Source: Candidatus Omnitrophota bacterium (GTDB taxonomy: Bacteria; Omnitrophota; Gorgyraeia; JABMRN01; RBG-13-46-9). From it: DNA of 64,000 nucleotides. Location of the stretch: the NCBI GenBank assembly GCA_030605095.1, contig JAUWBJ010000001.1, positions 10,942 through 74,941 of the forward strand. Reading direction: 5' to 3'. The translations under genes were made by a program, and so were the position numbers. Positions 1 through 64,000 of the stretch are shown piece by piece. Within the stretch, counting starts at the first letter, position 1. Every line of letters starts with the position of its first letter. The notes under the pieces are model-generated. The model did not search any database and was not told where the DNA came from. It worked only from the letters and a program-made list of their open reading frames with translations.

Positions 1-2
1 TC

Positions 3-488
3 GAGGTAACTGTGGTGCCTGAGCTATCATCTGTGGGATTGCAAGGGCAACCAATTAGATTAGTGACTTTTCCTTCTTTTAATGCACATCAACTTGCAGC
101 ACTCCGTGCGGAATTACAGCCATCTAGTTTTAGTTTTATTCATGGGATACCTCATTTACCTGAAAATGCTTGGCGGCCAGAGGCTATAAAAAAGTTAAAT
201 CATATTGAAGAAATTTTACGAAGAGAAGATATGAATGCAAGTACTTTTGATTATCGCGAGACATTAGATTGCCTTTTAACGACTTATGGAACACATGGCG
301 TAATGGAACGTTTAATTCTATCTCCGATAGGTAGTAAACTGCAGACTGTCGCAGTAGGTATTTTTAAGTCATTTCTAGAGGACATTCAAATTGCTTATCC
401 TACCCCTCGTACGTTTGTTTCTCCTACCGATTACACAAAGGGAGTACGTGCTATTTACAGTTTATGCTTGCAAGATTTTTGTATTTGA
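3..488 (+). CDS. hypothetical protein, C-terminal part; the gene continues upstream of the window
   Basis: Open frame from window edge (no in-frame stop before GTG at 12) to stop at 488; no recognisable family motif. Confidence 0.35.
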   Translation, partial: EVTVVPELSSVGLQGQPIRLVTFPSFNAHQLAALRAELQPSSFSFIHGIPHLPENAWRPEAIKKLNHIEEILRREDMNASTFDYRETLDCLLTTYGTHGVMERLILSPIGSKLQTVAVGIFKSFLEDIQIAYPTPRTFVSPTDYTKGVRAIYSLCLQDFCI

Positions 489-686
489 TTTTCCTACCTA
501 TTCAGCAATCACAATCGGACGGCTTTATCCCGAAGTATCGGGATTCCGTATCGCCCTTTATAGGCCTGTTTTCCTTAAAAAAATCAAACACCTTTTAAAA
601 GTTTTTTGGCTCCTCCTACGTTGAATTGCTTACACGTTCAGCTACGTAGGACTCTGCAAACATTCCTTTTCCAAAAAAGTAAAATC

Positions 687-717
687 TTCACAATTTTCCC
701 TTGACTTCTTTTGTGAA
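687..717 (+). promoter_or_regulatory. Rex-box-like half-sites TTCACAA-N17-TTGTGAA flanking a TTGACT -35-like hexamer upstream of rex
   Basis: Both hexamer halves of the Rex operator consensus (TTGTGAA/TTCACAA) present as an inverted pair; unusual spacing. Confidence 0.4.
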
Positions 718-749
718 AAATGGTACAAAGTCTGTGAAGGTTGTTACAG

Positions 750-1379
750 ATGGGACAGAAGAAAATACCCGAAAGCACAATACCGCGGTTGGTTGTATAC
801 TTACGAGAAATCACAGCGCTTGCAAATATGAATATTCGGACCATATCGTCTGCCGAATTGGGGGAGAGAGTAAACTTAAGTGACGTGCAGGTCAGAAAGG
901 ACCTCGGGTATTTCGGCCAGTTCGGTGTAAGCGGTTCGGGATACGATACGACTGAACTAAAAGCCGCGTTAGAGAAGATACTGGGCAAGAATAAAACATG
1001 GAATGTGGCAGTTGTCGGGGTAGGGCACCTGGGTTCAGCGCTTTTGGCATATCCCGGATTTAAGAAACACGGGCTTAATCTGCTGATTGCATTTGATTCT
1101 GACACAAAAAAGATAGGAAAATCCATGAGCGGTGTCGCGATACAGTCTACAGATGAAATGCCAAAGGCAATCAAAGATAAAAAGATTTCTATAGGGGTTG
1201 TAGCTGTTCCCGCCGAACGCGCTCAAGAGGTTGCGGATAAACTTGTTTCAGCCGGCATTAAATGTATTCTGAATTTTGCACCTGCTTCGCTTAATGTACC
1301 GGAAGATATCAAGGTAAAGGATGTAGATCTTTCAAGAGAGCTTGAAACGCTCTCTTATTTTTTAGTCAATAAAAAATAA
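750..1379 (+). CDS. rex: redox-sensing transcriptional repressor Rex
   Basis: N-terminal wHTH (IPxxTxxRLxxYLR) followed by a Rossmann/CoA-binding-like NADH domain (VAVVGVGHLGSAL), typical Rex length; ATG at 750 has GAAGG RBS 10 nt upstream (track starts at TTG 741). Confidence 0.85.
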   Translation: MGQKKIPESTIPRLVVYLREITALANMNIRTISSAELGERVNLSDVQVRKDLGYFGQFGVSGSGYDTTELKAALEKILGKNKTWNVAVVGVGHLGSALLAYPGFKKHGLNLLIAFDSDTKKIGKSMSGVAIQSTDEMPKAIKDKKISIGVVAVPAERAQEVADKLVSAGIKCILNFAPASLNVPEDIKVKDVDLSRELETLSYFLVNKK

Positions 1380-1380
1380 C

Positions 1381-2406
1381 ATGCATTATATTTCCCAAAA
1401 TAATTTTTTTAAACTACTTGATGCATTAAAATCCAGTTATGAAGTTTACGTTCCTATAAAAAAAGGTGAACAGCGTTTTTACAAAAAATATATTGAACCT
1501 ACGGATGACATCGTAATCGGCGAGGTAAGGCCGTTTGAGCCGGTTAAGGCCTTCTTTGCGCAAGCAAGGGAAATAGTCGCAGAAGGTTTTAAAGATGATA
1601 TACCGCACAGCTCTGATAAGCCGTTTGCTATTATAGGAGTAAAAGCCTGCGACCTTAAAGGTTTTAAAGTCCAGGACCACGTATTTAAGAATCACGATTA
1701 TCAGGATCCATTCTACATTAAAAATCGCGAACAGAATCTTATAATAAGCGCAGATTGCACCTCTGTCATTGATACATGTTTTTGTCTTGCCTTAGGCATT
1801 AAACCCCATCCCCAGGAAGATTTCGATATCAATCTTTCCGAGATTAAAAGAGGCTTTGTTACAACGACGGGCTCCGATAAAGGAAAAGAGCTCCTTAAAA
1901 GATATTCTTCTTTATTTCAGGAAGCGGCCAAGGCAATTATTAATAAAAAAGAGCTGCAAAGAGCCAAGGTTATCGAGAAGGTAAAGGAGAATATCAGAGA
2001 GAATAAGGTGCCGCGTGAAGACTTATATAAAGGTATTATAGAGAGGAACTATGAATCTGATATCTGGCCGGAAGAGGCAAAGGAATGCGTAGAATGCGGG
2101 GCATGTAATACTATCTGTCCAACATGCCACTGTTTTCTCTTATATGACGAGAAAGATGATAAAAAGATGGAGCGTTTACGTATCTGGGATTCGTGTATGG
2201 TAAAGGATTTTGCGAGTGTCGCCGGAGGCGCTAATCCAAGGCCAAAGCTCTGGATGAGACTCCGAAACAGATTTGAGAAGAAATTCGACTTTTTCCCGAA
2301 AGTTGCCGATATTTATGCTTGCACAGGATGCGGCCGCTGCATATCCGCGTGTCCGGGAAAGATTGATATAAGGAAAGTCCTAACGAGATTAGTAGGAAAT
2401 GTATAG
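1381..2406 (+). CDS. iron-sulfur subunit, anaerobic sulfite reductase AsrA / sulfhydrogenase beta (HydB)-like
   Basis: 341 aa, two Cys clusters CVECGACNTICPTC and CTGCGRCISACP (4Fe-4S dicluster), size and position match AsrA/HydB. Confidence 0.7.
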   Translation: MHYISQNNFFKLLDALKSSYEVYVPIKKGEQRFYKKYIEPTDDIVIGEVRPFEPVKAFFAQAREIVAEGFKDDIPHSSDKPFAIIGVKACDLKGFKVQDHVFKNHDYQDPFYIKNREQNLIISADCTSVIDTCFCLALGIKPHPQEDFDINLSEIKRGFVTTTGSDKGKELLKRYSSLFQEAAKAIINKKELQRAKVIEKVKENIRENKVPREDLYKGIIERNYESDIWPEEAKECVECGACNTICPTCHCFLLYDEKDDKKMERLRIWDSCMVKDFASVAGGANPRPKLWMRLRNRFEKKFDFFPKVADIYACTGCGRCISACPGKIDIRKVLTRLVGNV

Positions 2407-3223
2407 ATCCAAGAATCCATATAGGCCAATCAAGACAGAGGTTCTCGACGTTATAAAAGAAACACCCACCATAAAAACCTTAAAGCTTAGGCCGGAAGAA
2501 CCAATAAGCTTTAAGACAGGTCAATTTATAGAGTTAACAATACCGGGAATAGGCGAGGCGCCTTTTACGCCTTCTTCGAAACCTTTTGTAACCGATGAGA
2601 TGGAAGTAACCGTAATGAAGGTGGGTAAGGTTACCGAGGAAATTCACCGGCTTAAAAAAGGTGATACCGTGGGATTGAGGGGGCCTTTTGGAAGCGGTTA
2701 TCCGTTGGATGATTTTAAGGGTAAAGAGGTGCTGGTTGTGGGCGGGGGATGCGGTTTTGCGCCACTTCGGAGCCTGATGTATTCCCTTTTTGGCATGAGC
2801 GGGGAATTTAAGAAGTTATTTTTCAGGGGCGGGTGTAAAAATCCCTCGGAATTTTTGTATAAACAAGAGATAGAAGAATGGACGAAGAGAGAAGACCTAA
2901 ATATCGCGCTTACGGTTGATACAGGCGACGAAACGTGGAAGAGAAACGTCGGCCTTGTGACCACTATCTTAGATAACGTAGAGATGGATTACAAAGATGG
3001 TATTGCGATCGTCTGCGGCCCCCCGATAATGATGAAGTTTGCAACTAAGAAACTACTGGATATGGGTTTTGAAGAGAAGAATCTCTATCTTTCCATGGAA
3101 AAGAATATGTCCTGTGGTATCGGCAAGTGCGGCCATTGCAGGATAGGGATATATTACGCATGCAAGGACGGCCCTGTTTTTCAGTATAGCAAGATAAAAG
3201 ATTTTCCGGAGATTTGGGAATAA
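2399..3223 (+). CDS. FAD/NAD(P)H-binding iron-sulfur subunit, AsrB / HydG / PyrK-like
   Basis: 274 aa; FAD/NAD-binding ferredoxin-reductase fold motifs (GGGCGFAPL) and C-terminal CGIGKCGHC 2Fe-2S motif. Confidence 0.75.
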   Translation: MYRSKNPYRPIKTEVLDVIKETPTIKTLKLRPEEPISFKTGQFIELTIPGIGEAPFTPSSKPFVTDEMEVTVMKVGKVTEEIHRLKKGDTVGLRGPFGSGYPLDDFKGKEVLVVGGGCGFAPLRSLMYSLFGMSGEFKKLFFRGGCKNPSEFLYKQEIEEWTKREDLNIALTVDTGDETWKRNVGLVTTILDNVEMDYKDGIAIVCGPPIMMKFATKKLLDMGFEEKNLYLSMEKNMSCGIGKCGHCRIGIYYACKDGPVFQYSKIKDFPEIWE

Positions 3224-3720
3224 TGGACAAAAAGCTATTTATTGACCTCGATATATGCGCCGCAGGCGAGTGTAAAGAGTGCGAGATTAAATGTAGCTAT
3301 TTGTATCATCCGGATAACAACGGTATTATTTCCATTGCTGAACTTGTAACTTACGCCCTCGTCTGCCGAAAATGCGAAGAGGCGCATTGTGTAAATGCAT
3401 GTCCGGTTGAGGCCCTTGAGCAGCAAAAAGATAAAGACAAGTTGTTGGTAAGGCATAATATGCGTTGCATCAGCTGTAAATCGTGCTCTCATGCCTGTCC
3501 TTACGGGAGTATTTATCCGGAACTCGTTCCTCTATTAGACCATAATTGTGATTTTTGCCTTGATAGAAGGGATGAAAAGGATGAGCCTTTATGTATAAAA
3601 ACCTGCTCTTACGGGGCGCTAAGCTTAAAGATGGGCGATATTAAATTGGATGAAAATACTTTTCTCGTAGGAGATTACCTGATGGTTCATTCTACGCATT
3701 GGGATAGGGAAAAGGTATGA
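3214..3720 (+). CDS. 4Fe-4S polyferredoxin
   Basis: 168 aa with several CxxCxxCxxxCP-type clusters (CRKCEEAHCVNACP, CISCKSCSHACPYG). Confidence 0.75.
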   Translation: MGIMDKKLFIDLDICAAGECKECEIKCSYLYHPDNNGIISIAELVTYALVCRKCEEAHCVNACPVEALEQQKDKDKLLVRHNMRCISCKSCSHACPYGSIYPELVPLLDHNCDFCLDRRDEKDEPLCIKTCSYGALSLKMGDIKLDENTFLVGDYLMVHSTHWDREKV

Positions 3721-4640
3721 TTTACATAGTTTACCTGATATTTTACGGATTTTTGGTAACTGCGATAATCGGGCTTTTAGCCAGCTGGATTGATAGAAAG
3801 GTTACGGCAAGGGTCCAGTATCGGGTGGGGCCTCCGATTTTGCAGCCATTAATAGATATTATAAAGCTTTCGGGAAAGGAAACGCTTATTCCGAGAGGGG
3901 TTTCAAAAATAACCTTTTTGGCAGCGCCCCTTGTCGGATTATCAGGCGTGATATTGGTTTCCACTTTGTTGTGGGTAAATAATATAAACCAGAGCAATAG
4001 TTTTATGGGAGACCTGATAGTAGCGATATATCTTCTGGCTATTCCTTCCATAAGTATTATTATGGGCGGTTTTGCGTCAGGGAATCCGCTCGCAAGCCTC
4101 GGGGCCTCGCGTGAAATGAAACTTATCTTAAGTTACGAACTTCCCTTCGTGCTCGCGGTATTTGTTCCTGTGATAAGATCCGGATTTGCCATCAAACTCG
4201 GCCAGATTTTAACTTTTCAAGCTGAGAATGGGGTTATTGTCGGAAGCTGGTCAGGGGCTCTGGCTTTAATTGTTGTTATACTCTGCATGCAGGCAAAACT
4301 GGCGCTCGTTCCCTTTGATATGCCGGAGGCAGAAACAGAGATTATGGGCGGGACGCTAATAGAATATTCCGGTTCCGGGCTTGCCGTTTATCGCCTTATG
4401 AAGAATATGCTTTTATTTACACTGCCTTTCTTTGTGATAATTCTCTTTATGGGCGGGTTAAGGCTGGATGGTATGCACCTTTTATACGGGATATTAAGAT
4501 ATGTCGGATTGGTGGCGCTTATAACGGTTATACGAAATACCAACCCGCGCGTAAGAATCGACCAGGCCGTCAGGTTTTTCTGGGGGCCGGTAACTGTCAT
4601 TGCGATAATAGCGGTTGTGTTGGCGTTTAGGGGTTTATAA
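3717..4640 (+). CDS. group-4 hydrogenase membrane subunit, NuoH/EchB/MbhM-like
   Basis: Polytopic membrane protein with RKxxARxQxRxGP motif characteristic of NuoH/HycD/EchB. Confidence 0.85.
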   Translation: MIYIVYLIFYGFLVTAIIGLLASWIDRKVTARVQYRVGPPILQPLIDIIKLSGKETLIPRGVSKITFLAAPLVGLSGVILVSTLLWVNNINQSNSFMGDLIVAIYLLAIPSISIIMGGFASGNPLASLGASREMKLILSYELPFVLAVFVPVIRSGFAIKLGQILTFQAENGVIVGSWSGALALIVVILCMQAKLALVPFDMPEAETEIMGGTLIEYSGSGLAVYRLMKNMLLFTLPFFVIILFMGGLRLDGMHLLYGILRYVGLVALITVIRNTNPRVRIDQAVRFFWGPVTVIAIIAVVLAFRGL

Positions 4641-4641
4641 T

Positions 4642-5064
4642 ATGGGCGTAAAATTAAAGGCATTGTTAAAATCACCCTGGGTATTTCATCTTTCTACCGG
4701 AAGTTGCAATAACTGTGATATCGAAATATTAGACTGCCTTACGCCGAGATTCGATATCGAAAGGTTCGGCATGCTTTTGGCGGGAAGCATAAAGCACGCC
4801 GACGTACTTCTCGTTACAGGTTCCGGTAACAGAAAATCCATGGAAAGGGTAAAACGATTATATGAACAGGTGCCAAAACCCTGCCTGGTGGTTGCCATTG
4901 GCGAATGTTCCTTATCGAGAGGCATGTTTATACATAGCTATAATTGCCCTGTACCTGTAGATAAGGTTATACCGGTTGATGTCTATATACCCGGATGCCC
5001 CCCTAAACCGGAGGCGATTATTGCCGGGGTTGTGAAGTTGATAGGGAAAGTTGGAGGGAAATGA
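4642..5064 (+). CDS. [NiFe]-hydrogenase small subunit, NuoB/EchC/MbhJ-like
   Basis: Cys ligands of proximal 4Fe-4S cluster incl. C-terminal GCPPKPEA motif; ATG at 4642 (track ORF begins at internal GTG 4615). Confidence 0.85.
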   Translation: MGVKLKALLKSPWVFHLSTGSCNNCDIEILDCLTPRFDIERFGMLLAGSIKHADVLLVTGSGNRKSMERVKRLYEQVPKPCLVVAIGECSLSRGMFIHSYNCPVPVDKVIPVDVYIPGCPPKPEAIIAGVVKLIGKVGGK

Positions 5065-5534
5065 GAAGAGAAGAGGTTTTAAAAGATATAAGGGAGAGAT
5101 TTAAGGAAGATATTCTCGACATCATCGATAAATCTCCGAAGAGGGTATACATAGAGATTAAACCCGATTCGATAAGAGAGGTTGCGAAATACATTTTTAA
5201 GGATTTGGGCGCAAGGTTTAATATTGCTTCAGGGGTGGACGCAAGGGAGCATATGGAGATTCTTTATCATTTTACTTTTGAAGATATAAATCTGTTGATT
5301 TCATTTCGAGTAAAGCTCGAAAAATCGAAATTAGAGATAGATTCACTCGCATCTGTCTTTGAAGGCGCAAACTGGATAGAGAGAGAGATTCACGAACTTT
5401 TAGGTATAAATTTTAAAGGCCATCCCGATTTGAGAAAATTGCTTTTACCTGACAACTGGCCCAAAGGCGTGTACCCTTTAAGACGTGATTACAAAGAGTG
5501 GGATAAGAAGGCGATTAGGGATAGGGGAGTGTAA
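5061..5534 (+). CDS. NuoC/EchD/MbhK-like 30-kDa subunit
   Basis: 157 aa, NuoC-family conserved ExHELLGI-like segment (EREIHELLGINF). Confidence 0.75.
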   Translation: MRREEVLKDIRERFKEDILDIIDKSPKRVYIEIKPDSIREVAKYIFKDLGARFNIASGVDAREHMEILYHFTFEDINLLISFRVKLEKSKLEIDSLASVFEGANWIEREIHELLGINFKGHPDLRKLLLPDNWPKGVYPLRRDYKEWDKKAIRDRGV

Positions 5535-6713
5535 ATGGCGAAGACAATAATTCCGATAGGCCCGTATCATCCTTTACAGGAAGAGCCGGAATTTTTTACT
5601 CTTACCGTTGACGGTGAGCGTGTCGTAGATATAGATGTGAGGATAGGGTATAATCATAGAGGCATAGAGAAGCTCTCCGAGATGAAGACCTTTGACCAGT
5701 CCACCTTTGTTATTGAAAGAATATGCGGTATATGTTCTACAAGCCATCCCTTTGCTTACACAAGGGCAGTAGAGGATATTATCGGTGTAGAGGTACCCGA
5801 GAGAGCAAAATATATAAGGACTATAATTGCTGAAGGCGAAAGGATACATTCGCATCTATTGTGGTTAGGTCTTGCCGGCCACTTTTTAGGATATAATACA
5901 GTCTACATGTGGGCGTGGAAACTGAGAGAGGAAATCCTGGATGTAATGGAGATTCTCTCCGGAAACAGAAATAACTATGCCATGTTTAAACCCGGTGGGG
6001 TAAGAAGAGATATTAAATCCGGAGATATTCCCGGCGTGATTAAGAAAATAGATTCTATCGTGCCGACGCTAACAATGCTTAAGAAAGCCGTTATCGATGA
6101 CCCTGTTTTACACGCTCGCACAAAAGGAATAGGCGTCCTTTCTAAAGAAGATGCCATAAATTATAGCGCTCTTGGCCCTACATCGCGAGCTTCGGGAGTA
6201 GCTAGAGATGTAAGAAAAGATTCTCCCTACGGAGTTTATGATAAAGTAGAATGGGACATGATAGTTACGCAAAATGGCGATGTCTTTGATAAAGCGGTTG
6301 TGAGGATACTGGAAGCTTTTGAGTCGATAAAGATAATGAAATACTGCCTTTTAAAGCTGCCTAAAGGAGAAATAGATTTAAATATAAAGAACATCCCTCC
6401 CGGAGAAGGTATCGGCCATATCGAGGCACCGAGGGGCGAGGTATTTCACTATGTAAGGTCTGACGGCACAAATAGACCCGTCCGGCACAAAGTAAGGGCG
6501 CCTACGTTTATGAATTTACCTACATATAAAGCAACCGTTGTAGGAGAAACAATATCAGATGCGACAATAATTCTGGCTGCTATCGACCCGTGCTATTGCT
6601 GTACGGAACGAATGGCAGTACGAAATATAAAAGGAAAGAAACTATATAATGGAGAGGACTTGATTAAGCTTTCGCAGGAGAAGACCGAGAAAGTAAGAAG
6701 AGGCCTAAAATGA
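5535..6713 (+). CDS. [NiFe]-hydrogenase large subunit, group 4 (NuoD/EchE/MbhL-like)
   Basis: N-terminal RICGICSTSHP (RxCGxCxxxH) and C-terminal DPCYCC (DPCxxC) Ni-Fe ligand motifs; NuoD-like fold. Confidence 0.9.
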   Translation: MAKTIIPIGPYHPLQEEPEFFTLTVDGERVVDIDVRIGYNHRGIEKLSEMKTFDQSTFVIERICGICSTSHPFAYTRAVEDIIGVEVPERAKYIRTIIAEGERIHSHLLWLGLAGHFLGYNTVYMWAWKLREEILDVMEILSGNRNNYAMFKPGGVRRDIKSGDIPGVIKKIDSIVPTLTMLKKAVIDDPVLHARTKGIGVLSKEDAINYSALGPTSRASGVARDVRKDSPYGVYDKVEWDMIVTQNGDVFDKAVVRILEAFESIKIMKYCLLKLPKGEIDLNIKNIPPGEGIGHIEAPRGEVFHYVRSDGTNRPVRHKVRAPTFMNLPTYKATVVGETISDATIILAAIDPCYCCTERMAVRNIKGKKLYNGEDLIKLSQEKTEKVRRGLK

Positions 6714-7333
6714 AAGAGAAAATTATTGCGAATCTCAAGAAAATGACAGACGTTCTCTCAGAGATGGTCGGCCTTGTATATCAGGGGTTCATAGAAAATG
6801 ATGCTCATTATTTAAACAGGGCGTTAAACAAAGAGCGCATAATGGATGATTTTGAAAAGGAGATAACTGCCTCCATTGTCCAGGTTTTCAAGACGCTGGA
6901 TAAAAAAAAGCAAAAAGAATTTGTTTTACTTGAACAAACTGCGCAAAATATAGAACGAATGGGCGATGAATTACGTTCTTTAATGGAACGCATAGAAATT
7001 AAGATCGCAGAAAACCTTTTCTTTAGTGAAATGGGCGTAGAGCAATATAAAGAAACTTTTGAAAAAATGAGAAAATCTGTAAACCTGACTATAGAGTTTT
7101 TAAATGAAGATAAACACGAACTTTTAAAAATGATATTAAAAAATGGCGATGAAATTAAAGAAACAGTTGAGAAATATAGAACAGAACATCTTGAGCGTCT
7201 GGCAAAGGGTATTTGCGAGCCGCGCGCCGCGAACATGTATTTTGACATGCTTGATTTTACGGGGAATATTGCTCGCCATTGCACTAATATAGCGAGAATC
7301 TATAAGGAAAAATATGGATTTAGAATTTTTTAG
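6710..7333 (+). CDS. PhoU-domain-like protein embedded in hydrogenase operon
   Basis: 207 aa, alpha-helical, C-terminal NIARHCTNIARIY resembles the PhoU ERIGDHATNIAE motif. Confidence 0.4.
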   Translation: MKEKIIANLKKMTDVLSEMVGLVYQGFIENDAHYLNRALNKERIMDDFEKEITASIVQVFKTLDKKKQKEFVLLEQTAQNIERMGDELRSLMERIEIKIAENLFFSEMGVEQYKETFEKMRKSVNLTIEFLNEDKHELLKMILKNGDEIKETVEKYRTEHLERLAKGICEPRAANMYFDMLDFTGNIARHCTNIARIYKEKYGFRIF

Positions 7334-8969
7334 ATTTGATAATCTATCCAATTTTGTAGGGATATTCATAGTCTTCTTTTCTTTGCTGATTATCATTTAT
7401 TCTTTTGGTTTCATGCGCAAAAGAAAAGGGCTCGCCGGCTACTACCTATATATAATCCTTACGTTGATTGCCTCCTTAGGAGTTGTCTTTTCCAATAACC
7501 TCATTTTACTTATGGTATTCTGGGGATTTTTAGCGTTTCTTCTATATTTGTTGATTGGTTTCGGACAAAAGAAAAACACACATTATACGGCTAAGAAAGC
7601 GTTTATAATAATTGGCGGTAGTGATGCTCTTATGCTGTTGGGATTGGCTTTAATCTGGCGTCTTGCAGGAACACTCCAGATGGATAAATTGAGCATAGCG
7701 CTAAATACAAAACCTGCTATCTGGGCCTATCTTTGTCTGGCAATAGGCGCATTTGCTAAAGCAGGGGCTATGCCTCTACATACATGGGTTCCTGATACTG
7801 CCGAAGATGCGCCTACTCCTGTAACGGCATATTTGCCCGCATCTTTAGATAAGCTTCTTGGAATATACTTCTTGGCCAGGATTTCTATGAATGTTTTCCA
7901 GATGAATAACGCTATGAATACGTTTTTGATGGCATTAGGCAGCTTCACAATTGTTGCCGCAGTTATGATGGCACTTATTCAGCATGATTTAAAGAGACTT
8001 TTAGGCTATCACGCCGTAAGCCAGGTCGGATATATGGTGTTAGGAATAGGGACCGGTAACCCGATAGGTATAGCCGGTGGATTGTTTCATATGCTAAACA
8101 ATGCTATATATAAATCGTGCCTCTTTTTGGGCGGTGGCGCGGTAGAGAAAAAGGCCGGAACCACCGATTTAAAGAAATTGGGCGGGTTTGCTAAAATTAT
8201 GCCGATTACCTTTGTTACGTTTTTAATCGCTTCGTTCGCAATATCAGGCGTTCCGCCTTTTAACGGCTTTGCTTCAAAATGGATGGTCTATCAGGGAGTG
8301 ATAGAGACAGCCAAAAATGGCGGGCATCTGTGGATAATATGGCTTGTTGCCGCTCTTTTTGGTAGCGCCCTTACCCTTGCGAGTTTTATGAAACTCGTGC
8401 ACACTGTATTTTTGGGCCAGCCCTCAAAAGCCCACAGCCAAGAGCCAGGAGCTCGCAGTCCTAAAGAAACCGGGCCGACCATGTGGATTCCAACCGTTAT
8501 CTTAGCGGCGTTATGTATTATTTTCGGCGTTTTTGCTTACAGAGTACCACTAAGGATGTTTATCTTACCAAGTTTAAATCAGGCTGTGACCTTTTCCGGC
8601 ACGTGGTTTTCGAGCCTCGCCGGTATTCTGTTATTGGCAGGGATTGCAATTGGTTTTATAATTTATCTTTTAGGTTCAGCAGTTAAGACAAGAGAGGCGC
8701 AAATATTTGTGGGCGGAGAAATTCTAAGCGATGTACCACAAATGAGGGTTTCAGGAGTCGAATTTTATAATACAATAAAAGAAATCGGTATATTAAAAAT
8801 TATCTATAGATTAGCAGAAAAGAAGGCATTTGATATTTATGAGCTGTTAAAGAAATTCTGCTTCATATTTACCAGGATATTACGCTTTATCCATACGGGG
8901 ATTTTGACTACATATCTTATCTGGATATTATTGGGAATGATAATTCTGTTTTTCGTTTTAATGAGATAA
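7314..8969 (+). CDS. Mrp antiporter MnhA/D-like subunit (NuoL/MbhH-like)
   Basis: 551-aa polytopic protein with HTWVPDTAEDAPTPVTAYL (NuoL/M/N proton-pumping antiporter signature). Confidence 0.85.
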   Translation: MDLEFFRFDNLSNFVGIFIVFFSLLIIIYSFGFMRKRKGLAGYYLYIILTLIASLGVVFSNNLILLMVFWGFLAFLLYLLIGFGQKKNTHYTAKKAFIIIGGSDALMLLGLALIWRLAGTLQMDKLSIALNTKPAIWAYLCLAIGAFAKAGAMPLHTWVPDTAEDAPTPVTAYLPASLDKLLGIYFLARISMNVFQMNNAMNTFLMALGSFTIVAAVMMALIQHDLKRLLGYHAVSQVGYMVLGIGTGNPIGIAGGLFHMLNNAIYKSCLFLGGGAVEKKAGTTDLKKLGGFAKIMPITFVTFLIASFAISGVPPFNGFASKWMVYQGVIETAKNGGHLWIIWLVAALFGSALTLASFMKLVHTVFLGQPSKAHSQEPGARSPKETGPTMWIPTVILAALCIIFGVFAYRVPLRMFILPSLNQAVTFSGTWFSSLAGILLLAGIAIGFIIYLLGSAVKTREAQIFVGGEILSDVPQMRVSGVEFYNTIKEIGILKIIYRLAEKKAFDIYELLKKFCFIFTRILRFIHTGILTTYLIWILLGMIILFFVLMR

Positions 8970-9518
8970 ATGATGATTGAGCTATACATACTTTTATTAT
9001 TTATGATTGCGGCTGCCTTTATTGCAGTCCAGATAAAGGACCTTCTCTCTTCCATTATTGCCGTGGGAGCAGCAGGGCTTGCTTTATCGGTAGCGTTTTT
9101 AATCTTAAAAGCGCCGGACCTGGCTATTACTCAATTAGTAGTAGAAATTCTTTGTCTTATTATCTTAATCAGGGCTACAGTAAAAAGAGACACTGCATCA
9201 ACCAAAGATTTCCGCGGCTTTCTTACCACAATAGTGAGCCTGGTGTTTATCGGGGTATTTCTCTTCTTTGCCTATCTTGCCTTAAAGGAGCTGCCTGATT
9301 TTGGCAAGCCCATAATGAGGGTAGCCGCCAATTTCATCGAGATGGGACAGGCAAAGACCGGTGCCAGCAATTTAGTTAGCTCAGTGATTTTAGATTTCCG
9401 TGCTTATGATACATTGGGTGAAGCAACAGTGCTATTTACAGCGGTAATCGGCACATTAGCGATTTTGCGCCGAATCGGGCGTAAGAAAAAAGATGAGGTC
9501 GTTAAAGAAAATGACTAA
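8970..9518 (+). CDS. Mrp antiporter MnhB-like subunit (N-terminal-type)
   Basis: Membrane protein with MnhB-domain-like hydrophobic segments; position in Mrp gene order. Confidence 0.6.
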   Translation: MMIELYILLLFMIAAAFIAVQIKDLLSSIIAVGAAGLALSVAFLILKAPDLAITQLVVEILCLIILIRATVKRDTASTKDFRGFLTTIVSLVFIGVFLFFAYLALKELPDFGKPIMRVAANFIEMGQAKTGASNLVSSVILDFRAYDTLGEATVLFTAVIGTLAILRRIGRKKKDEVVKEND

Positions 9519-9966
9519 AAATAGCAAAGGCATGACTTTAATTGTCAAGACCATCACCCGGCTTACAGTTGGGCTGATACTTTTATATGGTATCTATATA
9601 GTGCTGCACGGACATCTCACGCCTGGAGGAGGATTTGCGGGCGGAGTGATAATTGCTCTTTCATTTGTCCATCTGATGTTGGCTTTTGGCAAAGAGGTAG
9701 CTTTAAAGAAGGTTTCCCGTCCCATAGCCAGTTTATTTGAGAGTATCGGTGCGCTTATGTTTCTTTCTATTGCGGTAATTGGCTTTGTTGGAGGATATTT
9801 CTTTTTGAACTTTTTTATAAATAAAGGTACCCCATTTAAACTTTTCAGTGCAGGGATTATGCCTTTATGTAATATCGCTATCTCATTTAAGGTGGGAGCA
9901 GGTCTTTTTGCTATATTTGTGGCTCTGGTGTTATTAAAGATAGATTCGGAGGATAAAGAAAGATGA
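9511..9966 (+). CDS. Mrp antiporter MnhB-like subunit (C-terminal-type)
   Basis: HGHLTPGGGFAGG motif typical of MnhB/MbhF; ATG 9511 overlaps the upstream stop by 8 nt (track start 9493). Confidence 0.7.
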   Translation: MTKNSKGMTLIVKTITRLTVGLILLYGIYIVLHGHLTPGGGFAGGVIIALSFVHLMLAFGKEVALKKVSRPIASLFESIGALMFLSIAVIGFVGGYFFLNFFINKGTPFKLFSAGIMPLCNIAISFKVGAGLFAIFVALVLLKIDSEDKER

Positions 9967-10298
9967 TTTACCTTTTGTGCCTTGTGCTTTTTTCTATCGG
10001 ATTATATTGTATCCTGGTAAAAAGAAACTTGATTAAGATCATTATAGGCTTAGTAATAATGGAATATGCCGTGAATCTTGCATTTATCTTGTTCGGTTAT
10101 CGGCTTGGCGGCCGGGCGCCAATACTGGCCCAGGACCAGACAATAAAGAATATGGTTGACCCTTTACCGCAGGCTTTAGTTTTAACAGCCATAGTTATCG
10201 GACTGGCAACTACTGCTTTAATAGTGGCAATCGCAGTCAGAATTTATGATAGATATAAGACTTTTGACATAACAAAGATAAGGAGACTGAAGGGTTGA
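9963..10298 (+). CDS. Mrp antiporter MnhC-like subunit (NuoK-like)
   Basis: 111-aa three-TM protein, NuoK/MnhC-like. Confidence 0.75.
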   Translation: MIYLLCLVLFSIGLYCILVKRNLIKIIIGLVIMEYAVNLAFILFGYRLGGRAPILAQDQTIKNMVDPLPQALVLTAIVIGLATTALIVAIAVRIYDRYKTFDITKIRRLKG

Positions 10299-11788
10299 AT
10301 ATTATTCCTCTATTTGTAGTTATACCGTTAGGCAGCGCATTTTTGATTTCTCTTTTGGGTAAGAGGATAAAAGGTTTGCCCGATTCCTTAGCCAATTTAG
10401 GAACACTTCTTATGGCAGGCCTTTCTATATATTCTATATTTTTAATCAAAGAGGTAGGTGTTCAGGTGTATAAGGTAGGCGGATGGACTCCACCAATAGG
10501 TATTTCTATGGTCTTGGATGGCTTAAGCTCTTTTATGTTAGTTACGGTTAATTTGACCGCCTTTTTGATAACGCTATTTTCCATAAGCTATATGAAAAAA
10601 TACACAGCCAAATGGAAATTTTATACGCTATTTATGCTCATGCTGGGGGGCATGAACGGCGTGATTATTACAGGAGATATGTTTAACCTCTTTGTCTTTT
10701 TAGAAATTGCTGCGATTGCGAGCTATGCCCTGGTGGCTTTTGGCATTGAGCACGAGGAGCTCGAAGCGTCATTTAAGTACATGGTAATGGGAGGGGTTGC
10801 ATCACTTTTCATTCTTCTTGGAATTGCGCTTTTATATAGCCTTACTTCAACATTAAATATGGCTGATATGGGCCGAGTTTTAACTGCCCAGGGGCCAAGC
10901 AAATTAGTTCTATTTGTATCAGTACTATTCCTGGTGGGATTTGGCCTAAAGGCGGCGATAATGCCATTTCATGCCTGGCTTCCGGATGCCCATCCTTCAG
11001 CGCCGGCGCCAATTTCAGCTATGCTTTCCGGGCTTTTGATTAAGGTGCTGGGTATCTATGCATTGATGAGAATATTTTTCAATGTGTTAGGAGCACAACC
11101 CGCAATTTTGGATATTTTATTAGTCTTAGGGACTATATCTATGGTAGCGGGAGCACTCCTGGCGATAGGGCAGGAAGATATAAAAAGGATGCTGGCATAT
11201 TCCAGCATCAGTCAGATAGGATATATAGTTTTAGCAATGGGAATATGGACACCGCTTGCTATATTGGGCGCACTTTTCCATCTATTCAATCATGCCATAT
11301 TTAAATCGCTTTTGTTTTTAAATTCCGGGGCAATAGAATATTCGACGGGAACGAGAGATTTAAGAGAGATGGGTGGATTAAATGCCCGAATGCCGCTAAC
11401 CGGAACCACAAGTTTAATCGGCTCTATGTCAATATCCGGAATACCGCCTCTAAGCGGTTTTTGGAGTAAGTTGATTATTATCTTTGCCGCTATACAAAGC
11501 GGCCATTTTGTGCTGGCATTGATAGCTATTCTGGTGAGCGTTATAACATTGGCATATTATCTGAAACTGCAAAGATACGCCTTCTTTGGAAATCTGCAAG
11601 ATAAATGGAAGCATATTTTAGAAGTGCCGTTTACTATGAAATTGTCGATGGTTATATTAGCCTTAATTTGTATAATGGCGGGTGCGCTTCTGCTTCCCGG
11701 CGTAAGAGAGATATTTCTTAAACCGGCGCAAGATGCTTTATATGCTGGAAAAGATTATGCCGCTACTGTATTTGAGAGTATAAGATGA
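10295..11788 (+). CDS. Mrp antiporter MnhD-like subunit (NuoM-like)
   Basis: HAWLPDAHPSAPAPISAML antiporter signature, 497 aa. Confidence 0.85.
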   Translation: MNIIPLFVVIPLGSAFLISLLGKRIKGLPDSLANLGTLLMAGLSIYSIFLIKEVGVQVYKVGGWTPPIGISMVLDGLSSFMLVTVNLTAFLITLFSISYMKKYTAKWKFYTLFMLMLGGMNGVIITGDMFNLFVFLEIAAIASYALVAFGIEHEELEASFKYMVMGGVASLFILLGIALLYSLTSTLNMADMGRVLTAQGPSKLVLFVSVLFLVGFGLKAAIMPFHAWLPDAHPSAPAPISAMLSGLLIKVLGIYALMRIFFNVLGAQPAILDILLVLGTISMVAGALLAIGQEDIKRMLAYSSISQIGYIVLAMGIWTPLAILGALFHLFNHAIFKSLLFLNSGAIEYSTGTRDLREMGGLNARMPLTGTTSLIGSMSISGIPPLSGFWSKLIIIFAAIQSGHFVLALIAILVSVITLAYYLKLQRYAFFGNLQDKWKHILEVPFTMKLSMVILALICIMAGALLLPGVREIFLKPAQDALYAGKDYAATVFESIR

Positions 11789-12279
11789 AAAGCAAAATTG
11801 TTTTATTTATCGTGGGTCTTTTAGTGTGGCTCCTTTTGAGCTGGCCGGCTGATACTCAACATCTTTTAGTGGGAATTGTAATAGCCGGCTTCGTAGCTTT
11901 TATGACCGGGGATATGTTTGTCCAGAGGCCCCACCTATTTACACAGATTAGAAGATACTTATGGCTTTTGTATTATCTGCCAATATTTTTGTGGGAATGC
12001 ATTAAGGCAAATTTAGATGTTGCCTATAGGGTAATTCATCCAGCTATGCCGATAAATCCAGGCATTGTGAAGGTAAAAACGACTTTGAAATCTGAGACTG
12101 GGCTAACTTTCCTGGCTAATTCTATTACTTTAACGCCGGGGACACTAACCGTGGATATAGACCAGGAAAGAGGATTTCTTTACGTCCACTGGATAGATGT
12201 AAAGGATAAGGATGTGGAGAAAGCGACAGAGATAGTGGTGGAACGCTTTGAGAGGATTTTAAAAAGGATTTTTGAATAG
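11785..12279 (+). CDS. Mrp antiporter MnhE-like subunit
   Basis: 164 aa, two N-terminal TM segments then soluble domain, MnhE-like; gene order. Confidence 0.65.
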   Translation: MKSKIVLFIVGLLVWLLLSWPADTQHLLVGIVIAGFVAFMTGDMFVQRPHLFTQIRRYLWLLYYLPIFLWECIKANLDVAYRVIHPAMPINPGIVKVKTTLKSETGLTFLANSITLTPGTLTVDIDQERGFLYVHWIDVKDKDVEKATEIVVERFERILKRIFE

Positions 12280-12330
12280 ACGCCGTTGCGAGGAGCGACA
12301 GCGACGAAGCAATCTCAAAAGGTGTAAGGT

Positions 12331-12699
12331 ATGAAAATATTTAGGTGGTTAATAGGCGTATTTGTTATATTAGGCATTTTGGCTGTGATTATATTTTATC
12401 CTCTAAAGATTCTTTTTTATCCCGACCTTCCTTTTATACCGCTATTTACACGTTGTCTTTTTATACTTTTGCTATCCTGCTTTCTCTGCCTTTACCGCAT
12501 ATTGAGAGGGCCAACGGCACCGGACAGAATTGTCGCCATTGATATATTGGGAATATTGATTGTCGGTTTCTGCGCACTTTTGTGTATTCCCACAGGCCGA
12601 AGCTGGTATATAGATATAGGAATAGCCTGGGCGCTACAGAGTTTTATCGGAACACTGGCATTAGCGAAATATTTAGAAGGAAAGGATTTTGATGAATGA
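12331..12699 (+). CDS. Mrp antiporter MnhF-like subunit
   Basis: 122-aa three-TM small membrane protein in Mrp order. Confidence 0.55.
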   Translation: MKIFRWLIGVFVILGILAVIIFYPLKILFYPDLPFIPLFTRCLFILLLSCFLCLYRILRGPTAPDRIVAIDILGILIVGFCALLCIPTGRSWYIDIGIAWALQSFIGTLALAKYLEGKDFDE

Positions 12700-13027
12700 T
12701 ATCTTAGGGATAATTTTTATTGGCGTAGGACTGGCCTTTGATTTCTTTGGATGTCTGGGCTTGTTGAGATTACCCGATGTATATAATCGTCTTCAGGCCT
12801 CTACAAAATGCGTGACTTTAGGAACGTGTAGCATATTGTTTGGTGTATTTTTAATGTTGGGACCTACTGCCGCAGGCATAAAGTCACTCTTATGTATTAT
12901 ATTTTTGATACTTACCACTCCAGTTTCCGCACACGCAATTGCGAGGGGTGCACACAGATCCGGGGTAAAACTCTGGGAAGGAAGCATTGTTGATAGGTAT
13001 AAGGAAGATAAAGAGGGAGAGGCGTAA
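12689..13027 (+). CDS. Mrp antiporter MnhG-like subunit
   Basis: 112 aa; LRLPDVYNRLQASTKCVTLG matches MnhG conserved segment. Confidence 0.7.
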   Translation: MMNDILGIIFIGVGLAFDFFGCLGLLRLPDVYNRLQASTKCVTLGTCSILFGVFLMLGPTAAGIKSLLCIIFLILTTPVSAHAIARGAHRSGVKLWEGSIVDRYKEDKEGEA

Positions 13028-13062
13028 TAGCTATAAGCTTTAAGCTATAAGCAGGAATAGAT

Positions 13063-13677
13063 ATGAAACTACCCAAGATTAGAGAACTTATAGAGGCGAT
13101 AAAAGCAGTGATAAAAGGGCCTTACACGTCTAAATTTCCTAAGGTGCCGCATGAACCACATCCGAATTTCAGGGGCAGGCCCAAGTTTAATCAGGAGAAA
13201 TGTGTAGGGTGCCTTGCGTGCGAAGAGGTTTGTCCGGTAGATGCTATTGCGCATAAAGATATAATCGATGACAAGGAAAAGCCGAAAAGGACAATGATTC
13301 ATTATTCAGATACGTGCATATTCTGCGGCCAATGTGAAGCAGCGTGCATTGCCGAACATGAAGGGATTAAACAATCTAACGAGTGGGAACTCTCGTTTTT
13401 TGATAGAAAACGAGAAGGCCAGGAAACGATTGATAAGGAACTGCAACTTTGCGAGATATGCGCCTCGCCGATTGCATGTAAAGACCACTTAAAATGGATT
13501 TCTGAAAAGATAGGTGAATTAACATATTCGAGCCCTACCTTATACCTATCCCGCCTTAAAAGCCTTGGTATTATAGATGAAAATATCATATCTGCAATGA
13601 AAGATAAGGGCCGCTCCGACAGGGTAAAAATTCTATGTGCCCGTTGCAGGAGAGAAACAACCCTAACCACTAAATAA
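13063..13677 (+). CDS. NuoI/MbhN-like 2x[4Fe-4S] ferredoxin subunit with Cys-rich C-terminal extension
   Basis: CVGCLACEEVCPVDAI and CIFCGQCEAACI motifs; extra CxxC...CxxC tail. Confidence 0.75.
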   Translation: MKLPKIRELIEAIKAVIKGPYTSKFPKVPHEPHPNFRGRPKFNQEKCVGCLACEEVCPVDAIAHKDIIDDKEKPKRTMIHYSDTCIFCGQCEAACIAEHEGIKQSNEWELSFFDRKREGQETIDKELQLCEICASPIACKDHLKWISEKIGELTYSSPTLYLSRLKSLGIIDENIISAMKDKGRSDRVKILCARCRRETTLTTK

Positions 13678-13682
13678 AACTA

Positions 13683-13841
13683 AAGGGGACGTTTCACTTT
13701 GCTATAATTATTTACAAACAAAGAAGTTGTAACATGCCATTTTCCAAAATCAAAAGGATAAAGGATATACTTAAAAGTGGAAAATGAGCGTTTATATCGT
13801 ATTGCAATATAAGGAGTTATGACAAAGTGAAACGTCCCCTT
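13683..13841 (+). promoter_or_regulatory. 19-bp perfect long-range inverted repeat bracketing the NuoI-like/hycI intergenic region
   Basis: AAGGGGACGTTTCACTTTG (13683-13701, 6 nt after the upstream stop) pairs with CAAAGTGAAACGTCCCCTT (13823-13841), which contains the hycI GTG start. Confidence 0.6.
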
Positions 13842-14294
13842 ATTTTCCAAGAGATATTGAGAGGTAGAGTTGTTATCGTCGGCATAGGTAATATAATAAA
13901 AGGTGATGATGGGTTTGGGCCGGCGCTCATTAAGAGATTGAATGGAAAAATAAAAGCGGTTTGCATCGATGCAGGCAGCGCGCCGGAGAACTACACGGGC
14001 GTTATTACAAAACAGAATCCAGATACGATATTGCTTGTTGATGCCGTACATTTGGATTTGCCAGGTGGCCGATACGAAATTTTAAAGCCAAAAGATATAT
14101 TAAAAAGCGGTTTTACCACCCATGATATTTCACCCAGGATGTTCATCGAATATCTTGAGAGCCAGACCAGGGCAAGAATTTTTCTACTGGGAGTCCAACC
14201 GCAAAATATCTCTTTAGGAGATGAGATGTCCGATAGCGTTAAAATGGCGCTTGCTGAGATAGAAAGCTTGATAAAGGAGACAATCAATGCATGA
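13827..14294 (+). CDS. hycI: hydrogenase maturation endopeptidase (HycI/HyaD family)
   Basis: GIGNIIKGDDGFG motif; GTG start with AAGGAG RBS 10 nt upstream. Confidence 0.85.
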   Translation: MKRPLIFQEILRGRVVIVGIGNIIKGDDGFGPALIKRLNGKIKAVCIDAGSAPENYTGVITKQNPDTILLVDAVHLDLPGGRYEILKPKDILKSGFTTHDISPRMFIEYLESQTRARIFLLGVQPQNISLGDEMSDSVKMALAEIESLIKETINA

Positions 14295-14529
14295 GACACA
14301 TCTAATACAACCGATAATAGAAGGCATATCCCAACACGCTAAAAAAGAAGGCGCAAAAGCCGTGTCAAAAGTAAGGCTTAAAATCGGTGAGTTTACAGGC
14401 GTTAAAGAGGATTCGTTCAAAGAGACTTTTTCTTCTCTGGCGAAGGGGACAATGCTTGAGGGTAGTGAACTTGAATTAACGTTTTTCCCGGGTTCCAGAG
14501 TCGAAGTTATATCCTTTGACATAAAATGA
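14287..14529 (+). CDS. hypA: HypA-like Ni-binding N-terminal domain protein (no Zn-finger region)
   Basis: Starts MHETHL (HypA MHE Ni-binding N-terminus) but is 80 aa with no cysteines. Confidence 0.6.
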   Translation: MHETHLIQPIIEGISQHAKKEGAKAVSKVRLKIGEFTGVKEDSFKETFSSLAKGTMLEGSELELTFFPGSRVEVISFDIK

Positions 14530-15572
14530 AAACAATTCTTGCAATAGGCGCTGATATAAAAAATAGATTTCTTCTCGCAAAGGGAAAGAATTTGCATTTT
14601 GGCCCTGATATAGGCGACTTAAGCGATGCTTCCAATTATGAACTTTTCAAGAAGGAAATACAGAGAGCCACAAAAAATATTAAGCCAGATATTGTTACAT
14701 GCGATTTACATCCCGGTTATTTTTCCACGAAATTCGTTAAAGAACATAGCCAAAAGCCCGTCCAGCATCACCACGCCCACATAGCCAGCGTGCTCGAGGA
14801 GCATAATTTAAAAAAACCTGTAATTGGGGTAGCTTTCGACGGCACAGGCCTTGGCACGGATGGGAATATATGGGGCGGCGAGTTTCTTATGGTTGAAAAA
14901 AAAGGATTTAAGCGCCTTGCCCATTTCAAATATATAAAGATGCCGGGCGGCGACAAGGTTGTCAGCGAGCCGTGGAGAATGGTTTTAAGCATACTGGGCG
15001 AGAGAGGGGCCCCTTTCATAAAAAGCGTTAAAAGAGAAGATAAGGAATTAATTCTTTCTATGTGCGCAAAAAATATAAATTCACCACTAACATCAAGCAC
15101 CGGCAGGTTATTCGATGCGGCAGCAGCACTTCTTGGCATATGTGAGCGTGCTTCGCGTGAAGCAGAAGGGCCTATAAAACTTGAGGCAATGTGTAAAGAT
15201 GGAGTAGGGGAAAGTTACGAATTTGGAATATCAAAAGATGATGGTCAATACATAATTGATATGGAACCTTTGTTTTTGAATATGGTTAAGGACTTAAAGA
15301 GAGGAAAAGATAAACGAGTTATCGCGACGAAATTCCATAATTCCATGGTTTTGATTATTCTCAAAACCGTTAAAAGGTTATCAAAGGATACGGGTATTAA
15401 GGATATCGCGCTCTCGGGGGGCGTATTTCAAAATAGATTCTTAAGGACAAAAGCGATAAAGACGTTATTATCTTCGAAATTTAATGTTTTTATTAATGAT
15501 AAAACACCTGTAAACGATTTTAATATATCGTTAGGACAATTCCATGTGTCTTGCTGTACCGGCAAAAATTAA
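14526..15572 (+). CDS. hypF: HypF-like carbamoyltransferase, Kae1/YgjD-like C-terminal domain only
   Basis: 348 aa matching the HypF C-terminal domain (GVAFDGTGLGTDGNIWGGEF, ALSGGVFQN); no acylphosphatase, Zn-finger or YrdC domains. Confidence 0.7.
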   Translation: MKTILAIGADIKNRFLLAKGKNLHFGPDIGDLSDASNYELFKKEIQRATKNIKPDIVTCDLHPGYFSTKFVKEHSQKPVQHHHAHIASVLEEHNLKKPVIGVAFDGTGLGTDGNIWGGEFLMVEKKGFKRLAHFKYIKMPGGDKVVSEPWRMVLSILGERGAPFIKSVKREDKELILSMCAKNINSPLTSSTGRLFDAAAALLGICERASREAEGPIKLEAMCKDGVGESYEFGISKDDGQYIIDMEPLFLNMVKDLKRGKDKRVIATKFHNSMVLIILKTVKRLSKDTGIKDIALSGGVFQNRFLRTKAIKTLLSSKFNVFINDKTPVNDFNISLGQFHVSCCTGKN

Positions 15573-15777
15573 AAGTATAGATAAGAAAGAGGCTCTGGTC
15601 GATTTTGGTGGAGTCCAGAAGAAGATTTCTCTCGGAATTTTGGATGGTGTAAAAATCGGAGATTATGTCCTTGTCCATGCCGGTTTCGCGATAGGAAAAG
15701 TAAAGAAGGCTGAGGCAGAGGATACATTAAAAGCTTTAGATGAACTTAAAGAAGTTTCTAAATATGAAAGCGCCTAA
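15544..15777 (+). CDS. hypC: hydrogenase assembly chaperone HypC
   Basis: MCLAVP N-terminus, 77 aa. Confidence 0.9.
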   Translation: MCLAVPAKIKSIDKKEALVDFGGVQKKISLGILDGVKIGDYVLVHAGFAIGKVKKAEAEDTLKALDELKEVSKYESA

Positions 15778-16789
15778 AATAAAATTGATGGAAGTATGCG
15801 GGACGCATACGATGGCAATTGCGAGAGCAGGGATAAAGAAGCTTTTGCCGGATACTGTAGAGCTTACTGTAGAGCTTGTGTCGGGTCCCGGGTGCCCTGT
15901 CTGCGTTTGTAGCCAGAGCGATATTGATAGAGCAGTAGAGGTGTCTCGTATAAAAGATGTGATAATGACTACATTTGGCGATATGATGCGTGTACCGGGG
16001 AGGCGGGGGAGCCTGGAAGATATGAAAAGAAAAGGTTCTGATGTTCGAGTGGTATATTCCTCGCTTGATGCGCTAAATATAGCCAAGGGTAACCCTCAGA
16101 AGAAAGTAGTATTTATGGGTATTGGCTTTGAGACCACATCCCCGACTATAGCTGCAACAATATTGGAAGCAAAGAAACAAAAAATACGAAACTTTTTTGT
16201 ATTATCGAATTTTAAACTTATCTTTCCGGCCCTTGAGGCCCTTGCCGGCTCGAAAAAAAATAAAATAGACGGGTTTATATGCCCGGGCCACGTAAGCGTT
16301 ATTACAGGAAGCATACCATATGAGAAGGTAGCGAAGCGCTACAAGAAGCCGTCCGTTATAACAGGGTTTGAGACCATTGATATCTTAAAAGGAATCGAAC
16401 GGCTGATCAATCAGATAAAAAATCGTGAATATAAGGTAGAAATTGCATATAAAAGGGCTGTTAAGAAAGAAGGTAATCCAACCGCGCGCAAGATTTTGGG
16501 TTCAGTTTTTGAAGCCAGCGATTCAGAGTGGAGGGGGCTCGGAATAATTAAAAAAAGTGGACTGAAATTAAGAAAAAAGTATAGAGATTTCGGTGCAGAG
16601 ACAAGGTTCAAAGTTAAGATTCCAAAAACTCGCAAAATGCGAGGTTGTGCTTGCGGTGAAGTGATACAGGGTATAAAATCTCCCCGGGATTGCAAATTGT
16701 TTAAGAAGACATGCACACCACAAAATCCGGTTGGGCCATGCATGGTATCGTCGGAAGGAAGTTGCGCAGCATACTATAAATATGGATAA
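15764..16789 (+). CDS. hypD: hydrogenase maturation factor HypD
   Basis: EVCGTHT, GPGCPVC and CPVC-type motifs; start 15764 or 15740 uncertain. Confidence 0.85.
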   Translation: MKAPKIKLMEVCGTHTMAIARAGIKKLLPDTVELTVELVSGPGCPVCVCSQSDIDRAVEVSRIKDVIMTTFGDMMRVPGRRGSLEDMKRKGSDVRVVYSSLDALNIAKGNPQKKVVFMGIGFETTSPTIAATILEAKKQKIRNFFVLSNFKLIFPALEALAGSKKNKIDGFICPGHVSVITGSIPYEKVAKRYKKPSVITGFETIDILKGIERLINQIKNREYKVEIAYKRAVKKEGNPTARKILGSVFEASDSEWRGLGIIKKSGLKLRKKYRDFGAETRFKVKIPKTRKMRGCACGEVIQGIKSPRDCKLFKKTCTPQNPVGPCMVSSEGSCAAYYKYG

Positions 16790-17771
16790 TAAAATAACAC
16801 TCGCACACGGTAATGGCGGAAGATTAATGCACGAGCTTATTGAGAAGCTCTGCCTTAAGTTTTCGAATAAGATATTGAATGAGATGGCAGACGCGGCAGA
16901 ACTAAATGTCCCCGGAAATAAATTAGCCTTCAGTACAGATTCTTATGTCGTAAAGCCGCTCTTTTTCCCTGGTGGGGATATAGGTAAGCTCGCCGTTTGC
17001 GGCACAGTAAATGATATCTTAATGAAAGGCGCAAAACCGCTTTTTATATCACTTGCTTTTATTATTGAAGAAGGATTAGAATTATCGACTTTAGATAAGA
17101 TAACCCAATCTATAAAAAAAGCCTCGGATAAAGCAAAGATTCAAGTTGTTACGGGAGATATAAAAGTCGTTGAAAAAGGTTCAGCGGATAAGATATTTAT
17201 AAATACTTCAGGCATAGGTGTTATTGCCCATCGAGGAAGACATATTGGCGCAAAAGCTAAAACAGGTGATGCAATCATAATAAACGGCACAATTGCCGAG
17301 CATGGAATAGCTGTATTAAACGCAAGAGAAAAACTTGGATTTGTATCTAGCATAAAAAGCGATTGCCGCAATCTTAACTTTGAAGTCGGGCGATGTCTTG
17401 CTGCATCAAAGAATATTAGCGTAATGCGCGACCCGACGAGGGGAGGGCTTGCGATGGCCTTGAACGAAATAGCCCTTTCTTCAAATCTTGGCATAGAAAT
17501 TAATGAGGAAAGTATTCCAATAAAACAAAGCGTGAAGAAGATGTGCGACATATTGGGGTTTGACCCGCTATATATTGCCAATGAGGGAAAGTTCATCTCT
17601 TTCGTGGACAAAAAAGACGCCTCAAAAGTAAAAAAAGCTATGGGCAAAAATGCTCGTATTATAGGAAAGGTTGTATCTAATCACAAAAAAGAAGTCCAAC
17701 TAAAGACCGAAATCGGCTCAAGCCGAATCCTCGCAATGCTCGAATCCGACCAACTACCTCGCATTTGCTGA
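16782..17771 (+). CDS. hypE: hydrogenase maturation factor HypE
   Basis: AIR-synthase-related fold, C-terminal PRIC motif; ATG 16782 overlaps hypD stop (ATGGATAA). Confidence 0.85.
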   Translation: MDNKITLAHGNGGRLMHELIEKLCLKFSNKILNEMADAAELNVPGNKLAFSTDSYVVKPLFFPGGDIGKLAVCGTVNDILMKGAKPLFISLAFIIEEGLELSTLDKITQSIKKASDKAKIQVVTGDIKVVEKGSADKIFINTSGIGVIAHRGRHIGAKAKTGDAIIINGTIAEHGIAVLNAREKLGFVSSIKSDCRNLNFEVGRCLAASKNISVMRDPTRGGLAMALNEIALSSNLGIEINEESIPIKQSVKKMCDILGFDPLYIANEGKFISFVDKKDASKVKKAMGKNARIIGKVVSNHKKEVQLKTEIGSSRILAMLESDQLPRIC

Positions 17772-17787
17772 TTTTTATAAAAACCCT

Positions 17788-17816
17788 TGACAAAACCTCC
17801 AAAATAGTGTATAGTT
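17788..17816 (+). promoter_or_regulatory. sigma70-like promoter TTGACA-N17-TATAGT upstream of fur-family gene
   Basis: Perfect -35 hexamer and near-consensus -10 with 17-nt spacer, about 38 nt upstream of ATG 17854. Confidence 0.6.
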
Positions 17817-17853
17817 GATAATGGAAACCGTTTTCAATAAGGAGCTGACAAAG

Positions 17854-18330
17854 ATGCCAAGAGGACATGGAAGAGGATTTGGAATGGGGCCAGGGTGGTG
17901 GCACGGAAGGTTTAGAGGGTGCGGATACAGAATAACCATACCGCGTCAGGAGATACTCAAGGTTTTAAACCAAACAGAAGAACACCTGAGCGCTGAAGAA
18001 ATATATCTTAGAGTACATAAGGTTTATCCGTCAGTAGGGCTTACGACGGTTTATCGGACACTTGAGGTTTTAGCTGATATGGGACTTGTGTTTAGACTCG
18101 AGTTCGGCGACGGAAAAGCGAGGTACGAATTAGTCGAAGGGCCCAAAGGAAAGCTGCACCACCACCATTTAGTTTGCACTGATTGCGGAAGGGTAATCGA
18201 TTATACAGATTTTATTAGCGAGGAGAAGGAATTACTTGATAAGACAGAAAAGGCACTTTCAAGCAGGCATAATTTTAAGATTTTAAATCACCAGATTCAT
18301 TTTTACGGTTTGTGCAATAAGTGCAAATAA
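17854..18330 (+). CDS. Fur-family metalloregulator with Gly/Arg-rich N-terminal extension
   Basis: Fur DNA-binding helix region (ITIPRQEILKVL), HHHH and CxxC...CxxC metal sites; ATG 17854 with AAGGAG RBS; N-terminus MPRGHGRGFGMGPGWW resembles the N-termini of the two neighbouring DUF5320-like proteins (MPGGNGTGP, MPFGDGTGP). Confidence 0.8.
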   Translation: MPRGHGRGFGMGPGWWHGRFRGCGYRITIPRQEILKVLNQTEEHLSAEEIYLRVHKVYPSVGLTTVYRTLEVLADMGLVFRLEFGDGKARYELVEGPKGKLHHHHLVCTDCGRVIDYTDFISEEKELLDKTEKALSSRHNFKILNHQIHFYGLCNKCK

Positions 18331-18348
18331 TTTTTTTTTCTTAATTAA

Positions 18349-18363
18349 TGAAAATGATTTTCA
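18349..18363 (+). promoter_or_regulatory. 7-1-7 palindrome TGAAAATGATTTTCA (Fur/PerR-box-like)
   Basis: Perfect inverted repeat between fur-family gene and DUF5320 gene; same architecture as TGATAATnATTATCA Fur boxes. Confidence 0.5.
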
Positions 18364-18391
18364 ATAACAATTATAAGAGGAGGTGATTAAC

Positions 18392-18793
18392 ATGCCAGGA
18401 GGAAACGGAACAGGACCAGTTGGATTAGGTCCAATGACAGGAGGTGCTCGCGGTTATTGCGCAGGTTACCCTGTGCCGGGCTACATGAACCCCATTCCCG
18501 GAAGAAGAGGAGGTTGGTCTGGTCGTGGCTGGGGCCGAGGTCGTGGTTGGGGCCGTGGCAGAGGCAGAGGTTTCGGCTGGGGAGGAGCCGCTTATCCTTA
18601 TGCTTATGGAGACCCATATTATGCGTCCCCATATGCATACCCATATGGAGGATATCCATATGGCGCTGAGGTAAATCCTCAGGAAGAAGCACAAATGCTT
18701 AAGGAGCAAGCCAAGGCCATGCAGGACGATATTAAGTCCATAAACGACCGCATAAAAGAGCTGGAATCTGCTGCAAAGGCCGAGAAAAAATAA
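18392..18793 (+). CDS. DUF5320-like Gly/Arg/Tyr-rich protein with C-terminal coiled coil
   Basis: MPGGNGTGPVGLGPMTGGARGYCAGY N-terminus, RGWGRGRGWGRGRGRG repeats, C-terminal charged helix; AGGAGG RBS. Confidence 0.7.
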   Translation: MPGGNGTGPVGLGPMTGGARGYCAGYPVPGYMNPIPGRRGGWSGRGWGRGRGWGRGRGRGFGWGGAAYPYAYGDPYYASPYAYPYGGYPYGAEVNPQEEAQMLKEQAKAMQDDIKSINDRIKELESAAKAEKK

Positions 18794-18810
18794 CTAAGCA
18801 GGGAGGAAAT

Positions 18811-19212
18811 ATGAAGACGGCAATCTCTACAGACGGAGATTATGTATCTGCACATTTCGGAAGGTGCCCCCATTTTACTATTTTGGATATAGAAAATGGA
18901 GAAATCGTAAAAAAAGAGATCATTCCCAACCCGGGTCATTCCCCGGGATTTATCCCTCAATTTCTGCATGAAAAAGGCGTTAAAGCCATCATAGCAGGGG
19001 GAATGGGTATGCGCGCAACAGGATTTTTCAGTGAATTGGGGATAGAGGCAATTGTCGGAATTAGTGGTAAAATAGACGATGTAATTACTCAACTTCTCAA
19101 AGGCACTTTAAAAGGCGGAGAAAGTTTATGTAAACCCGGTTCGGGCAAAGGATATGGTGTAGAGAAGACAGAATGCGAACATCCGGAAGAAAAGGAAGGT
19201 GAAGAAAAATGA
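18811..19212 (+). CDS. NifX/NifB-C-terminal-like (dinitrogenase FeMo-cofactor-binding family) protein
   Basis: MKTAISTDGDYVSAHFGRCPHFTILD... typical Nitro_FeMo-Co fold N-terminus. Confidence 0.7.
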   Translation: MKTAISTDGDYVSAHFGRCPHFTILDIENGEIVKKEIIPNPGHSPGFIPQFLHEKGVKAIIAGGMGMRATGFFSELGIEAIVGISGKIDDVITQLLKGTLKGGESLCKPGSGKGYGVEKTECEHPEEKEGEEK

Positions 19213-19580
19213 AAATATGCGTAACTTCACAAGGGGATAATTTAGATTCGCAAGTTGATCCCCGGTTTGGAAGATGTCAATATTTTATTATCGTTGATAC
19301 AGATACACTTGAATTTGAGGCGATACAGAATCCGAATATCGATGCTATGGGTGGAGCCGGCATTCAGTCGGGACAACTTATAGCAGGGAAGCAAGTTAAA
19401 GCGGTTTTAACAGGCAATGTTGGCCCGAATGCATTTCAGACATTGCAGGCTGGCGGCGTTGAAGTTATTGTTGGTGTTTCCGGAAGCGTGAAAGAAATTG
19501 TAGAAAAATATAAAAAAGGCGAATTAAAACCCACTGATAACCCGAGCGTAGGTAGAAAATTCGGAATGGGACAAAAATAA
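19209..19580 (+). CDS. NifX/NifB-C-terminal-like protein (second copy)
   Basis: MKICVTSQGDNLDSQVDPRFGRCQYFIIVD; paralog of preceding gene. Confidence 0.7.
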   Translation: MKICVTSQGDNLDSQVDPRFGRCQYFIIVDTDTLEFEAIQNPNIDAMGGAGIQSGQLIAGKQVKAVLTGNVGPNAFQTLQAGGVEVIVGVSGSVKEIVEKYKKGELKPTDNPSVGRKFGMGQK

Positions 19581-19595
19581 TATCGGAGGTGTGTT

Positions 19596-19829
19596 ATGCC
19601 ATTTGGAGATGGGACAGGTCCATTAGGCCAAGGGCCGGGTACAGGAAGAAGAGGTATGGGTAGAGGCCGCGGACGTGGCAGGATGGGTGGTAATCGACCG
19701 GGCGCAGGACCGGGCGGATTCTGCATATGCCCTAATCCAGACTGCGGTGCAAAAGCAGCTCACGGGGTCGGTGTTCCCTGTTATAGCGTAAATTGTCCAA
19801 AATGTGGAGCAAAGATGGTCAGAGGATAA
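19596..19829 (+). CDS. DUF5320-like Gly-rich N-terminus fused to Zn-ribbon
   Basis: MPFGDGTGPLGQGPGTGRRGMGRGRGRGR then CICPNPDCG...CPKCG. Confidence 0.6.
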   Translation: MPFGDGTGPLGQGPGTGRRGMGRGRGRGRMGGNRPGAGPGGFCICPNPDCGAKAAHGVGVPCYSVNCPKCGAKMVRG

Positions 19830-19835
19830 CAATAT

Positions 19836-20660
19836 ATGATTATTTCTGTAGCCAGCGGTAAAGGCGGAACGGGCAAAACAACCGTTGCTGTAAATCTGGC
19901 ATTGTCAATACCAAATGTCCAGTTGCTGGATTGTGACGTAGAAGAACCCAACGCTCATATATTTATAAAACCCTCAATAAAAAACAGAATGCCTGTATTT
20001 ATCCTCGTTCCCGAAGTTGATAAAACCAGATGCAACTTTTGCGGGAAATGCAAGGAAGTCTGTGCTTATAATGCAATAGCCGTATTAAAGAAAGATGTTT
20101 TAGTATTTAAGGAGTTATGCCATGGATGTGGCGCCTGTGCCTACCTTTGCCCCGAAGGCGCGATAAAAGAAGTTAATAAAGAGATAGGTTTTGTGGAGAT
20201 TGGCGAAAAAGATAATCTCCAATTTGCGCATGGCAAGCTCAAAATTGGTGAAGCAATGTCACCGCCCCTTATCAAGGCGGTGAAACAATATATGAATCCC
20301 ACCAGAACGGTTATCGTTGACATTCCACCCGGCACATCGTGCCCTGTCATTGAAGCAATAAAAAGAAGTGATTATTGCGTTTTAGTTACTGAACCTACCC
20401 CTTTTGGTCTATACGACCTTATTCTAGCGATTGAAGTCATAAGAAAACTTAAAATTCCTTTCGGCGTTGTTATCAATCGAGCTGATTTAGGGAATAGAAA
20501 AACAGAAGATTACTGCCATAAGGAAAATATACCTATACTTATGAAAATTCCTTTCAAGAAAGAAATAGCCAAAGCTTATTCCAGAGGCGAAATTATTATC
20601 GAAACTTTGCCGGAATATAAAAAGAGTTTTCAACAATTATTTAGTAAAATTGGAACATGA
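19836..20660 (+). CDS. MinD/ParA-family P-loop ATPase with 2x[4Fe-4S] ferredoxin insert
   Basis: SGKGGTGKTT Walker A (deviant), CNFCGKCKEVC and CHGCGACAYLCP motifs. Confidence 0.8.
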   Translation: MIISVASGKGGTGKTTVAVNLALSIPNVQLLDCDVEEPNAHIFIKPSIKNRMPVFILVPEVDKTRCNFCGKCKEVCAYNAIAVLKKDVLVFKELCHGCGACAYLCPEGAIKEVNKEIGFVEIGEKDNLQFAHGKLKIGEAMSPPLIKAVKQYMNPTRTVIVDIPPGTSCPVIEAIKRSDYCVLVTEPTPFGLYDLILAIEVIRKLKIPFGVVINRADLGNRKTEDYCHKENIPILMKIPFKKEIAKAYSRGEIIIETLPEYKKSFQQLFSKIGT

Positions 20661-20670
20661 TGGAAAGTAT

Positions 20671-21537
20671 ATGAAGCAAATTGTCGTAATAAGCGGTAAG
20701 GGCGGTACAGGCAAAACAGTCATTACGGGCGCTTTCGCCGCTTTAGCCAAGAATAAAGTTATGGCAGATTGCGATGTAGATGCCGCCGATTTACATCTTT
20801 TGCTTAAGCCAAAGATAAAAGAAAGAAATATATTTAAAAGCGGTGTAACGGCAGTTATTGACAAAAGTAAATGTACGGAGTGTGGTAAGTGTATCAAAAT
20901 TTGTCGGTTTAATGCCATAAACAAAGATTTTGTTGTGGACCCTATTTCTTGTGAAGGATGCGTTTTTTGTAGTTTTGTCTGTCCCGCGGAAGCCATTAAA
21001 ATGGAAAAAAATGTATCTGGAGAGTGGTTCATTTCGGATACCAGATTCGGCCCGATGGTTCACGCAAAACTTGGTATTGCCGAAGAAAATTCAGGAAAGC
21101 TGGTAAGCCTTGTCAGACAAAAGGCAAAGGAGATAGCCGAAAAGAGAAAATGTGACTGGGTTATCATCGATGGCGCGCCGGGGATAGGGTGTCCGGTAAT
21201 CGCCTCACTTACAGGTATTGATTGCGCATTGGTTATAACAGAGCCGACTTTATCGGGTTTACACGATGCCGATAGAGTTATAGGCGTGGCCAGGCATTTT
21301 GGAATCTTAGTTAAATTGGTTATAAATAAATATGATTTGAATATCGACATCACAAAGAAAATAGAGAACTATTGCCGGGATAACGATATTCAAGTTCTTG
21401 GTAAAGTCATTTTTGATAAATCTATAGTAAAAGCAATGGTAGAGGGAAAAACAATAATAGAATACAGAGACGGAAAGGCAAAGGAAGAGATCGCTGCAAT
21501 ATGGGACAGATTGCAAGAAATAAAAGAGAAGAGATAA
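20671..21537 (+). CDS. MinD/ParA-family P-loop ATPase with 2x[4Fe-4S] ferredoxin insert (second copy)
   Basis: SGKGGTGKTV, CTECGKCIKIC, CEGCVFCSFVCP; ATG 20671 (track start 20650). Confidence 0.8.
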   Translation: MKQIVVISGKGGTGKTVITGAFAALAKNKVMADCDVDAADLHLLLKPKIKERNIFKSGVTAVIDKSKCTECGKCIKICRFNAINKDFVVDPISCEGCVFCSFVCPAEAIKMEKNVSGEWFISDTRFGPMVHAKLGIAEENSGKLVSLVRQKAKEIAEKRKCDWVIIDGAPGIGCPVIASLTGIDCALVITEPTLSGLHDADRVIGVARHFGILVKLVINKYDLNIDITKKIENYCRDNDIQVLGKVIFDKSIVKAMVEGKTIIEYRDGKAKEEIAAIWDRLQEIKEKR

Positions 21538-21538
21538 A

Positions 21539-22249
21539 ATGGATAGAAGTTTATTAACAATAGTTTATGATAACCGATTATATGATAAAAGCCTGAAATC
21601 AGGATGGGGTTTTTCTTGTTTTATCGAACATTCAAACAAAAAGATTCTTTTTGATACCGGAAATGATTCAGAGAAACTGACTTTTAATTTAAAGAACCTG
21701 GAAATAAAATCTGAAGACTTAGACGCTATAGTTTTGTCGCATAATCATTGGGACCATACTGGCGGCCTTCAGGCCGTGCTTGGAAAAAACAAAGATTGCA
21801 AACTTTATTTTGGAAAATCCTATCCGGCTAGTTTTCAAGAGAAGATTAAATCACAAAGATTAAATTTTATTTTGGTTGAAGATATGCGCTCAATTACTGA
21901 AGGAATATTTGTCGGTCCGGAAATGGGAGGTTTTGGACCACGGGAAATTTCCTTAACAGTGCAAACAGATAAAGGTTTAGTTATAATTACAGGTTGCGCG
22001 CATCCGGGAATTTTAAAGATGGTGCGAGCGATTAAGAAAGAATTAAATAAGGATATTTATTTAGTCTTAGGCGGTTTTCATCTTGAATTTTCTCTGGGGT
22101 TAAATACAATAGTGAAAGGGCTTAAAAAAATAGGGGTTAAAAGAGCTGCTCCTTGCCATTGCACAGGCGAAAGGGCAATCAGTCTATTCGAGGAGAAATT
22201 CGGGAAAGATTTCATTAAAGTTGGCGGGGGATTAAAATTAGAGATTTGA
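21539..22249 (+). CDS. MBL-fold metallo-hydrolase
   Basis: HNHWDHTGG metallo-beta-lactamase motif. Confidence 0.7.
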   Translation: MDRSLLTIVYDNRLYDKSLKSGWGFSCFIEHSNKKILFDTGNDSEKLTFNLKNLEIKSEDLDAIVLSHNHWDHTGGLQAVLGKNKDCKLYFGKSYPASFQEKIKSQRLNFILVEDMRSITEGIFVGPEMGGFGPREISLTVQTDKGLVIITGCAHPGILKMVRAIKKELNKDIYLVLGGFHLEFSLGLNTIVKGLKKIGVKRAAPCHCTGERAISLFEEKFGKDFIKVGGGLKLEI

Positions 22250-22256
22250 GAATAAA

Positions 22257-23174
22257 ATGAGGACGTATTTAGATTGCATACCGTGTTTTTTCAAACAGGC
22301 GCTTGAGGCAGCCAGGCTTGCCGGCGCAGGCCCAAGGACACAAAAGAAAATAGTAAATGAACTAGCCAAAGTTTTACCAAAATTTTCTTTAGCTTCATCT
22401 CCGCCTGAAATGGGTCGAATTGTTTATGGATTGGTCAGGAAGATAACCCATCAAGAGGATCCTTATAAAAAAATAAAAGCCAAAAGCAATAAGCTTGCTC
22501 TCAGACTTTATAATAAGCTCAAGGATAAGGTGCGGCATTCTAATAATAGATTATTGACAGCGCTTGAATTAGCTATTGCCGGAAATATAATTGACTATGG
22601 GGTAAAAAACTCCTTAGACGTGGATAAAGAGCTGAAAAGAATTTTAAACGAAGAGAATAAAGCTATTAAAAATGAGAGCAAAGAGCTATTTAATTATTCC
22701 GAATTTAAACATGCCTTGCGTAATGCCGAAACTATTCTCTATTTAGGCGATAACGCAGGAGAAACAGTTTTTGACAGAATTTTAATCGAAGAAATAAAGA
22801 GATTGCATAAAAATAAAAGAATCATTTATGCTGTCAAAGAGAGGCCTGTAATTAACGACGCTTTAATTGAAGATGCGAAAAAATGCAGTATTGATAAAGT
22901 AGCGGAGGTGATCTCAAGCGGATTAGACACGCCCGGCACAGTCCTTCCTTTTTGTTCAAAGAAATTTTTGAAAATTTATAAAGAAGCAGATATACTTATC
23001 AGCAAAGGCCAGGGAAACTTTGAGGCCTTATCCGATGAGAAAAAGGCGATTTTCTTCCTGTTTATGGCTAAGTGCCCGGTAGTTGCCAGAGATATAGGAT
23101 GTAACGTTGGAGATATAATCTTACTTTATAGCAAACATAGAAGAAATTGGATGAAATTGAAACTCGGGAGGTGA
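22257..23174 (+). CDS. DUF89 / ARMT1-like damage-control phosphatase family protein
   Basis: N-terminal YLDCIPCF, conserved DNAGE..D region typical of DUF89. Confidence 0.6.
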   Translation: MRTYLDCIPCFFKQALEAARLAGAGPRTQKKIVNELAKVLPKFSLASSPPEMGRIVYGLVRKITHQEDPYKKIKAKSNKLALRLYNKLKDKVRHSNNRLLTALELAIAGNIIDYGVKNSLDVDKELKRILNEENKAIKNESKELFNYSEFKHALRNAETILYLGDNAGETVFDRILIEEIKRLHKNKRIIYAVKERPVINDALIEDAKKCSIDKVAEVISSGLDTPGTVLPFCSKKFLKIYKEADILISKGQGNFEALSDEKKAIFFLFMAKCPVVARDIGCNVGDIILLYSKHRRNWMKLKLGR

Positions 23175-23177
23175 CGG

Positions 23178-23813
23178 ATGAAAAATAATATCAGACATGT
23201 TTTTAGTGAATTAAAAGATCATCTTCCTTATAGTATATTCAGTGTTGCTACAGGAATGATAATTTTAGGTCTTCTTACTTTTGGCGCACAGATTTTAGGT
23301 TCGATTAATATCTCCGGTCCATCAAGAGGTCTTTTCCATGTTTTTCATCCTATACATATTCTTTTCAGCGCTACCGCAACAACCGCTATGTTCTGGCGGC
23401 ATGAAAAAAGATTTTTAAAAGCCATAATAATCGGTTTTATCGGAGCAGTAGGCATATGCGGGATAAGTGATATATTTATACCGTATATCGCCGGGTTTCT
23501 CCTTGGCGTTAAAATGCACCTTCATATATGCATTATTGAACATCCGTTTCTTATCCTTCCTTTTGTGATCACAGGTATATTTGCAGGTCTTATAATTCCG
23601 GCTACAACGCAAAAAAGCACTCTTTTCTCGCATGCCGCGCATGTCTTTGTAAGTGGCATGGCTTCCATTCTTTACCTGATAGGCTTTGGTCTTACCGAAT
23701 GGATTCCCGTTGCCGGAATGGTATTTGTTTATATGCTTTTAGCCGTTATCATTCCCTGTTGCACGTCAGATATTGTCTTTCCCTTGCTTCTAACCAAAAA
23801 AGCGGAAACATAA
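23178..23813 (+). CDS. His-rich polytopic membrane protein, possible metal (Ni/Co) transporter
   Basis: Six predicted TM segments with several His pairs (HVFHPIH, HLHICIIEH); located immediately upstream of nikR. Confidence 0.35.
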   Translation: MKNNIRHVFSELKDHLPYSIFSVATGMIILGLLTFGAQILGSINISGPSRGLFHVFHPIHILFSATATTAMFWRHEKRFLKAIIIGFIGAVGICGISDIFIPYIAGFLLGVKMHLHICIIEHPFLILPFVITGIFAGLIIPATTQKSTLFSHAAHVFVSGMASILYLIGFGLTEWIPVAGMVFVYMLLAVIIPCCTSDIVFPLLLTKKAET

Positions 23814-23823
23814 TAAAAAATAC

Positions 23824-23853
23824 TTGACACAACCCTCGCTGTGTGTTACTATT
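23824..23853 (+). promoter_or_regulatory. sigma70-like promoter TTGACA-N18-TACTAT upstream of nikR
   Basis: Consensus -35, near-consensus -10, about 35 nt upstream of ATG 23888. Confidence 0.55.
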
Positions 23854-23887
23854 TACAAAAACGTAACACCATGACAGGAGAAAAACT

Positions 23888-24304
23888 ATGCCGAAACTAG
23901 TGCGCTTCGGGATATCGCTGGAAAAAGAACTTCTCGCAAAATTCGACAAACACATAAGCAAAAAGAAATACCAAAATCGCTCTGAAGCTATAAGAGACCT
24001 TATTAGAGAAGAAATTGTTAAGACAGAGTGGTTAAAAGATAAAGAGGTTGCCGGAACAATTACCCTTGTTTATGACCACCACAAGAGGGAACTGATAAAC
24101 AAACTGACCGATATCCAACATGATTTCCACGAACTTATTATTTCTACCCAACATATTCACCTCGACCACGATAATTGTTTAGAGATCATCGCCGTTAAAA
24201 GTAAACCTAAAGAAGCCCAGAAGTTAGCCGATACCTTAAAATCGATTAAAGGTGTAAAACACGAAACTTTAAGTATGTCGAGTACGGGAAAGGAGATTAT
24301 ATGA
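23888..24304 (+). CDS. nikR: nickel-responsive regulator NikR
   Basis: RHH N-terminus (NRSEAIRDLIRE) and HIHLDHDNCLEI nickel-site motif matching NikR HxHxxHxxC. Confidence 0.9.
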   Translation: MPKLVRFGISLEKELLAKFDKHISKKKYQNRSEAIRDLIREEIVKTEWLKDKEVAGTITLVYDHHKRELINKLTDIQHDFHELIISTQHIHLDHDNCLEIIAVKSKPKEAQKLADTLKSIKGVKHETLSMSSTGKEII

Positions 24305-25056
24305 GAGAGAAACTATTTAAAACCGGTTTAATTTTGATTTTATATTTATTAGCTTTTCCGTCGGTTGTTTTTGCAGTAAGACCTTTATCTACCGACGATG
24401 CAGGTACGGTGGGAAGGATGCATTTTGAAATTGAATCCGGATTTGAATATGCGGATGCGACAAACAATGAATCTACATGGGCTACAGCTTTAAAATACGG
24501 CCTTCTCGAGAAATTAGATATAGCTATAGAAATCCCTTATCAATATATTAATAATTGCGATGATGAGGACGGGTTAGGTGATATTACTTTTTCTTCTAAA
24601 TATCATTTTTTAGAAGAGACTGAAGGCCTACCTGCCATGGCTATCAGTTCCAGCATTAAGACAAAGACGGGAAACGACGATAAAAACTTAGGCACAGGCG
24701 AGATGGATTATAGTGCGACTGCTATATTGACCAAAGAGTTGGATAACATCACTGGCCATAAAATCATTGCCCATTTAAATTTAGGATATACATATACGGA
24801 TAAAAGCCACGATGATATATTTTCTTACGGCTTGGCAGTGGAATACCCATTTAATAATAGATTAAATCTGGTGGGAGAACTTACCGGCGAGACGACAAAT
24901 TTTGAAGGAGATTTTAACGATAACCCGTTTGCAGCTCTTATGGGTTTTAACTACGCGTTTTCGGAACTGTTAAGATTTGATTTTGGTATGAGTGTAGGAA
25001 TATCCGAGGCCAGTCCTGATTATACGATTATCACTGGCCTGACACTGTCATTTTAA
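24301..25056 (+). CDS. secreted/outer-membrane beta-barrel-like protein (MetA-pathway/transporter-like family)
   Basis: Signal peptide, alternating amphipathic strands, C-terminal aromatic residue; overlaps nikR stop, so likely co-transcribed with nikR. Confidence 0.45.
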   Translation: MREKLFKTGLILILYLLAFPSVVFAVRPLSTDDAGTVGRMHFEIESGFEYADATNNESTWATALKYGLLEKLDIAIEIPYQYINNCDDEDGLGDITFSSKYHFLEETEGLPAMAISSSIKTKTGNDDKNLGTGEMDYSATAILTKELDNITGHKIIAHLNLGYTYTDKSHDDIFSYGLAVEYPFNNRLNLVGELTGETTNFEGDFNDNPFAALMGFNYAFSELLRFDFGMSVGISEASPDYTIITGLTLSF

Positions 25057-25074
25057 AAAGAAAGGAGGACTAAC

Positions 25075-25362
25075 ATGTGTTATACCGCACCATTAGTAGG
25101 AGCTATAGTTACATCTGTAGCATGGAGCAAGACAAAAAGTGTGAAAATTTGGTGGTTGACCCTGATGTTTTACGGAGGCGCATTGTTCGGAGTAATAGAC
25201 CATCTCTGGAACGGTGAGCTATTCCTTATCTCCGAAAACATAATCAGCGATTTGTTGTTAGGGGTAACTATTACAGCCATTATTTTCGTCTCTTGGGGGA
25301 TAGCTGTTATATCTAGCAAGACGAACCCTACGTTAGCGAAGTATATAAACGTCAAGAGCTAA
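25075..25362 (+). CDS. small membrane protein
   Basis: 95 aa, three hydrophobic segments, GGAGG RBS. Confidence 0.5.
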   Translation: MCYTAPLVGAIVTSVAWSKTKSVKIWWLTLMFYGGALFGVIDHLWNGELFLISENIISDLLLGVTITAIIFVSWGIAVISSKTNPTLAKYINVKS

Positions 25363-25413
25363 TCCATAAATTTTAATTCAAAAAATACACATTATAGGGT
25401 ATAATAATGCCCT

Positions 25414-26721
25414 ATGAGAAAAAATTTATGCGTTGGCATATTAAGCGAAACCAGGTACGATGAAAAGCGCACGCCCCTCGACCCTTCCGATGTAAAGTGG
25501 CTTGTTAAAAGGGGCGTTAAAGTCGAGATCGAATCCAGCCCACGCCGCGCTTTCAAGGATAATGAGTATAAAGCGGCCGGCGCAAAGATTTTGAATCGGT
25601 TCCGGAACGCTACACTTCTCTTGGGAATTAAAGGCCCGCCCGTCGAAGGTTTATACCCGAATAAAATCTACATGGTTTTTTCGCATACCGTAAAAGGCCA
25701 ATCCCATAATATGCCCCTTCTTAAGGCCTGCCTCAAAAAAAATACTACCTTGATTGACTATGAGAAAATTGTGGATTTACAAGGGAAGCGGCTTGTTTAC
25801 TTTGGAAGATTCGCGGGGATCTGTGGATTGATTGATAGCTTGCATTATCTGGGAAAAAGGCTAGAGCGGGAGGGGCTTAAGAATCCCTTCTCATTAATTC
25901 AGCCGACATATAGATACGGGTCATTGAAAGAGGTAAAGAAGGCCGTCGCAGAACTCGGTGATAAAATCCGGACTAAAGGGTTTATTAAAAGATTAAGCCC
26001 GTTTATCATTGGTATTACAGGGCATGGCCGCGTCTCAGGCGGCGTGCAGGAAATACTAGAACCATTGAATCCTATAGAAATCCATCCGAGGGATATGACG
26101 CGATTTATTAAACATCAAAAAAGAATGCGGCATAAAATATATAAGATTGTTTTTCTGCGTGAAGAGAAATTCAGGTCCAAAGACGGCAAGGGCTTTTATT
26201 TTGAGGAATATCTCAAAAACCCCAAAAGATTTGAATCCAACCTGGACGCCTACCTCCCGTATCTCAATATGCTTATTCACACCAGCTATTGGGACAGCCG
26301 CTATCCGCGACTGGTTACCAAAAAGATGATTGATAAATTGAGTAGAAATAAGCCTTTCCGATTAAGATTTATCGCAGATATATCCTGCGATGTTAACGGT
26401 TCGATCGAACTTACCTATAAGACCACAACGATAAGTAATCCCATATTTACCTACGATCCGCATAATAAAAAGTTTGCCGGTGGAGATTCACCACAGGGCA
26501 TTGGTATTTTAGCGGTGGATAACCTGCCGGCAGAATTACCAAAGGACGCCTCACGGGAATTCTCAGGCCTTATCCGCGATTATGTCTATCAGATTGCGAT
26601 ACATGGCGCGCGCGATATAACAAACCACGCTGCCCTGCCAACCGAGATACGCAGGGCCGTTATTATACAAGGCGGTAAAATAACCCGGGATTTCAAGCAC
26701 TTAAAAAAATGGGTAAAATAA
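25414..26721 (+). CDS. AlaDH/PNT-fold dehydrogenase, saccharopine dehydrogenase (LYS1)-like
   Basis: N-terminus IGILSETRYDEKRTPLDPSDVKWLVKRGVKVEIESSPRRAFKDNEYKAAGAKI parallels LYS1/AlaDH N-domain. Confidence 0.55.
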   Translation: MRKNLCVGILSETRYDEKRTPLDPSDVKWLVKRGVKVEIESSPRRAFKDNEYKAAGAKILNRFRNATLLLGIKGPPVEGLYPNKIYMVFSHTVKGQSHNMPLLKACLKKNTTLIDYEKIVDLQGKRLVYFGRFAGICGLIDSLHYLGKRLEREGLKNPFSLIQPTYRYGSLKEVKKAVAELGDKIRTKGFIKRLSPFIIGITGHGRVSGGVQEILEPLNPIEIHPRDMTRFIKHQKRMRHKIYKIVFLREEKFRSKDGKGFYFEEYLKNPKRFESNLDAYLPYLNMLIHTSYWDSRYPRLVTKKMIDKLSRNKPFRLRFIADISCDVNGSIELTYKTTTISNPIFTYDPHNKKFAGGDSPQGIGILAVDNLPAELPKDASREFSGLIRDYVYQIAIHGARDITNHAALPTEIRRAVIIQGGKITRDFKHLKKWVK

Positions 26722-27794
26722 AAGAACGGATTACAATTTTAGCTATCGGAGATAGAGTTGACCATGACTCATATAAAAAATTCCATAAAGAAAAAGCTTT
26801 TATTTTGAAATCCGGCTTCGATTATGCAAGTATAGATTACGAACGATTTTTAATCAGGGGCGCCCCACTGATAAAAACAAAAAAAGTTATTGTATTTTTG
26901 TTTTTTCCGTTTATCTATTGGAATAAATACATAGAGCATAAAAACTATAAAGGCATATATGGTAACCACAGCTTTTATAAGAAATTTGTCCTTTTTTGGA
27001 ACAAAGTAGAAAAAGCCCTTAAAGATTCCTTGCTGGATAAAGAGGTATTTTTTGTAAATTCCCCTCACTTTTGCGGGTTATATAGAGATAAAATTGAGGT
27101 AACAAGGAAATTTTCGCATGAGCGCATCCCCGATCCGAGATTATACAATATACACAGCGTCAAAAAACTTAAGAATTTACTCGATAAAGGGCATAGCCTT
27201 TTTCTGAAACCCCGATATGGCTCAATGGGGAAGGGCATTACATATTTAACCTGGTCAAACTGGCAGACAAATTTCATATTCAAGAATGGTAAGATAATAA
27301 GTAAAAAATCCGATCATGGATGGAAATTCAGGGATATCACAGGAAACAACGCATTTTTACATAAACTTATCAAGAAAGATATTTTAATAGAGAAAGCGGT
27401 GGATTCGTTACTTCTGAAAAAAATGAAAGTAGATATGCGAATATATACGTTCTTTAACAAAGTTACCTATATCTATCCCCGCAGGAATAGAGCCGATAGC
27501 ATTACGACAAACATTTCTCAGGGCGCCAAGGGCGATCCAAGTATTTTGCAAAGATTACCGAAGGATTTAGTAAAGAAAGCAAAAAAACTGGCTTCGAAGG
27601 TATCAGCGGTCTTAGGGCTAAATTTAGCGGGCATGGATATCATGATGGATAGCAATCTTAAGGATATATATGTTATAGACGTGAATCTTTTTCCGGGGTT
27701 TCCCAAAAGAAAAACGTTTAATCTTACGCAACGCATGGTTAGAGACCTGGCAAAATTGACCGCAAAGGGGGTAATAGGTTATGAATCTTTCTAA
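26709..27794 (+). CDS. ATP-grasp family ligase (YheC/D- or TTL-like)
   Basis: LFLKPRYGSMGKGI ATP-grasp motif; downstream Mg-binding region; overlaps preceding gene. Confidence 0.6.
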   Translation: MGKIKERITILAIGDRVDHDSYKKFHKEKAFILKSGFDYASIDYERFLIRGAPLIKTKKVIVFLFFPFIYWNKYIEHKNYKGIYGNHSFYKKFVLFWNKVEKALKDSLLDKEVFFVNSPHFCGLYRDKIEVTRKFSHERIPDPRLYNIHSVKKLKNLLDKGHSLFLKPRYGSMGKGITYLTWSNWQTNFIFKNGKIISKKSDHGWKFRDITGNNAFLHKLIKKDILIEKAVDSLLLKKMKVDMRIYTFFNKVTYIYPRRNRADSITTNISQGAKGDPSILQRLPKDLVKKAKKLASKVSAVLGLNLAGMDIMMDSNLKDIYVIDVNLFPGFPKRKTFNLTQRMVRDLAKLTAKGVIGYESF

Positions 27795-28506
27795 AGAAAT
27801 GAGAGATTGGATAAAGAAACAAGTTGAGAAAGCGCATAAAAAGGGAATTCTGTTTGGCCTGAGCGGGGGCCTTGATTCAGCAGTTGTGGCTTATCTTGCC
27901 AAGTTAGCGGTAGGCGATAATGCATTGGGTTTAATTCTTCCGTGCAAAAGCGATCCAAAGGATGTAGAACTTGCGCTAACGGTGGCTGAAAAATTCAATA
28001 TCAAAACAAAAGAGATACAGTTAGATAATATATTCGATGAACTTGTTAAGATATATCCGGAAGCAAATAATTTAGCAAAAGGTAATCTAAAGCCACGCCT
28101 GCGAATGACCGTGCTATATTATTTTGCGAATACCTTTGACTACCTGGTGGCCGGAACAGGCAATAAGAGCGAAATAACCATCGGCTATTTTACAAAGTAT
28201 GGCGATGGCGGCGCTGATATTTTACCTTTGGGGGGACTACTTAAAACCGAGGTAAGGAAGTTGGCTAAGGAGATAGGCGTTCCTGATGAAATAATAAAAA
28301 GGCCGCCTTCGGCAGGCCTGTGGCATGGGCAGACGGATGAGGGCGAGATAGGCATTACTTACGAAGAACTTGATAAAGTTATTAAAGCGCTTGAGAAAAA
28401 CAAGACAGAGGGTATGGACAAAAGGACATTGCAAAAAGTAAAGAAGATGATAAGGAATTCGGAACATAAAAGGACTAAAATACCAATGTTTGGAGGTGTA
28501 AAATGA
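27781..28506 (+). CDS. nadE: NH3-dependent NAD+ synthetase
   Basis: SGGLDS PP-loop, 241 aa short NadE form. Confidence 0.85.
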   Translation: MNLSKEMRDWIKKQVEKAHKKGILFGLSGGLDSAVVAYLAKLAVGDNALGLILPCKSDPKDVELALTVAEKFNIKTKEIQLDNIFDELVKIYPEANNLAKGNLKPRLRMTVLYYFANTFDYLVAGTGNKSEITIGYFTKYGDGGADILPLGGLLKTEVRKLAKEIGVPDEIIKRPPSAGLWHGQTDEGEIGITYEELDKVIKALEKNKTEGMDKRTLQKVKKMIRNSEHKRTKIPMFGGVK

Positions 28507-29948
28507 GTGGAATTTTTGGAGTGATTTCTAAAGAAGATTGCGCGGAAACTCTTTTACACGGGACAGATTACCATTCGCATCTGGGAACAGAATATGGCGG
28601 CATGGCGATAGCAGGAAAGGAGATTACAAGGCATATACACAACATAAGCCAAAGCCAGTTTAAGTCAAAGTTCTACGAGAGTTATAGAGAAATCAAGGGC
28701 AATAAAGGCATCGGCGTTATCAGTGATTGCGATGAGCAGCCTATATATCTAAATTCCAAGTTCGGGCCTTTTTGCCTTGTCAGCGCAGGGCTTATCGAAA
28801 ATAAAGAGGAACTGGCCTTGTCGCTTTTAGCGGAGGGGGTGTCTTTCAGCGAGGTAGCCTCCGGTGGAATCAATTCAACGGAATTGGTAGCCAAGCTGAT
28901 AAGCCGCGGCAATAGCTTAATCGAGGGAATAGAGAATATGTTTACCTCGATACAGGGGTCTTGTTCGTTATTATTGCTAACCAGGGATAGCGTCTATGCA
29001 GCCCGCGATAGGTTGGGATATACCCCCCTTGTGGTGGGTAAAAGGGATGACGCCTGGGCAGTAACATCCGAAACAGGCGCCTTTACGAATCTCGAGTTTA
29101 ACATAGTGAAATACCTTAAGCCCGGTGAGATAGTCCAAATGAGCGAACAGGGCCTGGAGCAAAGAAGAAAGGGCCAAGAGGCAACGCAAATTTGCACCTT
29201 TCTATGGATATATACAGGTTTTCCTGCCTCAAGTTATGAAGGAATAAATGTGGAAGTAGTAAGGGAAAGATGCGGAAGGGCGCTGGCAAGAAAAGATAAA
29301 GATATAAAGATAGATTTGGTATCGGGCGTTCCGGATTCAGGATCAGCGCATGCTTTGGGATATGCCATGGAATCCGGGAAACCTTACAGGCGGCCCCTTG
29401 TCAAATATACTCCCGGCTATGGCAGGAGTTATACGCCACCTTCCCAGGAGACACGGGATTTGATAGCACGAATGAAACTTATTGCAATTAGAGAAATAAT
29501 AGAGGGCAATAGAATCGTTGTGTGCGAAGATTCCATCGTAAGGGGTACGCAGCTTAAGAATTTTACCGTAAGAAAACTATGGAATTGTGGGGCAAAAGAG
29601 GTTCATGTGCGGCCCGCCTGCCCGCCCCTCATGTTTCCATGCAGATTCTGCCTTTCTACGCGTAGCATAAACGAACTCGCCGCGCGCAGAGCCATAAGGG
29701 CTTTAGAAGGCAGGGATTTAGAGGACGTTTCAGAATATCTCGACCCGAATACCGAGAAATATAAAAAGATGATAGATTGGATCGCTCGCGATTTAGAAGT
29801 TACAACCCTTCGATATCAGGCCATAGATGATATGGTAAAAGCAATCGGCCTTCCAAAGGAAAAATTGTGCCTGTATTGCTGGACAGGGAAATGCCCCAGT
29901 AAGAAGTCGCCAGCCGCGCGCCGCGAACTATCAGTAGAAGCTGCTTAG
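28503..29948 (+). CDS. amidophosphoribosyltransferase (PurF)-like protein with Ser at the Cys1 nucleophile position
   Basis: Ntn-GATase fold + PRTase (CEDSIVRGTQ) + C-terminal Cys cluster; N-terminus MSGIFG instead of MCGI; no alternative in-frame start. Confidence 0.7.
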   Translation: MSGIFGVISKEDCAETLLHGTDYHSHLGTEYGGMAIAGKEITRHIHNISQSQFKSKFYESYREIKGNKGIGVISDCDEQPIYLNSKFGPFCLVSAGLIENKEELALSLLAEGVSFSEVASGGINSTELVAKLISRGNSLIEGIENMFTSIQGSCSLLLLTRDSVYAARDRLGYTPLVVGKRDDAWAVTSETGAFTNLEFNIVKYLKPGEIVQMSEQGLEQRRKGQEATQICTFLWIYTGFPASSYEGINVEVVRERCGRALARKDKDIKIDLVSGVPDSGSAHALGYAMESGKPYRRPLVKYTPGYGRSYTPPSQETRDLIARMKLIAIREIIEGNRIVVCEDSIVRGTQLKNFTVRKLWNCGAKEVHVRPACPPLMFPCRFCLSTRSINELAARRAIRALEGRDLEDVSEYLDPNTEKYKKMIDWIARDLEVTTLRYQAIDDMVKAIGLPKEKLCLYCWTGKCPSKKSPAARRELSVEAA

Positions 29949-29949
29949 C

Positions 29950-31212
29950 ATGCCTTATAATAAGAGCTTTAAGTTGACCGAGGAAATTTTTAATTTTCCT
30001 CTTAGGGAAATAAAGAGATTTATCCGCGATTTCCACTCCGAAATGCGTAAAGGTCTTTCCGGACGCAAGAGTTCGCTCAAGATGCTCCCTACATATGTGA
30101 AAAAACCAAAAGGCGTAGAGAAAGGTGAGTCTTTGGCCATTGACCTGGGTGGAACAAATTTTCGGGTGTTAGCGTTGAAATTAAAAGAAAAGAGAAGAAT
30201 CTTAATCCTTGGATCGAAAAAATTTGTTTTGAAAAAAAAGCATATTACAGGCACAGGAAAAGCACTTTTCGATTTTATAGCCGGTTGTATAAAGACCTTT
30301 ATGGACGAGTACAAAATAGATATAAGCGAAAAACACAGTATAGGCTTTACATTTTCATTTCCGATGAAAAAAAGAAGGGTTTCTTCAGGCATACTTCTTC
30401 GATGGACCAAAGGGTTTAAGGCCAGGGGCGTGGAAGGAAAAGATGTAGTTAAATTGCTCAACGAATCTCTTAAAAGAAAAGGGTTGCGCAATACAAAAGT
30501 TGTTGCTATCGCAAACGATACTGTTAGCACGCTTGTTGCCAAAAGCTATGAAGACGAAACCTGCGATGTTGGCGCAATATTGGGAACGGGTACAAATGCC
30601 TGTTATCCCGAGGGGCAGATGATTATTAATATAGAATGGGGCAATTTTAATAAAATTCGCCTTACCCCTTACGACAGGAAGCTTAATTACCTTTCGCAAT
30701 CACCCGGCGAACAAATTCTGGAGAAGATGATTTCGGGTATGTACTTAGGCGAGCTTACAAGGCTTGTTGCCAAGGATTTGATAAGAGATGCGATTCCTAA
30801 AACTTTTAAGTCAGAACATATGTCAATAATCGAAAGCGATACCTCGAAGAATCTGTCCCGCATAAATAGATTATTGAAAAAACTTCGCATTACAGATTCA
30901 AAATATACAGACAGAAAACTTCTAAAAAAAATATGTGCTATGGTCTCTACTCGCGCTGCGCGCCTCAGTGCAGCGGCTATAGCTTCCGTAGTAACAAAGA
31001 TAGACCCTTATCTTTCCAGAAAACACACAATTGCTATTGACGGCTCGGTATATGAAAAACACACCGGTTTTTCAAGGAGAATAAGCGCCACCCTTAAGGA
31101 AATTTTTGGAAGGAAAACCGCTAATATTAAATTAAGTTTAACCAAAGATGCGTCCGCAAAAGGCGCAGCTATAATAGCCGCCACTACTGATGAGGAAATG
31201 ATATTGACATAA
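29950..31212 (+). CDS. hexokinase-family sugar kinase
   Basis: LAIDLGGTNFRV hexokinase signature, 420 aa. Confidence 0.75.
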   Translation: MPYNKSFKLTEEIFNFPLREIKRFIRDFHSEMRKGLSGRKSSLKMLPTYVKKPKGVEKGESLAIDLGGTNFRVLALKLKEKRRILILGSKKFVLKKKHITGTGKALFDFIAGCIKTFMDEYKIDISEKHSIGFTFSFPMKKRRVSSGILLRWTKGFKARGVEGKDVVKLLNESLKRKGLRNTKVVAIANDTVSTLVAKSYEDETCDVGAILGTGTNACYPEGQMIINIEWGNFNKIRLTPYDRKLNYLSQSPGEQILEKMISGMYLGELTRLVAKDLIRDAIPKTFKSEHMSIIESDTSKNLSRINRLLKKLRITDSKYTDRKLLKKICAMVSTRAARLSAAAIASVVTKIDPYLSRKHTIAIDGSVYEKHTGFSRRISATLKEIFGRKTANIKLSLTKDASAKGAAIIAATTDEEMILT

Positions 31213-31305
31213 GGCCACAGATATGCTGTAATATATTTAGCTAACCGTGGTCCCTTGCATTCGCTCGGGACAATTTTTGAGTACAAAAATTGGAGGTACA
31301 TGATT

Positions 31306-32124
31306 ATGTTTCAAAAGATTAGTGAAGCACAAATTAGCAAGGCAATCGTAAAGGAGTTTACAGGGTGGTTTGAGGATTATATTACCTCGGATGTAGTTAT
31401 AGTCGGCGGCGGGCCAAGCGGACTTACAGCCGCGAGGGATTTAGCCAAAGCAGGTTTTAAGACGCTGATAATCGAGGGCAATAATTATCTCGGGGGAGGC
31501 TTCTGGATAGGCGGATACCTGATGAATGCGCTGACATTTAGAGCCCCGTCGCAAGAAATTTTAGAAGAGTTTAAAATTTCGCATAAAGAGGTGGAAAAAG
31601 GCCTGTTTGTATCAGATGGCCCAAATGCCTGTTCCAAGCTTATATCCGTAGCCTGTGAAGCAGGCGCCAAGATTTTAAATATGACCAGGTTTGACGACGT
31701 AGTCTATCGAAATAAAAAGGTAGAAGGTGTGGTTATAAATTGGACACCCGTATCGACCTTGCCGAAACAGATAAGCTGCGTTGACCCTATCTCCTTAGAG
31801 TCAAAGGTGATTATCGATGCTACCGGCCACGATGCTTCAGTCTGCCGAAGCCTGGAAAAAAGAAATATTCTAAAACTGGCTGACTTTGGCCCCATGGACG
31901 TTAATACTTCAGAGGATTTAGTTGTTGAAAAAACAGGTGAGATTCATCCGGGTTTGATTGTAACAGGTATGGCAGTTTCGACCGCTTACGGGATTCCCCG
32001 CATGGGACCCACTTTTGGCGGGATGTTAGTCTCGGGGAGGAAGGCTGCCGAGGTAGCAATGAACATTCTCTCGGGTGAAACAGCCCAGGAGCCCTCTCGC
32101 ATAGAAGAAGAGATTATTTTATAG
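31306..32124 (+). CDS. thi4: thiazole synthase Thi4 family
   Basis: VVIVGGGPSGLTAARDLAK dinucleotide motif and Thi4-like core; GGAGG RBS 9 nt upstream. Confidence 0.8.
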   Translation: MFQKISEAQISKAIVKEFTGWFEDYITSDVVIVGGGPSGLTAARDLAKAGFKTLIIEGNNYLGGGFWIGGYLMNALTFRAPSQEILEEFKISHKEVEKGLFVSDGPNACSKLISVACEAGAKILNMTRFDDVVYRNKKVEGVVINWTPVSTLPKQISCVDPISLESKVIIDATGHDASVCRSLEKRNILKLADFGPMDVNTSEDLVVEKTGEIHPGLIVTGMAVSTAYGIPRMGPTFGGMLVSGRKAAEVAMNILSGETAQEPSRIEEEIIL

Positions 32125-32155
32125 ATTCCGCGATTAAAATTTTTTAAAGTGTAAT

Positions 32156-32189
32156 CTGTCCGACCTCCGAGGTCGGACAGGTTGTTTTA
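32156..32189 (+). terminator. Rho-independent terminator
   Basis: Perfect 10-bp GC-rich stem CTGTCCGACC/GGTCGGACAG, 5-nt loop, followed by GTTGTTTTAT. Confidence 0.75.
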
Positions 32190-32203
32190 TCAGGGCCACA
32201 AAA

Positions 32204-33205
32204 ATGGTTAAAGCAATATCTTTATTGTCTGGCGGATTGGATAGCATTCTGGCTACGCGGCTTATCTTAGAGCAGGGCATAGAGGTAGAAGCGGTTAATT
32301 TTTTAACCGTATTCTGCACCTGTACCCCTCGCGGAAAAGGTTGCTCTTCAGGCAAATCCGCCGCCGATAAATTAGGAATTAAACTTAAGGTATTTGAAGT
32401 CAGCAAAGAGTATTTTGGAATAGTTAAAAATCCAAGATATGGATACGGTAGTAATATTAATCCCTGCCTTGATTGCCGCATATTTATGTTTAAAAAAGCC
32501 GCCCAGTATATGAGAGAAATTGACGCATCTTTTTTGATTACCGGCGAGGTATTGGGACAACGACCGATGTCACAGAGAAGGGATGCGATGAGGATTGTAG
32601 AGAGGGATAGTAAATTAGATGGGTTAATCCTGAGGCCGCTTTCGGCAAGATTATTAGAGCCCACAATCCCTGAAAAGGAAGGCATAGTCGATAGAGAAAG
32701 ATTATTGGATATCAAAGGCCGCTCCCGAAAACCGCAGATAGAGCTGGCGCGTCAATTAGGCATTGGTGACTATCCTTGCCCGGCAGGGGGATGCCTTTTA
32801 ACAGATCCCGGATTCGCAAATAGAATGCGGGATTTGATAGAGCATAAACCCGATTTTACAATGAATGACGTCCGGCTCCTTAAGGTAGGCAGGCATTTTC
32901 GTGTGTCGCCAAAAACCAAATTCATCGTGGGTAGAAATAAGGAAGAGAATGAGAAATTGACAAGTCTGGCGGGTGGAGAAGATTTCCGGTTCGGGCCGGC
33001 TAAGGTAAAAGGACCGGTTGGCATAGGAAGGGGAAATTTTAATAAGGAGCATTTTTCCATAGCGAGCTCAATAATTGCCAGATATAGCGATAAAGACCAA
33101 GACTGCGAGATAGAAGTTCTATATGAGAAGATTCCCGGCGAAGGGCACAATTCTATCATGGCTTTGTCAATAACGGAAGAAACGCTCGAAGCTTTAAGAA
33201 TATAA
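32204..33205 (+). CDS. PP-loop ATP pyrophosphatase, ThiI/MnmA-like sulfurtransferase family
   Basis: LLSGGLDSILA PP-loop, conserved Cys motifs (NPCLDCR, CPAGGC). Confidence 0.55.
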   Translation: MVKAISLLSGGLDSILATRLILEQGIEVEAVNFLTVFCTCTPRGKGCSSGKSAADKLGIKLKVFEVSKEYFGIVKNPRYGYGSNINPCLDCRIFMFKKAAQYMREIDASFLITGEVLGQRPMSQRRDAMRIVERDSKLDGLILRPLSARLLEPTIPEKEGIVDRERLLDIKGRSRKPQIELARQLGIGDYPCPAGGCLLTDPGFANRMRDLIEHKPDFTMNDVRLLKVGRHFRVSPKTKFIVGRNKEENEKLTSLAGGEDFRFGPAKVKGPVGIGRGNFNKEHFSIASSIIARYSDKDQDCEIEVLYEKIPGEGHNSIMALSITEETLEALRI

Positions 33206-33254
33206 TTTTTTTTGTAGTAATTGTAAACCTTAGGTGCTAAAATGGTTGACAGTT

Positions 33255-34154
33255 ATGGAATTTTTGAAAGAGCCTCTTACAGAACTGGCCTCTCGCGCTA
33301 ATAAAATTAGAAAGGACTGTGCAGGCGATAAATTAGAGCTGTGCAGTATCATAAACGCAAAATCAGGCCTGTGCAGCGAAGACTGTAAATTCTGCGCCCA
33401 ATCCTCCGGGCATTCCGCCAGGATATCCCGTTATCCTCTTAGGAAAAAAGACGAAATCGTAAAAAGAGCCCGACACGCAAAAAAAATCGGCGCTGAGAAA
33501 TTCGGCATCGTAACAAGCGGAAATAAGCTTTCTCCCGAAGAGTTAGGCAATATCGCATCTTGTATATCCGAAATAAAGAATAAAATCGGCATCACTGTGT
33601 GCGCGTCGTTAGGCGCCCTCGAAAAGTCCCAGTTAAAAATCTTAAAAGAAGCAGGACTTTCACGCTACCATCATAATATCGAGACCTCACCGCGTTTTTA
33701 TCCCCGGATTGTTTCCACGCATAGCATCAATGAAAGAATCGAGACAATTGAGCGGGCTAAGATAGCGGGCCTCCAGGTATGCTCGGGCGGAATAATCGGC
33801 ATGGGCGAGACCTGGCAGGATAGAATAGATATGGCGCGCCTTTTAAAAAAGTTAGGCGTAGATTCCGTTCCTATAAATCTACTGGTTCCCGTAAAAGGCA
33901 CTTCCTTAGAATCTATGACGCCGATTTCCTGTAATGACGCCATAAGGACTATCTCTATCTTTAGAATCATTCTGAAAGATAAGATTATAAAAATAGCAGC
34001 AGGTAGAGAAAATATCCTCAAAAGTTCCCAGGCGATGGGATTTACCGCCGGCGCCAACGGCATGCTCATCGGCGGTTATCTAACCGTCAAAGGAAGAGAT
34101 GTCGTCGAGGATTATAAGCTTGTCGAAGAGATAAAAAAATTATGGGAAGAATAG
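33255..34154 (+). CDS. bioB: biotin synthase
   Basis: Radical-SAM CSEDCKFC, YNHNIETS, BioB-like; start 33255 or GTG 33234. Confidence 0.85.
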   Translation: MEFLKEPLTELASRANKIRKDCAGDKLELCSIINAKSGLCSEDCKFCAQSSGHSARISRYPLRKKDEIVKRARHAKKIGAEKFGIVTSGNKLSPEELGNIASCISEIKNKIGITVCASLGALEKSQLKILKEAGLSRYHHNIETSPRFYPRIVSTHSINERIETIERAKIAGLQVCSGGIIGMGETWQDRIDMARLLKKLGVDSVPINLLVPVKGTSLESMTPISCNDAIRTISIFRIILKDKIIKIAAGRENILKSSQAMGFTAGANGMLIGGYLTVKGRDVVEDYKLVEEIKKLWEE

Positions 34155-35296
34155 AAAAATTTTTACGCGACAAGAAAGAAAAAGGCCTTTTGAGGATTTT
34201 ACGGCCTGCCCGTTTTAGAAAAGAAGGAAAAATCTATTTTAAAGACAGAAGCTTTATAGATTTTTCCTCCAACGATTATCTGGGATTATCAGGCCATCCT
34301 AAGATTAAAGAAGCCGCGGAAAAAACCATAACGACATTGGGGACAAGTTCTTCCGCGTCCAGGCTTTTAAGCGGAGATTTAAACATTCACCATAAGCTGG
34401 AGAAAAGAATAGCTTCTTTTAAAGAGAAAGAAGACGCTCTTCTATTCAATTCCGGATATCAGGCCAATGTAGGCATAATAAGTTCTCTCCTGGGAAAGAA
34501 TGACGCCATCTTTTCCGATAAACTAAATCACGCCAGTATTATAGACGGCATGCTTTTATCAGGAGCAAAGATTTTTCGATTTCGTCATAATGATATAGAA
34601 CATCTTGAATTTTTATTGAAAAGCCAAAGGAATAATTACAAAGAGGCCTTAATTGTTACAGAGACAGTCTTTAGCATGGAAGGGGACAAGCCGCCTCTCA
34701 AAGAGGTGGCTTCCTTGAAGGATAGATACTCCTCTATGTTATTGGTAGATGAAGCTCATGCTACGGGAATCTTCGGAGAAAAAGGAAAAGGCGTGGTAGA
34801 AGAGATGGGTCTGGCCGCGAGGATTGAACTAGTTATGGGCACATTCAGCAAGGCGCTGGGAAGCTTCGGCGCTTATGTAGCTTGTTCTTCCGAGCTAAAG
34901 AAGTATTTTGTAAATTCGGCAAGAAGTTTTATCTATTCTACGTCTCTACCACCATCTATAATCGGTGCCAATTTAGCCAGCTTAGATTTGATTGAAGAAG
35001 AACCTTTTCGGAGGCTCACGCTTCTCTGTAACAGTGATTATTTCCGTCAGGAACTGGGGAAAAAAGGATTTCGCACGAGAGGCACATCCCAAATTGTTCC
35101 TGTAATCTTCAAGGATAGCCAAAGGACGGTTAAAATAAGCCAGGATTTACAGAAAAAGGGATATTGGGTCCTTCCCATAAGGCCGCCTACGGTCCCGGAA
35201 GGAGAAGCAAGGTTAAGATTCTCGTTAACATATCATCACACGAAAGATATATTAGGAAAGCTTATCGATGATATCTCTCAAATCTGCCACGTTTAA
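34142..35296 (+). CDS. bioF: 8-amino-7-oxononanoate synthase
   Basis: PLP fold-type I, TFSKALGSFG lysine motif. Confidence 0.85.
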   Translation: MGRIEKFLRDKKEKGLLRILRPARFRKEGKIYFKDRSFIDFSSNDYLGLSGHPKIKEAAEKTITTLGTSSSASRLLSGDLNIHHKLEKRIASFKEKEDALLFNSGYQANVGIISSLLGKNDAIFSDKLNHASIIDGMLLSGAKIFRFRHNDIEHLEFLLKSQRNNYKEALIVTETVFSMEGDKPPLKEVASLKDRYSSMLLVDEAHATGIFGEKGKGVVEEMGLAARIELVMGTFSKALGSFGAYVACSSELKKYFVNSARSFIYSTSLPPSIIGANLASLDLIEEEPFRRLTLLCNSDYFRQELGKKGFRTRGTSQIVPVIFKDSQRTVKISQDLQKKGYWVLPIRPPTVPEGEARLRFSLTYHHTKDILGKLIDDISQICHV

Positions 35297-36833
35297 ATTT
35301 ATAGATAACGGTTATAAAGATTTAGCCGTATTGGTTCCCGGCTGGGCGACTGACTACAGAATCTTCGGCCCCCTGAATTTAGAATTCAATTATTTGGTGC
35401 CCCTTACCTTTTATCCTGACACATTCGAAGAAGACCTTTTAAAGACATTGAGAGAAAATAATATAGACAAACTCTCTTTGTTTGGCTGGTCATTGGGCGG
35501 ATTTTTGGCGGCAGAATTTGCTTCAAAGCATAAAGAGCTTATAGACAGGCTTATTTTGGTAAGCATAAGAAAAAAGTATGATAAAAAGAGGCTCACAGAG
35601 ATAAAGACGCATCTTGGCAAAAATAAAAGAGGTTATCTTTACAAATTTTATACCCAGTGTTTTTTTAAAAAAGAAAGCATGCGATGGTTTAGAAAAAATT
35701 TCCTTAAAACCTACTGCGAAGAACTGGATTTACATTATCTCGTGGATTCTTTAGGCTATTTACAAAATGCCGAGATACGACCGGAACTGCTGGAACCTAT
35801 AAAGAAGATAAAGATAATACACGGTGAATGCGATAGGATAGCACCTATTAAAGAGGCGCTTTGGATCAAAGAAAAACTGCCGCAAGCAGAGTTTATATCT
35901 ATTAAAAATACAGGGCATATACCGTTTCTGGAAGCTTGTGAACCGTTTGCGATTTCTATTTCAACCTGTCCCCGCAAGGGGGACAGGTTGAACGGGAAAT
36001 CGCAAACGGTTCAAAGCGATACACCGGGCGGAGGGGCCCACACAGAGAGGCACCCGCTGCCAGCTGCCAACGATAAAGAGATAATAAAGAGAAATTTTTC
36101 AAGATACGCAAAGTATTACGATAATTACTCTGACATTCAGGATGTCTCTGCCCTAAGGCTTATCAGCAAACTTGACTCGGATAATTTTAGCAGCATACTT
36201 GACCTCGGCTGCGGCACGGGAAATTATACGAGGCTCCTTAGAGAGAAATTCCCCCTTGCGAAAATAAAGGCCATAGACATATCCGGTGAAATGATTGAGA
36301 TAGCAAGAAAGAAACTACAGGGTAAACAAATAGAATTTGTTATAAAAGATGCGGAAGGAATAAATTCGAGAGATTCACTTGACCTTATAAGCTCTAATGT
36401 GAGCTTTCAGTGGTTTGTTAATTTAGAAAAAGCCCTATTAGATTACAAAAGATTGCTAAAGCCCGGCGGCACAATTCTCTTTTCCACATTCGGCCCCCTT
36501 ACATTTTATGAATTGAATAATGCCTTGCAAGAGCTATTAAAAGAGGAAAAAGAGATAAATTCCCGCCGGTTTTTGGAAAAAATAAGGATAACGAAGATTA
36601 TGGAGGCTCTTTTTAAAAAGGTTGAGGTAGGGGAGGAGACATTTAAAGAGAGCTATGTTTCATTGAGGGGACTTTTGGAAAAAATAAAATATAGCGGTAT
36701 AAGAGGGAGCGGCATAAAGACAGGAAATTTTTGGGTCTTCGGAAAAATGGATAAGCTGGAGAGGATATACAAAAAAAAATTTAACGAGATAGTAGCGACA
36801 TATCAGGTTTTTATTTGTAAGGGTATAAAGTGA
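35268..36833 (+). CDS. bioC: BioH-like esterase fused to BioC-like malonyl-ACP O-methyltransferase
   Basis: N-terminal alpha/beta hydrolase (GWSLGG, GHIPFLE), C-terminal SAM MTase (LDLGCGTGNYT). Confidence 0.7.
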   Translation: MISLKSATFKFIDNGYKDLAVLVPGWATDYRIFGPLNLEFNYLVPLTFYPDTFEEDLLKTLRENNIDKLSLFGWSLGGFLAAEFASKHKELIDRLILVSIRKKYDKKRLTEIKTHLGKNKRGYLYKFYTQCFFKKESMRWFRKNFLKTYCEELDLHYLVDSLGYLQNAEIRPELLEPIKKIKIIHGECDRIAPIKEALWIKEKLPQAEFISIKNTGHIPFLEACEPFAISISTCPRKGDRLNGKSQTVQSDTPGGGAHTERHPLPAANDKEIIKRNFSRYAKYYDNYSDIQDVSALRLISKLDSDNFSSILDLGCGTGNYTRLLREKFPLAKIKAIDISGEMIEIARKKLQGKQIEFVIKDAEGINSRDSLDLISSNVSFQWFVNLEKALLDYKRLLKPGGTILFSTFGPLTFYELNNALQELLKEEKEINSRRFLEKIRITKIMEALFKKVEVGEETFKESYVSLRGLLEKIKYSGIRGSGIKTGNFWVFGKMDKLERIYKKKFNEIVATYQVFICKGIK

Positions 36834-36941
36834 ACCCCGCCCTTCCTAAAAGAATTGAAGTAGATGCCATAATGAAAAACATGTATAGTTTGATGAAAAT
36901 GAAGATAAAGATAGAAATTAAAAGAAAAGGAAGGGCGGGGT
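36834..36941 (+). promoter_or_regulatory. 14-bp perfect long-range inverted repeat bracketing the bioH/C-bioD intergenic region
   Basis: ACCCCGCCCTTCCT (36834-36847, starting 1 nt after the stop) pairs with AGGAAGGGCGGGGT (36928-36941) overlapping the bioD GTG start. Confidence 0.6.
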
Positions 36942-37632
36942 GAAGGCAGTTTTTATTACCGGAACCGATACAGGCGTAGGGAAGACGATCGTCGCGGGTT
37001 TACTGGGGCGGTTTCTTTTAGATAATGGCCATCGGGCTATAACCCAGAAATGGATTCAAACGGGTAGCAAGTTTCCGGAAGACATAGCCCGGCATCTTGA
37101 ATTGATGAAGAAAAAAAAGTGCGATATAAACGATTATTTGCCTTACATGTCTCCCTATACTTTTAAGTTTCCCGCATCCGGGCACTTAGCAGCAAGATTG
37201 GAACGAAAGAAAATCAGCAGAGCTCGAATCAAAAAGAGTTTTCTCTTTTTAGAAGATAGGTTTGATTTTGTTATAGTAGAAGGAATAGGCGGCGCGTTAG
37301 TGCCTTTTAACGGGAAAGGTCTTGTGATAGACATAGCAAAGGAACTCGATATACCGGCATTACTCGTAGTAGCTAATAAATTAGGTTGTATAAACCATAC
37401 CTTACTTACAATAGAAGCCGTAAAAAGAAGGGGCATGAAGATTATCGGGATTATATTTAATAATAACCAATCCGGAGAAAGAGAGAATATTATTTCTAAA
37501 GATAATCCCCGGATAATAAAGAAACTGACGGGGGAGAGGATTCTCGGTGTTTTACCTTTCTCGAGAAGTAAAGAGTTACTATATAAGAGATTTATACCTA
37601 TAGGAAAAAAAGTAACATGGATAACTGGATAA
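36940..37632 (+). CDS. bioD: dethiobiotin synthetase
   Basis: FITGTDTGVGKT P-loop; GTG start. Confidence 0.85.
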   Translation: MKAVFITGTDTGVGKTIVAGLLGRFLLDNGHRAITQKWIQTGSKFPEDIARHLELMKKKKCDINDYLPYMSPYTFKFPASGHLAARLERKKISRARIKKSFLFLEDRFDFVIVEGIGGALVPFNGKGLVIDIAKELDIPALLVVANKLGCINHTLLTIEAVKRRGMKIIGIIFNNNQSGERENIISKDNPRIIKKLTGERILGVLPFSRSKELLYKRFIPIGKKVTWITG

Positions 37633-38969
37633 AAAAAGACCTAAAATATATCTGGCACCCTTATACGCAAATGAAGGATTGCCGGAGGTTTCCGCCTATT
37701 TTAATAGAACGGGCAAAAGGGGCAAAGCTTTACGACAATAGAGGAAACTTTTACTACGATACCATATCCAGCTGGTGGTGCAACGTGCACGGCCATAACC
37801 ATCCCAGGATAAAAAAAGCCATTAAAAAGCAACTGGATAATCTGGAGCATGTTTTATTCGCCGGTTTCACCCATAAAAGCGCGATTCTTTTAGCGGAGAA
37901 ACTCATTTCCATTACGCCAAAAAATTTGAAGAAAATATTCTTCTCCGACAATGGTTCGACAGCGGTTGAAACGGCGCTCAAGATATCTTTTCAGTATTGG
38001 CAGAATATGGGCAAGAGAAGAAAGACAAAATTTGTATCCCTGGACCGTGGGTATCACGGCGATACCATTGGCGCAATGAGCGTAAGCGGAGTAGGACTAT
38101 TTAATGAGGTATTCAGCCCTTTGTTTTTTTCATCCTTTAAGGTGCCTGCGCCATATTGCTATCGCTGCCCGGAAGGGAAGGGTATGCCTGATTGTAAAAT
38201 CGATTGCATAAAGCCGTTGGAAACCATACTGAAGAAGAAAAATAACGAAATCGCGGCGGTTATTTTAGAGCCCTTAATTATGGCTGCAGGTGGTATGATA
38301 ATCTATCCCAAGGAATATCTGAAAAGGGTGGCTGAACTTGCCAAAAGATATAATGTTCACCTGATACTCGATGAAGTGGCCACAGGTTTTGGCAGGACAG
38401 GCAGAATGTTCGCATGTGAGCACGTAAATATAAAACCCGACTTTATCTGCCTTTCTAAAGGCATAACATCTGGATATCTTCCGCTTGGCGCGACATTGAC
38501 TACTGAGGAAATCTATAGGGCGTTCTACGCCGATTATGAAGAGAAAAAGACATTTTTTCACGGCCATACCTATACCGCGAACCCGGTTTCATGTGCCGCG
38601 GCACTGGCAAGTTTATCGATTTTTAAGGAAGAGGGCACGCTAAGTAGAATCAAGGAATTAATACCCGCATTTCATAGTTATCTGGAGCGTTTTAGAGGCC
38701 TTTCCATCGTCGGTGATGTGCGATATATAGGCATGATAGGCGCTATAGAGTTAGTTAAAGACAAGATGACTAAGGAGCCGTTTGCCCTTAAGGAAAGAAT
38801 CGGGCTTATGATCTACGAAGAGGGCCTCAAGAGAAGGCTTATCTTGAGGCCTCTAGGGAACATTATATATCTAAATTTACTCTTATGTGTAAGGGAGGCC
38901 GAACTCAAGTTTATTCTTGAAGAGACTTTTCAAATTATTAAAGCATTTGACAATAATATCTCTATATGA
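37617..38969 (+). CDS. bioA: adenosylmethionine-8-amino-7-oxononanoate aminotransferase
   Basis: Class-III aminotransferase, DEVATGFGRTG motif. Confidence 0.85.
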   Translation: MDNWIKKDLKYIWHPYTQMKDCRRFPPILIERAKGAKLYDNRGNFYYDTISSWWCNVHGHNHPRIKKAIKKQLDNLEHVLFAGFTHKSAILLAEKLISITPKNLKKIFFSDNGSTAVETALKISFQYWQNMGKRRKTKFVSLDRGYHGDTIGAMSVSGVGLFNEVFSPLFFSSFKVPAPYCYRCPEGKGMPDCKIDCIKPLETILKKKNNEIAAVILEPLIMAAGGMIIYPKEYLKRVAELAKRYNVHLILDEVATGFGRTGRMFACEHVNIKPDFICLSKGITSGYLPLGATLTTEEIYRAFYADYEEKKTFFHGHTYTANPVSCAAALASLSIFKEEGTLSRIKELIPAFHSYLERFRGLSIVGDVRYIGMIGAIELVKDKMTKEPFALKERIGLMIYEEGLKRRLILRPLGNIIYLNLLLCVREAELKFILEETFQIIKAFDNNISI

Positions 38970-38995
38970 TATAACGCCTTTAAGGAAAAAGAGAT

Positions 38996-39856
38996 ATGTG
39001 GAATTACACAGAAAAGGTAATAGAGCATTTCCGAAACCCGCGCAATGTAGGTGAAATTAAAAATCCCGATGCGATAGGGGAAGTGGGTAATATTATCTGC
39101 GGAGATGCCCTGCGCCTTACATTACGTATAGATAAAAAGACGGATAAAATTATAGATGCCAAGTTCCAGACCTTTGGCTGCGCAAGCGCCATTGCCGCTT
39201 CTTCAGCGCTTACCGAAATGGTTAAAGGCATGACAATCGAGAAAGCCTCTTCGGTTACCAACAGGGATATCGCTAATTATCTCGGTGGGTTACCGAATGA
39301 GAAAATGCATTGTTCTGTTATGGGTATGGAAGCCCTGGAGAAGGCAATTGATAATTATAGAGGGGCGCCTACAAAAAAGGAGATGATAGGTAAAGAAGAG
39401 ATTCTGTGTAAGTGTTTTAGCGTAACGGATAAAAAGATAATCCGCGCTATAAAAGAAAATAATTTAAAGACAGTGGAAGAGGTAACTAATTATACCAAAG
39501 CAGGAGGCGGATGCGGTAAATGCAAACCCGAGATAGAAAAATTGCTTAAGGAATTCTGGAGTAAGGAAGCTACGAAAATCAGGCGCCCGAAAAAAGATCT
39601 GGCAGGGAAAAAATCCACCAATTTAGAGCGAATATCTTTGATACAGGATACGATAGAAAGAGAAATACGGCCGAAGCTCAAGGCCGACGGGGGAGATATA
39701 GAGCTTGTGGATATAGACCGTAATAAGGTTTATGTAAAATTTTTAGGTACGTGCCTGGGGTGCCCGTCGACAGGAGTCACTTTAAAGAGCCTGGTAGAAT
39801 CGAAATTAAAGGAGTTTGTTGAAGGAGATATTGTGGTGGAAGAGGTTAAGGAATGA
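38996..39856 (+). CDS. nifU: NifU (IscU-like N-domain + BFD 2Fe-2S + Nfu C-domain)
   Basis: GDALRL...CASAIAAS scaffold Cys, central CxC 2Fe-2S, C-terminal CLGCPS. Confidence 0.85.
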   Translation: MWNYTEKVIEHFRNPRNVGEIKNPDAIGEVGNIICGDALRLTLRIDKKTDKIIDAKFQTFGCASAIAASSALTEMVKGMTIEKASSVTNRDIANYLGGLPNEKMHCSVMGMEALEKAIDNYRGAPTKKEMIGKEEILCKCFSVTDKKIIRAIKENNLKTVEEVTNYTKAGGGCGKCKPEIEKLLKEFWSKEATKIRRPKKDLAGKKSTNLERISLIQDTIEREIRPKLKADGGDIELVDIDRNKVYVKFLGTCLGCPSTGVTLKSLVESKLKEFVEGDIVVEEVKE

Positions 39857-41013
39857 GAGTGGTATACGTAGATAACAACGCAACAACAATGGTACCGCCG
39901 GAGGTCTTTGAGGCAATGAAACCTTTCTTGCAAGACCAATATGGAAACCCCTCCAGCATGCACGCTTTTGGCGGGAAAATTCATAAAAATATTGATAGCG
40001 CGAGAGAAAGTGTTGCGGATTTATTAGGCGTAAGTGATCCGCGAGAGATTATATTTACCAGTTGCGGCACGGAGAGCGATAACACCGCAATTATGAGCAC
40101 GTTAAGGTCGTACCCTGATAAAAAGCATATCATAACAACAAAAGTGGAACATCCGGCGGTGCTCAATTTGTGCAAGTATTTAGAAACAACCGGATATAGA
40201 GTAACATATCTAAATGTGGATAACGAAGGAATGATGGATTTAAGCGAACTTAAAAGTTCGATTGACGAAGATACAGCGCTTATCTCCATAATGTACGCGA
40301 ATAATGAAACGGGTGTGATTTTTCCCGTTGAGGAAATTGCCGAAATCGCGAGGACAAGAAAAGTTGTAGTTCACATCGACGCCGTACAGGCAGTAGGCAA
40401 GATTCCTTTTAAGTTAACCAAGCTGCCGGTAGACCTTCTCTCTCTATCCGGGCATAAGTTACATGCGCCAAAGGGGGTAGGGGCGCTTTATGTTCGTAAG
40501 GGGACAAGATTTACGCCATTTTTAATCGGCGGGCATCAGGAACACAGCCGTCGCGGAGGCACAGAAAATATCGCTTCTATCGTCGGATTAGGGGCGGCAT
40601 GCCGGTTAGCCGGGAAATCTATCGAAGAAGAGAAGGTGCGGATTAAAAATTTGCGTGACAAACTGGAAAATACACTTTTACAAGATGTACCAAGAGCAAG
40701 GTTAAACGGAAATAAAGAGAATAGGCTCCCCAACACATCGAACATAGGTTTTGAATTCATAGAAGGAGAGGCCATTTTACTTATGCTTGATGAAAAGGGC
40801 ATAGCGGCTTCCTCCGGTTCGGCATGTACATCAGGTTCTTTATCCCCTTCACATGTACTACGAGCTATGGGTATTCCGTTCACTTTTGTTCAAGGGTCTA
40901 TCCGCTTCAGTTTAAGCCGATACAATAACGAGAGTGACATAAATTATATCATTAAACACCTGCCCCCTGTTATAGAGCGGTTAAGAGGAATATCCCCCTA
41001 TCGCGCCTCTTAG
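39853..41013 (+). CDS. nifS: cysteine desulfurase NifS
   Basis: SGHKLHAPKG PLP-lysine, SGSACTS active Cys loop. Confidence 0.85.
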   Translation: MRVVYVDNNATTMVPPEVFEAMKPFLQDQYGNPSSMHAFGGKIHKNIDSARESVADLLGVSDPREIIFTSCGTESDNTAIMSTLRSYPDKKHIITTKVEHPAVLNLCKYLETTGYRVTYLNVDNEGMMDLSELKSSIDEDTALISIMYANNETGVIFPVEEIAEIARTRKVVVHIDAVQAVGKIPFKLTKLPVDLLSLSGHKLHAPKGVGALYVRKGTRFTPFLIGGHQEHSRRGGTENIASIVGLGAACRLAGKSIEEEKVRIKNLRDKLENTLLQDVPRARLNGNKENRLPNTSNIGFEFIEGEAILLMLDEKGIAASSGSACTSGSLSPSHVLRAMGIPFTFVQGSIRFSLSRYNNESDINYIIKHLPPVIERLRGISPYRAS

Positions 41014-41026
41014 AGAATTATAAAAA

Positions 41027-42094
41027 ATGAGAAAAAAAATTTTAGTAGCGATGTCGGGAGGCGTGGATTCTTCCGTTGCCTCGCTTTTGCTTAAAAGGAA
41101 TAATTTCGACGTAACAGGCGTTACGATGTGTTTTGGGATCAAAGGAGGGACGAAAGACAACGGAAAACCGAGATGCTGCGGACCCCGGGCGATAGAGGAT
41201 GCTAAGAGAGTATGCTACAAGTTGGATATCCCTCACTATGTGATGGATTTTTCAAAAGATTTGAGAAAACACGTAATTAATAAATTTATATCTGAGTATG
41301 CGAAAGGAAGAACGCCGAATCCGTGCATAGAGTGCAACAGATACTTAAAATTTGAAATCCTTCTTGAGAAAGCACAGCGTCTGGGCTTCGACTTTTTGGC
41401 GACAGGCCACTATGCAAAAATAGAGCAAGAGGGCCAAAATTTCCTTTTAAAAAAAGCGAAGGATAAGACGAAAGACCAGGCATATTTTCTGTATCCTATA
41501 AAGAAGAATAGGCTTAAATCAATAATGTTTCCCTTAGCCGATTTCACCAAAAAAGAGGTGAGGAAAATCGCTAATAATGCAGAATTGCCGGTAGCGCACA
41601 AGCCGGAGAGCCAGGATATATGCTTCATTCCCGAAAAGAATTACCATATGTTTCTTCTGGAGAGAATCGAGAAAACGTCTCCCGGCAAAATTGTAGATAC
41701 AAAAGGCAATTTTTTGGGCAAACACAAGGGGCTATTTTTCTATACGGTTGGGCAAAGGAAAGGCCTGGGCATAAGCTCTAAAAGGCCTCTCTATGTTGTT
41801 TCCACGGACGCGAAGAATAATGAAATTGTTGTCGGGGAGGAGAAGGATTTGAAAGCAAAGGGTTTTATAGCAAGTGATGTAAATATTCTTGTAGACAGGC
41901 TACCAAAGACCGCTTTTGCCAGGATACGCTATGCCGACAAAGAGGCCAAATGCGATATTTCGATAAAAGGTAAAAAACTTAAGATAATGTTTAAGAAACG
42001 AGAGTCCGCCATAACACCGGGGCAATCCGTTGTGCTTTACGGCGGCGACACTATTTTAGGCGGGGGGATAATAGAGGGGGTTTTACGTGGATAA
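41027..42094 (+). CDS. mnmA: tRNA 2-thiouridylase MnmA
   Basis: VAMSGGVDSSV PP-loop, catalytic Cys, 355 aa. Confidence 0.85.
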   Translation: MRKKILVAMSGGVDSSVASLLLKRNNFDVTGVTMCFGIKGGTKDNGKPRCCGPRAIEDAKRVCYKLDIPHYVMDFSKDLRKHVINKFISEYAKGRTPNPCIECNRYLKFEILLEKAQRLGFDFLATGHYAKIEQEGQNFLLKKAKDKTKDQAYFLYPIKKNRLKSIMFPLADFTKKEVRKIANNAELPVAHKPESQDICFIPEKNYHMFLLERIEKTSPGKIVDTKGNFLGKHKGLFFYTVGQRKGLGISSKRPLYVVSTDAKNNEIVVGEEKDLKAKGFIASDVNILVDRLPKTAFARIRYADKEAKCDISIKGKKLKIMFKKRESAITPGQSVVLYGGDTILGGGIIEGVLRG

Positions 42095-43001
42095 GAAAAA
42101 CAAACTGGCCGGAAAAATCGATAGATTAAAGAAGAAGAGAAAAGCCGTCATATTAGTTCATAACTACCAGCTTCCCGAGATTCAGGATATCGCTGATTAT
42201 GTCGGCGATTCTTTGGCATTGAGCAGGACTGCCAGCCAAACCCGCGCTAAGATAATCATTTTTTGCGGGGTCCACTTTATGGCCGAGACAGCATCTATCC
42301 TTTGCCCTAATAAAAAAGTCCTCATGCCCGATATAAATGCCGGATGCCCCATGGCAGACATGATTACCAAGGAGGGTTTGAGAACTTTAAAAAAAGAACA
42401 TCCTCATGCAGCGGTAGTAGGCTATGTTAATACCAGCGCCGAAGTCAAAACAGAGCTCGATATCTGCTGCACGTCTACCAACGCAATCGAAATAGTAAAT
42501 TCATTGAAAAATACCAGAGAAATCATCTTCGTTCCCGATAAATATTTAGCTGACTATGCTTCCAAAAAAACCGGGCGTAAATTAATTGTCTGGGATGGAT
42601 ATTGCCCTAGCCACGTTAAGATTCTGCCCGAGCATATTTTAAAACAGAAGCGCCGCCACCCCAAAGCCAAAGTTATTGTCCATCCGGAATGCACCCCACC
42701 TGTTATCGACCTCGCCGACGAAGCCCTATCCACCGAAGGCATGTGCAAATACGCGAAGTTAACCGACGCCTCTCGGATAATTGTGGGTACAGAGATAGGC
42801 CTGCTCCATAGATTGCGGAAGGAAAACCCCAAAAAGAAATTCTACCCCGCTTCAGAAGAAGCCATATGCCCCAACATGAAGATGAATACATTAGAGAAGG
42901 TATTATGGTCGCTGGAAGACATGAAATACGAAGTCAAAGTGCCCGAGGACGTTCGAATTAAAGCCATAAAAGCGGTAGATAGAATGTGCCGGATCGGATG
43001 A
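42087..43001 (+). CDS. nadA: quinolinate synthase
   Basis: NadA fold with three Cys ligands, VILVHNYQLPEIQD. Confidence 0.85.
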   Translation: MDKKNKLAGKIDRLKKKRKAVILVHNYQLPEIQDIADYVGDSLALSRTASQTRAKIIIFCGVHFMAETASILCPNKKVLMPDINAGCPMADMITKEGLRTLKKEHPHAAVVGYVNTSAEVKTELDICCTSTNAIEIVNSLKNTREIIFVPDKYLADYASKKTGRKLIVWDGYCPSHVKILPEHILKQKRRHPKAKVIVHPECTPPVIDLADEALSTEGMCKYAKLTDASRIIVGTEIGLLHRLRKENPKKKFYPASEEAICPNMKMNTLEKVLWSLEDMKYEVKVPEDVRIKAIKAVDRMCRIG

Positions 43002-43051
43002 AAAAAGTCTACATCCGGACTTTCGGATGCCAGATGGAAACACCACAATAG
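42998..43051 (+). repeat. copy C of degenerate methylthiotransferase 5' fragment (MKKVYIRTFGCQMETPQ*)
   Basis: 17-codon ORF whose ATG overlaps nadA stop (ATGA); encodes the MTTase N-terminal FGCQM motif; homologous to miaB start at 61333 and to copies at 47214, 49854 and 55529. Confidence 0.7.
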
Positions 43052-43057
43052 TAAAAT

Positions 43058-44320
43058 ATGAAGGTTAATAAAATATATACATTAATTTTTGTCTGCATGT
43101 TATTAAATCCCCATTTTGCGTATTCTGAAGAAGCAATTACATGGGAGGAATGCGTGCATATAGCTATTGGAAACAATCCAGAATTAATATCAGCAGCTGA
43201 AAAGATCAAACAAGCAAAAAAAGATAAAAATATTAATTTAAGCTCGATACTTCCCCAGATAGATAGCGCAGCAAGCACCAAGAGAGGAAAGACCTCGGGT
43301 AATAAGGCGGCAAATACTCATTCCTACAGCGTAACCGGTAAACAATTAGTTTTCGATGGATTTAAGACATACAGTGAAGTATCTAGTGCCCATAAAACCA
43401 TTCAGGCCGAAGAGTATAATTACGCCGTTACGTCTTCTAATATAAGATTGAATTTGAGAAATGCTTTTGTTAGCCTTATGAGAGCCGAGGAGCTGGTGAA
43501 TATTACAGAGAACATCGCCCGCCGCAGGCGTCAAAATCTTGAACTTGTTAAATTGCGATACGAAGGCGGAAGGGAACATAAAGGTGCCCTACTCACTGCC
43601 GAAGCGGATATGGCACAGGCAGAATTTGAAATTTCCCAAGCTAAAAGAAGCATTTCCTTATCACAAAGAGAATTATTTAAAGAACTCGGCCTTACTAAGA
43701 TGGAGCCAGTGAAAGCAAAAGGAGAATTCATCCTTGAGAAGGATTATACTGCTAAACCTGATCTGGATTTTCTTGCAAATACTACTCCGTTTCTCCAGGA
43801 ATTAATAGCAAAAAAAGAAGCTATACGTTATGATTTTCAGTCTGAAGTAGCTGATTTTTTTCCTGAAGTTTACCTGAATGCATCTCTTGGCAAAACAGGC
43901 GATAGCTTTCTACCCCAAAACGAAGAATGGTCAGCGGGTGCATCTATATCATTACCGCTATTTGAAGGCGGAAGCCGTCTAGCAGAAGTCTCTAAAGCCA
44001 AGTCCAAGCTCAATCAGGCAGAAGCTGATGAGCGAAGCGGAAGAGATAGCGTGCTAGTTACGTTAGAGAGGACATGGAAGAACCTACAGGATGCGATAAC
44101 GAATGTTTCCGTACAGAAAAAGTTCCTCAAAGCTAACGAAGAACGCGCGAAGATAACCAAAACTCAATACGAGAGCGGTTTAGCCTCGTTCAACGACTGG
44201 ATAATAATAGAAGACAATCTTGTCAATTCTCAAAAAGCATATTTAAATGCGGAGAACGATATGTTAATTGTTGAAGCTTACTGGATTCAGGCAATAGGAG
44301 GAACCTTAGAATATGATTAA
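43058..44320 (+). CDS. tolC: TolC-family outer membrane efflux protein
   Basis: Signal peptide, two OEP repeats. Confidence 0.8.
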   Translation: MKVNKIYTLIFVCMLLNPHFAYSEEAITWEECVHIAIGNNPELISAAEKIKQAKKDKNINLSSILPQIDSAASTKRGKTSGNKAANTHSYSVTGKQLVFDGFKTYSEVSSAHKTIQAEEYNYAVTSSNIRLNLRNAFVSLMRAEELVNITENIARRRRQNLELVKLRYEGGREHKGALLTAEADMAQAEFEISQAKRSISLSQRELFKELGLTKMEPVKAKGEFILEKDYTAKPDLDFLANTTPFLQELIAKKEAIRYDFQSEVADFFPEVYLNASLGKTGDSFLPQNEEWSAGASISLPLFEGGSRLAEVSKAKSKLNQAEADERSGRDSVLVTLERTWKNLQDAITNVSVQKKFLKANEERAKITKTQYESGLASFNDWIIIEDNLVNSQKAYLNAENDMLIVEAYWIQAIGGTLEYD

Positions 44321-45266
44321 GAATAGAACAAAACCAATAGCAGCTGTAGGGTTTTTAATAATTATTACTGTATTGTTTATCCGATGGAAGCAAGGAGGAA
44401 CGGAAGACAATCTTAAAACAAAGATAATAAATCCCATTATCGGAGATGTTGCCATAATGGTTACTACCACAGGAGTAATTGAGCCCCAAAACAGACTTGA
44501 GATAAAACCCTCTATCGGGGGAAGGATTGACGAAATTATAGTAAAGGAAGGGGACCATGTTAAAGAGGGCGAGATTCTGGCATGGATGAGCTCAACAGAA
44601 AGAGCCGCCCTCATAGATGCGGCACGTTCGCAAGGGGATGAGGCTTTACGTTACTGGAAAGATGCCTACAAAAAGACCCCCATTATTTCACCGCTTGATG
44701 GAGAAGTGATAGTTCGTGCAGTTGAGCCCGGTCAGACTGTTACGACATCTGATGCCGTTTTGGTTTTATCAGACCGGCTAGTGGTAAGCGCTCAGTTTGA
44801 CGAGACAGATATAGGCAGGATCAAAATAGGCCAGGACGCCTTTATAACATTGGATGCATATCCTGATGTCAAGATAGAAGGTATTGTCGATCATATAGCG
44901 TATGAATCCGAGATAGTTAATAATGTTACTATATATAATGTGGATATACTTCCGAAAGAAATGCCTGAAATTTTGCGCTCTGGTATGAGCGTTACCGCTC
45001 TAGTTGTAGAAAAAAAGAGAACCGATGTCACAACAATCCCTTCCAGTGCGATTCATTACGACGGTAAAAGACAGTTTGTCCTGCTGAAAACTAAAAGTGG
45101 AAAGACCGTTGAGAGTGATATTACTGTAGGCTTAAATAACGAAAAGATAGCCGAGGTGATTTCAGGTTTGAGCGTAGATGATAATGTTGTAATTCAAGAT
45201 ACTGCATATCTGCCGAAGAGAAAAAGTACTGGAACCAATCCGTTTATGCCTTCCAGGAGAAGATGA
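44313..45266 (+). CDS. macA: HlyD/MacA-family periplasmic adaptor
   Basis: N-terminal TM anchor, biotinyl-lipoyl-like and beta-barrel regions. Confidence 0.75.
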   Translation: MIKNRTKPIAAVGFLIIITVLFIRWKQGGTEDNLKTKIINPIIGDVAIMVTTTGVIEPQNRLEIKPSIGGRIDEIIVKEGDHVKEGEILAWMSSTERAALIDAARSQGDEALRYWKDAYKKTPIISPLDGEVIVRAVEPGQTVTTSDAVLVLSDRLVVSAQFDETDIGRIKIGQDAFITLDAYPDVKIEGIVDHIAYESEIVNNVTIYNVDILPKEMPEILRSGMSVTALVVEKKRTDVTTIPSSAIHYDGKRQFVLLKTKSGKTVESDITVGLNNEKIAEVISGLSVDDNVVIQDTAYLPKRKSTGTNPFMPSRRR

Positions 45267-47221
45267 TAGAGTTAAAAAATATATATAAGACATACGGCAA
45301 AGGCGACATCGCTGTTTGCGCCCTAAAGAATATCTCTCTGAAAATAAATCAGGGGGAATTTTTAGCAATAATAGGGCCATCCGGTTCCGGGAAGTCCACG
45401 CTCCTGCACATACTGGGATTTTTAGACCGTCCGGATAAAGGCTCATACAAGATTTTTGGCACTGACATTTCAAGATTATCTGACGATCAATCGGCGTATC
45501 TAAGAAATAGACTTGTCGGTTTTGTGTTTCAGCAGTTTCATTTGCTTCGAAGGACCAGTGCGCTAGAGAACGTAGAATTACCCCTTAGCTATTCCGGCGA
45601 AAGAGGCTTGCTTGAAAATGCGGTGCAAAAATTAGATTCCGTGGGATTAACCGAGCGCGCAAAACACCTGCCGAGTGAATTATCGGGCGGGGAGCAACAA
45701 AGGGTTGCGATAGCGCGCGCTTTAGTTAATAATCCACTAATAATTTTTGCTGATGAGCCCACAGGGAACCTCGATACCAAAAGCGAAGAGGAGATTGTTA
45801 AAATACTTAAAGGGTTAAATGACCGGGGCAAAACCATTATTATGGTAACGCACGAAAAGGAGATAGCCGGGCACGCAAAAAGAATTTTGACGATGCGTGA
45901 TGGCGAGATTATTTCAGACGAAAAAAAAGATAGAAGCAATATTTCAGGTGAAAGCAAAATATCTATCCAGAATATACTTAGCGAAACCCATTCGTATCTT
46001 GGCAAGATTGAATTCGCGGAGCATATTCGCCAGTCGTTTCGAGCTATTTTGACCAATAAAGTAAGGTCTTTTCTTTCAATGCTTGGGATTTTATTTGGTG
46101 TAGCCGCAGTTATAGCAATGCTGGCTCTTGGCCAGGGAGCCAAGGCTTCCATGGAGGCAAGGATTAAGAGCCTGGGCTCTAATCTCTTATCAATACAGGG
46201 TGGTTCGGGAAGAGCTAGAGGCGCAATGCGTGCCGCCGGTTCTGTAACACGTTTTATGCAAGGTGACATAGATGCTATCGCAGGTCTAAAACCCATGGTG
46301 AAAAGAGCAGCCGGGTATGCAAATGGAAGCGGGCAGATTGTATATATGAATGAAAACTGGAATACGCGGGTAGAGGGCGTAGGTTACGATTATGGTCAGA
46401 TGCGAGCTACTATCCCTGAAATTGGCAGATGGTTTACTAAAGAAGAGATAACCCGGCGCGATAAAGTAGTCATACTTGGATTGACAGTAGTGGATAAGCT
46501 TTTTGACAACCGAAATCCGATCGGTGAAACAGTAAAAATAAATCGTATAAATTTTAAGGTTATAGGCATTGTGCCCGAAAAGGGAGCTAGGGGCTGGCGC
46601 GATCAAGATGATATTATTTATATACCTCTTACAACAGCCATGTATAGGGTGCTGGGCAAAAATTATTTGGATGGTATTTATGCTGAAATAAGCGATGTCG
46701 AATCGATTGAAGAAGCAGAGAAAAGAATCAAGCAGCTTATTATAAAAAGGCATCGTATATCCCAAAACCCCGACGATTATTTTCATATGCATAATATGAG
46801 TGAATTTCAGGAAATGCTAACGAGCACGACGCAGACTATGAGTATTCTTTTAGGTTGCATCGCTTCGATATCTCTTTTGGTAGGTGGTATAGGAATTATG
46901 AATATAATGCTTGTCTCAGTTACGGAGCGTACGCGCGAAATCGGATTACGCAAAGCAGTTGGCGCACGAGGCAAAGATATAATGACCCAATTTCTTATTG
47001 AATCGATTGCTATGACTTTAAGCGGCGGCATTATAGGTATTTTGCTCGGTGTAGCAACCTCTATATTATTGTCATTATTGGTCGGATGGGCTACTAAAGT
47101 TACTATTTCAAATATTTTCCTTGCCGCTGGGTTTTCAATCGCCATAGGAATGTTTTTCGGTCTTTGGCCGGCAAAGAAAGCATCTGAACTCAATCCTATA
47201 GAGGCTTTAAGATATGAATGA
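45263..47221 (+). CDS. macB: MacB-type ABC transporter (ATPase + FtsX permease fusion)
   Basis: GPSGSGKSTLL Walker A, LSGGEQQRVAIARAL signature, C-terminal FtsX four-TM domain. Confidence 0.85.
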   Translation: MIELKNIYKTYGKGDIAVCALKNISLKINQGEFLAIIGPSGSGKSTLLHILGFLDRPDKGSYKIFGTDISRLSDDQSAYLRNRLVGFVFQQFHLLRRTSALENVELPLSYSGERGLLENAVQKLDSVGLTERAKHLPSELSGGEQQRVAIARALVNNPLIIFADEPTGNLDTKSEEEIVKILKGLNDRGKTIIMVTHEKEIAGHAKRILTMRDGEIISDEKKDRSNISGESKISIQNILSETHSYLGKIEFAEHIRQSFRAILTNKVRSFLSMLGILFGVAAVIAMLALGQGAKASMEARIKSLGSNLLSIQGGSGRARGAMRAAGSVTRFMQGDIDAIAGLKPMVKRAAGYANGSGQIVYMNENWNTRVEGVGYDYGQMRATIPEIGRWFTKEEITRRDKVVILGLTVVDKLFDNRNPIGETVKINRINFKVIGIVPEKGARGWRDQDDIIYIPLTTAMYRVLGKNYLDGIYAEISDVESIEEAEKRIKQLIIKRHRISQNPDDYFHMHNMSEFQEMLTSTTQTMSILLGCIASISLLVGGIGIMNIMLVSVTERTREIGLRKAVGARGKDIMTQFLIESIAMTLSGGIIGILLGVATSILLSLLVGWATKVTISNIFLAAGFSIAIGMFFGLWPAKKASELNPIEALRYE

Positions 47222-47249
47222 AAAGGTTTATCTCCGCAATTTTGGATGA
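47214..47249 (+). repeat. copy D of degenerate methylthiotransferase 5' fragment (MNEKVYLRNFG*)
   Basis: Overlaps macB stop; nucleotide similarity to miaB 5' end (TTTATCTCCGCAATTTTGGATGACC vs TTTTCATCCGCAGTTTTGGATGCCA). Confidence 0.6.
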
Positions 47250-47265
47250 CCGTACGTAAGTGAAA

Positions 47266-48438
47266 ATGAAAAACTCAATTAAATTTTTAATCATTGGCGG
47301 TGTATTTTTAGGGTTTTATTATTTACCTATTGAATTATTACCTTTTCGAAACCCTATATTTGAAGCGCTAGCTTTGGCTAAGTGGTATGCCAGAGAACAT
47401 GTATTATTGTGTTTAGTGCCAGCTTTCTTTATAGCAGGAGCAATATCTGTTTTTGTAAGCCAGGCAGCTGTTATTAAGTATTTTGGAGCGAAGGCCAAGA
47501 AGATATTAGCTTACAGCGTAGCATCTGTGTCTGGAAGCATATTAGCTGTTTGTTCCTGTACGGTCCTGCCTCTATTTTCAGGTATTTATAAGCGCGGAGC
47601 CGGCTTAGGGCCCGCTATCGCATTTCTCTATTCCGGCCCTGCCATCAATGTATTAGCTATAATTTTTACAGCTAAAGTTTTAGGATGGGAGCTTGGCCTT
47701 GCAAGGGCAATAGGAGCAGTAGTCTTTAGTGTAATTATCGGTTTTTTAATGCATCTAATATTTATTAAAGAAGAAAGACGGCGTCACGCAGAAGGTAACT
47801 TTTCAGTACCCGAAGAAGAAGCATCAAGACCATTATGGAAAAACGCAATATATTTTGCCTCTATGGTTGGGATTTTAGTATTTGCTAATTGGACAAAATC
47901 CGGTTCATCAAATACGGGAATATGGGTAAACATATATCATTCTAAATGGATAATTACATCTTTTTTTGTGGTAGTATTGGCAGTAATATTGATAAGCTGG
48001 TTTAAGAAAGACGAGCTTGGCAAGTGGGTAAAGTCCAGCTGGGAATTCGTTCTTCAAATACTACCTTTACTTCTTTTCGGAGTATTAGTTGCGGGATTTC
48101 TTCTTGGCAGGGTAGGGCATGAAGGCATAATTCCCTCAAGATTTGTTGCACGATTAGTCGGAGGTAATTCATTATTTGCCAATTTCTTTGCTTCAATATT
48201 TGGCGCATTTATGTATTTTGCTACACTTACAGAAGTGCCTATACTACAAGGCTTAATTGGTGCAGGCATGGGCAAAGGTCCTGCATTGGCGTTATTATTG
48301 GCAGGTCCGGCATTGAGTTTGCCTAGTATGCTTGTAATCCGAAGTGTTATAGGAACGAAAAAAACTATCGTGTATATATTATTGGTTATTATTATGGCTA
48401 CTCTAAGCGGGATTTTATTTGGAATTATAGTTACATAA
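47266..48438 (+). CDS. DUF318/ArsP-like permease
   Basis: 8-10 TM protein with conserved AVCSCTVLP (CSC) motif as in ArsP organoarsenical permeases. Confidence 0.65.
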   Translation: MKNSIKFLIIGGVFLGFYYLPIELLPFRNPIFEALALAKWYAREHVLLCLVPAFFIAGAISVFVSQAAVIKYFGAKAKKILAYSVASVSGSILAVCSCTVLPLFSGIYKRGAGLGPAIAFLYSGPAINVLAIIFTAKVLGWELGLARAIGAVVFSVIIGFLMHLIFIKEERRRHAEGNFSVPEEEASRPLWKNAIYFASMVGILVFANWTKSGSSNTGIWVNIYHSKWIITSFFVVVLAVILISWFKKDELGKWVKSSWEFVLQILPLLLFGVLVAGFLLGRVGHEGIIPSRFVARLVGGNSLFANFFASIFGAFMYFATLTEVPILQGLIGAGMGKGPALALLLAGPALSLPSMLVIRSVIGTKKTIVYILLVIIMATLSGILFGIIVT

Positions 48439-48448
48439 AGGAGAAAAA

Positions 48449-48679
48449 ATGAAAATAGAGATACTTGGTATGGGATGCCCTAAGTGCAAGATGCTTTATG
48501 AGAACACAAAGAAAGCTGTTAGTGAGACAGGCGTTCAGGCTGAAGTGCTCAAAGTGGAAGATATGGATAAAATTACAAATTATGGCGTAATGATGACACC
48601 AGCTCTTGTTATTGACGGAAAGGTGAAAACAACAGGTAAGATACCGTCAGCAGAGGATATTAAAAAATGGTTGGCATAA
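48449..48679 (+). CDS. small thioredoxin-fold redox-active disulfide protein
   Basis: 76 aa, CPKC motif, TM0979-like family. Confidence 0.7.
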   Translation: MKIEILGMGCPKCKMLYENTKKAVSETGVQAEVLKVEDMDKITNYGVMMTPALVIDGKVKTTGKIPSAEDIKKWLA

Positions 48680-49086
48680 AACGGTTTTTAATTATTCTTA
48701 TCGTAGGGGTTTTTCTAATTAACGCATCTTCCGCATTCTGCGATAACGGTAAAATTATAGTTTATTATTTTCACGGAAGCTTTCGTTGCCCTACTTGTCG
48801 GAATTTAGAACAATATGCCAAACAAACGATTCAAAATAATTTTAAAAAAGAGTTGGCAGAAGCAAAGATCATATTTAAAACAGTAAATGTTGAAGAAAAA
48901 GAGAATGAACATTTTGTTAACGATTACCAGCTTTACACAAAATCATTGGTTTTATCTTTAGTAAAAGATAATAAAGAGGTAAAATACAAAAATCTTGATA
49001 AAATCTGGGAATACGTAAGAAACAAAATGCAATATACAGATTATGTTAAAAGCGAGGCCGAAAATTTCCTGAAGGATTTAAAATGA
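48667..49086 (+). CDS. secreted CxxC protein (thioredoxin-like?)
   Basis: Signal peptide, YYFHGSFRCPTC motif. Confidence 0.45.
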   Translation: MVGIKRFLIILIVGVFLINASSAFCDNGKIIVYYFHGSFRCPTCRNLEQYAKQTIQNNFKKELAEAKIIFKTVNVEEKENEHFVNDYQLYTKSLVLSLVKDNKEVKYKNLDKIWEYVRNKMQYTDYVKSEAENFLKDLK

Positions 49087-49775
49087 CAGAGATTTTCTTT
49101 GCTTTTGGCTCTGCCATCTGGCTAGGTATGCTTACTTCGATTAGTCCTTGCCCTTTAGCGACTAATGTTGCCGCTGTCTCTTTTTTGTCAAAGAAAATAA
49201 ATCATCCGAAAGCGGTGTTATGGTCGGGAAGCGCTTATACATTTGGGCGCATGATTGCTTATGCTATTTTGGGTATGATTATTATAACGTCTATCGCTAG
49301 CGTTCCTTCTGTGGCGAATTTCCTGCAAAAATACATGAACAGAATATTAGGTCCTCTATTGCTTGTGGTTGGGCTATTTCTTTTGAATGTCATACGACTT
49401 AATATTTCAGGTTTTACGCTTTCGAAAGAAAAGCAGGAATCCTTAGCTAAGTCGGGAGCAAAAGGTGCGTTCTTGTTAGGGGCTATTTTTGCGCTTTCAT
49501 TCTGCCCGATTTCAGCAGCATTATTTTTTGGCAGCCTTATTCCTTTGGCACTAAACAGCAAAGCAGGTATAGTATTACCTTTCTTTTATGGCATAGGCAC
49601 GGGACTGCCGGTCATGGTTTTTGCTATGGGAATTGCGCTTGGCATATTATCAGCTTCACACTGGTTTCATAAAATGGCTACGGTTGAGAAGTATACAAGA
49701 AGAATAACAGGTATTATATTTGTGTTAGTTGGTTTATATTTTATATGGAACTACATCTTTGCAATTTTTAAGTAA
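49083..49775 (+). CDS. ccdA: CcdA/DsbD-family transmembrane thiol-disulfide transporter
   Basis: SPCPL and FCP Cys motifs in TM1/TM4. Confidence 0.75.
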   Translation: MTEIFFAFGSAIWLGMLTSISPCPLATNVAAVSFLSKKINHPKAVLWSGSAYTFGRMIAYAILGMIIITSIASVPSVANFLQKYMNRILGPLLLVVGLFLLNVIRLNISGFTLSKEKQESLAKSGAKGAFLLGAIFALSFCPISAALFFGSLIPLALNSKAGIVLPFFYGIGTGLPVMVFAMGIALGILSASHWFHKMATVEKYTRRITGIIFVLVGLYFIWNYIFAIFK

Positions 49776-49788
49776 TAAACTTTCAACT

Positions 49789-49883
49789 CAGATGAACGAG
49801 TGGGACTTTTTAGAAAAAGTAAATTACCACGACTTTAATATAATCAAAGAGTTATGAAAAAGATATACCTCCGCCGATATTGA
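49789..49883 (+). repeat. copy A: shared leader (CAGATGAACGAGTGGGAC...) + degenerate MTTase 5' fragment (MKKIYLRRY*)
   Basis: 18-nt identical leader shared with copy B, then ATG 49854 mini-ORF resembling MKKVYIRTFG. Confidence 0.6.
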
Positions 49884-49902
49884 CAATGAGAGATAGTAGG
49901 AT

Positions 49903-50985
49903 ATGGAAAGAGTTATTCATGAAGAGCGAAGATTAAGCTTTTTTGAGAAATACCTGACACTTTGGGTTATAGGGTGTATTGGTTTGGGTATTCTGCTTGG
50001 GAAACTGTTCCCGCAGGCGGCTATCACATTAGACAGGATTTCAATTTATCAGGTATCCGTACCTATAGCGATATGCCTTTTTTTCATGATGTATCCGATT
50101 ATGGTAAAGATTGATTTTGCTGAAGTTATTAAAGCGGGAAAAACGCCTAAACCTGTTATTCTAACATTGGTTGTAAACTGGTGTATTAAGCCTTTTACTA
50201 TGCTTGCCATCGCAACTCTCTTTTTAGGAGTATTTTTTAAAGGTTGGCTTCCGGGATTTGAAGTTGTTAAAGGAGGACAAGAGGTAGAATTATACAGGTC
50301 GTATATTTCCGGTTGTATTTTATTGGGCATTGCGCCCTGCACTGCAATGGTTCTTATCTGGGGGCATCTGTCTAAAGGGAACGACGGCCACACCTTGATT
50401 ATGGTAGCAATAAATTCTCTAACAATGTTATTTCTCTATGCTCCATTAGGAGGGTGGTTATTAGGTGTAAACAAAATGCCGATACCATGGCAGACAATTG
50501 TTTTATCGGTTGTGATTTATGTCGGCCTGCCGCTGTTTCTTGGTTATCATACTCGTAAGTGGATTATTGCCAAGAAAGGTTTTAAATGGTTTGAGGAAAA
50601 ATTTCTGCATTATTTAACACCGGTATCTATAGGCGCTTTGTTAATTACGCTTGTTCTTTTATTTTCACTTAAGGGAGAGTTGGTTATTGACCAACCGCAG
50701 ATAATATTTTTGATTGCAATCCCACTTCTTATACAGACTTGCCTTATATTCGGTTTAACGTATGCATTGGCAAAATGGCTTAAATTATCATATAGAGATG
50801 CAGCGCCTTCTGCGCTGATTGGCGCAAGCAACCATTTTGAAGTCGCTATTGCTACTTCTGCGATACTTTTTGGATTATCATCGGGAGCATCTTTGGCGAC
50901 TGTCGTAGGCGTATTAATTGAGGTACCAATTATGCTTATGCTGGTAAGAGTATGCTTGAGAACTAAACATATATTTGATAAGTAA
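49903..50985 (+). CDS. acr3: arsenite efflux transporter ACR3 family
   Basis: [13 protein letters not shown]-terminus and ACR3 ten-TM topology. Confidence 0.8.
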
Positions 50986-51028
50986 AGTTGATATGAAAAA
51001 AGTATTTTTGCGGACGTTTGGCTAATCG

Positions 51029-53740
51029 ATGTTAAATAATTCATTTCATTCAGAGCCTGTTGAAAAAGTGCTGAAGAAATTATCTTCCGGGATAAGCGGA
51101 CTTTCGCATAAAGAAGCAAAGGCCCGCTTACAGGATTTTGGCCCTAACGAAATACCTGAAAAAAAAGCTAAACATCCTATTCTGATTTTCCTTAAGCAAT
51201 TTCAGAGCATTCTGATTTATATTCTTATTGCCGCCGCTGCCATTTCATTTTTCATTGGCCATGTAGTTGATGCTTATGTAATTTTAGCTGTAATTCTGAT
51301 TAATGCCATAATAGGTTTCATTCAGGAGAATAAGGCAGAGAAGTCAATTCAGGCTTTAAAAAGGATGATTGTGCCTTATGCAAAGGTTTTCCGGGGAGGA
51401 AAATTACTGCAAGTACATGCGAAAGAATTAGTGCCCGGAGACATTATTTTCCTAGAAGAAGGCGACAGAATTCCTGCTGATGCAAGGCTTCTTGAAGTGA
51501 AAAACACCAGGACAGTAGAGACTTCTTTAACGGGCGAGTCACTTCCTATTGACAAACACGAAAAAGCGTTGCCTGAAAAAACAGGTTTAGCTGACCGTAA
51601 GAATATGATATGGATGGGGACATTTCTTGCCGGCGGACAGGCTAAGGCTGTTGTGGTATCTACGGGTATTAAAACAGCCATCGGTGACGTAGCTACTAGT
51701 ATAGAAAAGATAAAAAAGTTCAAGGTTCATTTTGAAAAGAAGACAGATATTCTGGCAAGACAAATGGGTGTTATTGCGGTTGTCTGTGCATTTATAGTAT
51801 TCCTGGTCGGTTTTTTTGCCAGAGGGTTTGAATTCTCTGAAATTTTTATTTTTACAATAGCTTCTCTTGTTGCTGGAATTCCGGAAGGATTGCCCGCAGT
51901 ACTGGTAATAGTACTTGCTATTGGCGCCTACAGGATGGCAAAAAGAAATGCTATTATTAGAACATTGCCGGTAACCGAAACCCTTGGAGTAGCAACAATT
52001 ATTGCAACAGACAAGACAGGAACCCTCACTCAGAATACTATGAACGTTGAAAAAATAATTTTGCCGGGTGAAGATGAAATTACTATTTCAGGAGAAGGCT
52101 GGAGGCCTTCAGGGGATTTTTCGCAAAAAGATAACATCATTTCGCCACTAGAAAATTCTCGTTTATCAAAACTTTTACATATCGCTTGTGTTTGTAATAA
52201 TGCAAGGATAGTAAAAGAAGAGGGCGAAAAATATAAAATTATTGGTGACCTCACAGAGGCTGCTTTGGTTGCTCTTGCAGAAAAGGCCGGATTGAAGAAA
52301 GAAGAGTTGCTGGAAAAAGAGAAAAGAATAGATGATTTACCATTTAATCCAGAATTGAAATATAGAGCATCACTTTCAGTGCTTGTGAAAGAAGATAGGA
52401 AGAAAGAAATTTATGTTGTCGGAGCTCCCGAGGCCGTTCTTGCCCATTCTTCTTTTATGCTTGGGGAAAAAGGAGAAAAAAAGATAACCGAAGAAGAGAA
52501 ACAGGAAATTCTAGCTGAAACGCAGGGTTTGGCAAAGAAGGCAATGAGGGTTCTTGGCTTAGCTTACAAGATAACCCCTGCCAGCACAGATAATTTGTCA
52601 GAAGATTTGGTCAATGACCTTGTTTTGGTTGGGGTTGTCGGTATGCTAGATCCTCCAAGGCCCCAGGTAAAGGAGGCAATTGCTAAAGCCAAGAAAGCAG
52701 GTATCAGAGTTATTATGAAAACGGGAGACCATAAGGACACAGCTGTTGCCGTCGCTAAAGAGATAGGGATGATTGGCGAAAAGACAAAAAGTAAGTGTCC
52801 GGAGGTTCTTACTGAACAAGACTTGCTAAAGCTTTCAGAAGAAGAGTTTGAAGAAACAATAAAACATGTTTCTATTTTTGCCAGGTTAACTCCTGCCATG
52901 AAATTAAGAATTGTTGAGGTTTTACAGAAACAAGGCCATATTGTTGCCATGACAGGAGACGGGGTTAATGATGCGCCAGCACTTAAAAGAGCGGATATCG
53001 GAGTTGCCATGGGTATAATTGGCACTGATGTGGCAAGGGAATCAAGCGATATTGTGCTCGCTGATGATAATTTTGCCTCTATTGTAAATGCAATAGAAGA
53101 AGGAAGAACTGTTTTTACGAATACAAGACAGGCAAGTTCTTTTCTAATCACTACTAATTTTGCGGAAAGTATAAGTATTATAACTACGATGCTCCTTGGT
53201 CTTCCATTGCCATTATTGCCTACTCAGCTGTTATGGCTCAATTTGGTTACTGATGGGGTTACCGATGTTGCCTTAGCCGCTGAACCAAGTCATGAGGACG
53301 TTTTGGAAGAGCCTCCACGAAAGGCAAAAGAAAATATTTTATCAAAAGAAATCATACCTTTCATTCTCATCATGGCCGGTATTATGGTTATTTTTACATT
53401 GATTATTTTTAAGATCTATTTACCAGGCGGAATAGAAAAGGCAAGGACAGGGGCATTTACTGTTATGGCATTCACTCAATTATTCAATGTTTTAAATATG
53501 CGTTCACTTAAAAGGTCTATTTTCAAGATAGGCCTTTTTAGCAATAAATTTATAGTCGCATCTCTTGTAGCCTCTGTTTTTCTGTTAGCCATGGTACTTT
53601 ATGTCCCATTTTTCCAGGGCGTATTTCAATTTGTGCCCTTAGGCTTATTAGAAATACTCATTATAATCCTTTTATCGTCTTCGGTATTATGGTTAGGTGA
53701 GTTGTACAAATATTTGAGACCACGGGACGGGCAAAAATAA
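51029..53740 (+). CDS. P-type cation-transporting ATPase (P2-type, Ca2+/Mg2+-like)
   Basis: DKTGTLT, MTGDGVNDAPAL, TM4 IPEGLP motif (not the CPC of heavy-metal type). Confidence 0.8.
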   Translation: MLNNSFHSEPVEKVLKKLSSGISGLSHKEAKARLQDFGPNEIPEKKAKHPILIFLKQFQSILIYILIAAAAISFFIGHVVDAYVILAVILINAIIGFIQENKAEKSIQALKRMIVPYAKVFRGGKLLQVHAKELVPGDIIFLEEGDRIPADARLLEVKNTRTVETSLTGESLPIDKHEKALPEKTGLADRKNMIWMGTFLAGGQAKAVVVSTGIKTAIGDVATSIEKIKKFKVHFEKKTDILARQMGVIAVVCAFIVFLVGFFARGFEFSEIFIFTIASLVAGIPEGLPAVLVIVLAIGAYRMAKRNAIIRTLPVTETLGVATIIATDKTGTLTQNTMNVEKIILPGEDEITISGEGWRPSGDFSQKDNIISPLENSRLSKLLHIACVCNNARIVKEEGEKYKIIGDLTEAALVALAEKAGLKKEELLEKEKRIDDLPFNPELKYRASLSVLVKEDRKKEIYVVGAPEAVLAHSSFMLGEKGEKKITEEEKQEILAETQGLAKKAMRVLGLAYKITPASTDNLSEDLVNDLVLVGVVGMLDPPRPQVKEAIAKAKKAGIRVIMKTGDHKDTAVAVAKEIGMIGEKTKSKCPEVLTEQDLLKLSEEEFEETIKHVSIFARLTPAMKLRIVEVLQKQGHIVAMTGDGVNDAPALKRADIGVAMGIIGTDVARESSDIVLADDNFASIVNAIEEGRTVFTNTRQASSFLITTNFAESISIITTMLLGLPLPLLPTQLLWLNLVTDGVTDVALAAEPSHEDVLEEPPRKAKENILSKEIIPFILIMAGIMVIFTLIIFKIYLPGGIEKARTGAFTVMAFTQLFNVLNMRSLKRSIFKIGLFSNKFIVASLVASVFLLAMVLYVPFFQGVFQFVPLGLLEILIIILLSSSVLWLGELYKYLRPRDGQK

Positions 53741-53790
53741 GGAGAATGCTTAGATGTTAAAATGCCACACGCAACCGAAGGTTTAATTTT

Positions 53791-54171
53791 ATGAAATATA
53801 AATTCGCAACTGCGATAAGCTGTATTGATGGGAGAACTCAGAAGCCTGTAATTGATTTTGTGAGAAAAAGAATCTCAGTCGATTATGTTGATATGATAAC
53901 CGAACCCGGTCCTGATAAAATTTTGAGCAAAAACAAGCAAAAAAATCTTATTAAATCTATTCAACGTAAAATATTAATTTCCATAGAAAAACATAAGTCA
54001 AAACACATCATTATTGTAGGGCATTACGGATGTGCCGGTAATCCTGTTGGCGAGAAAGAACATCGCAAGCAGATAAAAAGAGCAATGCAGATTATCAATA
54101 GCTGGGATCTGAAACTATCTGTTCGCGGCATATGGTTGGATAAGGATTGGAAAGCTACTTTTATTTCATGA
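53791..54171 (+). CDS. small protein with beta-carbonic-anhydrase-like CxDxR / HxxC motifs
   Basis: SCIDGR and GHYGCAG motifs, only 126 aa. Confidence 0.3.
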   Translation: MKYKFATAISCIDGRTQKPVIDFVRKRISVDYVDMITEPGPDKILSKNKQKNLIKSIQRKILISIEKHKSKHIIIVGHYGCAGNPVGEKEHRKQIKRAMQIINSWDLKLSVRGIWLDKDWKATFIS

Positions 54172-54255
54172 ATAAAAAAAATATATATGGACTCTGGGCT
54201 GGCCGTATAAAAGATTCTTGCATGCGGATTTTACATTTGTTACTATTATAATATT

Positions 54256-55431
54256 ATGGAGGAAAAAATGAATACTAGTTCTTGGCTTTCACAAATTTCT
54301 TTTAAACAGCGAATTTGGTTGTTTTCGGCTTTAGCGGGAATGCTTGCGATCGTAGCCCTTGGAATTTTGATGGACTCACCGGGTGAGTTAAAAGAAACAA
54401 CCAATTTCAACATTGATATGTCTATTCGAGATATTGCCCCCAAACTTGGAGTTACAGGTAAAGGCCTTGCCAGGGAACTTGAACTGCCGCTTGACGTTTC
54501 TAAGGAAAAACCAGTTCGAACATTAGGTGTGGCACGCGAAGAACTTGATCATGCCATTGAACATATTCTATCCCATCGTGATGCTACGCTTAAATATTGT
54601 GTTTATGCGGCACTGGTTCTCTTGGGACTTGTATTTCTTGTGAGGCTAGGGCGTCCCGATGGCTCTGATATTAAAAATCGCCGTACTTGGTACCCAAAAA
54701 CCCCATATGTTATTGCTCTCTTGTTTTCTGTAATAGTAGCCGGATTCATTCTTGGCAAATCACCTAATCCCATGGAGGGTACAGTTAAAATTTTCAAGTC
54801 CATGATAGGTCTTTATCCCGATCCAATGCTTAAACTAGTAGCCTTTACCTTCTTTATTATATTAGCCATTGTTGGGAATAAGATGATTTGTGGCTGGGCG
54901 TGCCCTTTTGGCGCTTCGCAAGAGCTTATTTACAGCATACCAATTTTGCGAAAAATCAAAAAAAGGAAACTTCCATTTGTATTCACAAATATAATTCGTG
55001 TAGGCCTTTTTATTGCTGTGCTTCTTCTTATGTTTGGAATCATTGGAGGACGCAGGGGATTTATAATTTACCACTATCTTAACCCCTTTAACCTATTTAA
55101 TCTTGATTTCGAAGCATTCAGTATTCTGCTGACAGTAATCATTGCCTTGTTGGTATCATTCACTATCTACCGCCCATTTTGTCAGTTCATTTGTCCTTTT
55201 GGCCTTGTTTCCTGGATAGTTGAGCGATTCAGTATTTTCCGTGTTCGAATTGACAAAGAGAAATGTACCCAATGCGGTGCTTGCATAAAGGCATGCCCCC
55301 TAGAAGCCGCAGAAGGCCGGGTTAAGGGCAAGAAAATGCCGGCAGATTGTTTTAGTTGTGCTCGTTGCTTGAATGTTTGTCCGGTTGATGCCATTCAGTA
55401 TGCATCTTCTTTAAAGAAAGGCATAAAATAA
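54256..55431 (+). CDS. NapH/MauN-like membrane polyferredoxin
   Basis: CGWACPFG and CQFICPFG membrane Cys motifs plus C-terminal 2x CxxCxxCxxxCP. Confidence 0.65.
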   Translation: MEEKMNTSSWLSQISFKQRIWLFSALAGMLAIVALGILMDSPGELKETTNFNIDMSIRDIAPKLGVTGKGLARELELPLDVSKEKPVRTLGVAREELDHAIEHILSHRDATLKYCVYAALVLLGLVFLVRLGRPDGSDIKNRRTWYPKTPYVIALLFSVIVAGFILGKSPNPMEGTVKIFKSMIGLYPDPMLKLVAFTFFIILAIVGNKMICGWACPFGASQELIYSIPILRKIKKRKLPFVFTNIIRVGLFIAVLLLMFGIIGGRRGFIIYHYLNPFNLFNLDFEAFSILLTVIIALLVSFTIYRPFCQFICPFGLVSWIVERFSIFRVRIDKEKCTQCGACIKACPLEAAEGRVKGKKMPADCFSCARCLNVCPVDAIQYASSLKKGIK

Positions 55432-55462
55432 TTTCTAGACTGATTAGATTTAACAGGTTAAG

Positions 55463-55615
55463 CAGATGAACGAGTGGGACGGTTTAGCAATCGAAAATTT
55501 TATATAACATAAAGAATATAAATAAGTTATGAAAAAAGTCTACATCCGTACTTTCGGATGGCCGAAGGTTACGTTGGCTCGGGATGGCATTGGAGCTGTT
55601 AAGGAAGATAAGTGA
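55463..55615 (+). repeat. copy B: shared leader + degenerate MTTase 5' fragment (MKKVYIRTFGWPKV...*)
   Basis: Leader CAGATGAACGAGTGGGAC identical to copy A; ATG 55529 fragment 35/38 nt identical to copy C. Confidence 0.7.
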
Positions 55616-55673
55616 TTATGAATAGAAGAGTTAGGATAATTTTCAGAATACAAGAAAAGATGAATTAAAAAAG

Positions 55674-58600
55674 ATGGAAAAATCTTTAGGCATATGTATA
55701 GGAGCATCAACTATAAGGATTGTTGAGCTCCTCTGGAACAATGGAGAATTTAGCATAGGAAAGACCTCTGTAATGAGCCACCAGTGCAATCCGAAGAACA
55801 TATTTTTGGAAGAGATTAAGAAATTTGACTTTCAATCTTATGATTATGCTTGCATAACAGGGAGAAGATTTAAAGACGCTATAAGTTTACCTAAGATAAC
55901 AGAGCCCAAGGCTACAGAATATGCACTAAAACATTACCTGAGAGGAAAGGGGGAAAGATTTAATGCCCTAATAAGCCTTGGAAGCGAAAACTTCATCCTG
56001 TATGAATTGGATGAGGGGGGAAATATAATTACGGTCCAAACAGGAAACAAATGCGCTTCAGGAACTGGAGAATTCTTTCTGCAACAGATAAGGCGAATGA
56101 ACGTTGATCTGAATAAGACTATCAGGCTGGCCAAACACTCAGAGCCCTACTATGTATCTGGAAGATGTTCTGTGTTCTGCAAAAGTGACTGTACTCATGC
56201 CCTCAATAAAGGCATACCTGTTGGCAGGGTGTGCGCTGGCCTTGGGAATATGATTGTTGAGAAGATTTTAGAACTTCTCCGGTCTACAAAAAATGAAGAT
56301 ATCCTTCTTGCGGGAGGGGTTACAAAAAATAGTTTCGTTATTGAAAGACTGAATAAAAAGATAAAGAACCTGGTTATACTGGAGCACGCCGATATTTTTG
56401 AGGCTTTAGGAGCAGCCATATTTGCTTATGAAAAAAAGAAAAAACCTTATACCATGATGCTCAAAGAGGAGAAGACATCCTTCACCACCCTGCCACCGTT
56501 AGAGGAATCACGGAAACTGGTTAGGTTCGAGAACCATGAGATGGGTATTGTCACCGAGGGCGATGAGTACATTCTGGGTTTAGATGCTGGTTCAACAACA
56601 ACTAAAGCCATACTATTAAGAACAAAGGATGACAAGATAGTTGCATCAGTTTACCTCAGAACCAGTGGAGATCCTGTTAAGGCATCCAGGCAGTGCTATG
56701 CTGAGATTAACACAAAGTTACGTGGAACAAAAATAGACATAATAGGGCTGGGGGTTACGGGGTCAGGAAGAAAAATTGCAGGGCTCTGCGCGTTAACTGA
56801 TGGCATAATAAATGAGATAATCGCTCATGCAACTGCTGCAGCATTTTTTGATAAAGAGGTTGATACGATTATAGAGATCGGTGGCCAGGACGCAAAATAT
56901 ACCTATCTTGTGAACGGGGTTCCTTGCGATTATGCCATGAACGAGGCCTGTTCTGCCGGAACAGGTTCTTTTCTTGAGGAGGCAGCAAAAGAAAGCCTTG
57001 ACATAAACTATCTTGATATCCAGGATATTGCATTAAAGGCAAAAAATCCGGCCAACTTCAATGACCAATGCGCAGCCTTCATAAGTAGCGACATAAAAAA
57101 TGCTTCCCATGAAAGTATAAGCAAGGAAGATATAGTTGCAGGCCTGGTTTACTCTATTTGCATGAATTATAACAACAGGGTAAAAGGCTTAAGGAAAGTC
57201 GGGAAAAAGATATTTATGCAAGGAGGTGTCTGCTATAATAATGCGGTGCCCCTGGCAATGGCAGGTATATTAAGAAAAGAGATTACCGTACCCCCTGAAC
57301 CCGGTCTTATGGGCGCTTTTGGCGTTGCCTTGGAGATAAAAAAAAGAATTGCTATGGGTTTGATGAAAAAATCCAGATTTTGCCTGAAAGAACTTGCCGG
57401 TAGGGGGGTTGAATATGGAAAAAGCTTTACCTGCCCTGGAGAACTTGAAAATTGCGATAGGGGTTGCACTATAAACATAATAAGCTTGAATGGGAAGAAT
57501 TATCCTTTTGGAGGGATATGCAACAAATATTACAATATCATGCATCATTTATTTATTGATCCAAAACCCTTTGATATCGTTGACAGAAGACAGAAGCTTG
57601 TTTTTGATTGTGGTAAAGAAAAAGGTTCGGCAAACCCCATTAGAAATCATAGATTTTCTAATGGGGCAAGGATTTCTAACGGGGCAAAAAGAGTAGGAAT
57701 CTCAAGGTCTTTTCTTGCCAACCTGCTCTATCCCCTGTATTACCATTTCTTTTCTGAACTGGGTTTAGGTGTAGTATTATCAGAGGCTGTTGATAGGGAG
57801 GGGGTAAAGAGAACCTGCTCTTCTTTTTGTTTCCCTGCGGAGATTAGCTACGGGATGTTTATGGATCTGGTTAAAAAGAAGCCCGATTATATATTTCTTC
57901 CCCAAATTAGTGAACTTTATGTAGAGAGAAGTCAAAGCTACGAGCCTGAGCATCAAAGCTCATGTCTCATATTGCAGAGTGAGCCCTATTACCTGAGAAG
58001 CACATTCAGAGATATTGATATTCCCATAATCTCTCCGGTTTTGAACTTCTCCCGGGGCTGGGAAAGCACCCAAGAGCGGTTTGTCGAAATTGGCAAGGAG
58101 CTCGGATATGATAAAGATAAATCAACAGGTGCCTTCAGGTATGGGCTAGCCAAACAAAACGAGTTTTTTAAGAAGAAAAAAGAGCTGGGGGATAAGGTAC
58201 TAAAGGAAATAGAGAATGATAAATCAAAGATAGGAATAGTCCTGTTTGGGAGACCTTATAATGCATTTGCTGATGAAGCTAATTTAGGCATACCCCGGAA
58301 ATTTGCTTCTCGAGGCGTTTACATCATCCCCTTTGACTGCCTGCCTTACGAGCATGAAGTCTCTATAGAGAATATGAACTGGGCTCTTGGCCAGGAGATT
58401 ATTAAGGCCGCCCATTTTGTCAAAAAGCACCAGCAGCTTTTCGGAACCTTCGTAACCAATTTCAGTTGTGGACCTGACTCGTTTATAGTAGGGTATTTTA
58501 GGGATATAATGAACACCAAACCGTCGCTAACCCTGGAGCTTGACTCACATAGCGCTGATGCCGGGATTAATACAAGGATAGAGGCATTCCTTGATATTGT

Positions 58601-59987
58601 GATAAGGTATAGAAAGCTCGCAATTCGGGATAGGGAGGAACTTCCCTTTACAAGAGCAGAACTTGTCTGGAAAAATGGAAAGCCGCTTTACATATCAAGT
58701 GAGAATGAATTATATTCGTTAAAGGATCCGCGAATAAAAATAATTATCCCCTCAATGGGTAGAGCTGCGACAGAACTTATATCTGCGGCATTTAGGGGGC
58801 TTGGATTTAATGCGGAGGCTGTGCCCCTTCCCGATTTTAAGACCTTGATGATCGGGCGTAGCAACACATCATGTAAGGAATGCCTTCCCTTGATACTGAC
58901 GGTAGCCTCGGTTTTGGATTATATCAAAAAAAGAAAGAATAAAGATGAATTGTTGTTGTACCTTATGCCAACTGTTAGCGGGAACTGCAGGTTCTCGCAA
59001 TATTATGTGTTTATTAAAAGGTTACTTGAGAAAAAGAGAATAAAAAACGTTGCCCTTCTCACCTTTACCAGTGAAAATGGTTATGCTGGCCTGGGTCCTT
59101 TGAGGGCAATTACGTTGTTGAAAGCAGGTATAACCGCGGATATCATGGATGATATTAAGAATGCGCTGCTTGTTCTGGCGATGGACAAGCAAAAGGCAGA
59201 TCGCGTATTCAATGCAGGGTGGGATAGGCTTATAGCCTGTTTTGAAAATGGATGTAAAGGATTTTATAAGACTTTAAAGGAGATTTCATCTGATCTGGCA
59301 AAGATCAAGCTTAGATACGAGATAAGCAAAGCCAAAAAGGTCCTTTTGGCAGGCGAAATTTATGTCAGGAAGGATGAGTTTTCATCTCAGGGTATTATTA
59401 CCGCCCTTAAAAAGAGAGACATTATAGTGAAGAGGTCTCCGGTGATGGAATGGATATATTATGTTGACCATATTGTTAAAAACCAAATCAAACCCAAATT
59501 TACGCTTGCTAAGAAAACAGAGTTCTTTTTGAGGCAGGTTATAAAGACCGGACTCGAGAAAAAGATAAAGCATATTCTTTCATATTCCGGGCTCTATGAA
59601 TATGAAACTATTGACATTGATGAAATTATGAGGATAGGAAGCGCCTTTATCGATCCAGCCCTTACCGGTGAAGCAATCCTTGTAGTAGGCGCATTCTTTA
59701 AGGAGATTTTAAAGACTGTTCATGGCGTTATTTCAATCGGTCCCTTTTCATGTCTTCCTACAAGGGTAATAGAATCGATATTGTCTCAAGAATCAAGAGT
59801 GGCAGGAAATAGCCGCCTCGATTTTTTGGAAAACCTTAATGAACTACAAAGGTTCGATACCTTACCTTTTTTCTCTCTCGAATGCGACGGCAATCCCTTT
59901 CCTCAGATAATAGAATCGAGGATTGAAGCCTTCTCCCTTCAGGTCGAACGGCTTTATGATACCCTCAATTCTGATAGAATAAAATAA
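55674..59987 (+). CDS. 1437-aa fusion: two BadF/BcrA/HgdC-type activase ATPase domains + DUF2229 + 2-hydroxyacyl-CoA dehydratase-like domain
   Basis: ICIGASTIRIV and GLDAGSTTTKAILL acetate/sugar-kinase-fold starts with Cys pairs, long C-terminal dehydratase-like region. Confidence 0.65.
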   Translation: MEKSLGICIGASTIRIVELLWNNGEFSIGKTSVMSHQCNPKNIFLEEIKKFDFQSYDYACITGRRFKDAISLPKITEPKATEYALKHYLRGKGERFNALISLGSENFILYELDEGGNIITVQTGNKCASGTGEFFLQQIRRMNVDLNKTIRLAKHSEPYYVSGRCSVFCKSDCTHALNKGIPVGRVCAGLGNMIVEKILELLRSTKNEDILLAGGVTKNSFVIERLNKKIKNLVILEHADIFEALGAAIFAYEKKKKPYTMMLKEEKTSFTTLPPLEESRKLVRFENHEMGIVTEGDEYILGLDAGSTTTKAILLRTKDDKIVASVYLRTSGDPVKASRQCYAEINTKLRGTKIDIIGLGVTGSGRKIAGLCALTDGIINEIIAHATAAAFFDKEVDTIIEIGGQDAKYTYLVNGVPCDYAMNEACSAGTGSFLEEAAKESLDINYLDIQDIALKAKNPANFNDQCAAFISSDIKNASHESISKEDIVAGLVYSICMNYNNRVKGLRKVGKKIFMQGGVCYNNAVPLAMAGILRKEITVPPEPGLMGAFGVALEIKKRIAMGLMKKSRFCLKELAGRGVEYGKSFTCPGELENCDRGCTINIISLNGKNYPFGGICNKYYNIMHHLFIDPKPFDIVDRRQKLVFDCGKEKGSANPIRNHRFSNGARISNGAKRVGISRSFLANLLYPLYYHFFSELGLGVVLSEAVDREGVKRTCSSFCFPAEISYGMFMDLVKKKPDYIFLPQISELYVERSQSYEPEHQSSCLILQSEPYYLRSTFRDIDIPIISPVLNFSRGWESTQERFVEIGKELGYDKDKSTGAFRYGLAKQNEFFKKKKELGDKVLKEIENDKSKIGIVLFGRPYNAFADEANLGIPRKFASRGVYIIPFDCLPYEHEVSIENMNWALGQEIIKAAHFVKKHQQLFGTFVTNFSCGPDSFIVGYFRDIMNTKPSLTLELDSHSADAGINTRIEAFLDIVIRYRKLAIRDREELPFTRAELVWKNGKPLYISSENELYSLKDPRIKIIIPSMGRAATELISAAFRGLGFNAEAVPLPDFKTLMIGRSNTSCKECLPLILTVASVLDYIKKRKNKDELLLYLMPTVSGNCRFSQYYVFIKRLLEKKRIKNVALLTFTSENGYAGLGPLRAITLLKAGITADIMDDIKNALLVLAMDKQKADRVFNAGWDRLIACFENGCKGFYKTLKEISSDLAKIKLRYEISKAKKVLLAGEIYVRKDEFSSQGIITALKKRDIIVKRSPVMEWIYYVDHIVKNQIKPKFTLAKKTEFFLRQVIKTGLEKKIKHILSYSGLYEYETIDIDEIMRIGSAFIDPALTGEAILVVGAFFKEILKTVHGVISIGPFSCLPTRVIESILSQESRVAGNSRLDFLENLNELQRFDTLPFFSLECDGNPFPQIIESRIEAFSLQVERLYDTLNSDRIK

Positions 59988-60072
59988 GCCTTCGGTTTTT
60001 GTAATCGAGCTGAAAATAGAGAAATAAAATGACAACTTTAGGAAAATCAAGAGGTTGTGACAATACTTAGAT

Positions 60073-60101
60073 TTGCATTTGAAGCAATTAAATGGTATAA
60101 T
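60073..60101 (+). promoter_or_regulatory. putative promoter TTGCAT-N17-TATAAT for fic, followed by 5'-UTR hairpin (60115-60141)
   Basis: Hexamers with 17-nt spacing; perfect 10-bp IR GAAGCGATTA/TAATCGCTTC just upstream of AGGAG RBS. Confidence 0.4.
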
Positions 60102-60156
60102 TGTATCAGATATTGAAGCGATTAAGATACCTAATCGCTTCAGGAGAATAGGGTAG

Positions 60157-61287
60157 ATGAAGTATATTTGGGGACGTAAAAACTGGTTTGATTTCAAATA
60201 TGACGATACGGTTTTACTTAAGCCATTAAGCGAGCTTAGAGTCTTGCAGGGGAAGCTATTGGGCCGTATCGCGTCCCTTGACATTAAGCTTGAAACTGAG
60301 GCTCAGGGAGCTATTTTGGTTGAAGAAGCCATCCGGACTGCGGAAATCGAAGGGCAAAAACTAAACCACGAAGCGGTTCGATCATCCGTAGCCGTGAGGC
60401 TTGGACTACCGCACGGTATCGGCCCGCATGACAGGCATGTTGATGGACTTGTGGATGTTCTCTTGGATGCGGTCCGTTTTCATGATAAACCCTTAACACT
60501 GGAACGGCTTAATGGCTGGCATGCGGCATTGTTCCCTTCAGGATATTCGGGCTTGCGAAAAATAAAAACAGGTAAAGTTCGAGGCAGCGAGCCTATGCAG
60601 ATTGTATCTGGACCCGTTGGTAAGGAAAAGGTGCATTTTGAGGCATTGCCGAAGGATCGCCTTGGTGAGGAGATGCGCCTTTTCCTGAAGTGGTGGAATT
60701 CGTCACAGGGGAGTATGGACGGTATCTTGCGAGCGGCCACGGCGCATTTACGTTTTTTGACAATTCACCCTTACGAAGACGGCAATGGACGTTTGGCTAG
60801 AGCCTTAACGGACATGGCTTTGGCTCAGGAGGAAAAACTAAAGGTGAGGTTTTATAGTGTCTCTTCCGAAATTATGCGCTCAAGGAGTAAATATTATAAA
60901 ATCCTTGAGGATGTGCAACAATGTCGTCTTGATGTGACAGAATGGTTTTTGTGGTTTGTCAAATGCGTTGCGGCATCTATTGAAAATTCACGCGATATTA
61001 TTGCGGGCGTATTCATGAAGGTTGATTTCTGGAATCAGCATGCCCAAGATGAGCTTAACGAGCGACAGAAAAAAGTTATTAATCGTATGTTAGAGACCGG
61101 GCCGGGTAATTTTGCCGGTGGACTAGCAACGCGCAAATATGTAAGTATTGCTAAGACGAGCCGTGCTACGGCATTCCGCGAGATTTCAGATATGCTTGAT
61201 AAAAAAATCCTGCGCCAATTGCCTGGCAAAGGCCGTAGCGTTCATTATGATCTAATCTGGCCGAGAACAGACAAACAAGAATCATGA
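60157..61287 (+). CDS. fic: Fic-family protein (DUF4172 N-domain, Fic core, C-terminal wHTH)
   Basis: HPYEDGNGRLARAL Fic motif; N-terminal MKYIWGRKNWFDFKYD; gene looks higher in GC than its surroundings by eye. Confidence 0.8.
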   Translation: MKYIWGRKNWFDFKYDDTVLLKPLSELRVLQGKLLGRIASLDIKLETEAQGAILVEEAIRTAEIEGQKLNHEAVRSSVAVRLGLPHGIGPHDRHVDGLVDVLLDAVRFHDKPLTLERLNGWHAALFPSGYSGLRKIKTGKVRGSEPMQIVSGPVGKEKVHFEALPKDRLGEEMRLFLKWWNSSQGSMDGILRAATAHLRFLTIHPYEDGNGRLARALTDMALAQEEKLKVRFYSVSSEIMRSRSKYYKILEDVQQCRLDVTEWFLWFVKCVAASIENSRDIIAGVFMKVDFWNQHAQDELNERQKKVINRMLETGPGNFAGGLATRKYVSIAKTSRATAFREISDMLDKKILRQLPGKGRSVHYDLIWPRTDKQES

Positions 61288-61332
61288 AGGGTTAAGGAGC
61301 TCATAGAATTGTTTAAATTTTAATGCAAACTT

Positions 61333-62526
61333 ATGCCAAAGAAGATTTTCATCCGCAGTTTTGGATGCCAGATGAATGTAAAAGATAGTGAGTTTATGGT
61401 GGGGCTCTTTTTGGAGAAGGGTTGTAAGCTTACTGATTCTCCGGAAGATGCCGATATCATTCTATTTAATACCTGCTCGGTGAGAGAACATGCCGAAGAA
61501 CGCGCTATAAGTAACATGGGGCATTTGATGAAACAATATAAGAACAAAGTATACGGCATGGTAGGATGTATGGCACAAGCATTGAAAGATAAACTTTTTG
61601 AAAGGTTGCCGGCGCTTGATCTTGTTTGCGGAACAGGAGAAATTGCAAGATTGCCGGAACTAGTCAAAGAGGCTGCAAAGAATAAAGTTTTAGCCCTTGA
61701 CAACTTAAATGCGCCTTTGCCCGAATTAAAGCCCTCTTACAGGCAAAGCAATAAACACGCCTATGTGTCCATAATGAGGGGATGTAATAATTTTTGTAGC
61801 TATTGTATTGTTCCATACGTGAGGGGAAAGGAGCGTTCGAGAAAAGTTGAAGATATCGTTAATGAGATAAAGGATTTGGCAGAGAGGGGTATTAAAGATA
61901 TTACGCTTTTGGGGCAGAATGTGAACTCATATATAGGAAGAGCGTATAACGTAGAGCGTATAGCGGATAGTAATAAGAAAAAAATGTGCAATTTTGTTCA
62001 ATTATTAAAATATATAAATAACATTGATGGCATTGAGAAGATTAGTTTTATGACCAGTCACCCTAAAGATGCAAATGTAGAATTGTTCAAAGCAATGAAA
62101 GAATCAGACAAGGTAGTTAAGCACCTTCATCTGCCTTTGCAATCCGGCTCTGATAGAATTCTAAAACTAATGAACAGGGGTTATACGAGAAGGAAGTATT
62201 TAAATCTTGTTAGAAAAGCAAGGAATATTATGCCTGGGCTTCGCCTAACGACAGATGTTATCGTCGGCTTTCCCACCGAGACAGAGAAAGATTTTAATGA
62301 TACCTTAAATTTGATGAAAGAGATAAAATTTGACCTGGCGTATATATTCAAATATTCGCCTCGTCCCGGAACAGGGGCAGCTCGCCTAAAAGACAGTATA
62401 CCGGAAGATACCAAAAAGAAGAGACACAAGATTCTGTTAGATTTGCAGAGAGAAATACACAGATTCATACAGATAAAAGAACAGATTCACACAGATAAAT
62501 TATGCGAAGAACTATCATCTTTTTAA
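61333..62526 (+). CDS. miaB: MiaB-like radical-SAM methylthiotransferase (no obvious TRAM domain)
   Basis: IRSFGCQMN MTTase N-domain, CNNFCSYC radical-SAM; ends about 20 aa after the radical-SAM core. Confidence 0.75.
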   Translation: MPKKIFIRSFGCQMNVKDSEFMVGLFLEKGCKLTDSPEDADIILFNTCSVREHAEERAISNMGHLMKQYKNKVYGMVGCMAQALKDKLFERLPALDLVCGTGEIARLPELVKEAAKNKVLALDNLNAPLPELKPSYRQSNKHAYVSIMRGCNNFCSYCIVPYVRGKERSRKVEDIVNEIKDLAERGIKDITLLGQNVNSYIGRAYNVERIADSNKKKMCNFVQLLKYINNIDGIEKISFMTSHPKDANVELFKAMKESDKVVKHLHLPLQSGSDRILKLMNRGYTRRKYLNLVRKARNIMPGLRLTTDVIVGFPTETEKDFNDTLNLMKEIKFDLAYIFKYSPRPGTGAARLKDSIPEDTKKKRHKILLDLQREIHRFIQIKEQIHTDKLCEELSSF

Positions 62527-63287
62527 TAATAGCTTTTATTTTATTTAGCCCTACACTGGTGCTGGCCCGGCAAATTTCTAAAATAGATTTTATCGAGGAT
62601 ATAAATATTTTATTTCTTAAGGAAGATTATACCGGTTTAATCAAAAATGCAGAAAAAAACTTCAATTTTTATCGGTTTAATAGAAAGGAAAAGAAAGAGG
62701 TTTTATATTTAATGGGATTATCTTACGTTAAGTTAGATAATTTTAGCGAAGCGCGAAAAATGTTTCATAAAATTTTAGCGATGAAAGGTGGTAAACTTAG
62801 ACAAGACGCTTATATAGGCATAGCCGATTCATATTTTCACGAAAAAAGTTTTAGCAAAGCAATCAGCGTGTATGAAGACGTGTTGAGAATATACCCGAGG
62901 AGCGATAGACTAAGCACTATATATTATAATCTCGGAGCCATCTTTAAAGCAAGAAAGGACTTGTATAAAGCAAACTATTATTTTGGGAAGATTAAAAAAC
63001 TATATAAGAGGAGCTTCGAAGCCGACAAGTCCGCGTATTTACCAACCAAGAGAAGGCCGGATTATTACATTGTTCAGCTGGGAGCATTTAAAAGCCTAAG
63101 AAATGCAAAGAAATTAGTTAGAAGGTTAAGGAGAAAAAAATATGATTCCTATATCCAGAAGGCCAAAAAGGATGGGAATGTTTTATATAAAGTAAGAGGG
63201 GGTAAATTCTCGAACAAATATTACGCTACGCGACTCTTAAGGAGGCTTAAGAAGAGCGGCTTTTCGGCGAAGATTATTGTGGAATAA
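62502..63287 (+). CDS. TPR-repeat protein with C-terminal SPOR domain
   Basis: Signal/anchor, TPR-like helices, C-terminal YYIVQLGAFKSLRNAKKLVRRL SPOR motif. Confidence 0.65.
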   Translation: MRRTIIFLIIAFILFSPTLVLARQISKIDFIEDINILFLKEDYTGLIKNAEKNFNFYRFNRKEKKEVLYLMGLSYVKLDNFSEARKMFHKILAMKGGKLRQDAYIGIADSYFHEKSFSKAISVYEDVLRIYPRSDRLSTIYYNLGAIFKARKDLYKANYYFGKIKKLYKRSFEADKSAYLPTKRRPDYYIVQLGAFKSLRNAKKLVRRLRRKKYDSYIQKAKKDGNVLYKVRGGKFSNKYYATRLLRRLKKSGFSAKIIVE

Positions 63288-63450
63288 ATTGAGAAATAGA
63301 TTGACAACTCCCCACGCATCAATGCGGGGGATTCCCCATCCTCACGGATTGGGTTTCCTGTTTCGCAGTCGGAACCAACGCTCCAACTCCACAGGCTTAA
63401 CATCCCATCTGTCCGACGGTACACGAAAAATCTATCACAAACAGAGGCAA

Positions 63451-64000
63451 ATGTCAAGAGAAAAACTTATATCCCCATTGCTAAAGCAAGAGGCTTTACG
63501 GCGTTCTTCGGTAATAGTTATAATAGGCCCTACCGCAGTTGGGAAAACGCCCCTCGCTATAAAACTGGCAAAGAAAGTCAATGGAGAGATAATTTCGGCG
63601 GACTCCATGCAGGCCTACAAAGGCATGGATATAATAAACCAGAGACCCACTGGGCTTCAACAAAAGTGCGTAAAACACCATTTCATAAGTTTCTTAAGTC
63701 CGTCGGATGAATATAACGCTAGCGCCTTTTCCAAAATGGCTAAAAAAACAATCCAGGATATAATTAGAAGGAAAAAAGTTCCCATTGTCGCGGGCGGTAG
63801 CGGCCTTTATGTAAAAGCGCTTGTGGACGGAATTTTTCCGTCGAAAGGAAAGAACGAAGATATAAGAAAAAGATTCGAGAAACTTGCCGATGAGAAGGGT
63901 GTTCTATTTTTATACAATAGGCTTAAAGATATAGATCCCGCTTCGGCTCAAAACATACACCCGAATGACTTAAGAAGGATTATAAGAGCACTCGAGATAT
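63451..64000 (+). CDS. miaA: tRNA dimethylallyltransferase MiaA (3' end beyond window)
   Basis: IIGPTAVGKT P-loop, ISADSMQAYKGMDI, NDLRRIIRALE motifs; open to window end; absent from the ORF track because no stop lies within the window. Confidence 0.85.
   Translation, partial: MSREKLISPLLKQEALRRSSVIVIIGPTAVGKTPLAIKLAKKVNGEIISADSMQAYKGMDIINQRPTGLQQKCVKHHFISFLSPSDEYNASAFSKMAKKTIQDIIRRKKVPIVAGGSGLYVKALVDGIFPSKGKNEDIRKRFEKLADEKGVLFLYNRLKDIDPASAQNIHPNDLRRIIRALEI

Follow-up and report, generated by a model that had tools for sequence, protein, structure and literature searches.

The closest described system is the 16-subunit "Hun" operon (HunA-P), which was reported in Omnitrophica, with CGIC and CYCC motifs and an assignment to HydDB group 4g (Glass et al. 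2021). Published HydDB runs placed Hun in [NiFe] group 4g, and "enigmatic" was the label given to the same hydrogenase type by Carnevali et al. (2019). Hun is uncharacterised and has never been purified. In the membrane-bound hydrogenase Mbh, ferredoxin docks directly on the NuoI-like subunit, and no flavoprotein is required. In formate hydrogenlyase (FHL), HycB plugs formate dehydrogenase into HycF; HunC resembles HycB, and HunP resembles HycF, of the E. coli enzyme (7z0s). Pyrococcus sulfhydrogenase I (SHI) has beta and gamma subunits to which HunA and HunB are related. Its physiological direction is from H2 to NADPH, and its sulfur reductase activity is an in vitro side reaction.

Locus and operon structure

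The window, a stretch of 64,000 nucleotides from an uncultured Omnitrophota bacterium, contained a complete copy of the hun operon. Domain calls were made with Pfam, and family equivalogs were scored against NCBIfam cut-offs. One tightly packed gene string was found on the + strand at 701-13677, with rex followed by hunA-P and a PhoU-fold gene inside. The order was rex, an AsrA/HydB-like gene, an AsrB/HydG-like gene, a polyferredoxin, NuoH/B/C-like genes, the [NiFe] large subunit, the PhoU-fold gene, an Mrp set and a NuoI/HycF-like gene. Every gene listed in an earlier sequence-only reading was recovered with Pfam, in the order that it gave and on the + strand. The A-P gene order and the CGIC/CYCC signature agreed with the published Hun. 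HunG of the window was 88% identical to HunG of an Atribacteria MAG from Crystal Geyser, a site named among the sampling sites in the gene-neighbourhood figure legend of Glass et al. (2021). The sequence-only reading had overlooked that the cluster was the published operon.

All genes of the string are translationally coupled, and most neighbours overlapped or abutted (for example 2406/2399, 3720/3717, 5064/5061, 5534/5535 and 6713/6710). The widest intergenic gaps were 52 and 36 nt. The unit did not end at 13677; hycI, a hypA-like gene, truncated hypF, hypC, hypD and hypE continued to 17771. These maturation genes directly downstream had also been overlooked.

Catalytic core and Mrp module

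The core genes were as follows.

3717-4640, + strand: hunD, NuoH/MbhM-like membrane subunit (PF00146, E 5.8e-62)
4615-5064, + strand: hunE, NuoB-like hydrogenase small subunit, likely start ATG 4642 (PF01058)
5061-5534, + strand: hunF, NuoC-like subunit (PF00329)
5535-6713, + strand: hunG, [NiFe] large subunit (Pfam, motifs, PDB comparison)
13063-13677, + strand: hunP, NuoI/HycF-like 2x[4Fe-4S] subunit (Pfam; PDB HycF 7z0s_F; NCBIfam FHL iron-sulfur subunit)

The metal-binding motifs of HunG were intact (L1 RICGICSTSH, L2 DPCYCCTER) and the Ni-Fe motifs were invariant (n = 81 sequences). CYCC is the motif reported for HunG by Glass et al. (2021). Against solved relatives, HunG scored 312 bits with MbhL, 285 with HycE, about 210 with NuoD and 184 with MbsL. 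The proposal that this is a true hydrogenase and not an Mbx/Nuo-type protein was thus borne out by the intact cysteine motifs, by MbhL and HycE outscoring NuoD and MbsL, and by the adjacent hycI and hyp genes. HunG carried a 33-aa C-terminal tail after R359. HunE retained its four cluster cysteines (CxxC...GEC...GCPP) and was 78-95% identical between loci. HunP had a C-terminal extension of about 100 aa bearing CxxC...CxxC. Judged by domains and motifs, the core of HunD, HunE, HunF, HunG and HunP is of the Mbh/FHL type.

The membrane genes between hunG and hunP were assigned as follows.

7314-8969, + strand: hunH, MrpA N-terminal/NuoL-like antiporter subunit (Proton_antipo_M/N; NCBIfam NuoL, MrpA)
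8970-9518, + strand: hunI, MbhD+MbhE-like, MrpA C-terminal part (PF13244 + PF20501)
9493-9966, + strand: hunJ, MnhB-like (PF04039)
9963-10298, + strand: hunK, MnhC/NuoK-like (PF00420)
10295-11788, + strand: hunL, MrpD/NuoN-like antiporter subunit (PF00361, E 8.5e-71)
11785-12279, + strand: hunM, MnhE-like (PF01899)
12331-12699, + strand: hunN, MrpF-like (PF04066)
12689-13027, + strand: hunO, MnhG-like (PF03334)

By domain content, HunH-O is a full Mrp-type membrane module, in which MrpA is split into two separate genes (hunH and hunI).

PhoU-fold accessory and maturation genes

6710-7333, + strand: PhoU-fold accessory, outside the HunA-P set (Pfam PhoU x2)
13827-14294, + strand: hycI-type maturation endopeptidase (PF01750)
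14287-17771, + strand: hypA-like (80 aa), truncated hypF, hypC, hypD, hypE (Pfam, NCBIfam)

The PhoU-fold protein scored 36.7 bits with the true PhoU model (cut-off 130), and its AF2 model (pLDDT 93.9) gave a TM of 0.85 to PhoU 4q25. Of 72 related loci, 5 carried its gene, and all contexts examined for its homologs were hun operons. This rare gene seems to be an optional accessory specific to hun, which is a new observation; it is conceivable that its product regulates the ion-translocating arm. The sequence-only reading had missed that this gene is an accessory in a minority of hun operons. HycI scored 106.7 bits with TIGR00142, just under the cut-off of 119, and passed the superfamily model; hycI followed hunP in 48 related loci. 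The truncated hypF held the Kae1-like half only, and the same hyp arrangement was found in one related locus (L082).

The HunABC module

1381-2406, + strand: hunA, AsrA/HydB-like FeS subunit (Fer4_22)
2399-3223, + strand: hunB, AsrB/HydG-like FAD + NAD(P) + [2Fe-2S] subunit (FAD_binding_6 + NAD_binding_1 + DHODB_Fe-S_bind)
3214-3720, + strand: hunC, HycB/DmsB-type polyferredoxin, start codon uncertain (Fer4_11; PDB matches HDCR HycB4, FHL HycB)

The best PDB matches of HunA and HunB were the beta and gamma subunits of SHI, both over the full length (9nez_B, E 2.6e-41; 9nez_C, E 3.7e-54). The suggestion that the pair is of the sulfhydrogenase beta/gamma type was therefore upheld, and this placement of HunA and HunB among solved structures is new. 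HunA scored under the ShyB, HydB and AsrA cut-offs, and its Cys motifs were conserved in 57 orthologs. For HunB, AsrB ranked first in NCBIfam (247 bits, cut-off 288.6), followed by hydrogenase gamma models, PyrK and an Nfn-like model. Neither protein reached the curated cut-off of any named family, so the transfer of function from SHI or Asr is indirect. NCBIfam names the SHI gamma subunit an NADPH-dependent hydrogenase subunit.

The GGGxGxAPxR, CGPP and CGIGKCGHC...C motifs of HunB were conserved in 63 orthologs, and the FAD-site motif and four [2Fe-2S] cysteines were conserved across phyla. The conservation of these FNR-type nucleotide motifs is a new finding, and to judge by the alignments purifying selection has kept the FNR-type NAD(P) site of HunB complete in at least 10 phyla. 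The 16 Cys of HunC would suffice for four [4Fe-4S] clusters. HunA, HunB and HunC occurred together in every one of the 55 related loci in which they could be viewed, which had not been reported before, and they co-varied with the core subunits. This joint presence in other genomes, together with the gene overlaps, supported the view that the AsrAB-like pair lies in one unit with the hydrogenase.

Rex and the promoter

701-729, + strand: candidate sigma-70 promoter of rex-hun, predicted from sequence (-35 TTGACT 701-706, extended -10 TGgTACAAA 721-729)
711-728, + strand: predicted Rex box A, TTGTGAAAAATGGTACAA (3 mismatches to TTGTGAA-N4-TTCACAA; overlaps the -10)
732-749, + strand: predicted Rex box B, CTGTGAAGGTTGTTACAG (4 mismatches; overlaps the RBS and abuts the rex start codon; weak in the window)
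750-1379, + strand: rex, redox-sensing (NADH/NAD+) repressor (Put_DNA-bind_N + CoA_binding)

Rex passed both NCBIfam equivalogs, scoring 262 bits where the cut-off is 126 and 256 bits where it is 217. Its start is most likely ATG 750 (alternative 741). About 15 related loci had a TTGACa -35 at the equivalent site in front of rex. Box A alone was not significant in the window (4 matches, 4.5 expected); the same box was conserved at the same position in related loci. Box B was the positional ortholog of CTGTGAAtattgTCACAA, found 21 nt past box A in related loci. A scan of 948 kb gave 32 boxes that had no more than 2 mismatches; 28 of them fell in the 14.3 kb immediately preceding the first gene of the operon, and these included ten loci in which rex was not upstream. 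This strong concentration of 18-bp boxes upstream of hun operons, even with rex elsewhere in the locus, is new and supported the proposed link between Rex and the hydrogenase. Neither rex nor a box was found nearby in about 24 related loci, from Fermentibacteria, Hydrogenedentota, Desulfosarcina and Spirochaetota. By our own reasoning, Rex control would also be compatible with a ferredoxin-dependent H2-evolving hydrogenase and would be expected for one as well, so Rex does not identify the substrate.

Electron donor of Hun

We give about an even chance to a Rex-controlled Hun complex, known here from its genes, in which HunABC feed NAD(P)H electrons to the Ni-Fe site and this is coupled to ion movement in HunD/Mrp. 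NAD(P)H is plausible as the physiological donor or acceptor, given the homology and the conserved nucleotide-binding motifs; NAD(P)H here stands for NADH or NADPH. NAD(P)H would be oxidised at the FAD of HunB. HunA, a multi-cluster FeS protein, and HunC, a HycB-like four-cluster wire, would carry the electrons, with HunC plugging HunAB into HunP by analogy with formate hydrogenlyase. Through about 10 FeS clusters they would reach the Ni-Fe site, where protons would become H2, and H+ or Na+ movement in the HunD/Mrp arm would be coupled to the redox step. With an E0' of -320 mV for NAD(P)H against -414 mV for the H+/H2 couple at 1 bar, H2 formation from NAD(P)H is uphill and nears equilibrium only at about 1 Pa H2 (E' about -266 mV). 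Ion influx through the membrane arm would therefore most likely drive H2 release, and Hun may work in both directions when H2 is very low. Rex would occupy both boxes, which cover the promoter and RBS, and would depart as NADH/NAD+ rises; Hun would then be made when NADH needs reoxidation. HycI would trim the 33-residue HunG tail, and HypA, F', C, D and E would build the cofactor. Against NAD(P)H coupling count the published donor, ferredoxin, and the endergonic reaction except at very low H2. The weakness of the window's own boxes, with 3 and 4 mismatches, counts against the Rex part.

In the published model of Hun, the sole physiological donor is reduced ferredoxin, HunABC merely relay its electrons to the Ni-Fe site, and exergonic H2 evolution pumps H+ or Na+ outward as in Pyrococcus Mbh. 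Ferredoxin was proposed by Glass et al. (2021), and in HydDB group 4g is described as putatively ferredoxin-coupled. The energetics are straightforward, the catalytic core is nearest MbhL, and Rex control fits as well. However, Mbh manages without a flavoprotein, whereas HunB was never lost (55/55 loci), keeps its complete, selected NAD(P) site and has the gamma subunit of SHI as its nearest solved relative. We regard this model as possible but rather unlikely. The same wiring could also run in reverse, with H2 oxidised, NAD(P)+ reduced and ions pumped. That reaction is exergonic at high H2 and is the physiological direction of SHI, and acetogenesis, with a Wood-Ljungdahl pathway, is predicted for many of the Omnitrophota that have group 4g enzymes. 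However, Rex derepression at high NADH fits an NADH consumer and not a producer, and at a sediment H2 of about 1 Pa the energy yield is too small to translocate an ion. An uptake enzyme is thus improbable.

The flavoprotein and the exposed polyferredoxins are two potential entry points, and a membrane-bound confurcation (or bifurcation), in which NAD(P)H via HunAB and reduced ferredoxin via HunC or HunP jointly reduce protons, would solve the uphill step without spending the ion gradient. Soluble HydABC hydrogenases are the confurcating comparison. However, none of the known bifurcating modules (NfnB, HdrA, EtfAB or NuoF-like HydB) was encoded at the locus. The homologs of HunB include PyrK and NfnA, whose flavin is the non-bifurcating one; its counterpart in Nfn is the non-bifurcating small subunit. 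The full Mrp module would also remain unexplained. Bifurcation or confurcation, which the sequence-only reading had offered as an alternative, is therefore not supported and is quite improbable. HunAB might instead be a catalytic reductase module that acts on a sulfur compound or some other acceptor, making Hun an H2-dependent ion-pumping reductase. The AsrB model ranking first for HunB, the matches of HunA to ShyB, HydB and AsrA, and a molybdopterin oxidoreductase sometimes lying between hunB and hunC in related operons point that way. However, the operon had no AsrC/siroheme subunit or other catalytic partner, the 80 closest loci showed no insert between hunB and hunC, and such activity of SHI is a side reaction. 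We consider this reading very remote.

These results suggested, from homology and conserved motifs, that Hun connects H2 and ion pumping with NAD(P)H and not with ferredoxin alone. If Hun worked as an uptake enzyme, acetogenic Omnitrophota would gain reducing power and a Na+/H+ gradient.

Gene content of the locus and its identity as Hun

Between 700 and 17800 of the window, the + strand carried an unbroken string of mostly overlapping genes. Gene identities were assigned by Pfam, NCBIfam, and PDB comparisons, and the string was composed as follows.

750-1379, + strand: rex
1381-2406, + strand: hunA, AsrA/HydB-like FeS protein
2399-3223, + strand: hunB, AsrB/HydG-like protein with FAD, NAD(P), and [2Fe-2S] domains
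3214-3720, + strand: hunC, HycB-type polyferredoxin with 16 Cys
3717-5534, + strand: hunD, hunE, and hunF, which are NuoH-, NuoB-, and NuoC-like
5535-6713, + strand: hunG, [NiFe] large subunit
6710-7333, + strand: PhoU-fold gene
7314-13027, + strand: hunH-hunO, eight Mrp-like genes, from MrpA (split in two) to MrpG
13063-13677, + strand: hunP, NuoI/HycF-like
13827-17771, + strand: hycI, short hypA, C-terminal half of hypF, hypC, hypD, and hypE

Homologs of all seven subunits of the Mrp (CPA3) antiporter, MrpA-MrpG, were found in the window, with MrpA represented by HunH and HunI together and MrpB, C, D, E, F, and G by one protein each. The sequence-only reading had described a Rex-linked string with an AsrAB/HydBG-like module, a hydrogenase core, and an Mrp set, and this inventory was confirmed. 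Three points were corrected: rex most likely starts at ATG 750, MrpA is split in two, and the unit runs into the maturation genes.

Sixteen co-directional genes had the order of HunA-P, the 16-subunit 'Hun' complex named by Glass et al. 2021 (bioRxiv 10.1101/536078), and the sole addition was the PhoU-fold gene between hunG and hunH. In that study, HunAB was AsrAB-like, and HunG was placed in group 4g by HydDB with an unusual CGIC/CYCC motif pair. The window locus shared with Hun the 16-gene order, AsrAB-like HunAB, the CGIC/CYCC pair, the Mrp-like module, and the terminal NuoI-like subunit. Its host phylum was also among the reported hosts (Atribacteria, Omnitrophica, Elusimicrobia, Bacteroidetes, Firmicutes, and Kosmotoga). 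Unlike the published Hun, the window copy contains the PhoU-fold gene and is preceded by rex and candidate Rex boxes. A term search found neither 'PhoU' nor 'Rex' in the main text of Glass et al. 2021. Mrp-linked group 4g hydrogenases were also reported in Omnitrophota (Williams et al. 2021; Seymour et al. 2023), and the 4g class comes from published HydDB runs for both these enzymes and HunG. An 'enigmatic' group 4 [NiFe] hydrogenase of this same type was described in Saganbacteria RX5A, with closest relatives in Zixibacteria and Omnitrophica and an electron donor stated as unknown (Matheus Carnevali et al. 2019, PMC6349859). It resembled the window locus in the hydrogenase core, the Mrp-like subunits, a cooF-like gene, and asrA/asrB-like genes. 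However, the RX5A locus also has an unclassified molybdopterin oxidoreductase, which neither the window nor any of its 80 closest relatives had. Two papers place a molybdopterin gene between hunB and hunC, and none of the 80 closest loci carried one at that position. The window locus is a further example of the known, biochemically uncharacterized Hun. What is new here is the invariance of HunAB and its relatives of solved structure, the evidence for a Rex regulon, the standing of the PhoU-fold gene as an accessory, and a cultured carrier.

Several features of the surrounding sequence were recorded. The + strand held nearly every credible gene of window 1-64000, and GC skew was positive in each 2-kb segment, which fits one replication arm with a strong gene-strand bias. 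Rfam and tRNA scans of the whole window gave no matches, and the remainder of the window had no Rnf, Nfn, or [FeFe] hydrogenase genes to throw light on the redox context. The hyp genes were followed at 17815-24304 by metal-related genes, including Fur (17815-18330), DUF5320, two NifX/FeMo-cofactor-binding-like proteins, two MinD/ParA-type NTPases with 4Fe-4S motifs (19836-21537), and NikR (23888-24304). A 420-aa protein (29950-31212) strongly matched both eukaryote-type hexokinase domains (PF00349 and PF03727), which are unusual among bacteria. A 1437-aa protein (55674-59987) combined BcrAD/BadFG ATPase domains with DUF2229, as in the CoA-enzyme activase type, and a membrane-type 4Fe-4S protein was encoded just 5' of it (54256-55431).

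Hydrogenase core and maturation genes

HunG was compared with large subunits of solved structure. It scored highest against MbhL (312 bits) and HycE (285 bits), and lower against NuoD (about 210 bits) and MbsL (184 bits). The motifs RICGICSTSH (L1) and DPCYCCTER (L2), which contain all four Ni-Fe ligating cysteines, were invariant in 81 sequences. The small subunit HunE retained its cluster cysteines. HunG was thus a true hydrogenase and not a Nuo/Mbx-like protein, as the sequence-only reading had proposed from the motifs.

Dedicated maturation genes followed hunP, and no hypB was seen in the window. Both hypA and hypF, at 14287-15572, were short. The hypA product had only 80 aa and covered profile positions 1-68 of 112. 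The hypF product consisted of the Kae1-like C-terminal half alone (model positions 391-738 of 741), and the acylphosphatase, zinc-finger, and YrdC parts were missing. The same arrangement of short hypA and half hypF was observed in another locus, L082.

Input module

HunA aligned over its full length with the beta subunit of sulfhydrogenase I (SHI) of Pyrococcus furiosus (9nez_B, E 2.6e-41), and HunB aligned end to end with the gamma subunit (9nez_C, E 3.7e-54). Both proteins scored under the curated NCBIfam cut-offs. HunA reached 185 bits against 690 for ShyB, 157 against 750 for HydB, and 133 against 323 for AsrA. HunB reached 247 against 289 for AsrB, its nearest model, followed by hydrogenase gamma-subunit models (HydG, 184 against 650). 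Since the scores were below the cut-offs for HydB, HydG, ShyB, ShyC, AsrA, and AsrB, HunA and HunB were regarded as a separate subfamily.

Pfam identified an FAD-binding, an NAD-binding, and a C-terminal 4-Cys [2Fe-2S] domain in HunB. The FAD-site loop GEAPFTPSS, GGGxGxAPxR, CGPP, and the four [2Fe-2S] cysteines were kept in 63 orthologs from many phyla. By these motifs, HunB is a predicted NAD(P)H-binding flavoprotein of the FNR type with PyrK/HydG/AsrB architecture. In the alignment with SHI gamma, a conserved Arg-Gly-Gly that follows strand two of the nucleotide-binding domain would be suggestive at most as a cue to NADH versus NADPH.

HunC had 16 cysteines in the HycB/DmsB pattern, and its PDB matches were HycB4 of HDCR and HycB of formate hydrogenlyase (FHL). 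HunP matched HycF of E. coli FHL. The layout of Hun thus copies FHL, in which a soluble dehydrogenase supplies HycB, HycF, and the small and large subunits in turn, with a HydBG/AsrAB-type flavoprotein pair replacing formate dehydrogenase. This design is our main argument for NAD(P)H as the substrate, and we infer the coupling from it. HunP also carried a C-terminal extension past the NuoI/HycF-like part (residues about 100-204) with a partly conserved CxxC...CxxC, which could bind an additional metal or serve for the docking of HunC.

HunA, HunB, and HunC were all present in 55 of the 55 loci that extended far enough upstream, and their divergence tracked that of the core and Mrp subunits (rho 0.34-0.80). 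Based on this, the AsrAB-like pair was taken as an integral, co-inherited part of the enzyme. It was not a separate neighboring unit, in agreement with the embedded module that had been proposed at the outset.

Related loci across phyla

HunG relatives were scanned in one genome per GTDB species, and at least 578 were found. The best 80 were 81-92% identical to window HunG and are referred to as L001-L080. Their MAG labels were Omnitrophota, Atribacterota, Elusimicrobiota, Hydrogenedentota, Fermentibacteria/Aegiribacteria, Spirochaetota, Clostridia, and Desulfobacterota, and one was from an isolate, Desulfosarcina variabilis str. Montpellier. The nearest HunG homologs were 87-93% identical, and those with names were Candidatus Omnitrophota MAGs. 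HunB shared a 90% cluster with a protein of Omnitrophota bin17. The order of hunA-P was rigid across these loci in tblastn searches with the window proteins as queries.

Sequence identity within L001-L080 differed by subunit. HunE was 78-95% identical, Rex only 37-82%, and the Mrp-like subunits 33-81%. The far higher conservation of HunG and HunE across phyla points to very strong constraint or to a horizontal spread of the operon in recent times, and both may apply.

Some loci departed from the full arrangement. In three loci labeled Spirochaetota (L039, L069, and L074), hunP and hycI directly followed hunG with no Mrp module between. In L070 and L075, Mrp-like genes (33-66% identical) lay upstream of hunA on the opposite strand. 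These Spirochaetota-labeled loci represent a variant of Hun whose Mrp module is missing or split off. The locus most closely related to the window, in Omnitrophota bin17 (L007, CP070780.1, 6500-16489; HunB 89%), had rex-hunA..G followed by unrelated genes (B12/radical SAM, glycosyltransferases, and UDG), with neither Mrp genes nor hunP within 10 kb. Either this operon is truncated or the MAG was misassembled. The cultured isolate Desulfosarcina variabilis str. Montpellier (L068, NZ_CP159846.1, 6084732-6105904) carried complete hunA-P and hycI, without rex or a Rex box nearby. Upstream of its hun genes was a tandem universal stress protein, and the opposite strand encoded a Na+/H+ exchanger-EIIA fusion downstream of them.

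Rex and the predicted control of hun

The Rex protein cleared the NCBIfam cut-offs (NF003995, 262 bits against 126; NF003993, 256 bits against 217). The following elements were read upstream of rex in the window.

701-706, + strand: -35 element TTGACT of the candidate promoter
711-728, + strand: candidate Rex box TTGTGAAAAATGGTACAA, 3 mismatches to the 18-bp operator TTGTGAA-N4-TTCACAA
732-749, + strand: candidate Rex box CTGTGAAGGTTGTTACAG, 4 mismatches, overlapping the RBS and abutting the rex start codon

The 18-bp N4 form was taken from aligned upstream regions of related loci and then used for searches. A 20-bp consensus, TTGTGAA-N6-TTCACAA, gave only chance-level matches and was dropped, and the Clostridial variant TTGTTAA-N4-TTAACAA found nothing relevant.

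Within the window alone, Rex boxes were at chance level (4 matches against 4.5 expected). Across 948 kb, 28 of the 32 boxes with two or fewer mismatches fell in the 14.3 kb of sequence that immediately precedes the first gene of the operons. Where rex preceded hunA, the locus had two boxes, 21 nt apart. Ten loci lacked rex upstream of hunA (L021, L027, L029, L031, L032, L040, L046, L047, L052, and L055), and even so a box with one or two mismatches, usually TTGTGATTTTATTCACAA, preceded hunA by 44-184 nt. In nine loci, a Rex homolog of greater divergence (40-48% identity) was located downstream of hunP, and most of the ten loci just listed were among these nine. The Fermentibacteria, Hydrogenedentota, Spirochaetota, and Desulfosarcina loci had neither rex nor a box nearby. 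Because of the concentration of boxes upstream of the operons, hun is a predicted member of the Rex regulon in several lineages, and its expression would thus be tied to a high NADH/NAD+ ratio. The Rex link of the sequence-only reading was in this way upheld by the equivalog cut-offs and the box positions.

A terminator-like hairpin with a T-run (1334-1356) was observed within the last 45 nt of rex, just 5' of hunA. It was strong only in the window, L006, and L007 and was degraded elsewhere, and it encodes the conserved Rex C-terminus RELETLSYFL. The terminator scan gave 28 matches against 19 ± 4.6 in shuffles, which was not clearly above. A split between rex and hunA at this hairpin was set aside on these grounds.

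PhoU-fold accessory

The PhoU-fold protein scored 36.7 bits, below the TIGR02135 cut-off of 130, and its context was hun and not pst. A canonical PhoU was ruled out by these two results. It had no sequence match in the PDB. The predicted model was confident (pLDDT 93.9) and had the six helices of the PhoU fold (TM 0.85 against 4q25, with sequence identity of about 15%). The family comprised 160 proteins at E<1e-5, and the members with an organism name were Omnitrophota MAGs. Some members carried the source labels 'Na/Pi cotransporter family' or 'phosphate:Na+ symporter'. ERMGDE, NMYFDMLDFTGNxARH, and one Cys were invariant.

The gene was found in 5 of 72 related loci, always directly after hunG, and three further contexts that were examined were all hun operons. 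From this occurrence, it looks like an optional hun-specific accessory and not a stray insertion. In one of these three contexts (L081, 9001-9600), a homolog with 47% identity was observed between hunO and hunP instead of hunG and hunH, so the accessory was placed at two different hun positions. PhoU modulates the Pst phosphate transporter. By analogy, it is conceivable that the PhoU-fold protein controls the ion-translocating arm.

Comparison with known systems

The best solved relative of HunG was Mbh of Pyrococcus furiosus (group 4d, PDB 6CFW), at the 312 bits of MbhL. Mbh and Hun share a NuoB/C/D/H/I-like core and Mrp-derived subunits, and their gene order differs. Mbh has one antiporter-like subunit, MbhH. 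Unlike Mbh, Hun has two (HunH and HunL) and a full MrpA-G set. Ferredoxin is accepted directly by Mbh, which lacks both a flavoprotein and a HycB-like module.

HycE of E. coli FHL-1 (group 4a, PDB 7Z0S) was the second-best match of HunG. HunP resembled HycF and HunC resembled HycB, and both systems also have a HycI-type protease and a large subunit with a C-terminal tail. The common design is a soluble dehydrogenase, a HycB wire, and HycF. The dehydrogenase is FdhH in FHL-1 and the HydBG/AsrAB-like pair in Hun, whereas the membrane arm is HycC/HycD in FHL-1 and a full Mrp set in Hun. The relatives of HunAB are also placed differently. The partner of SHI beta/gamma (PDB 9NEZ) is a cytosolic group 3b dimer and that of AsrAB, from anaerobic sulfite reductase, is AsrC, whereas HunAB is attached to a membrane group 4 enzyme. 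The overall logic of Hun would match that of complex I, in that both would combine a nucleotide-oxidizing flavoprotein and a chain of FeS clusters with a NuoB/D site and antiporter-like subunits. However, HunABC is unrelated to NuoEFG, and the acceptor is H+ at the Ni-Fe site in Hun versus quinone in complex I.

Proposed mechanism and alternatives

NAD(P)H coupling of Hun is plausible from the domains and motifs of HunAB. NAD(P)H would be oxidized at the FAD of HunB, and electrons would pass through the HunB [2Fe-2S] cluster, the HunA clusters, four clusters of HunC, two of HunP, and the HunE cluster to Ni-Fe. H2 would be formed there, in a step coupled to H+/Na+ movement in the HunD/Mrp arm. 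The E0' of NAD(P)H is -320 mV, and that of H+/H2 is -414 mV at 1 bar, with a value of about -266 mV at 1 Pa H2. Electron transfer from NAD(P)H to H2 is therefore uphill save at very low H2. Ion influx would most likely drive the reaction, and it may be reversible. We give this ion-coupled NAD(P)H-to-H2 mechanism an even chance of being correct.

Glass et al. 2021 predicted ferredoxin-driven H2 evolution with H+/Na+ translocation, and a literature search found no paper that proposed NAD(P)H coupling of Hun or characterized Hun in Kosmotoga or Atribacter. Rex control suits an NADH-consuming role. By our own reasoning, it would also be compatible with a ferredoxin-dependent hydrogenase and does not prove the substrate. 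Where Glass et al. assume ferredoxin, the present data point to NAD(P)H at least as strongly, and ferredoxin as the sole donor is considered rather unlikely. Running in the opposite direction, Hun would be an H2-uptake, NAD(P)+-reducing ion pump. This is disfavored by the logic of Rex and is improbable.

Confurcation of NAD(P)H and ferredoxin would join both donors. The sequence-only reading had offered bifurcation or confurcation at the membrane as an alternative. However, no domain of a known bifurcating module (NfnB, HdrA, EtfAB, or NuoF-like HydB) was present in any of the 18 proteins, and this alternative was left unsupported and is very improbable. The rest of that interpretation (composition, true hydrogenase, sulfhydrogenase-type module, and Rex link) held. 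HunAB could also serve as a reductase of sulfur or another acceptor, given its AsrAB-like character, but no catalytic partner is encoded, and we consider this the remotest case.

In the most far-reaching reading, Hun may be an ion-motive NAD(P)H:H+ oxidoreductase, in effect a complex I with a hydrogenase at its end. Fermenters and syntrophs of anoxic sediments would use it to release the electrons of NADH as H2, spending a Na+/H+ gradient, or gaining one at very low H2, without ferredoxin or flavin-based confurcation. It would be Rex-induced at high NADH, occur in at least 578 species that span more than ten phyla yet keep the catalytic core unusually conserved, and in some lineages have a PhoU-fold regulator of the ion-translocating arm. 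This reading is tentative, and we put it somewhat short of an even chance.

Significance

A question at the center of fermentation and syntrophy is how anaerobes can reoxidize NADH with formation of H2 when this is thermodynamically uphill. The known solution is soluble electron-confurcating [FeFe] hydrogenases, which also require ferredoxin. If the published ferredoxin model of Hun holds, the locus is one more copy of a known operon. The analysis provides handles on the question, namely the cultured carrier Desulfosarcina variabilis str. Montpellier, defined Rex boxes, conserved nucleotide-site motifs of HunB, and a PhoU-fold accessory that is seemingly hun-specific. If Hun couples NAD(P)H and H2 via the Mrp-type arm, it would be a second, membrane-based solution. 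Hun would then be a missing functional link between Mbh-type hydrogenases and complex I, with consequences for how energy is budgeted in Omnitrophota, Atribacterota, and further lineages that abound in the subsurface.

Follow-up and report, generated by a model that had tools for sequence, protein, structure and literature searches.

Bacterial MITEs and other small palindromic repeats, such as the Correia/NEMIS, ERIC, and RUP/BOX/SPRITE sequences, are short (about 100-200 bp), are bounded by inverted repeats, and are present in many copies. They lie in transcribed spacers, form long hairpins, and are present in one relative and absent from another. In REPINs, REP sequences are arranged as doublets that are mobilised by RAYT transposases, and the palindromic elements of Rickettsia (RPEs) are palindromic repeats that are tolerated inside reading frames. 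For the pneumococcal repeats, an effect on co-transcribed genes has been proposed, and these repeats can also create ORF adducts (PMC3049150). A different kind of insert is represented by the free-standing GIY-YIG seg genes of T4-like phages, which are small genes wedged between conserved co-directional genes; the expression of seg-type genes is tied to that of their neighbours by stop/start overlaps and by hairpins that sequester the ribosome-binding site (RBS) (PMC2988022). Finally, translational coupling based on the overlap of a stop codon with the next start codon is widespread (PMC6728339).

Two inverted repeats in a 64,000-nt stretch of DNA (the window) can be compared with these systems. 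The host genome belongs to the Omnitrophota and is very compact and coded on a single strand. A count of perfect inverted repeats (14 bp or more, within 250 nt) gives three distinct centres in the window, every one of them at a gene junction; block shuffles (n = 60) gave a mean of 0.12 and a maximum of 1 by the same criterion. A first-pass annotation had singled out two of these repeats as long-range stems through which a ribosome terminating on one gene would free the start of the next, and had named MITE-like insertions, with terminal inverted repeats (TIRs) that captured a start codon, as a fallback. Both repeats exist as described and lie beyond chance as judged from shuffles, folds, and the expected number of arm matches, and it is the fallback idea that the evidence supports. 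Taken whole, the best explanation is that both stems are very probably the TIRs of small mobile-element insertions lodged between genes. The case for the mobility of these elements is made from comparative patterns and not from an observed transposition event.

Elements 1 and 2, as we call these insertions, are unrelated to each other, and each family has a single copy in the window. The layout that they have in common (stop codon, arm, loop, and a second arm with a GTG) arises because both inserted into very tight junctions; it is an insertion footprint in junctions that formerly overlapped or were a few nucleotides long. Neither instance is an assembly artefact, since both sequences recur in independent assemblies: a Logan contig matches the window at 100% identity over 2908 nt spanning element 1, and element 2 is present in ENA contig L038, where the bioC-bioD insert is the same as that of the window. 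The first junction has the following features.

13063..13677, + strand: upstream 4Fe-4S ferredoxin-like (NuoI-like) gene (ORF list; Pfam Fer4 families)
13683..13841, no strand: element 1, 159 bp long, a member of a MITE/REPIN-like family of dispersed palindromes in Omnitrophota with a typical length of about 147 bp
13683..13701, + strand: left TIR of element 1, AAGGGGACGTTTCACTTTG
13734..13830, + strand: chain of three mini-ORFs in element 1 (read from the sequence)
13811..13816, + strand: SD-like AAGGAG of element 1, 10 nt upstream of the GTG and within the subfamily consensus TAAGGAGTTATGACAAAGTG
13823..13841, + strand: right TIR of element 1, the exact reverse complement of AAGGGGACGTTTCACTTTG, which holds the GTG at 13827-13829
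13827..14294, + strand: hycI, hydrogenase maturation protease (PF01750; 758 homologues; N-terminal alignment)

The 4Fe-4S gene is part of a membrane hydrogenase operon and ends with TAA at 13675-13677. The perfect 19-bp repeat, the hycI GTG within its 3' arm, and the AAGGAG between the arms are all as first annotated. The 5' arm, which had been placed 6 nt after the stop, does lie close behind the TAA, with 5 nt in between; the loop of about 120 nt is itself an imperfect hairpin, in which the arms extend to 64 nt with 70% complementarity. Element 1 consists of two units of about 65 nt in inverted orientation, in the manner of a REPIN or MITE, and its halves are diverged copies of one unit, with conserved ends and a variable middle. 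When the two junctions were folded, as the first-pass annotation had recommended, both gave stable structures. For element 1 the fold has an energy of -55.3 kcal/mol (z = -6.8; none of 200 shuffles was as stable), most of the AAGGAG is base-paired in the MFE structure, and the hycI GTG pairs with 13695-13697 in the stem. The left arm lies outside any long reading frame, and the window holds no further match to the arm with up to 3 mismatches (chance expectation 0.01). (The three mini-ORFs, at 13734-13787, 13784-13822, and 13819-13830, are linked to one another, and the last of them to the hycI GTG, by RTGA stop/start overlaps; in this post hoc observation, chains of at least three were seen in 44 of 5000 shuffles of the element-1 interior.)

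Outside the window, the exact 19-mer arm is found at 31 genome loci, almost all of them in Omnitrophota-type MAGs, one MAG accounting for 9 contigs and a second for 8 loci. Roughly 20 complete copies (146-186 bp) align end to end; the similarity between them stops at the TIRs, and their flanks are unrelated. Besides the TIRs, these copies have in common the internal motifs GTTACAAC, TTTTCC..GGAAAA, and GTTGTAAC. They occupy short spacers between co-directional genes in both orientations (roughly 10:10), and the family has no general association with start codons. No direct repeat that could represent a target-site duplication (TSD) flanks any of 21 copies. A search of the single-arm loci for an autonomous partner found none, nor an adjacent transposase ORF; these loci proved to be truncated copies, GC-rich chance matches (L019 and L027), and an unrelated Lachnospiraceae hairpin (L018). 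The idea that the structure of element 1 is maintained by selection was also dropped: among 19 copies RNAalifold gave only invariant pairs and zero compensatory pairs, and the halves of a copy pair with each other no better than with the halves of other copies, which indicates that the halves have not co-evolved.

Element 1 thus resembles a REPIN in several respects: two inverted copies of a unit of about 65 nt, highly conserved ends around a variable middle, an extragenic location, numerous copies in each genome, and the lack of a target duplication. Its units are longer than typical REPs, and to our knowledge its sequence is unrelated to that of described REPs. It differs from bacterial MITEs in having no detectable target duplication and no known parent.

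A comparison of orthologous junctions, which the first-pass annotation had also suggested, shows that close relatives lack the inserts both at fdx-hycI and at bioC-bioD. At fdx-hycI the spacer without element 1 is 5 nt in L003 (TAAcaaaaTTG) and 26 nt in L004. In CP070780.1 (L002/L009) only the 3' half of element 1 is kept, with GTGAAACGTCCCCTT retained, so that no stem is possible there. Locus L010 has the whole of element 1 at this junction and an intact ATG (MRNIF) 16 nt downstream. HycI homologues begin M-x-N-I-F (M-Q/R-N-I-F in relatives), and VKRPL is found only in the window and in P0004; the right TIR encodes these first five HycI residues, V-K-R-P-L. Downstream of the in-frame stop at 13785-13787, and ahead of the almost invariant HycI residues I10 and K14, the GTG at 13827 is the sole canonical start. 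From these alignments, the GTG in the right TIR appears to have replaced the native hycI start and to have added K-R-P-L to HycI; the native start would have been lost through a deletion of about 25 nt, as judged against L010. (A TIR-borne GTG was also considered as a general start in the element-1 family; it is unused in L010, L012, L020, and L029, where the real starts lie downstream.)

The bioC-bioD junction holds an insert of a different kind.

35268..36833, + strand: bioH-like hydrolase and bioC methyltransferase in a fused 521-aa ORF, with stop TGA at 36831-36833
36830..36943, + strand: relic 'relay' mini-ORF, VNPALPKRIEVDAIMKNMYSLMKMKIKIEIKRKGRAG followed by a stop (37 codons plus stop)
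36831..36834, + strand: left TSD copy TGAA, which supplies the bioC stop; a single RTGA is present at empty sites in relatives
36835..36940, no strand: element 2, probably a decayed, non-autonomous derivative of a GIY-YIG cassette
36835..36847, + strand: left TIR of element 2, CCCCGCCCTTCCT, complementary to the new SD/start region and forming mini-ORF codons 2-6
36848..36927, + strand: degenerate interior of element 2, in which homology to the GIY-YIG gene is detectable only over the outer 20 nt or so on either side
36928..36940, + strand: right TIR of element 2, AGGAAGGGCGGGG, with SD-like AGGAAGG (36928-36934) and the G of the new GTG
36940..37632, + strand: bioD, dethiobiotin synthase (N-terminus alignment)
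36941..36944, + strand: right TSD copy TGAA, which forms the last two bases of the bioD GTG and opens codon 2

Here too the repeat stands as first described: its perfect 14-bp arms, ACCCCGCCCTTCCT (36834-36847) and AGGAAGGGCGGGGT (36928-36941), enclose an 80-nt loop, the 5' arm directly adjoins the bioC TGA (36831-36833), and the 3' arm takes in the first two bases of the bioD GTG (36940-36942). The fold has an energy of -34.5 kcal/mol (z = -5.4). An SD-like AGGAAGG, missed in the first-pass annotation, also lies within the 3' arm. In L036/L037, L039/L040, and L041 the insert is absent and bioC and bioD overlap by 4 nt (AAATGAGC); BioD of the window (MKAVFITGTD) aligns residue for residue with the MSAVFITGTD of insert-free relatives. 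The relic mini-ORF begins with a GTG that overlaps the bioC stop (GTGA) and ends with a TGA that overlaps the bioD start (GTGA), and its termini match those of full-length GIY-YIG proteins, MNPALP...KGRAG followed by the stop. The GIY-YIG domain itself (PF01541) is not encoded by the element-2 copy of the window.

A metagenome scan recovered about 37 short copies of the form RTGRR, CCCCGCCCTTCCT, interior, AGGAAGGGCGGGG, TGRR; since the pattern demanded perfect 11-mers and loops of 60-90 nt, some of the arm conservation in this set comes from the selection itself. In 44 of 46 copies the TGRR on the left matches the one on the right (TGAG/TGAG and TGGA/TGGA are among these pairs), and where copies stand in tandem a single TGRR serves both. 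An ORF of 100 codons or more begins at the right RTG in 40 of the 46, the other two frames having one in none. Downstream lie housekeeping genes of diverse kinds, whose Pfam domains start at residues 1-7, and the left flanks have a purine-rich SD at the usual distance. Throughout the family, the 3' arm carries an SD and a GTG and the 5' arm forms codons 2-6 of an ORF opened by the native start that was displaced; this ORF usually ends in a TGA that overlaps the new GTG. These patterns indicate that the family sits exactly at start codons, between the first base (R) and TGRR, flanked by a 4-bp duplication. The left duplicate keeps the old SD and start (in the window also the bioC TGA stop), and the right TIR gives the SD AGGAAGG and a terminal G that makes a new GTG with the right duplicate. 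Part of the apparent targeting of start codons could be survivorship, with only harmless insertions persisting.

The parent cassette is about 300 bp long and contains a single gene, which encodes a 96-aa UPF0213/SLX1-like GIY-YIG nuclease; the 13-bp TIRs lie within the coding termini of this gene (NPALP and GRAG). A protein search with two concatenated mini-ORF peptides as probe yielded 114 clusters of GIY-YIG proteins of about 96 aa, 82 of them with both MxPALP and GRAG termini. The N-terminal L/P co-varies with the C-terminal R/G (77 L/R, 3 P/G, and 0 mixed), as the complementarity of the arms predicts. Full-length cassettes, with the same termini as element 2, are found at argD/argF, metF/cooC-like, pilM/pilN, and OEP/MFP junctions and overlap both neighbouring genes by 4 nt; 15 or more unrelated genes flank members of the GIY-YIG family. 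Parts of the nuclease, N- or C-terminal, are still encoded by some of the short copies. A 121-nt derivative is common to L044 and L059 (91% identity, with the same deletion junction and unrelated flanks), and the homology of these two ends exactly at the element termini. Other interiors align neither between loci nor to the full-length gene beyond the ends, so that a single amplified MITE lineage is claimed only for L044/L059; the remaining short copies could be products of decay in situ and not MITEs mobilised in trans. (L044 and L118, both at OEP/MFP, were compared as a decayed copy and its full-length orthologue; their flanking OEPs are only about 24% identical.)

Element 2 thus has the TIRs, the TSD, the presence at unrelated loci, and the termini in common with a protein-coding element that characterise MITEs. 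It departs from bacterial MITEs in that the only gene of its parent encodes a GIY-YIG nuclease and not a DDE or other known transposase, and in that it lies almost exclusively at start codons, where its end rebuilds an SD and a start. The parent cassette gave no match to a known transposase family, the GIY-YIG nuclease (PF01541) being its sole gene, and GIY-YIG nucleases are not known to act as transposases; the nuclease is presumably the driver of the family's mobility. No full-length GIY-YIG gene is found in the window or in any of the fetched Omnitrophota loci. The closest solved relatives of the nuclease are proteins of the UPF0213/SLX1 type (PDB 1zg2 and 1ywl; SLX1, 7cq2). Most UPF0213 relatives align from their residue 2 to query residue 10, that is, they lack the TIR-derived MNPALPK head and KGRAG tail.

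On balance, element 2 may well be a relic of a previously undescribed class of mobile element, a nuclease cassette that inserts at R/TGRR and relays operon translation. Such a cassette would, with about the same confidence, be expressed from the SD and start of the host gene and return to that gene an SD and a GTG that overlaps its own stop. Within the literature searchable here, we came across no report of a GIY-YIG element that combines TIRs, a target duplication, and insertion at start codons. The cassette unites features that are normally separate: a gene of the homing-endonuclease type, transposon-type ends with a TSD, and insertion at a translation start. If true, this reading would give one branch of UPF0213 its first biological role and would explain the short hairpins with SD-like arms that precede housekeeping genes in Omnitrophota and other uncultivated bacteria. 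It also offers testable hypotheses on UPF0213 function and on how translational coupling tolerates insertions.

Relayed translational coupling from bioC to bioD, as a property of the element, is plausible because the 37-codon ORF overlaps the bioC stop at one end and the bioD start at the other, each time as GTGA. The ancestral bioC/bioD overlap is ATGA, and the insert keeps two overlaps in series and adds a stem that covers the SD and the start. In silico folds show the start regions sequestered by both stems, the SD of bioD included. Ribosomes that end bioC, or that start at the old bioD RBS, would translate the ORF of the element (the nuclease gene in full-length copies, the 37-codon relic in the window); this would unzip the 5' arm from the new SD/GTG, and termination at the TGA overlapping the bioD GTG would then relay the original stop/start coupling across the insert. 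The relay ORF is intact at 8 of 9 independent loci where the upstream gene ends at the left TGA, compared with 4 of 15 elsewhere (Fisher p = 0.009; about 24 hand-dereplicated loci); about half of all element-2 copies are frame-broken in the mini-ORF. In contrast to the usual coupling by overlap, the relay, if it operates, runs through the ORF of a mobile element and is not conserved at orthologous junctions. The replacement RBS and the stop/start overlaps look like a design that minimises harm, suited to life in the essential operons of streamlined genomes.

An unlikely alternative accepts the mobile origin and places the main effect of the elements on RNA, as for REP, ERIC, or Correia sequences, and not on a translational relay; they would act through mRNA stabilisation, an RNase III site, or a partial attenuation of transcription by which hycI or bioD would be uncoupled in level from the genes upstream. 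The hairpins are long and very stable (-55 kcal/mol, predicted), the elements lie inside operons and should therefore be co-transcribed, and small interspersed repeats elsewhere are thought to act on co-transcribed genes through structure (PMC3049150). However, a terminator consensus scan around both elements found no GC-rich hairpin with a T-run, a promoter consensus scan of the same regions gave matches at chance level only, and an Rfam scan of the whole window at the gathering threshold gave zero matches. The phased, open mini-ORF is moreover kept specifically where the upstream gene abuts, which points to translation.

It is rather doubtful, too, that the GIY-YIG cassette is a free-standing homing endonuclease gene spread by break repair and not a transposon with TIRs and a TSD. 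The complementary termini would then be a regulatory RNA stem and the flanking TGRR a recognition site and not a duplication, a view of the ends that we hold to be just as doubtful. The GIY-YIG enzymes include classic homing endonucleases, of which the free-standing kind lies between conserved genes in T4-like phages; the nuclease has a weak match to the group I intron endonuclease model TIGR01453 and no known transposase domain. RBS-sequestering hairpins and stop/start overlaps do regulate such phage genes (PMC2988022). Homing, however, needs homologous flanks, whereas this family precedes so many unrelated genes; the two TGRR sides co-vary as a duplication would, and tandem copies have one TGRR in common. 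The 121-nt derivative is non-coding, yet it is found at two unrelated loci with homology ending at the termini. The likeness to seg genes, a small gene wedged between conserved co-directional genes, also has its limits. The cassette is chromosomal and belongs to uncultivated bacteria, its nuclease has no match in phage and plasmid collections, and its protein is only about 96 aa long and lacks a separate DNA-binding domain; it has TIRs, a 4-bp duplication, and many unrelated sites, and it starts on the start codon of the host gene.

That the stems evolved in the host as long-range devices coupling downstream translation to upstream termination, the main hypothesis of the first-pass annotation, is very improbable. 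The stems are stable and sequester the GTG (and the SD for bioD), the 5' arms begin 0-5 nt past the upstream stop, both gene pairs belong to operons in which coupling is expected, and the bioC/bioD overlap of relatives is ATGA. Against this, the same arms recur at dozens of loci that are otherwise unrelated, no stem is present at either junction in close relatives (CP070780.1 having only the 3' arm at hycI), element 1 is inserted in both orientations, and no covariation maintains its hairpin. A ribosome stopped at a stop codon should unwind only about 5-7 nt beyond it, given the position of the ribosomal helicase. At the TAA at 13675 it would thus open no more than 0-2 bp at the outer end of the 19-bp stem, and melting coupled to the stop fails at hycI. 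The scatter of homologues of both elements over unrelated loci is the very finding that the first-pass annotation had named as telling against its proposal, and with the stem-free orthologous junctions it leaves a recurring host mechanism of coupling at a distance unsupported as stated. At bioD something similar to that coupling is plausible, although built into a mobile element and not evolved by the host. Stems at gene junctions that look regulatory need to be examined for membership in a repeat family before they are interpreted.

That the 37-codon ORF at 36830-36943 is a functional small protein of the biotin operon can be set aside as extremely improbable: it is open, with a plausible SD (AAGGG) 6 nt upstream and operon-style overlaps on both sides, but only its termini are conserved, its interiors are unalignable and variable in length, the frame is broken in about half of the copies, Pfam gives no match, and relatives with intact biotin operons lack it.

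With both stems read as the ends of mobile elements, the third perfect inverted repeat of the window belongs to a further palindrome.

35939..36013, no strand: element 3, a 75-bp nested perfect palindrome with 18-bp and 14-bp arms

In relatives bioH and bioC are separate genes (229 and 255 aa) with a 4-nt overlap. Element 3 lies at the former junction of the bioH stop and the bioC start and is followed by 62 nt of extra GC-rich sequence (36014-36075); the reading frame continues through the insert, which forms a linker and fuses bioH with bioC. Small palindromic insertions are rewriting start codons, N-termini, and even gene fusions in these genomes, as seen in the VKRPL head of HycI and in the BioH-BioC fusion. 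In this they resemble the RPEs, element 3 being read in frame and element 1 donating five codons to hycI, but the sequences and the phylum are unrelated, and the elements described here lie at gene boundaries and not inside genes. The element-3 arm is also found elsewhere: a full copy lies just upstream of the tgt start in L014, and a solo arm is present in the fdx-hycI spacer of L004.

The two inverted repeats reported by the first-pass annotation, at the starts of hycI and bioD, are real: their arms can be read directly from the window, and identical sequences of both are present in independent assemblies. The features concerned are as follows.

13063-13677, + strand: upstream 4Fe-4S gene (fdx)
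13683-13701 and 13823-13841: arms of the hycI repeat (element 1), 19 bp, perfect
36834-36847 and 36928-36941: arms of the bioD repeat (element 2), 14 bp, perfect, with a loop of 80 nt

At hycI, the 5' arm lies just past the upstream stop, with a gap of 5 nt; as described, the hycI GTG (13827) falls inside the 3' arm, and AAGGAG (13811-13816) lies between the arms. The DNA that had been taken for a 120-nt loop is present, but it is itself an imperfect hairpin that lengthens each arm to 64 nt, with 70% complementarity. At bioD, the 5' arm directly abuts the TGA of the upstream ORF, and the 3' arm overlaps the start by holding the GT of the GTG; an SD-like (Shine-Dalgarno-like) AGGAAGG also lies within this arm. 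RNA folding gives -55.3 kcal/mol (z = -6.8) for the hycI repeat and -34.5 kcal/mol (z = -5.4) for the bioD repeat. The window has 3 centres of perfect inverted repeats with arms of 14 bp or more inside 250 nt, against 0.12 expected, and the third (35939-36013) is likewise at a gene junction. Rfam has no match anywhere in the 64-kb window.

The source names of the HycI and BioD homologues point to an Omnitrophota bacterium as the origin of the window. Its long ORFs are all on the + strand, and most neighbours overlap or lie a few bases apart. (The exceptions are the palindrome-hit junctions and a handful of spacers of 74-255 nt.) Before the hycI repeat comes the final subunit gene of a group-4-type membrane hydrogenase/Mrp module, after it hycI-hypA-hypF'-hypC-hypD; the bioD repeat lies in a bioF-bioH-bioC-bioD-bioA operon. 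(The HypF-like ORF, 14526-15572, is just 348 aa, and a relative's counterpart matches HypF C-terminal/TsaD-like domains only; this hyp cluster seems to lack the N-terminal portion of canonical HypF, with its acylphosphatase and zinc fingers.) Two readings of the stems had been offered, a recurring host mechanism of translational coupling at a distance and MITE-like insertion. Among orthologous junctions, no insert is present at fdx-hycI of locus L003 or at bioC/bioD of the relatives' loci L036/L037, L039/L040, and L041. The host mechanism is not supported; the insertion reading is, and it widens to an unexpectedly interesting element family with a GIY-YIG parent.

In L036/L037 (BioD 87% identical), L039/L040, and L041, bioC and bioD overlap by 4 nt (…AAATGAGC…), while L038 (BioD 85%) carries the same 106-nt insert as the window. 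Removal of element 2 and one TGAA from the window leaves ATAAAGTGAAGGCAGTTT, which matches the empty L036 site, GTAAAATGAGCGCAGTTT. A metagenome scan with the pattern CCGCCCTTCCT-N60-90-AGGAAGGGCGG returned 62 loci in two groups, one of which comprises about 37 element 2-like copies of the form RTGRR|CCCCGCCCTTCCT…AGGAAGGGCGGGG|TGRR. Left and right TGRR agree in 44 of 46 family copies, including TGAG/TGAG and TGGA/TGGA pairs, as a 4-bp target duplication predicts. An ORF of 100 codons or more begins at the right-end RTG in 40/46 copies, the other two frames never having one, and the genes downstream (LeuD-like, Rpe, PgsA-like, HisD, YbeY, AccB, Tsf, Pta, PyrC-like, LipA-like) have Pfam domains that begin at residues 1-7; the insert therefore lies exactly at the true start codon. 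By a rough estimate, this strictness appears to exceed what survivorship would lead one to expect. Because a purine-rich SD precedes the left RTG at the usual distance, the left RTG is the displaced native start; and because a G precedes the right TG in 41/46 copies but an A the left TG in 36/46, the G is the element's own and the start goes from ATG to GTG. Tandem arrays of short element 2 units (44-56 nt each) in which neighbouring units share one TGRR (L042 3320-3430, L099 3290-3400, L083 700-925, L098 4500-4600) are as expected if the regenerated SD-GTGAA of a resident copy is itself the target. (In L099, the array continues in the reading frame of the lipA-like gene that follows it.)

The other group, from GC-rich soil samples, was rejected as unrelated; its extended termini differ (GGGGCAAG…). 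It constitutes a second MITE-like family, with longer termini GGGGCAAGCCGCCCTTCCTGAC...GTCAGGAAGGGCGGCTTGCCCC, and shares only the 11-mer CCGCCCTTCCT (L043, L045, L047, L057, L062, L067, L070, L072, L075, L076, L080, L084-L088, L091, L093-L095, L100, L102).

Translation of element 2 copies from the left RTG gives M-(N/S/D)-P-A-L-P…K-G-R-A-G-stop, the TGA overlapping the right GTG in 20/37 copies, and some interiors (L044, L059, L082) are recognisable as pieces of a GIY-YIG protein. A protein search with two such element-encoded peptides found 114 clusters of GIY-YIG proteins (PF01541) of about 96 aa, several of them labelled as Omnitrophota; 82 combine an MxPALP head with a GRAG tail. The closest solved relatives are UPF0213 proteins and SLX1. 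In an exhaustive search, residue 2 of most relatives aligns to query residue 10; head and tail are therefore clade-specific add-ons. Full-length genes, found at argD|argF, metF|cooC-like, pilM|pilN, and OEP|MFP junctions, overlap each neighbour by 4 nt, and their nucleotide termini are those of the short copies. In the protein clusters, NPA-L is combined with R-AG in 77 cases and NPA-P with G-AG in 3, and mixed combinations are absent; judged from the proteins, complementary change at arm position 9 would give such a pattern. (Variant GIY-YIG proteins P0359, P0362, P0364, and P0383, whose heads are MNPAP.. or MSPALTSH, sometimes tandem-duplicated, and whose tails are ..GGAG or ..VSAG, suggest that there are sister subfamilies whose termini differ yet remain complementary.) L044 and L059 contain a common 121-nt derivative, 91% identical and with the same internal deletion junction, in flanks that are unrelated at both the DNA and protein levels; at least one non-coding derivative has therefore moved. 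Element 2 of the window, in which only about 20 nt of homology are left at each end, is best read as a remnant of this GIY-YIG cassette inserted at start codons; no full-length GIY-YIG gene was found within the 64-kb window. The nuclease may drive mobility. Element 2 behaves like a MITE, and its parent is similar to the free-standing GIY-YIG homing endonuclease genes (PMC2988022), from which it is set apart by terminal inverted repeats (TIRs), target duplication, many unrelated targets, and start-codon precision. No comparable element was found in the literature of the searchable library, and nothing similar in phage and plasmid collections.

A 37-codon ORF (36830-36943) now follows the old bioD SD (AAGGG) and opens with the old start; its codons 2-6 are the 5' arm and its TGA overlaps the new bioD GTG, the 3' arm being an SD plus G. 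Ribosomes that end bioC at the GTGA overlap, or that initiate at the old RBS, would translate across the 5' arm and so free the new SD/GTG; brought to the second GTGA, they would reinitiate, relaying the ancestral bioC-bioD coupling. (Coupling via stop/start overlaps is general in prokaryotes [PMC6728339].) In support of the relay, the mini-ORF is intact and correctly phased at 8/9 independent loci where the upstream gene ends at the left TGA versus 4/15 elsewhere (Fisher p = 0.009; loci dereplicated by hand). Of the 14-bp stem, a ribosome that merely terminates would melt no more than the outer 5-7 bp; since the remaining 7 bp over an 80-nt loop should be weak, the simpler idea of the first-pass annotation, termination melting without a relay, is also physically possible at bioD.

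Element 1 is a dispersed palindromic repeat. In the GTDB genome collection its exact 19-mer arm turns up in 31 stretches. Almost all of these belong to Omnitrophota-type MAGs; one MAG accounts for 9 contigs and another for 8 loci. (L019 and L027 were discarded, being GC-rich and apparently chance matches; a 74-bp hairpin with the 19-mer, AAGGGGACGTTTCACTTTG ... GAATGAAACGTCCCCCTT, in a Lachnospiraceae MAG of an unrelated phylum [L018 1751-1824] was likewise set aside and may be either a coincidence or a remote relative.) Some 20 full copies, 146-186 bp long, have both arms and the common internal motifs GTTACAAC, TTTTCC, GGAAAA, and GTTGTAAC; beyond the TIRs they are not alike, and their flanks show no target duplication. 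Copies lie in short spacers of co-directional genes, typically 0-25 nt from both neighbours, in both orientations in about equal numbers. Compensatory change maintaining the hairpin was not found among the copies, and a copy's own right half is no better a partner for its left half than the right half of another copy. The palindrome therefore descends as a doublet of a single unit in inverted orientation, like REPINs, rather than being maintained by selection on its structure. Element 1 adds a member to a known kind, the MITE/REPIN-like interspersed repeats (cf. PMC3049150).

At the fdx-hycI junction, L003 (HycI 84% identical) reads TAA-caaaa-TTG, and in L004 (88%) the 26-nt spacer (1069-1094) is filled by a solo arm of the third element family. 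In CP070780.1, a complete Omnitrophota genome (L002/L009; HycI 83%), the 3' half of element 1 alone remains, so that no long stem is possible, and GTTATGACAAAGTGAAACGTCCCCTT is kept exactly despite this loss. L010 (69%) has a full copy of the same subfamily at the same place, with the left junction AACTAAA in common and the hycI ATG (MRNIF) 16 nt downstream of the TIR. HycI homologues start M-x-N-I-F, with V/M-K-R-P-L only in the window and CP070780.1 proteins, and GTG 13827 is the sole canonical start that follows the in-frame stop at 13785 and precedes the nearly invariant I10/K14. It is concluded that the right TIR has captured the hycI start, most likely because some 25 nt were deleted from the native start region; other members of the family do not start at the TIR-borne GTG. 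Going by the position of the ribosomal helicase, a terminating ribosome should unwind only about 5-7 nt past the stop; given this reach, a ribosome at 13675-13677 meets 0-2 bp of the stem, and termination-induced melting cannot free GTG 13827. Three mini-ORFs within element 1 (13734-13830) are chained to one another and to the hycI GTG by ATGA/ATGA/GTGA overlaps, a post hoc finding that arises in 44/5000 shuffles of the interior (0.9%). (The L010 copy has a chain of two.)

The third element, a nested perfect palindrome of 75 bp (35939-36013), sits where the bioH stop and the bioC start once overlapped; in L036 and L038 that overlap is uninterrupted (ATATGAAC). Together with 62 nt of GC-rich sequence (to 36075) it is read in frame, and with the bioC ATG gone the outcome is a 521-aa BioH-BioC fusion ORF (35268-36833); in relatives, the two are separate (229 and 255 aa) with a 4-nt overlap. 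The same palindrome (arm TGAACCGTTTGCGATTTC) occurs in CP070780.1 (L014 2488-2575) just upstream of a tgt-like start, with ATGAAC on both sides, and this family too seems to land at RTGAA start codons. In these genomes, more than one palindromic family thus appears to have such gene starts as its landing site. CP070780.1 has a different, 318-nt insert at its bioH|bioC junction (L041 1919-2236), which is bounded by the inverted repeat CCTGTGAGGCCA / TGGCCTCACAGG, contains further internal palindromes, and has the bioH stop within a GTGA of its left repeat.

Follow-up and report, generated by a model that had tools for sequence, protein, structure and literature searches.

A candidate Fur-controlled operon of orange protein-type genes in a Candidatus Omnitrophota bacterium

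The ORP system of Desulfovibrio combines a MinD-Fdx pair with a homolog of the orange protein (PMC6345978, PMC8359166). Its operons are controlled by sigma54 and by OrpR, a regulator that senses via a [4Fe-4S] cluster and whose regulon consists of the orp operons only, which is a precedent for a dedicated local regulator; in D. vulgaris, these operons respond to redox potential (PMC8359166). A further point of comparison is IssA, whose tail has an RG/aromatic/single-Cys chemistry proposed to wrap anionic thioferrate (PMC5524996).

We analyzed a 64,000-nucleotide stretch of DNA (the window) from a Candidatus Omnitrophota bacterium, which contains the core gene set of the Desulfovibrio ORP cluster, here accompanied by a Fur subfamily regulator in place of sigma54/OrpR. 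An earlier note on this DNA held that these components have no assigned function. They match the studied Desulfovibrio system (PMC6345978, PMC8359166), although this likeness does not supply a settled physiological role.

Gene content and conservation

In the window, a promoter, an operator (O1), fur and a second operator (O2) are followed by nine genes, which encode a DUF5320 protein, two NifX-like proteins, a 77-aa Cys6His protein, two MinD-type ATPases, an MBL hydrolase, a DUF89 phosphatase and a His-rich membrane protein (Table 1). Families, gene order, both 7-1-7 operators, promoter, Fur metal ligands and the resemblance between tails are established by sequence and comparison. All seven gene families agree with the original description.

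Table 1. Features of the candidate operon (positions in the window)
Feature	Position	Strand	Evidence or remark
Sigma70-type operon promoter, TTGACA-17 nt-TATAGT	17787..17815	+	consensus match 11/12
Candidate operator O1, TAATGGAAACCGTTTTCAATA	17819..17839	.	PWM 26.2 bits; between -10 element and fur RBS
Fur-family repressor, 158 aa, N-terminal tail MPRGHGRGFGMGPGWWHGRFRGCGYR	17854..18330	+	PF01475 E=3e-34 (Pfam)
T9 run directly 3' of fur stop	18331..18339	+	T5-9 run conserved beside O2
Candidate operator O2, TAATGAAAATGATTTTCAATA, perfect 7-1-7 core 18349-18363	18346..18366	.	PWM 30.4 bits
DUF5320 protein, 133 aa	18392..18793	+	PF17253 87 bits, cut-off 27 (Pfam)
NifX-like protein 1	18811..19212	+	PF02579 E=9e-23 (Nitro_FeMo-Co)
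NifX-like protein 2, orange-protein/MTH1175-type carrier	19209..19580	+	PF02579 E=2e-25 (Nitro_FeMo-Co)
77-aa protein	19596..19829	+	DUF5320-type N-terminal module, RG-rich linker, Cys6His mini-domain
MinD/ParA-type ATPase 1, inserted 2x[4Fe-4S] ferredoxin domain	19836..20660	+	CbiA, ParA, Fer4 matches
MinD/ParA-type ATPase 2, inserted 2x[4Fe-4S] ferredoxin domain	20671..21537	+	CbiA, Fer4 matches; alternative start TTG 20650
MBL-fold hydrolase	21539..22249	+	PF00753 E=1e-14; 2 nt 3' of preceding gene
ARMT1/DUF89 damage-control phosphatase-like protein	22257..23174	+	PF01937 E=1e-68
His-rich polytopic membrane protein, 211 aa	23178..23813	+	probable last operon gene

NifX-like protein 1, which resembles the C-terminal Di-Nase domain of MrpORP/Orp9, has its best NCBIfam match at MrpORP positions 265-365 (99 bits). 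NifX-like protein 2 matches the solved structures of MTH1175 (1eo1, E=4e-21) and D. gigas ORP (2wfb, E=1e-19). Both CbiA/ParA ATPases contain two CxxCxxCxxxC(P) motifs; in the first, which is Orp3/Orp4-like, these accompany a deviant Walker A motif, SGKGGTGKTT. The DUF5320 protein, previously given as 134 aa and thus one residue too long, has an RG/W/Y/P-rich middle between its N-terminal module and its helical C-terminal tail, with one Cys in all. Its 72-aa middle (P 10, G 20, R+K 8, aromatic 16) matches the published IssA tail in composition (PMC5524996).

The 77-aa and membrane proteins have no Pfam or NCBIfam match of their own. The former has 467 homologs, many with a precomputed PF17253 match, and C43, C45, C50, H56, C62, C67 and C70 are invariant in the family. 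Its AF2 model has a disordered part (residues 1-40) and a folded one (residues 41-77, pLDDT ~80); a Foldseek search found no significant match, the top non-significant ones all being zinc-ribbon modules.

The best 80 loci returned, from at least eight phyla, display the order Fur > DUF5320 > NifX > NifX > 77-aa > MinD-Fdx > MinD-Fdx, and DUF5320 lies directly 3' of fur in 65 of 73. Among the 45 loci with at least 6 kb of downstream sequence, both MinD-type ATPases were each found in 42, DUF5320 in 42, NifX2 in 41 and NifX1 in 39, the MBL hydrolase in 27, DUF89 in 9 and the His-rich membrane protein in 6. Reverse sampling from 77-aa homologs found Fur upstream in four of six contexts. Accessory genes of sister clusters (NifU/IscU (NifU_N), FeoAB, EncFtn-like, cysteine desulfurase, Mrp/NBP35 and also ZIP) suggest an iron/Fe-S theme, and fit the previously raised idea of metal-cluster assembly or delivery. 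Just downstream of the operon in the window is a nikR gene, with a separate promoter-like site 5' of it (23824-23852).

Promoter and candidate operators

An equivalent promoter is present in all 67 O1-bearing relatives (67/67), with TTGACA in 65 and 10-12 of 12 consensus matches, compared with mostly 6-8 in random 66-nt windows. Its end lies 2-3 nt 5' of O1, or 8 nt in some loci. At the O1 position, 67 of 77 loci have a box of at least 15 bits. The perfect palindrome reported earlier, TGAAAATGATTTTCA, occupies 18349-18363 exactly and has no other zero-mismatch copy in the 64 kb; this O2 core, with up to two mismatches and at most 150 nt 3' of fur, recurs in 63 of 79 related loci versus 2.5% of random windows, and is a predicted regulator site. 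PWM scanning of the window gave only two matches of at least 10 bits, O1 and O2 (0.28 expected from shuffles), and no box 5' of the hyp genes. With a consensus across related loci of TTAATGAAAATGATTTTCATTAAC and conserved AT-rich flanks, TTAAT...ATTAA, O1 and O2 are conserved candidate Fur-type operators.

O1, which the earlier note lacked, implies autoregulation because it precedes fur. Also missing there was the true fur start: TTG 17815 had been chosen, but the codons upstream of ATG 17854 overlap the conserved operator, and we thus place the start at this ATG, preceded by the RBS AAGGAG (17839-17844). No conserved promoter was found 5' of O2 in related loci, leaving the genes after O2 without one of their own. 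In 41 of 61 loci, a T5-9 run stops exactly 9 nt short of the O2 core. Since hairpins are not enriched 5' of it (mean MFE -3.0 versus -2.2 in shuffles), it is not a classical terminator. Taken jointly with the mechanism proposed below, we consider it somewhat probable that the segment from 17787 to ~23813 is a single autoregulated operon, with ORP-type core genes under a dedicated Fur subfamily.

The Fur subfamily and its N-terminal tail

The closest solved relatives of the regulator are Fur proteins, and their alignment begins only past its tail. Every Fur site residue has its counterpart in the alignment with V. cholerae Fur, and neither the canonical ligands nor the two CxxC pairs vary among 116 homologs. 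NCBIfam models score 128 bits for Fur and 95 bits for PerR, none at the equivalog cut-off. In the AF2 model, residues 1-12 are disordered and are followed by a short WWHGRFR helix. As judged by these comparisons, the regulator is a member of a large, widespread and previously undescribed Fur subfamily, with canonical metal ligands and a disordered tail before the usual fold.

The tail pattern of this subfamily is MPxG[DN]GTGP..WW.GRFRGCGYR, of which the window Fur has a degenerate motif form, MPRGHGRGFGMGP. Among the 120 best homologs, MPxx[DN]GxGP occurs in 39 (MPxx[DN]GTGP in 26 of these), WW in all 120 and the tail Cys in 90, this position being H/G/A/Y/S/R/E in the remaining quarter. In the Aureabacteria member the MPxx[DN]GxGP signature is absent altogether. 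The regulator can therefore do without the full signature, which only about a third of the subfamily has and that member lacks.

Similar N termini had been noticed in Fur, the DUF5320 protein and the 77-aa protein. As assessed by 5000 composition-preserving shuffles, the resemblance is real: p=0.004 for Fur and DUF5320, p=0.011 for Fur and the 77-aa protein, and p=2e-4 or lower for DUF5320 and the 77-aa protein. Profile-profile alignment with hhalign gave P=7e-12 for the latter pair, and P=2e-3 and 4e-4 for Fur with DUF5320 and the 77-aa protein, over 9 columns only; the alignable stretch of Fur and DUF5320 covers only ~9-14 residues. Searching 6794 ORFs of related loci for a relaxed version of the motif gave 136 occurrences, all but two of them in DUF5320, 77-aa, Fur or small same-cluster proteins. 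The motif always starts at Met1 and is conserved across phyla, while its synonymous codons vary freely, which points to selection on the protein. By sequence, then, the three Gly-rich N termini resemble each other beyond composition. The earlier note would have abandoned its idea had this similarity reflected low complexity and the neighborhood not been conserved; we found similarity beyond composition and a strongly conserved neighborhood.

Proposed mechanism and alternatives

In the mechanism that we propose, the metal-loaded repressor, probably with Fe2+, would bind O1 and O2 and switch off its own gene and the operon, and a drop in iron or Fe-S supply would derepress it, much as E. coli suf is derepressed by Fur when iron or Fe-S supply falls. 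The products would assemble into an ORP-like complex, in which the NifX-like proteins may carry an Fe-S or related inorganic cluster. DUF5320 and the 77-aa protein may bind this anionic cargo through their disordered, cationic RG/aromatic segments, in the manner suggested for the IssA tail, and the ATPases may power assembly or hand-over. In the most speculative step, the repressor tail would dock onto the same machine (NifX-like carriers, cargo or ATPases), giving feedback on machine state beyond free-metal sensing; its RG/W/Cys part may touch NifX or cargo, and its MPxG[DN]GTGP part the MinD-type ATPases. A link between RG tails and NifX is suggested by a natural NifX+DUF5320 fusion (locus L202) without only the N-terminal 18 profile positions, by the IssA-like composition, and by DUF134 regulators that adjoin NifX genes in sister clusters. 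Among DUF134 regulators, 84 of 120 have RG/W/Cys tails, which are C-terminal, whereas the similar tail of the operon's Fur is N-terminal. Abundant iron and sulfide induce IssA, and if the products are iron/sulfur stores of that kind, a repressing holo-Fur would act in the wrong direction. We infer the metal specificity, the regulatory direction and all protein contacts.

A rather unlikely alternative is that the tail itself senses: without any partner protein, its Pro2 free amine, Cys, Trp-Trp and Arg would bind a metal, a thioferrate-like anion or an Fe-S cluster, so that the regulator reports Fe-S status instead of free Fe2+. CooA uses an N-terminal Pro as a heme ligand, and binding of a [2Fe-2S] cluster has been reported for E. 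coli Fur. The invariant WW and frequent Cys, the IssA tail chemistry (PMC5524996), the analogous GRG..RC(C)R tails of DUF134 regulators and the [4Fe-4S] cluster of OrpR (PMC8359166) speak for such sensing. However, a single Cys cannot alone ligate a cluster, it is replaced in a quarter of the members, and disorder is predicted for the tail.

We give somewhat less credence to the tail being a DNA-binding arm only, its Arg/Gly-rich residues contacting the operators at their AT-rich flanks or in the minor groove like an AT-hook or N-terminal arm, and its likeness to DUF5320 being convergence or a relic of a duplicated neighbor 5' end. Consistent with this, flanks and T-run are conserved, Fur and DUF134, though unrelated as DNA-binding families, both have members with RG-rich tails, and the tail takes the usual place of Fur helix alpha1, beside the winged helix; O1 and O2, each with an RBS, also precede an MP... 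start codon, an arrangement that an ancient duplication of the segment could have produced. This leaves unaccounted for the same Met1 signature on two proteins without a DNA-binding domain and its near-confinement to these clusters, and MPxG[DN]GTGP is not cationic.

That the regulator is instead a PerR-like redox or peroxide sensor, tuning an oxygen-sensitive Fe-S machine as OrpR does in Desulfovibrio, is less probable again. PerR has the same His/Asp ligand set and its models match, though below Fur, and the D. vulgaris orp operons respond to redox potential (PMC8359166). Its closest relatives among solved and curated proteins, however, are Fur, the operator differs from the Fur 7-1-7 box by one symmetric substitution, and sister clusters contain iron-uptake and Fe-S assembly genes.

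Very improbable is the suggestion, made before, that the cluster serves the adjoining [NiFe]-hydrogenase as an accessory system for maturation or delivery, working with the hyp genes. In the window, HycI, HypA, HypF (C-terminal half), HypC, HypD, HypE and a membrane-bound hydrogenase module do precede the operon, as in L003, L052 and L206, and NikR follows. But hyp genes are upstream in only 2 of 46 loci, plus the close relative L206, and NikR is present in 3 of 46; the operon is served by a promoter and operators of its own, with no box before hyp, and the ORP system is found in organisms without hyp/hydrogenase linkage. Of the earlier interpretation, this link and the supposed gap in function are not supported, whereas families, regulator site, motif, neighborhood and metal-cluster theme are. 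Chance resemblance among low-complexity Gly-rich sequences is largely refuted: the stretch is short and an HMM of the DUF5320 N terminus reaches Fur only at E=0.02, but the shuffles, the constant Met1 start, the cross-phyla conservation despite synonymous variation and the near-confinement to these clusters argue against it.

We therefore lean, by a modest degree, toward the operon being an orange protein-type machine for iron-sulfur handling that represses itself through a regulator sharing a floppy N-terminal tail with two proteins under its predicted control. The shared tail suggests, without proving it, that the repressor senses the machine itself.

A Fur-type regulator at the head of a conserved gene cluster

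The regulator gene, fur, heads a series of tightly packed same-strand genes with intergenic gaps of 2-18 nt or overlaps, as assessed by ORF listing and Pfam/NCBIfam scans. These scans identify a Fur protein, a DUF5320 protein, two Nitro_FeMo-Co proteins (NifX1 and NifX2) and two CbiA/ParA ATPases with Fer4 matches (MinD1 and MinD2). In the raw sequence, the true start of fur is ATG 17854, preceded by a ribosome-binding site (AAGGAG) at 17839-17844. In the public gene call of an identical protein (P0001, 169 aa, METVFNKELTK-MPRG...), the start is 11 codons too far upstream, and the frame crosses the predicted operator O1 and the ribosome-binding site (17821-17853). The last protein in the series, which is polytopic and has no Pfam/NCBIfam match, displays His clusters (HVFHPIH, HLHICIIEH and SHAAHVF) and may be a metal transporter. 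Directly downstream of the operon (region 23824-24304, gene at 23888) is a nikR gene (RHH + NikR_C), preceded by a promoter-like site of its own (TTGACA-17-TACTAT, with TG). Elsewhere in the window, part of ORF 38984-39856 is NifU_N-like, as judged by a phmmer comparison with the cluster-associated NifU of the related locus L006 (E=3e-16).

Operon genes, predicted control sites and selected genes of related loci. Unprefixed coordinates are window positions; L001-L080 are the best related loci from the Fur search, and L201-L211 are further sampled gene contexts, including sister clusters.
Feature	Location	Strand	Detail
Sigma70-type promoter	17787-17815	+	TTGACA-17-TATAGT
O1 (predicted operator)	17819-17839		TAATGGAAACCGTTTTCAATA; PWM 26.2 bits
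Fur-family regulator	17854-18330	+	PF01475, E=3e-34
O2 (predicted operator)	18346-18366		PWM 30.4 bits
DUF5320 protein, 133 aa	18392-18793	+	PF17253, 87 bits vs cut-off 27, profile positions 1-99
Nitro_FeMo-Co protein 1 (NifX1)	18811-19212	+	PF02579
Nitro_FeMo-Co protein 2 (NifX2)	19209-19580	+	PF02579
77-aa protein	19596-19829	+	No family match of its own
CbiA/ParA ATPase 1 (MinD1)	19836-20660	+	Two CxxCxxCxxxC(P) motifs; CbiA/ParA and Fer4 dicluster matches
CbiA/ParA ATPase 2 (MinD2)	20671-21537	+	Two CxxCxxCxxxC(P) motifs; CbiA/ParA and Fer4 dicluster matches
MBL hydrolase	21539-22249	+	PF00753
ARMT1/DUF89 phosphatase-like protein	22257-23174	+	PF01937
His-rich membrane protein, 211 aa	23178-23813	+	No family match
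CGGC-domain genes	L014:8330-8729, L043:840-1245, L046:535-940, L066:8875-9276
Extra small MPxxDG[TK]GP proteins	L008:11089-11307, L035:11863-12114, L065:12125-12340, L051:10492-10662
DUF134 regulators	L201:5830-6297, L202:528-1001, L209:3950-4417
Methyltransferase examples	L010:3456-4433, L006:12068-12679, L206-L208

The regulator matches the Fur domain over profile positions 3-121 of 121, and its AF2 model (pLDDT 77) displays the helix/strand order of Fur, with the first 12 residues disordered and a short WWHGRFR helix at the usual place of Fur α1. Among solved structures, Fur proteins come closest (9ire, 1e-29; V. cholerae 2w57, 2e-26). Alignments to solved Fur proteins start only at about residue 21, so the N-terminal segment of the regulator, hereafter the tail, has no solved counterpart. 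The equivalents of V. cholerae Fur H33, E81, H87-H90, E108 and H125, as well as two CxxC pairs (four Cys), are invariant in 116 homologs. No curated NCBIfam equivalog cut-off is reached, whether for Bacillus-type Fur (128 bits vs 220), E. coli-type Fur (102 vs 146), PerR (95 vs 180) or Zur (38 vs 167), so that the regulator belongs to a separate, distinct subfamily. At E<=0.001, 2230 relatives were found in a 90%-clustered protein collection; identity is 66-82% for the best 120, of which the named ones are mostly from Omnitrophota or Nitrospirae.

When one genome per species was searched, 577 pattern-matched stretches were found to encode a relative of the regulator, and the ORFs of the best 80 of these were searched with the window proteins. 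These 80 loci belong to Omnitrophota, Nitrospirota/Thermodesulfovibrionales, Atribacterota, WOR-3, TA06, Cloacimonadota, Elusimicrobiota, Eiseniibacteriota and others. The labels "uncultured Planctomycetia," "Clostridia" and "Ignavibacteriaceae" on many 65-75%-identical loci ("binchicken" records, e.g. L003, L004 and L005) look unreliable. Almost every locus displays the order Fur > DUF5320 > NifX1 > NifX2 > (77-aa) > MinD1 > MinD2 > (MBL/ARMT1/membrane), and DUF5320 is directly 3' of fur in 65 of the 73 loci with room for it, NifX1 mostly taking this place in the remainder. Among the 45 loci with at least 6 kb beyond fur, the core genes are nearly always found (MinD1 in 42, MinD2 in 42, DUF5320 in 42, NifX2 in 41 and NifX1 in 39), along with the accessory genes for the 77-aa protein (28), MBL hydrolase (27), ARMT1 (9) and the membrane protein (6). 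When gene contexts were sampled in reverse, starting from 77-aa protein homologs, Fur was upstream in 4/6 and DUF134 in 2/6.

The gene families and the conserved neighbourhood envisaged in the earlier note are thus borne out. The same note raised a functional link to the neighbouring hydrogenase and hyp genes, and upstream of fur there is indeed a membrane-bound hydrogenase locus of group-4-like type, with hypC, hypD and hypE after it. A hydrogenase maturation system is nevertheless a very unlikely reading, and the linkage is rejected as a general feature, since hyp genes are upstream of fur in just 2/46 loci (NikR is just upstream in 3/46); the link is a local accident, common only to close relatives such as L206. 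As for the upstream genes themselves, Mbh/Mrp-type membrane modules (Proton_antipo_M twice, MbhD/MbhE and MnhB) are found at 7314-11788 and a HycI protease in 13827-14294. HypA (14287-15572 region) has only 80 aa and covers profile positions 1-68 of 112, and HypF (348 aa) consists of the C-terminal Kae1-like half only, without acylphosphatase, zinc-finger or YrdC part. Both are equally short in L206 and are therefore not assembly artefacts.

Predicted operators and promoter

The palindrome TGAAAATGATTTTCA, found in the spacer between fur and the DUF5320 gene at 18349-18363, is exact and is the single such copy in the 64-kb window. A box with at most two mismatches is present in this spacer in 63/79 loci, vs 2.5% of random 155-nt windows; it begins 17-28 nt past the fur stop and has the consensus TTAATGAAAATGATTTTCATTAAC. 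A PWM derived from the spacer boxes was scanned over the 64 kb, counting matches of at least 10 bits, and two were found vs 0.28 expected, i.e. O2, at the palindrome, and O1, which has an equivalent before fur in 67/77 loci. The predicted operators, before fur and before DUF5320, have the 7-1-7 architecture of Fur-family boxes. In the Baichoo-Helmann model, the Bacillus Fur box reportedly reads TGATAAT-N-ATTATCA, and the box described here (TGAAAAT-N-ATTTTCA) differs from it by one symmetric substitution, A/T at positions 4 and 12. Because O1 and O2 alone reach 10 bits, no further regulon member was found in the 64-kb window, where the 20 palindrome-like sites with two or three mismatches (14 expected) are no more than chance would give.

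A near-consensus sigma70 promoter is found upstream of O1 in all 67 O1-bearing loci, ending 2-3 nt (in some 8 nt) before it, with TTGACA in 65/67 and 10-12 of 12 consensus positions matched. No conserved promoter precedes O2 among related loci, the 7-9/12 matches there being those of the random control. We read the genes as one operon, which would be transcribed from the fur promoter. O1 would occlude the promoter and the start site, and O2 would be a second site, possibly cooperative or road-blocking.

Two other features were considered in the spacer. A separate DUF5320 promoter was rejected, since none is conserved and the lone window match (TTTACG-18-AATAAT) is weak, as was an intrinsic terminator, since a scan detected none and 61 folded loci displayed no hairpin enrichment before a T-run. 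A run of 5-9 T, often with TATA before it, ends exactly 9 nt ahead of the O2 core in 41/61 loci (18331-18339 in the window); it is recognisable neither as terminator nor as promoter and could be an extra half-site or bend. Nitrospirota loci have the same Fur-type box ahead of a CGGC-domain gene (PF08821; 122 aa) immediately upstream of fur, so that the operon there would begin one gene earlier.

An N-terminal module common to regulator and cluster proteins

Most of the best 120 Fur homologs begin MPxG.G.GP.WWHGRFRGCGYR. In this set, 98 start with MP, 120 have WW and 90 have Cys, and MPxx[DN]GxGP is found in 39, which include 26 with MPxx[DN]GTGP (DNA pattern ATGCCN-N6-GAYGGNACNGGNCC, with seven N after ATGCC). 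The same signature is carried by the start of DUF5320, where M1, P2, D5, T7, G8 and P9 are each found in 69-76 of 76 sequences, and it opens the 77-aa family in 113/120. In a census of 6794 ORFs of related loci, spurious ones among them, a loosened motif matches 136 times, i.e. in 74 DUF5320, 28 77-aa, 27 Fur and 5 other small cluster proteins; only 2 of the 136 carriers are unrelated to the clusters. Synonymous codons vary, which points to selection on the protein, and an RNA-level cause is ruled out by third codon positions that vary freely in all three families.

As assessed by hhalign, the N termini of DUF5320 and the 77-aa family align over 29 columns (P=7e-12), and that of Fur aligns over 9 columns with either DUF5320 (P=2e-3) or the 77-aa family (P=4e-4). 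In tests with 5000 shuffles per pair, the window Fur protein resembles the window DUF5320 protein (p=0.004) and the 77-aa protein (p=0.011), the latter two resemble each other (p=2e-4), and the Fur consensus resembles the DUF5320 consensus (p=4e-4). A further pair consists of the Fur homolog P0002 and the DUF5320-like protein of sister cluster L202 (MPRGYGRGFGMGPPWWHGRFRGCGYR vs MPNGYGRGFG...PPW...GRGRG..CGY; p<2e-4). A chance likeness between Gly-rich N termini is hard to reconcile with values of 0.011 to <2e-4 across the pairs tested, and the shared motif proposed in the earlier note holds beyond low complexity. The share of Fur in the module is short, degenerate in the window copy and missing from an Aureabacteria member, and an HMM of the DUF5320 N terminus reaches Fur marginally (E=0.02). 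With only 9-14 residues in common (P=2e-3 to 4e-4), the Fur tail is probably not a member of the DUF5320 family.

The 77-aa family has six invariant Cys and one His. The window protein is predicted to have a small folded C-terminal domain, plausibly of zinc-ribbon nature, for which a Foldseek search gave no significant match (best E=0.8). This protein has no PF17253 match at E<=0.01; many of its homologs do. Extra small cluster proteins in related loci, in which an MPxxDG[TK]GP start is followed by a hydrophobic/amphipathic C terminus or a Lys/Gly-rich stretch, show this N-terminal module in additional architectures.

In some sister clusters, from Dehalococcoidia and others, DUF134 (UPF0251) replaces Fur in the regulator position. 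Long-form DUF134 homologs (P0241-P0360) carry C-terminal RG/W/Cys tails in 84/120 cases, e.g. GWGRGYGPGRGWRRGRCFRGGRR. These tails are chemically similar to that of the Fur regulator, but they are C-terminal, lack MPxG[DN]GTGP and accompany an unrelated DNA-binding fold (sigma70 region 4-like HTH). Two of three sampled DUF134 genes adjoin a lone Nitro_FeMo-Co gene, without ATPases or DUF5320 (L210 and L211). Across these clusters, RG/aromatic/Cys tails track NifX-like genes. In this small sample, the MPxG[DN]GTGP signature is found only where MinD-ferredoxin ATPases are present.

Relation to known systems and proposed mechanism

The ORP complex of D. vulgaris/D. alaskensis (Orp3, Orp4, Orp5, Orp8 and Orp9) is rich in Fe-S, and links to cell division and Fe-S maturation have been reported. 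NifX2 matches MTH1175 (4e-21) and, over residues 2-110, the solved D. gigas orange protein 2wfb (E=1.3e-19), to which this single-domain Nitro_FeMo-Co protein is homologous (cf. Orp8). MinD1 and MinD2 resemble Orp3 and Orp4, i.e. two paralogous ∼30-kDa MinD-type ATPases with two [4Fe-4S] ferredoxin motifs each, and match by description the architecture published for them (PMC6345978). These two likenesses identify the core of the operon as an ORP system. The 77-aa protein is in the position of Orp5 (Dde_3197), a small Cys-rich [2Fe-2S] protein, to which it is likened by place and Cys content. Both systems are confined to anaerobes, and both have a dedicated local regulator with apparently cluster-limited targets. 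In ORP, this is OrpR, a sigma54 activator found in deltaproteobacteria only, whose regulon consists of the orp operons alone (PMC8359166).

There are also clear differences. Orp9 combines an Mrp/NBP35 ATPase with a Di-Nase part, whereas no Mrp/NBP35 domain was found in the window operon by NCBIfam scan; NifX1 covers only the Di-Nase part of MrpORP (profile positions 265-365, 99 bits vs cut-off 450), and sister clusters have a separate PF10609 gene. ORP consists of two divergent sigma54/IHF/OrpR-dependent operons, whereas here there is one unidirectional operon with a single sigma70 promoter and Fur-type operators. The DUF5320 gene is additional, and a regulator tail common to structural proteins has not been described for OrpR.

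DUF5320 invites a comparison with IssA, the thioferrate Fe-S storage protein of Pyrococcus furiosus, in which a NifX-like domain (IPR003731), modelled on MTH1175, is followed by a disordered single-Cys tail proposed to wrap anionic thioferrate beside it (PMC5524996). The 70-aa IssA tail contains 11 P, 15 G, 7 cationic and 14 aromatic residues and one Cys (PMC5524996), and the middle 72 aa of DUF5320 contain 10 P, 20 G, 8 R+K, 16 aromatic residues and one Cys. Both systems thus pair NifX-like proteins (two PF02579 proteins in the window) with a Pro/Gly/Arg/aromatic single-Cys segment. Unlike in IssA, this segment belongs to a polypeptide of its own that also has an N-terminal signature and a coiled coil, no NifX fusion is present in the window, and there are ATPases. 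A natural NifX+DUF5320 fusion is found in Dehalococcoidia clusters (L202:1727-2293 and L201:7155-7742), with an IssA-like layout of NifX2-like domain, GM/RG-rich segment and DUF5320 coiled coil; the L202 fusion lacks only the first 18 DUF5320 profile positions, i.e. the N-terminal signature. These fusions are indirect support for a possible physical complex of the operon products. DUF5320 is also fused to a 2x[4Fe-4S] ferredoxin (L008:11321-11830).

Sister clusters carry genes for NifU_N/IscU (19 loci), radical SAM (16), EncFtn-like (8) and ZIP (5) proteins, as well as FeoAB, Mrp/NBP35 and a cysteine desulfurase fusion, which is an iron/Fe-S theme. A class I SAM methyltransferase gene, absent from the window operon, is found in 37/80 related clusters, where its usual place is between the 77-aa gene and MinD1; in L010 the enzyme is joined to a NifU_N scaffold domain, and the L208 cluster contains a SAM synthetase.

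The whole analysis is computational. At the level of sequence, the anatomy of the operon and its conservation are established, as are the predicted operators, the ligands and a tail that regulator and cluster proteins have in common; the mechanism that we propose from them is conditional. Fur represses the suf Fe-S assembly operon, and the system described here has in common with this classical control the Fur fold, His/Glu ligands and structural CxxC pairs, a predicted 7-1-7 operator at the promoter/start, predicted autoregulation and putative Fe-S targets. It differs in that the tail has no counterpart in any solved Fur, and the regulon is apparently local rather than global. The holo-repressor, probably with Fe2+, would bind O1 and O2 and repress itself and the operon, and iron or Fe-S shortage would lift repression, as with suf. 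The products may assemble into a complex like that of ORP, where an inorganic cluster would sit on the NifX-like carriers and be bound by cationic disordered segments, its transfer being driven by the ATPases. In the most speculative step, the regulator tail would dock the repressor onto this same machinery. The direction of regulation is uncertain. IssA is switched on when iron and sulfide are abundant, and if the present system stores Fe-S in that manner, repression by holo-Fur is counter-intuitive; control by a Fur-type repressor may run in the direction opposite to that of IssA.

There is a precedent for such docking. In type Ib partition systems (ParG/ParF and omega/delta), the flexible N-terminal tail of a small repressor contacts and stimulates the adjacent ParA/MinD-family ATPase and modulates operator binding. 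As there, a putative operon repressor with an N-terminal tail is encoded beside ParA/MinD-family ATPases. The partition repressor, of ribbon-helix-helix type, binds the centromere as well, and its tail works via an arginine finger, whereas the present regulator has a Fur DNA-binding fold and its candidate partners are ATPases with Fe-S domains. As alternatives to docking, the tail itself could sense a cluster or metal directly, or it could be a plain DNA-binding arm; the regulator might also be a PerR-like redox sensor.

Docking apart, we consider a wider reading possible but rather unlikely, namely that two unrelated regulator families acquired the same type of disordered RG/aromatic/Cys tail as IssA, DUF5320 and the 77-aa protein beside NifX-like domains, at the N terminus in Fur and at the C terminus in long-form DUF134. 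The tail would then be a "cargo-mimic" sensor of NifX-type carrier loading or of anionic Fe-S species, and the signature would couple it to MinD-type ATPases. If true, metalloregulators would have a novel means of sensing a cofactor pool, other than binding the free ion.

The ORP gene set and the DUF5320 and Fur families were already known. Full-text literature searches found nothing on DUF5320 function, the motif strings or a Fur regulator of such clusters, and nothing useful on COG1149/COG1433 or Fur plus NifX. Judging from the loci compared, a Fur subfamily dedicated to ORP-like clusters appears to be both large and new, as do two conserved predicted operators with their promoter, a tail common to the putative repressor and the proteins that it would regulate, and the chemically similar DUF134 tail. 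Many anaerobes carry ORP/NifX-like/MinD-ferredoxin clusters, whose role 15 years of work in Desulfovibrio have not settled. Fur-type control, together with the IscU, FeoAB and desulfurase genes of sister clusters, points to iron/Fe-S economy and predicts that two defined operators are bound in an iron-dependent manner. The tail in common offers a handle for finding what DUF5320 and NifX-like carriers bind, and if the repressor reads the state of the machine through it, this principle of sensing would be new to the Fur family.
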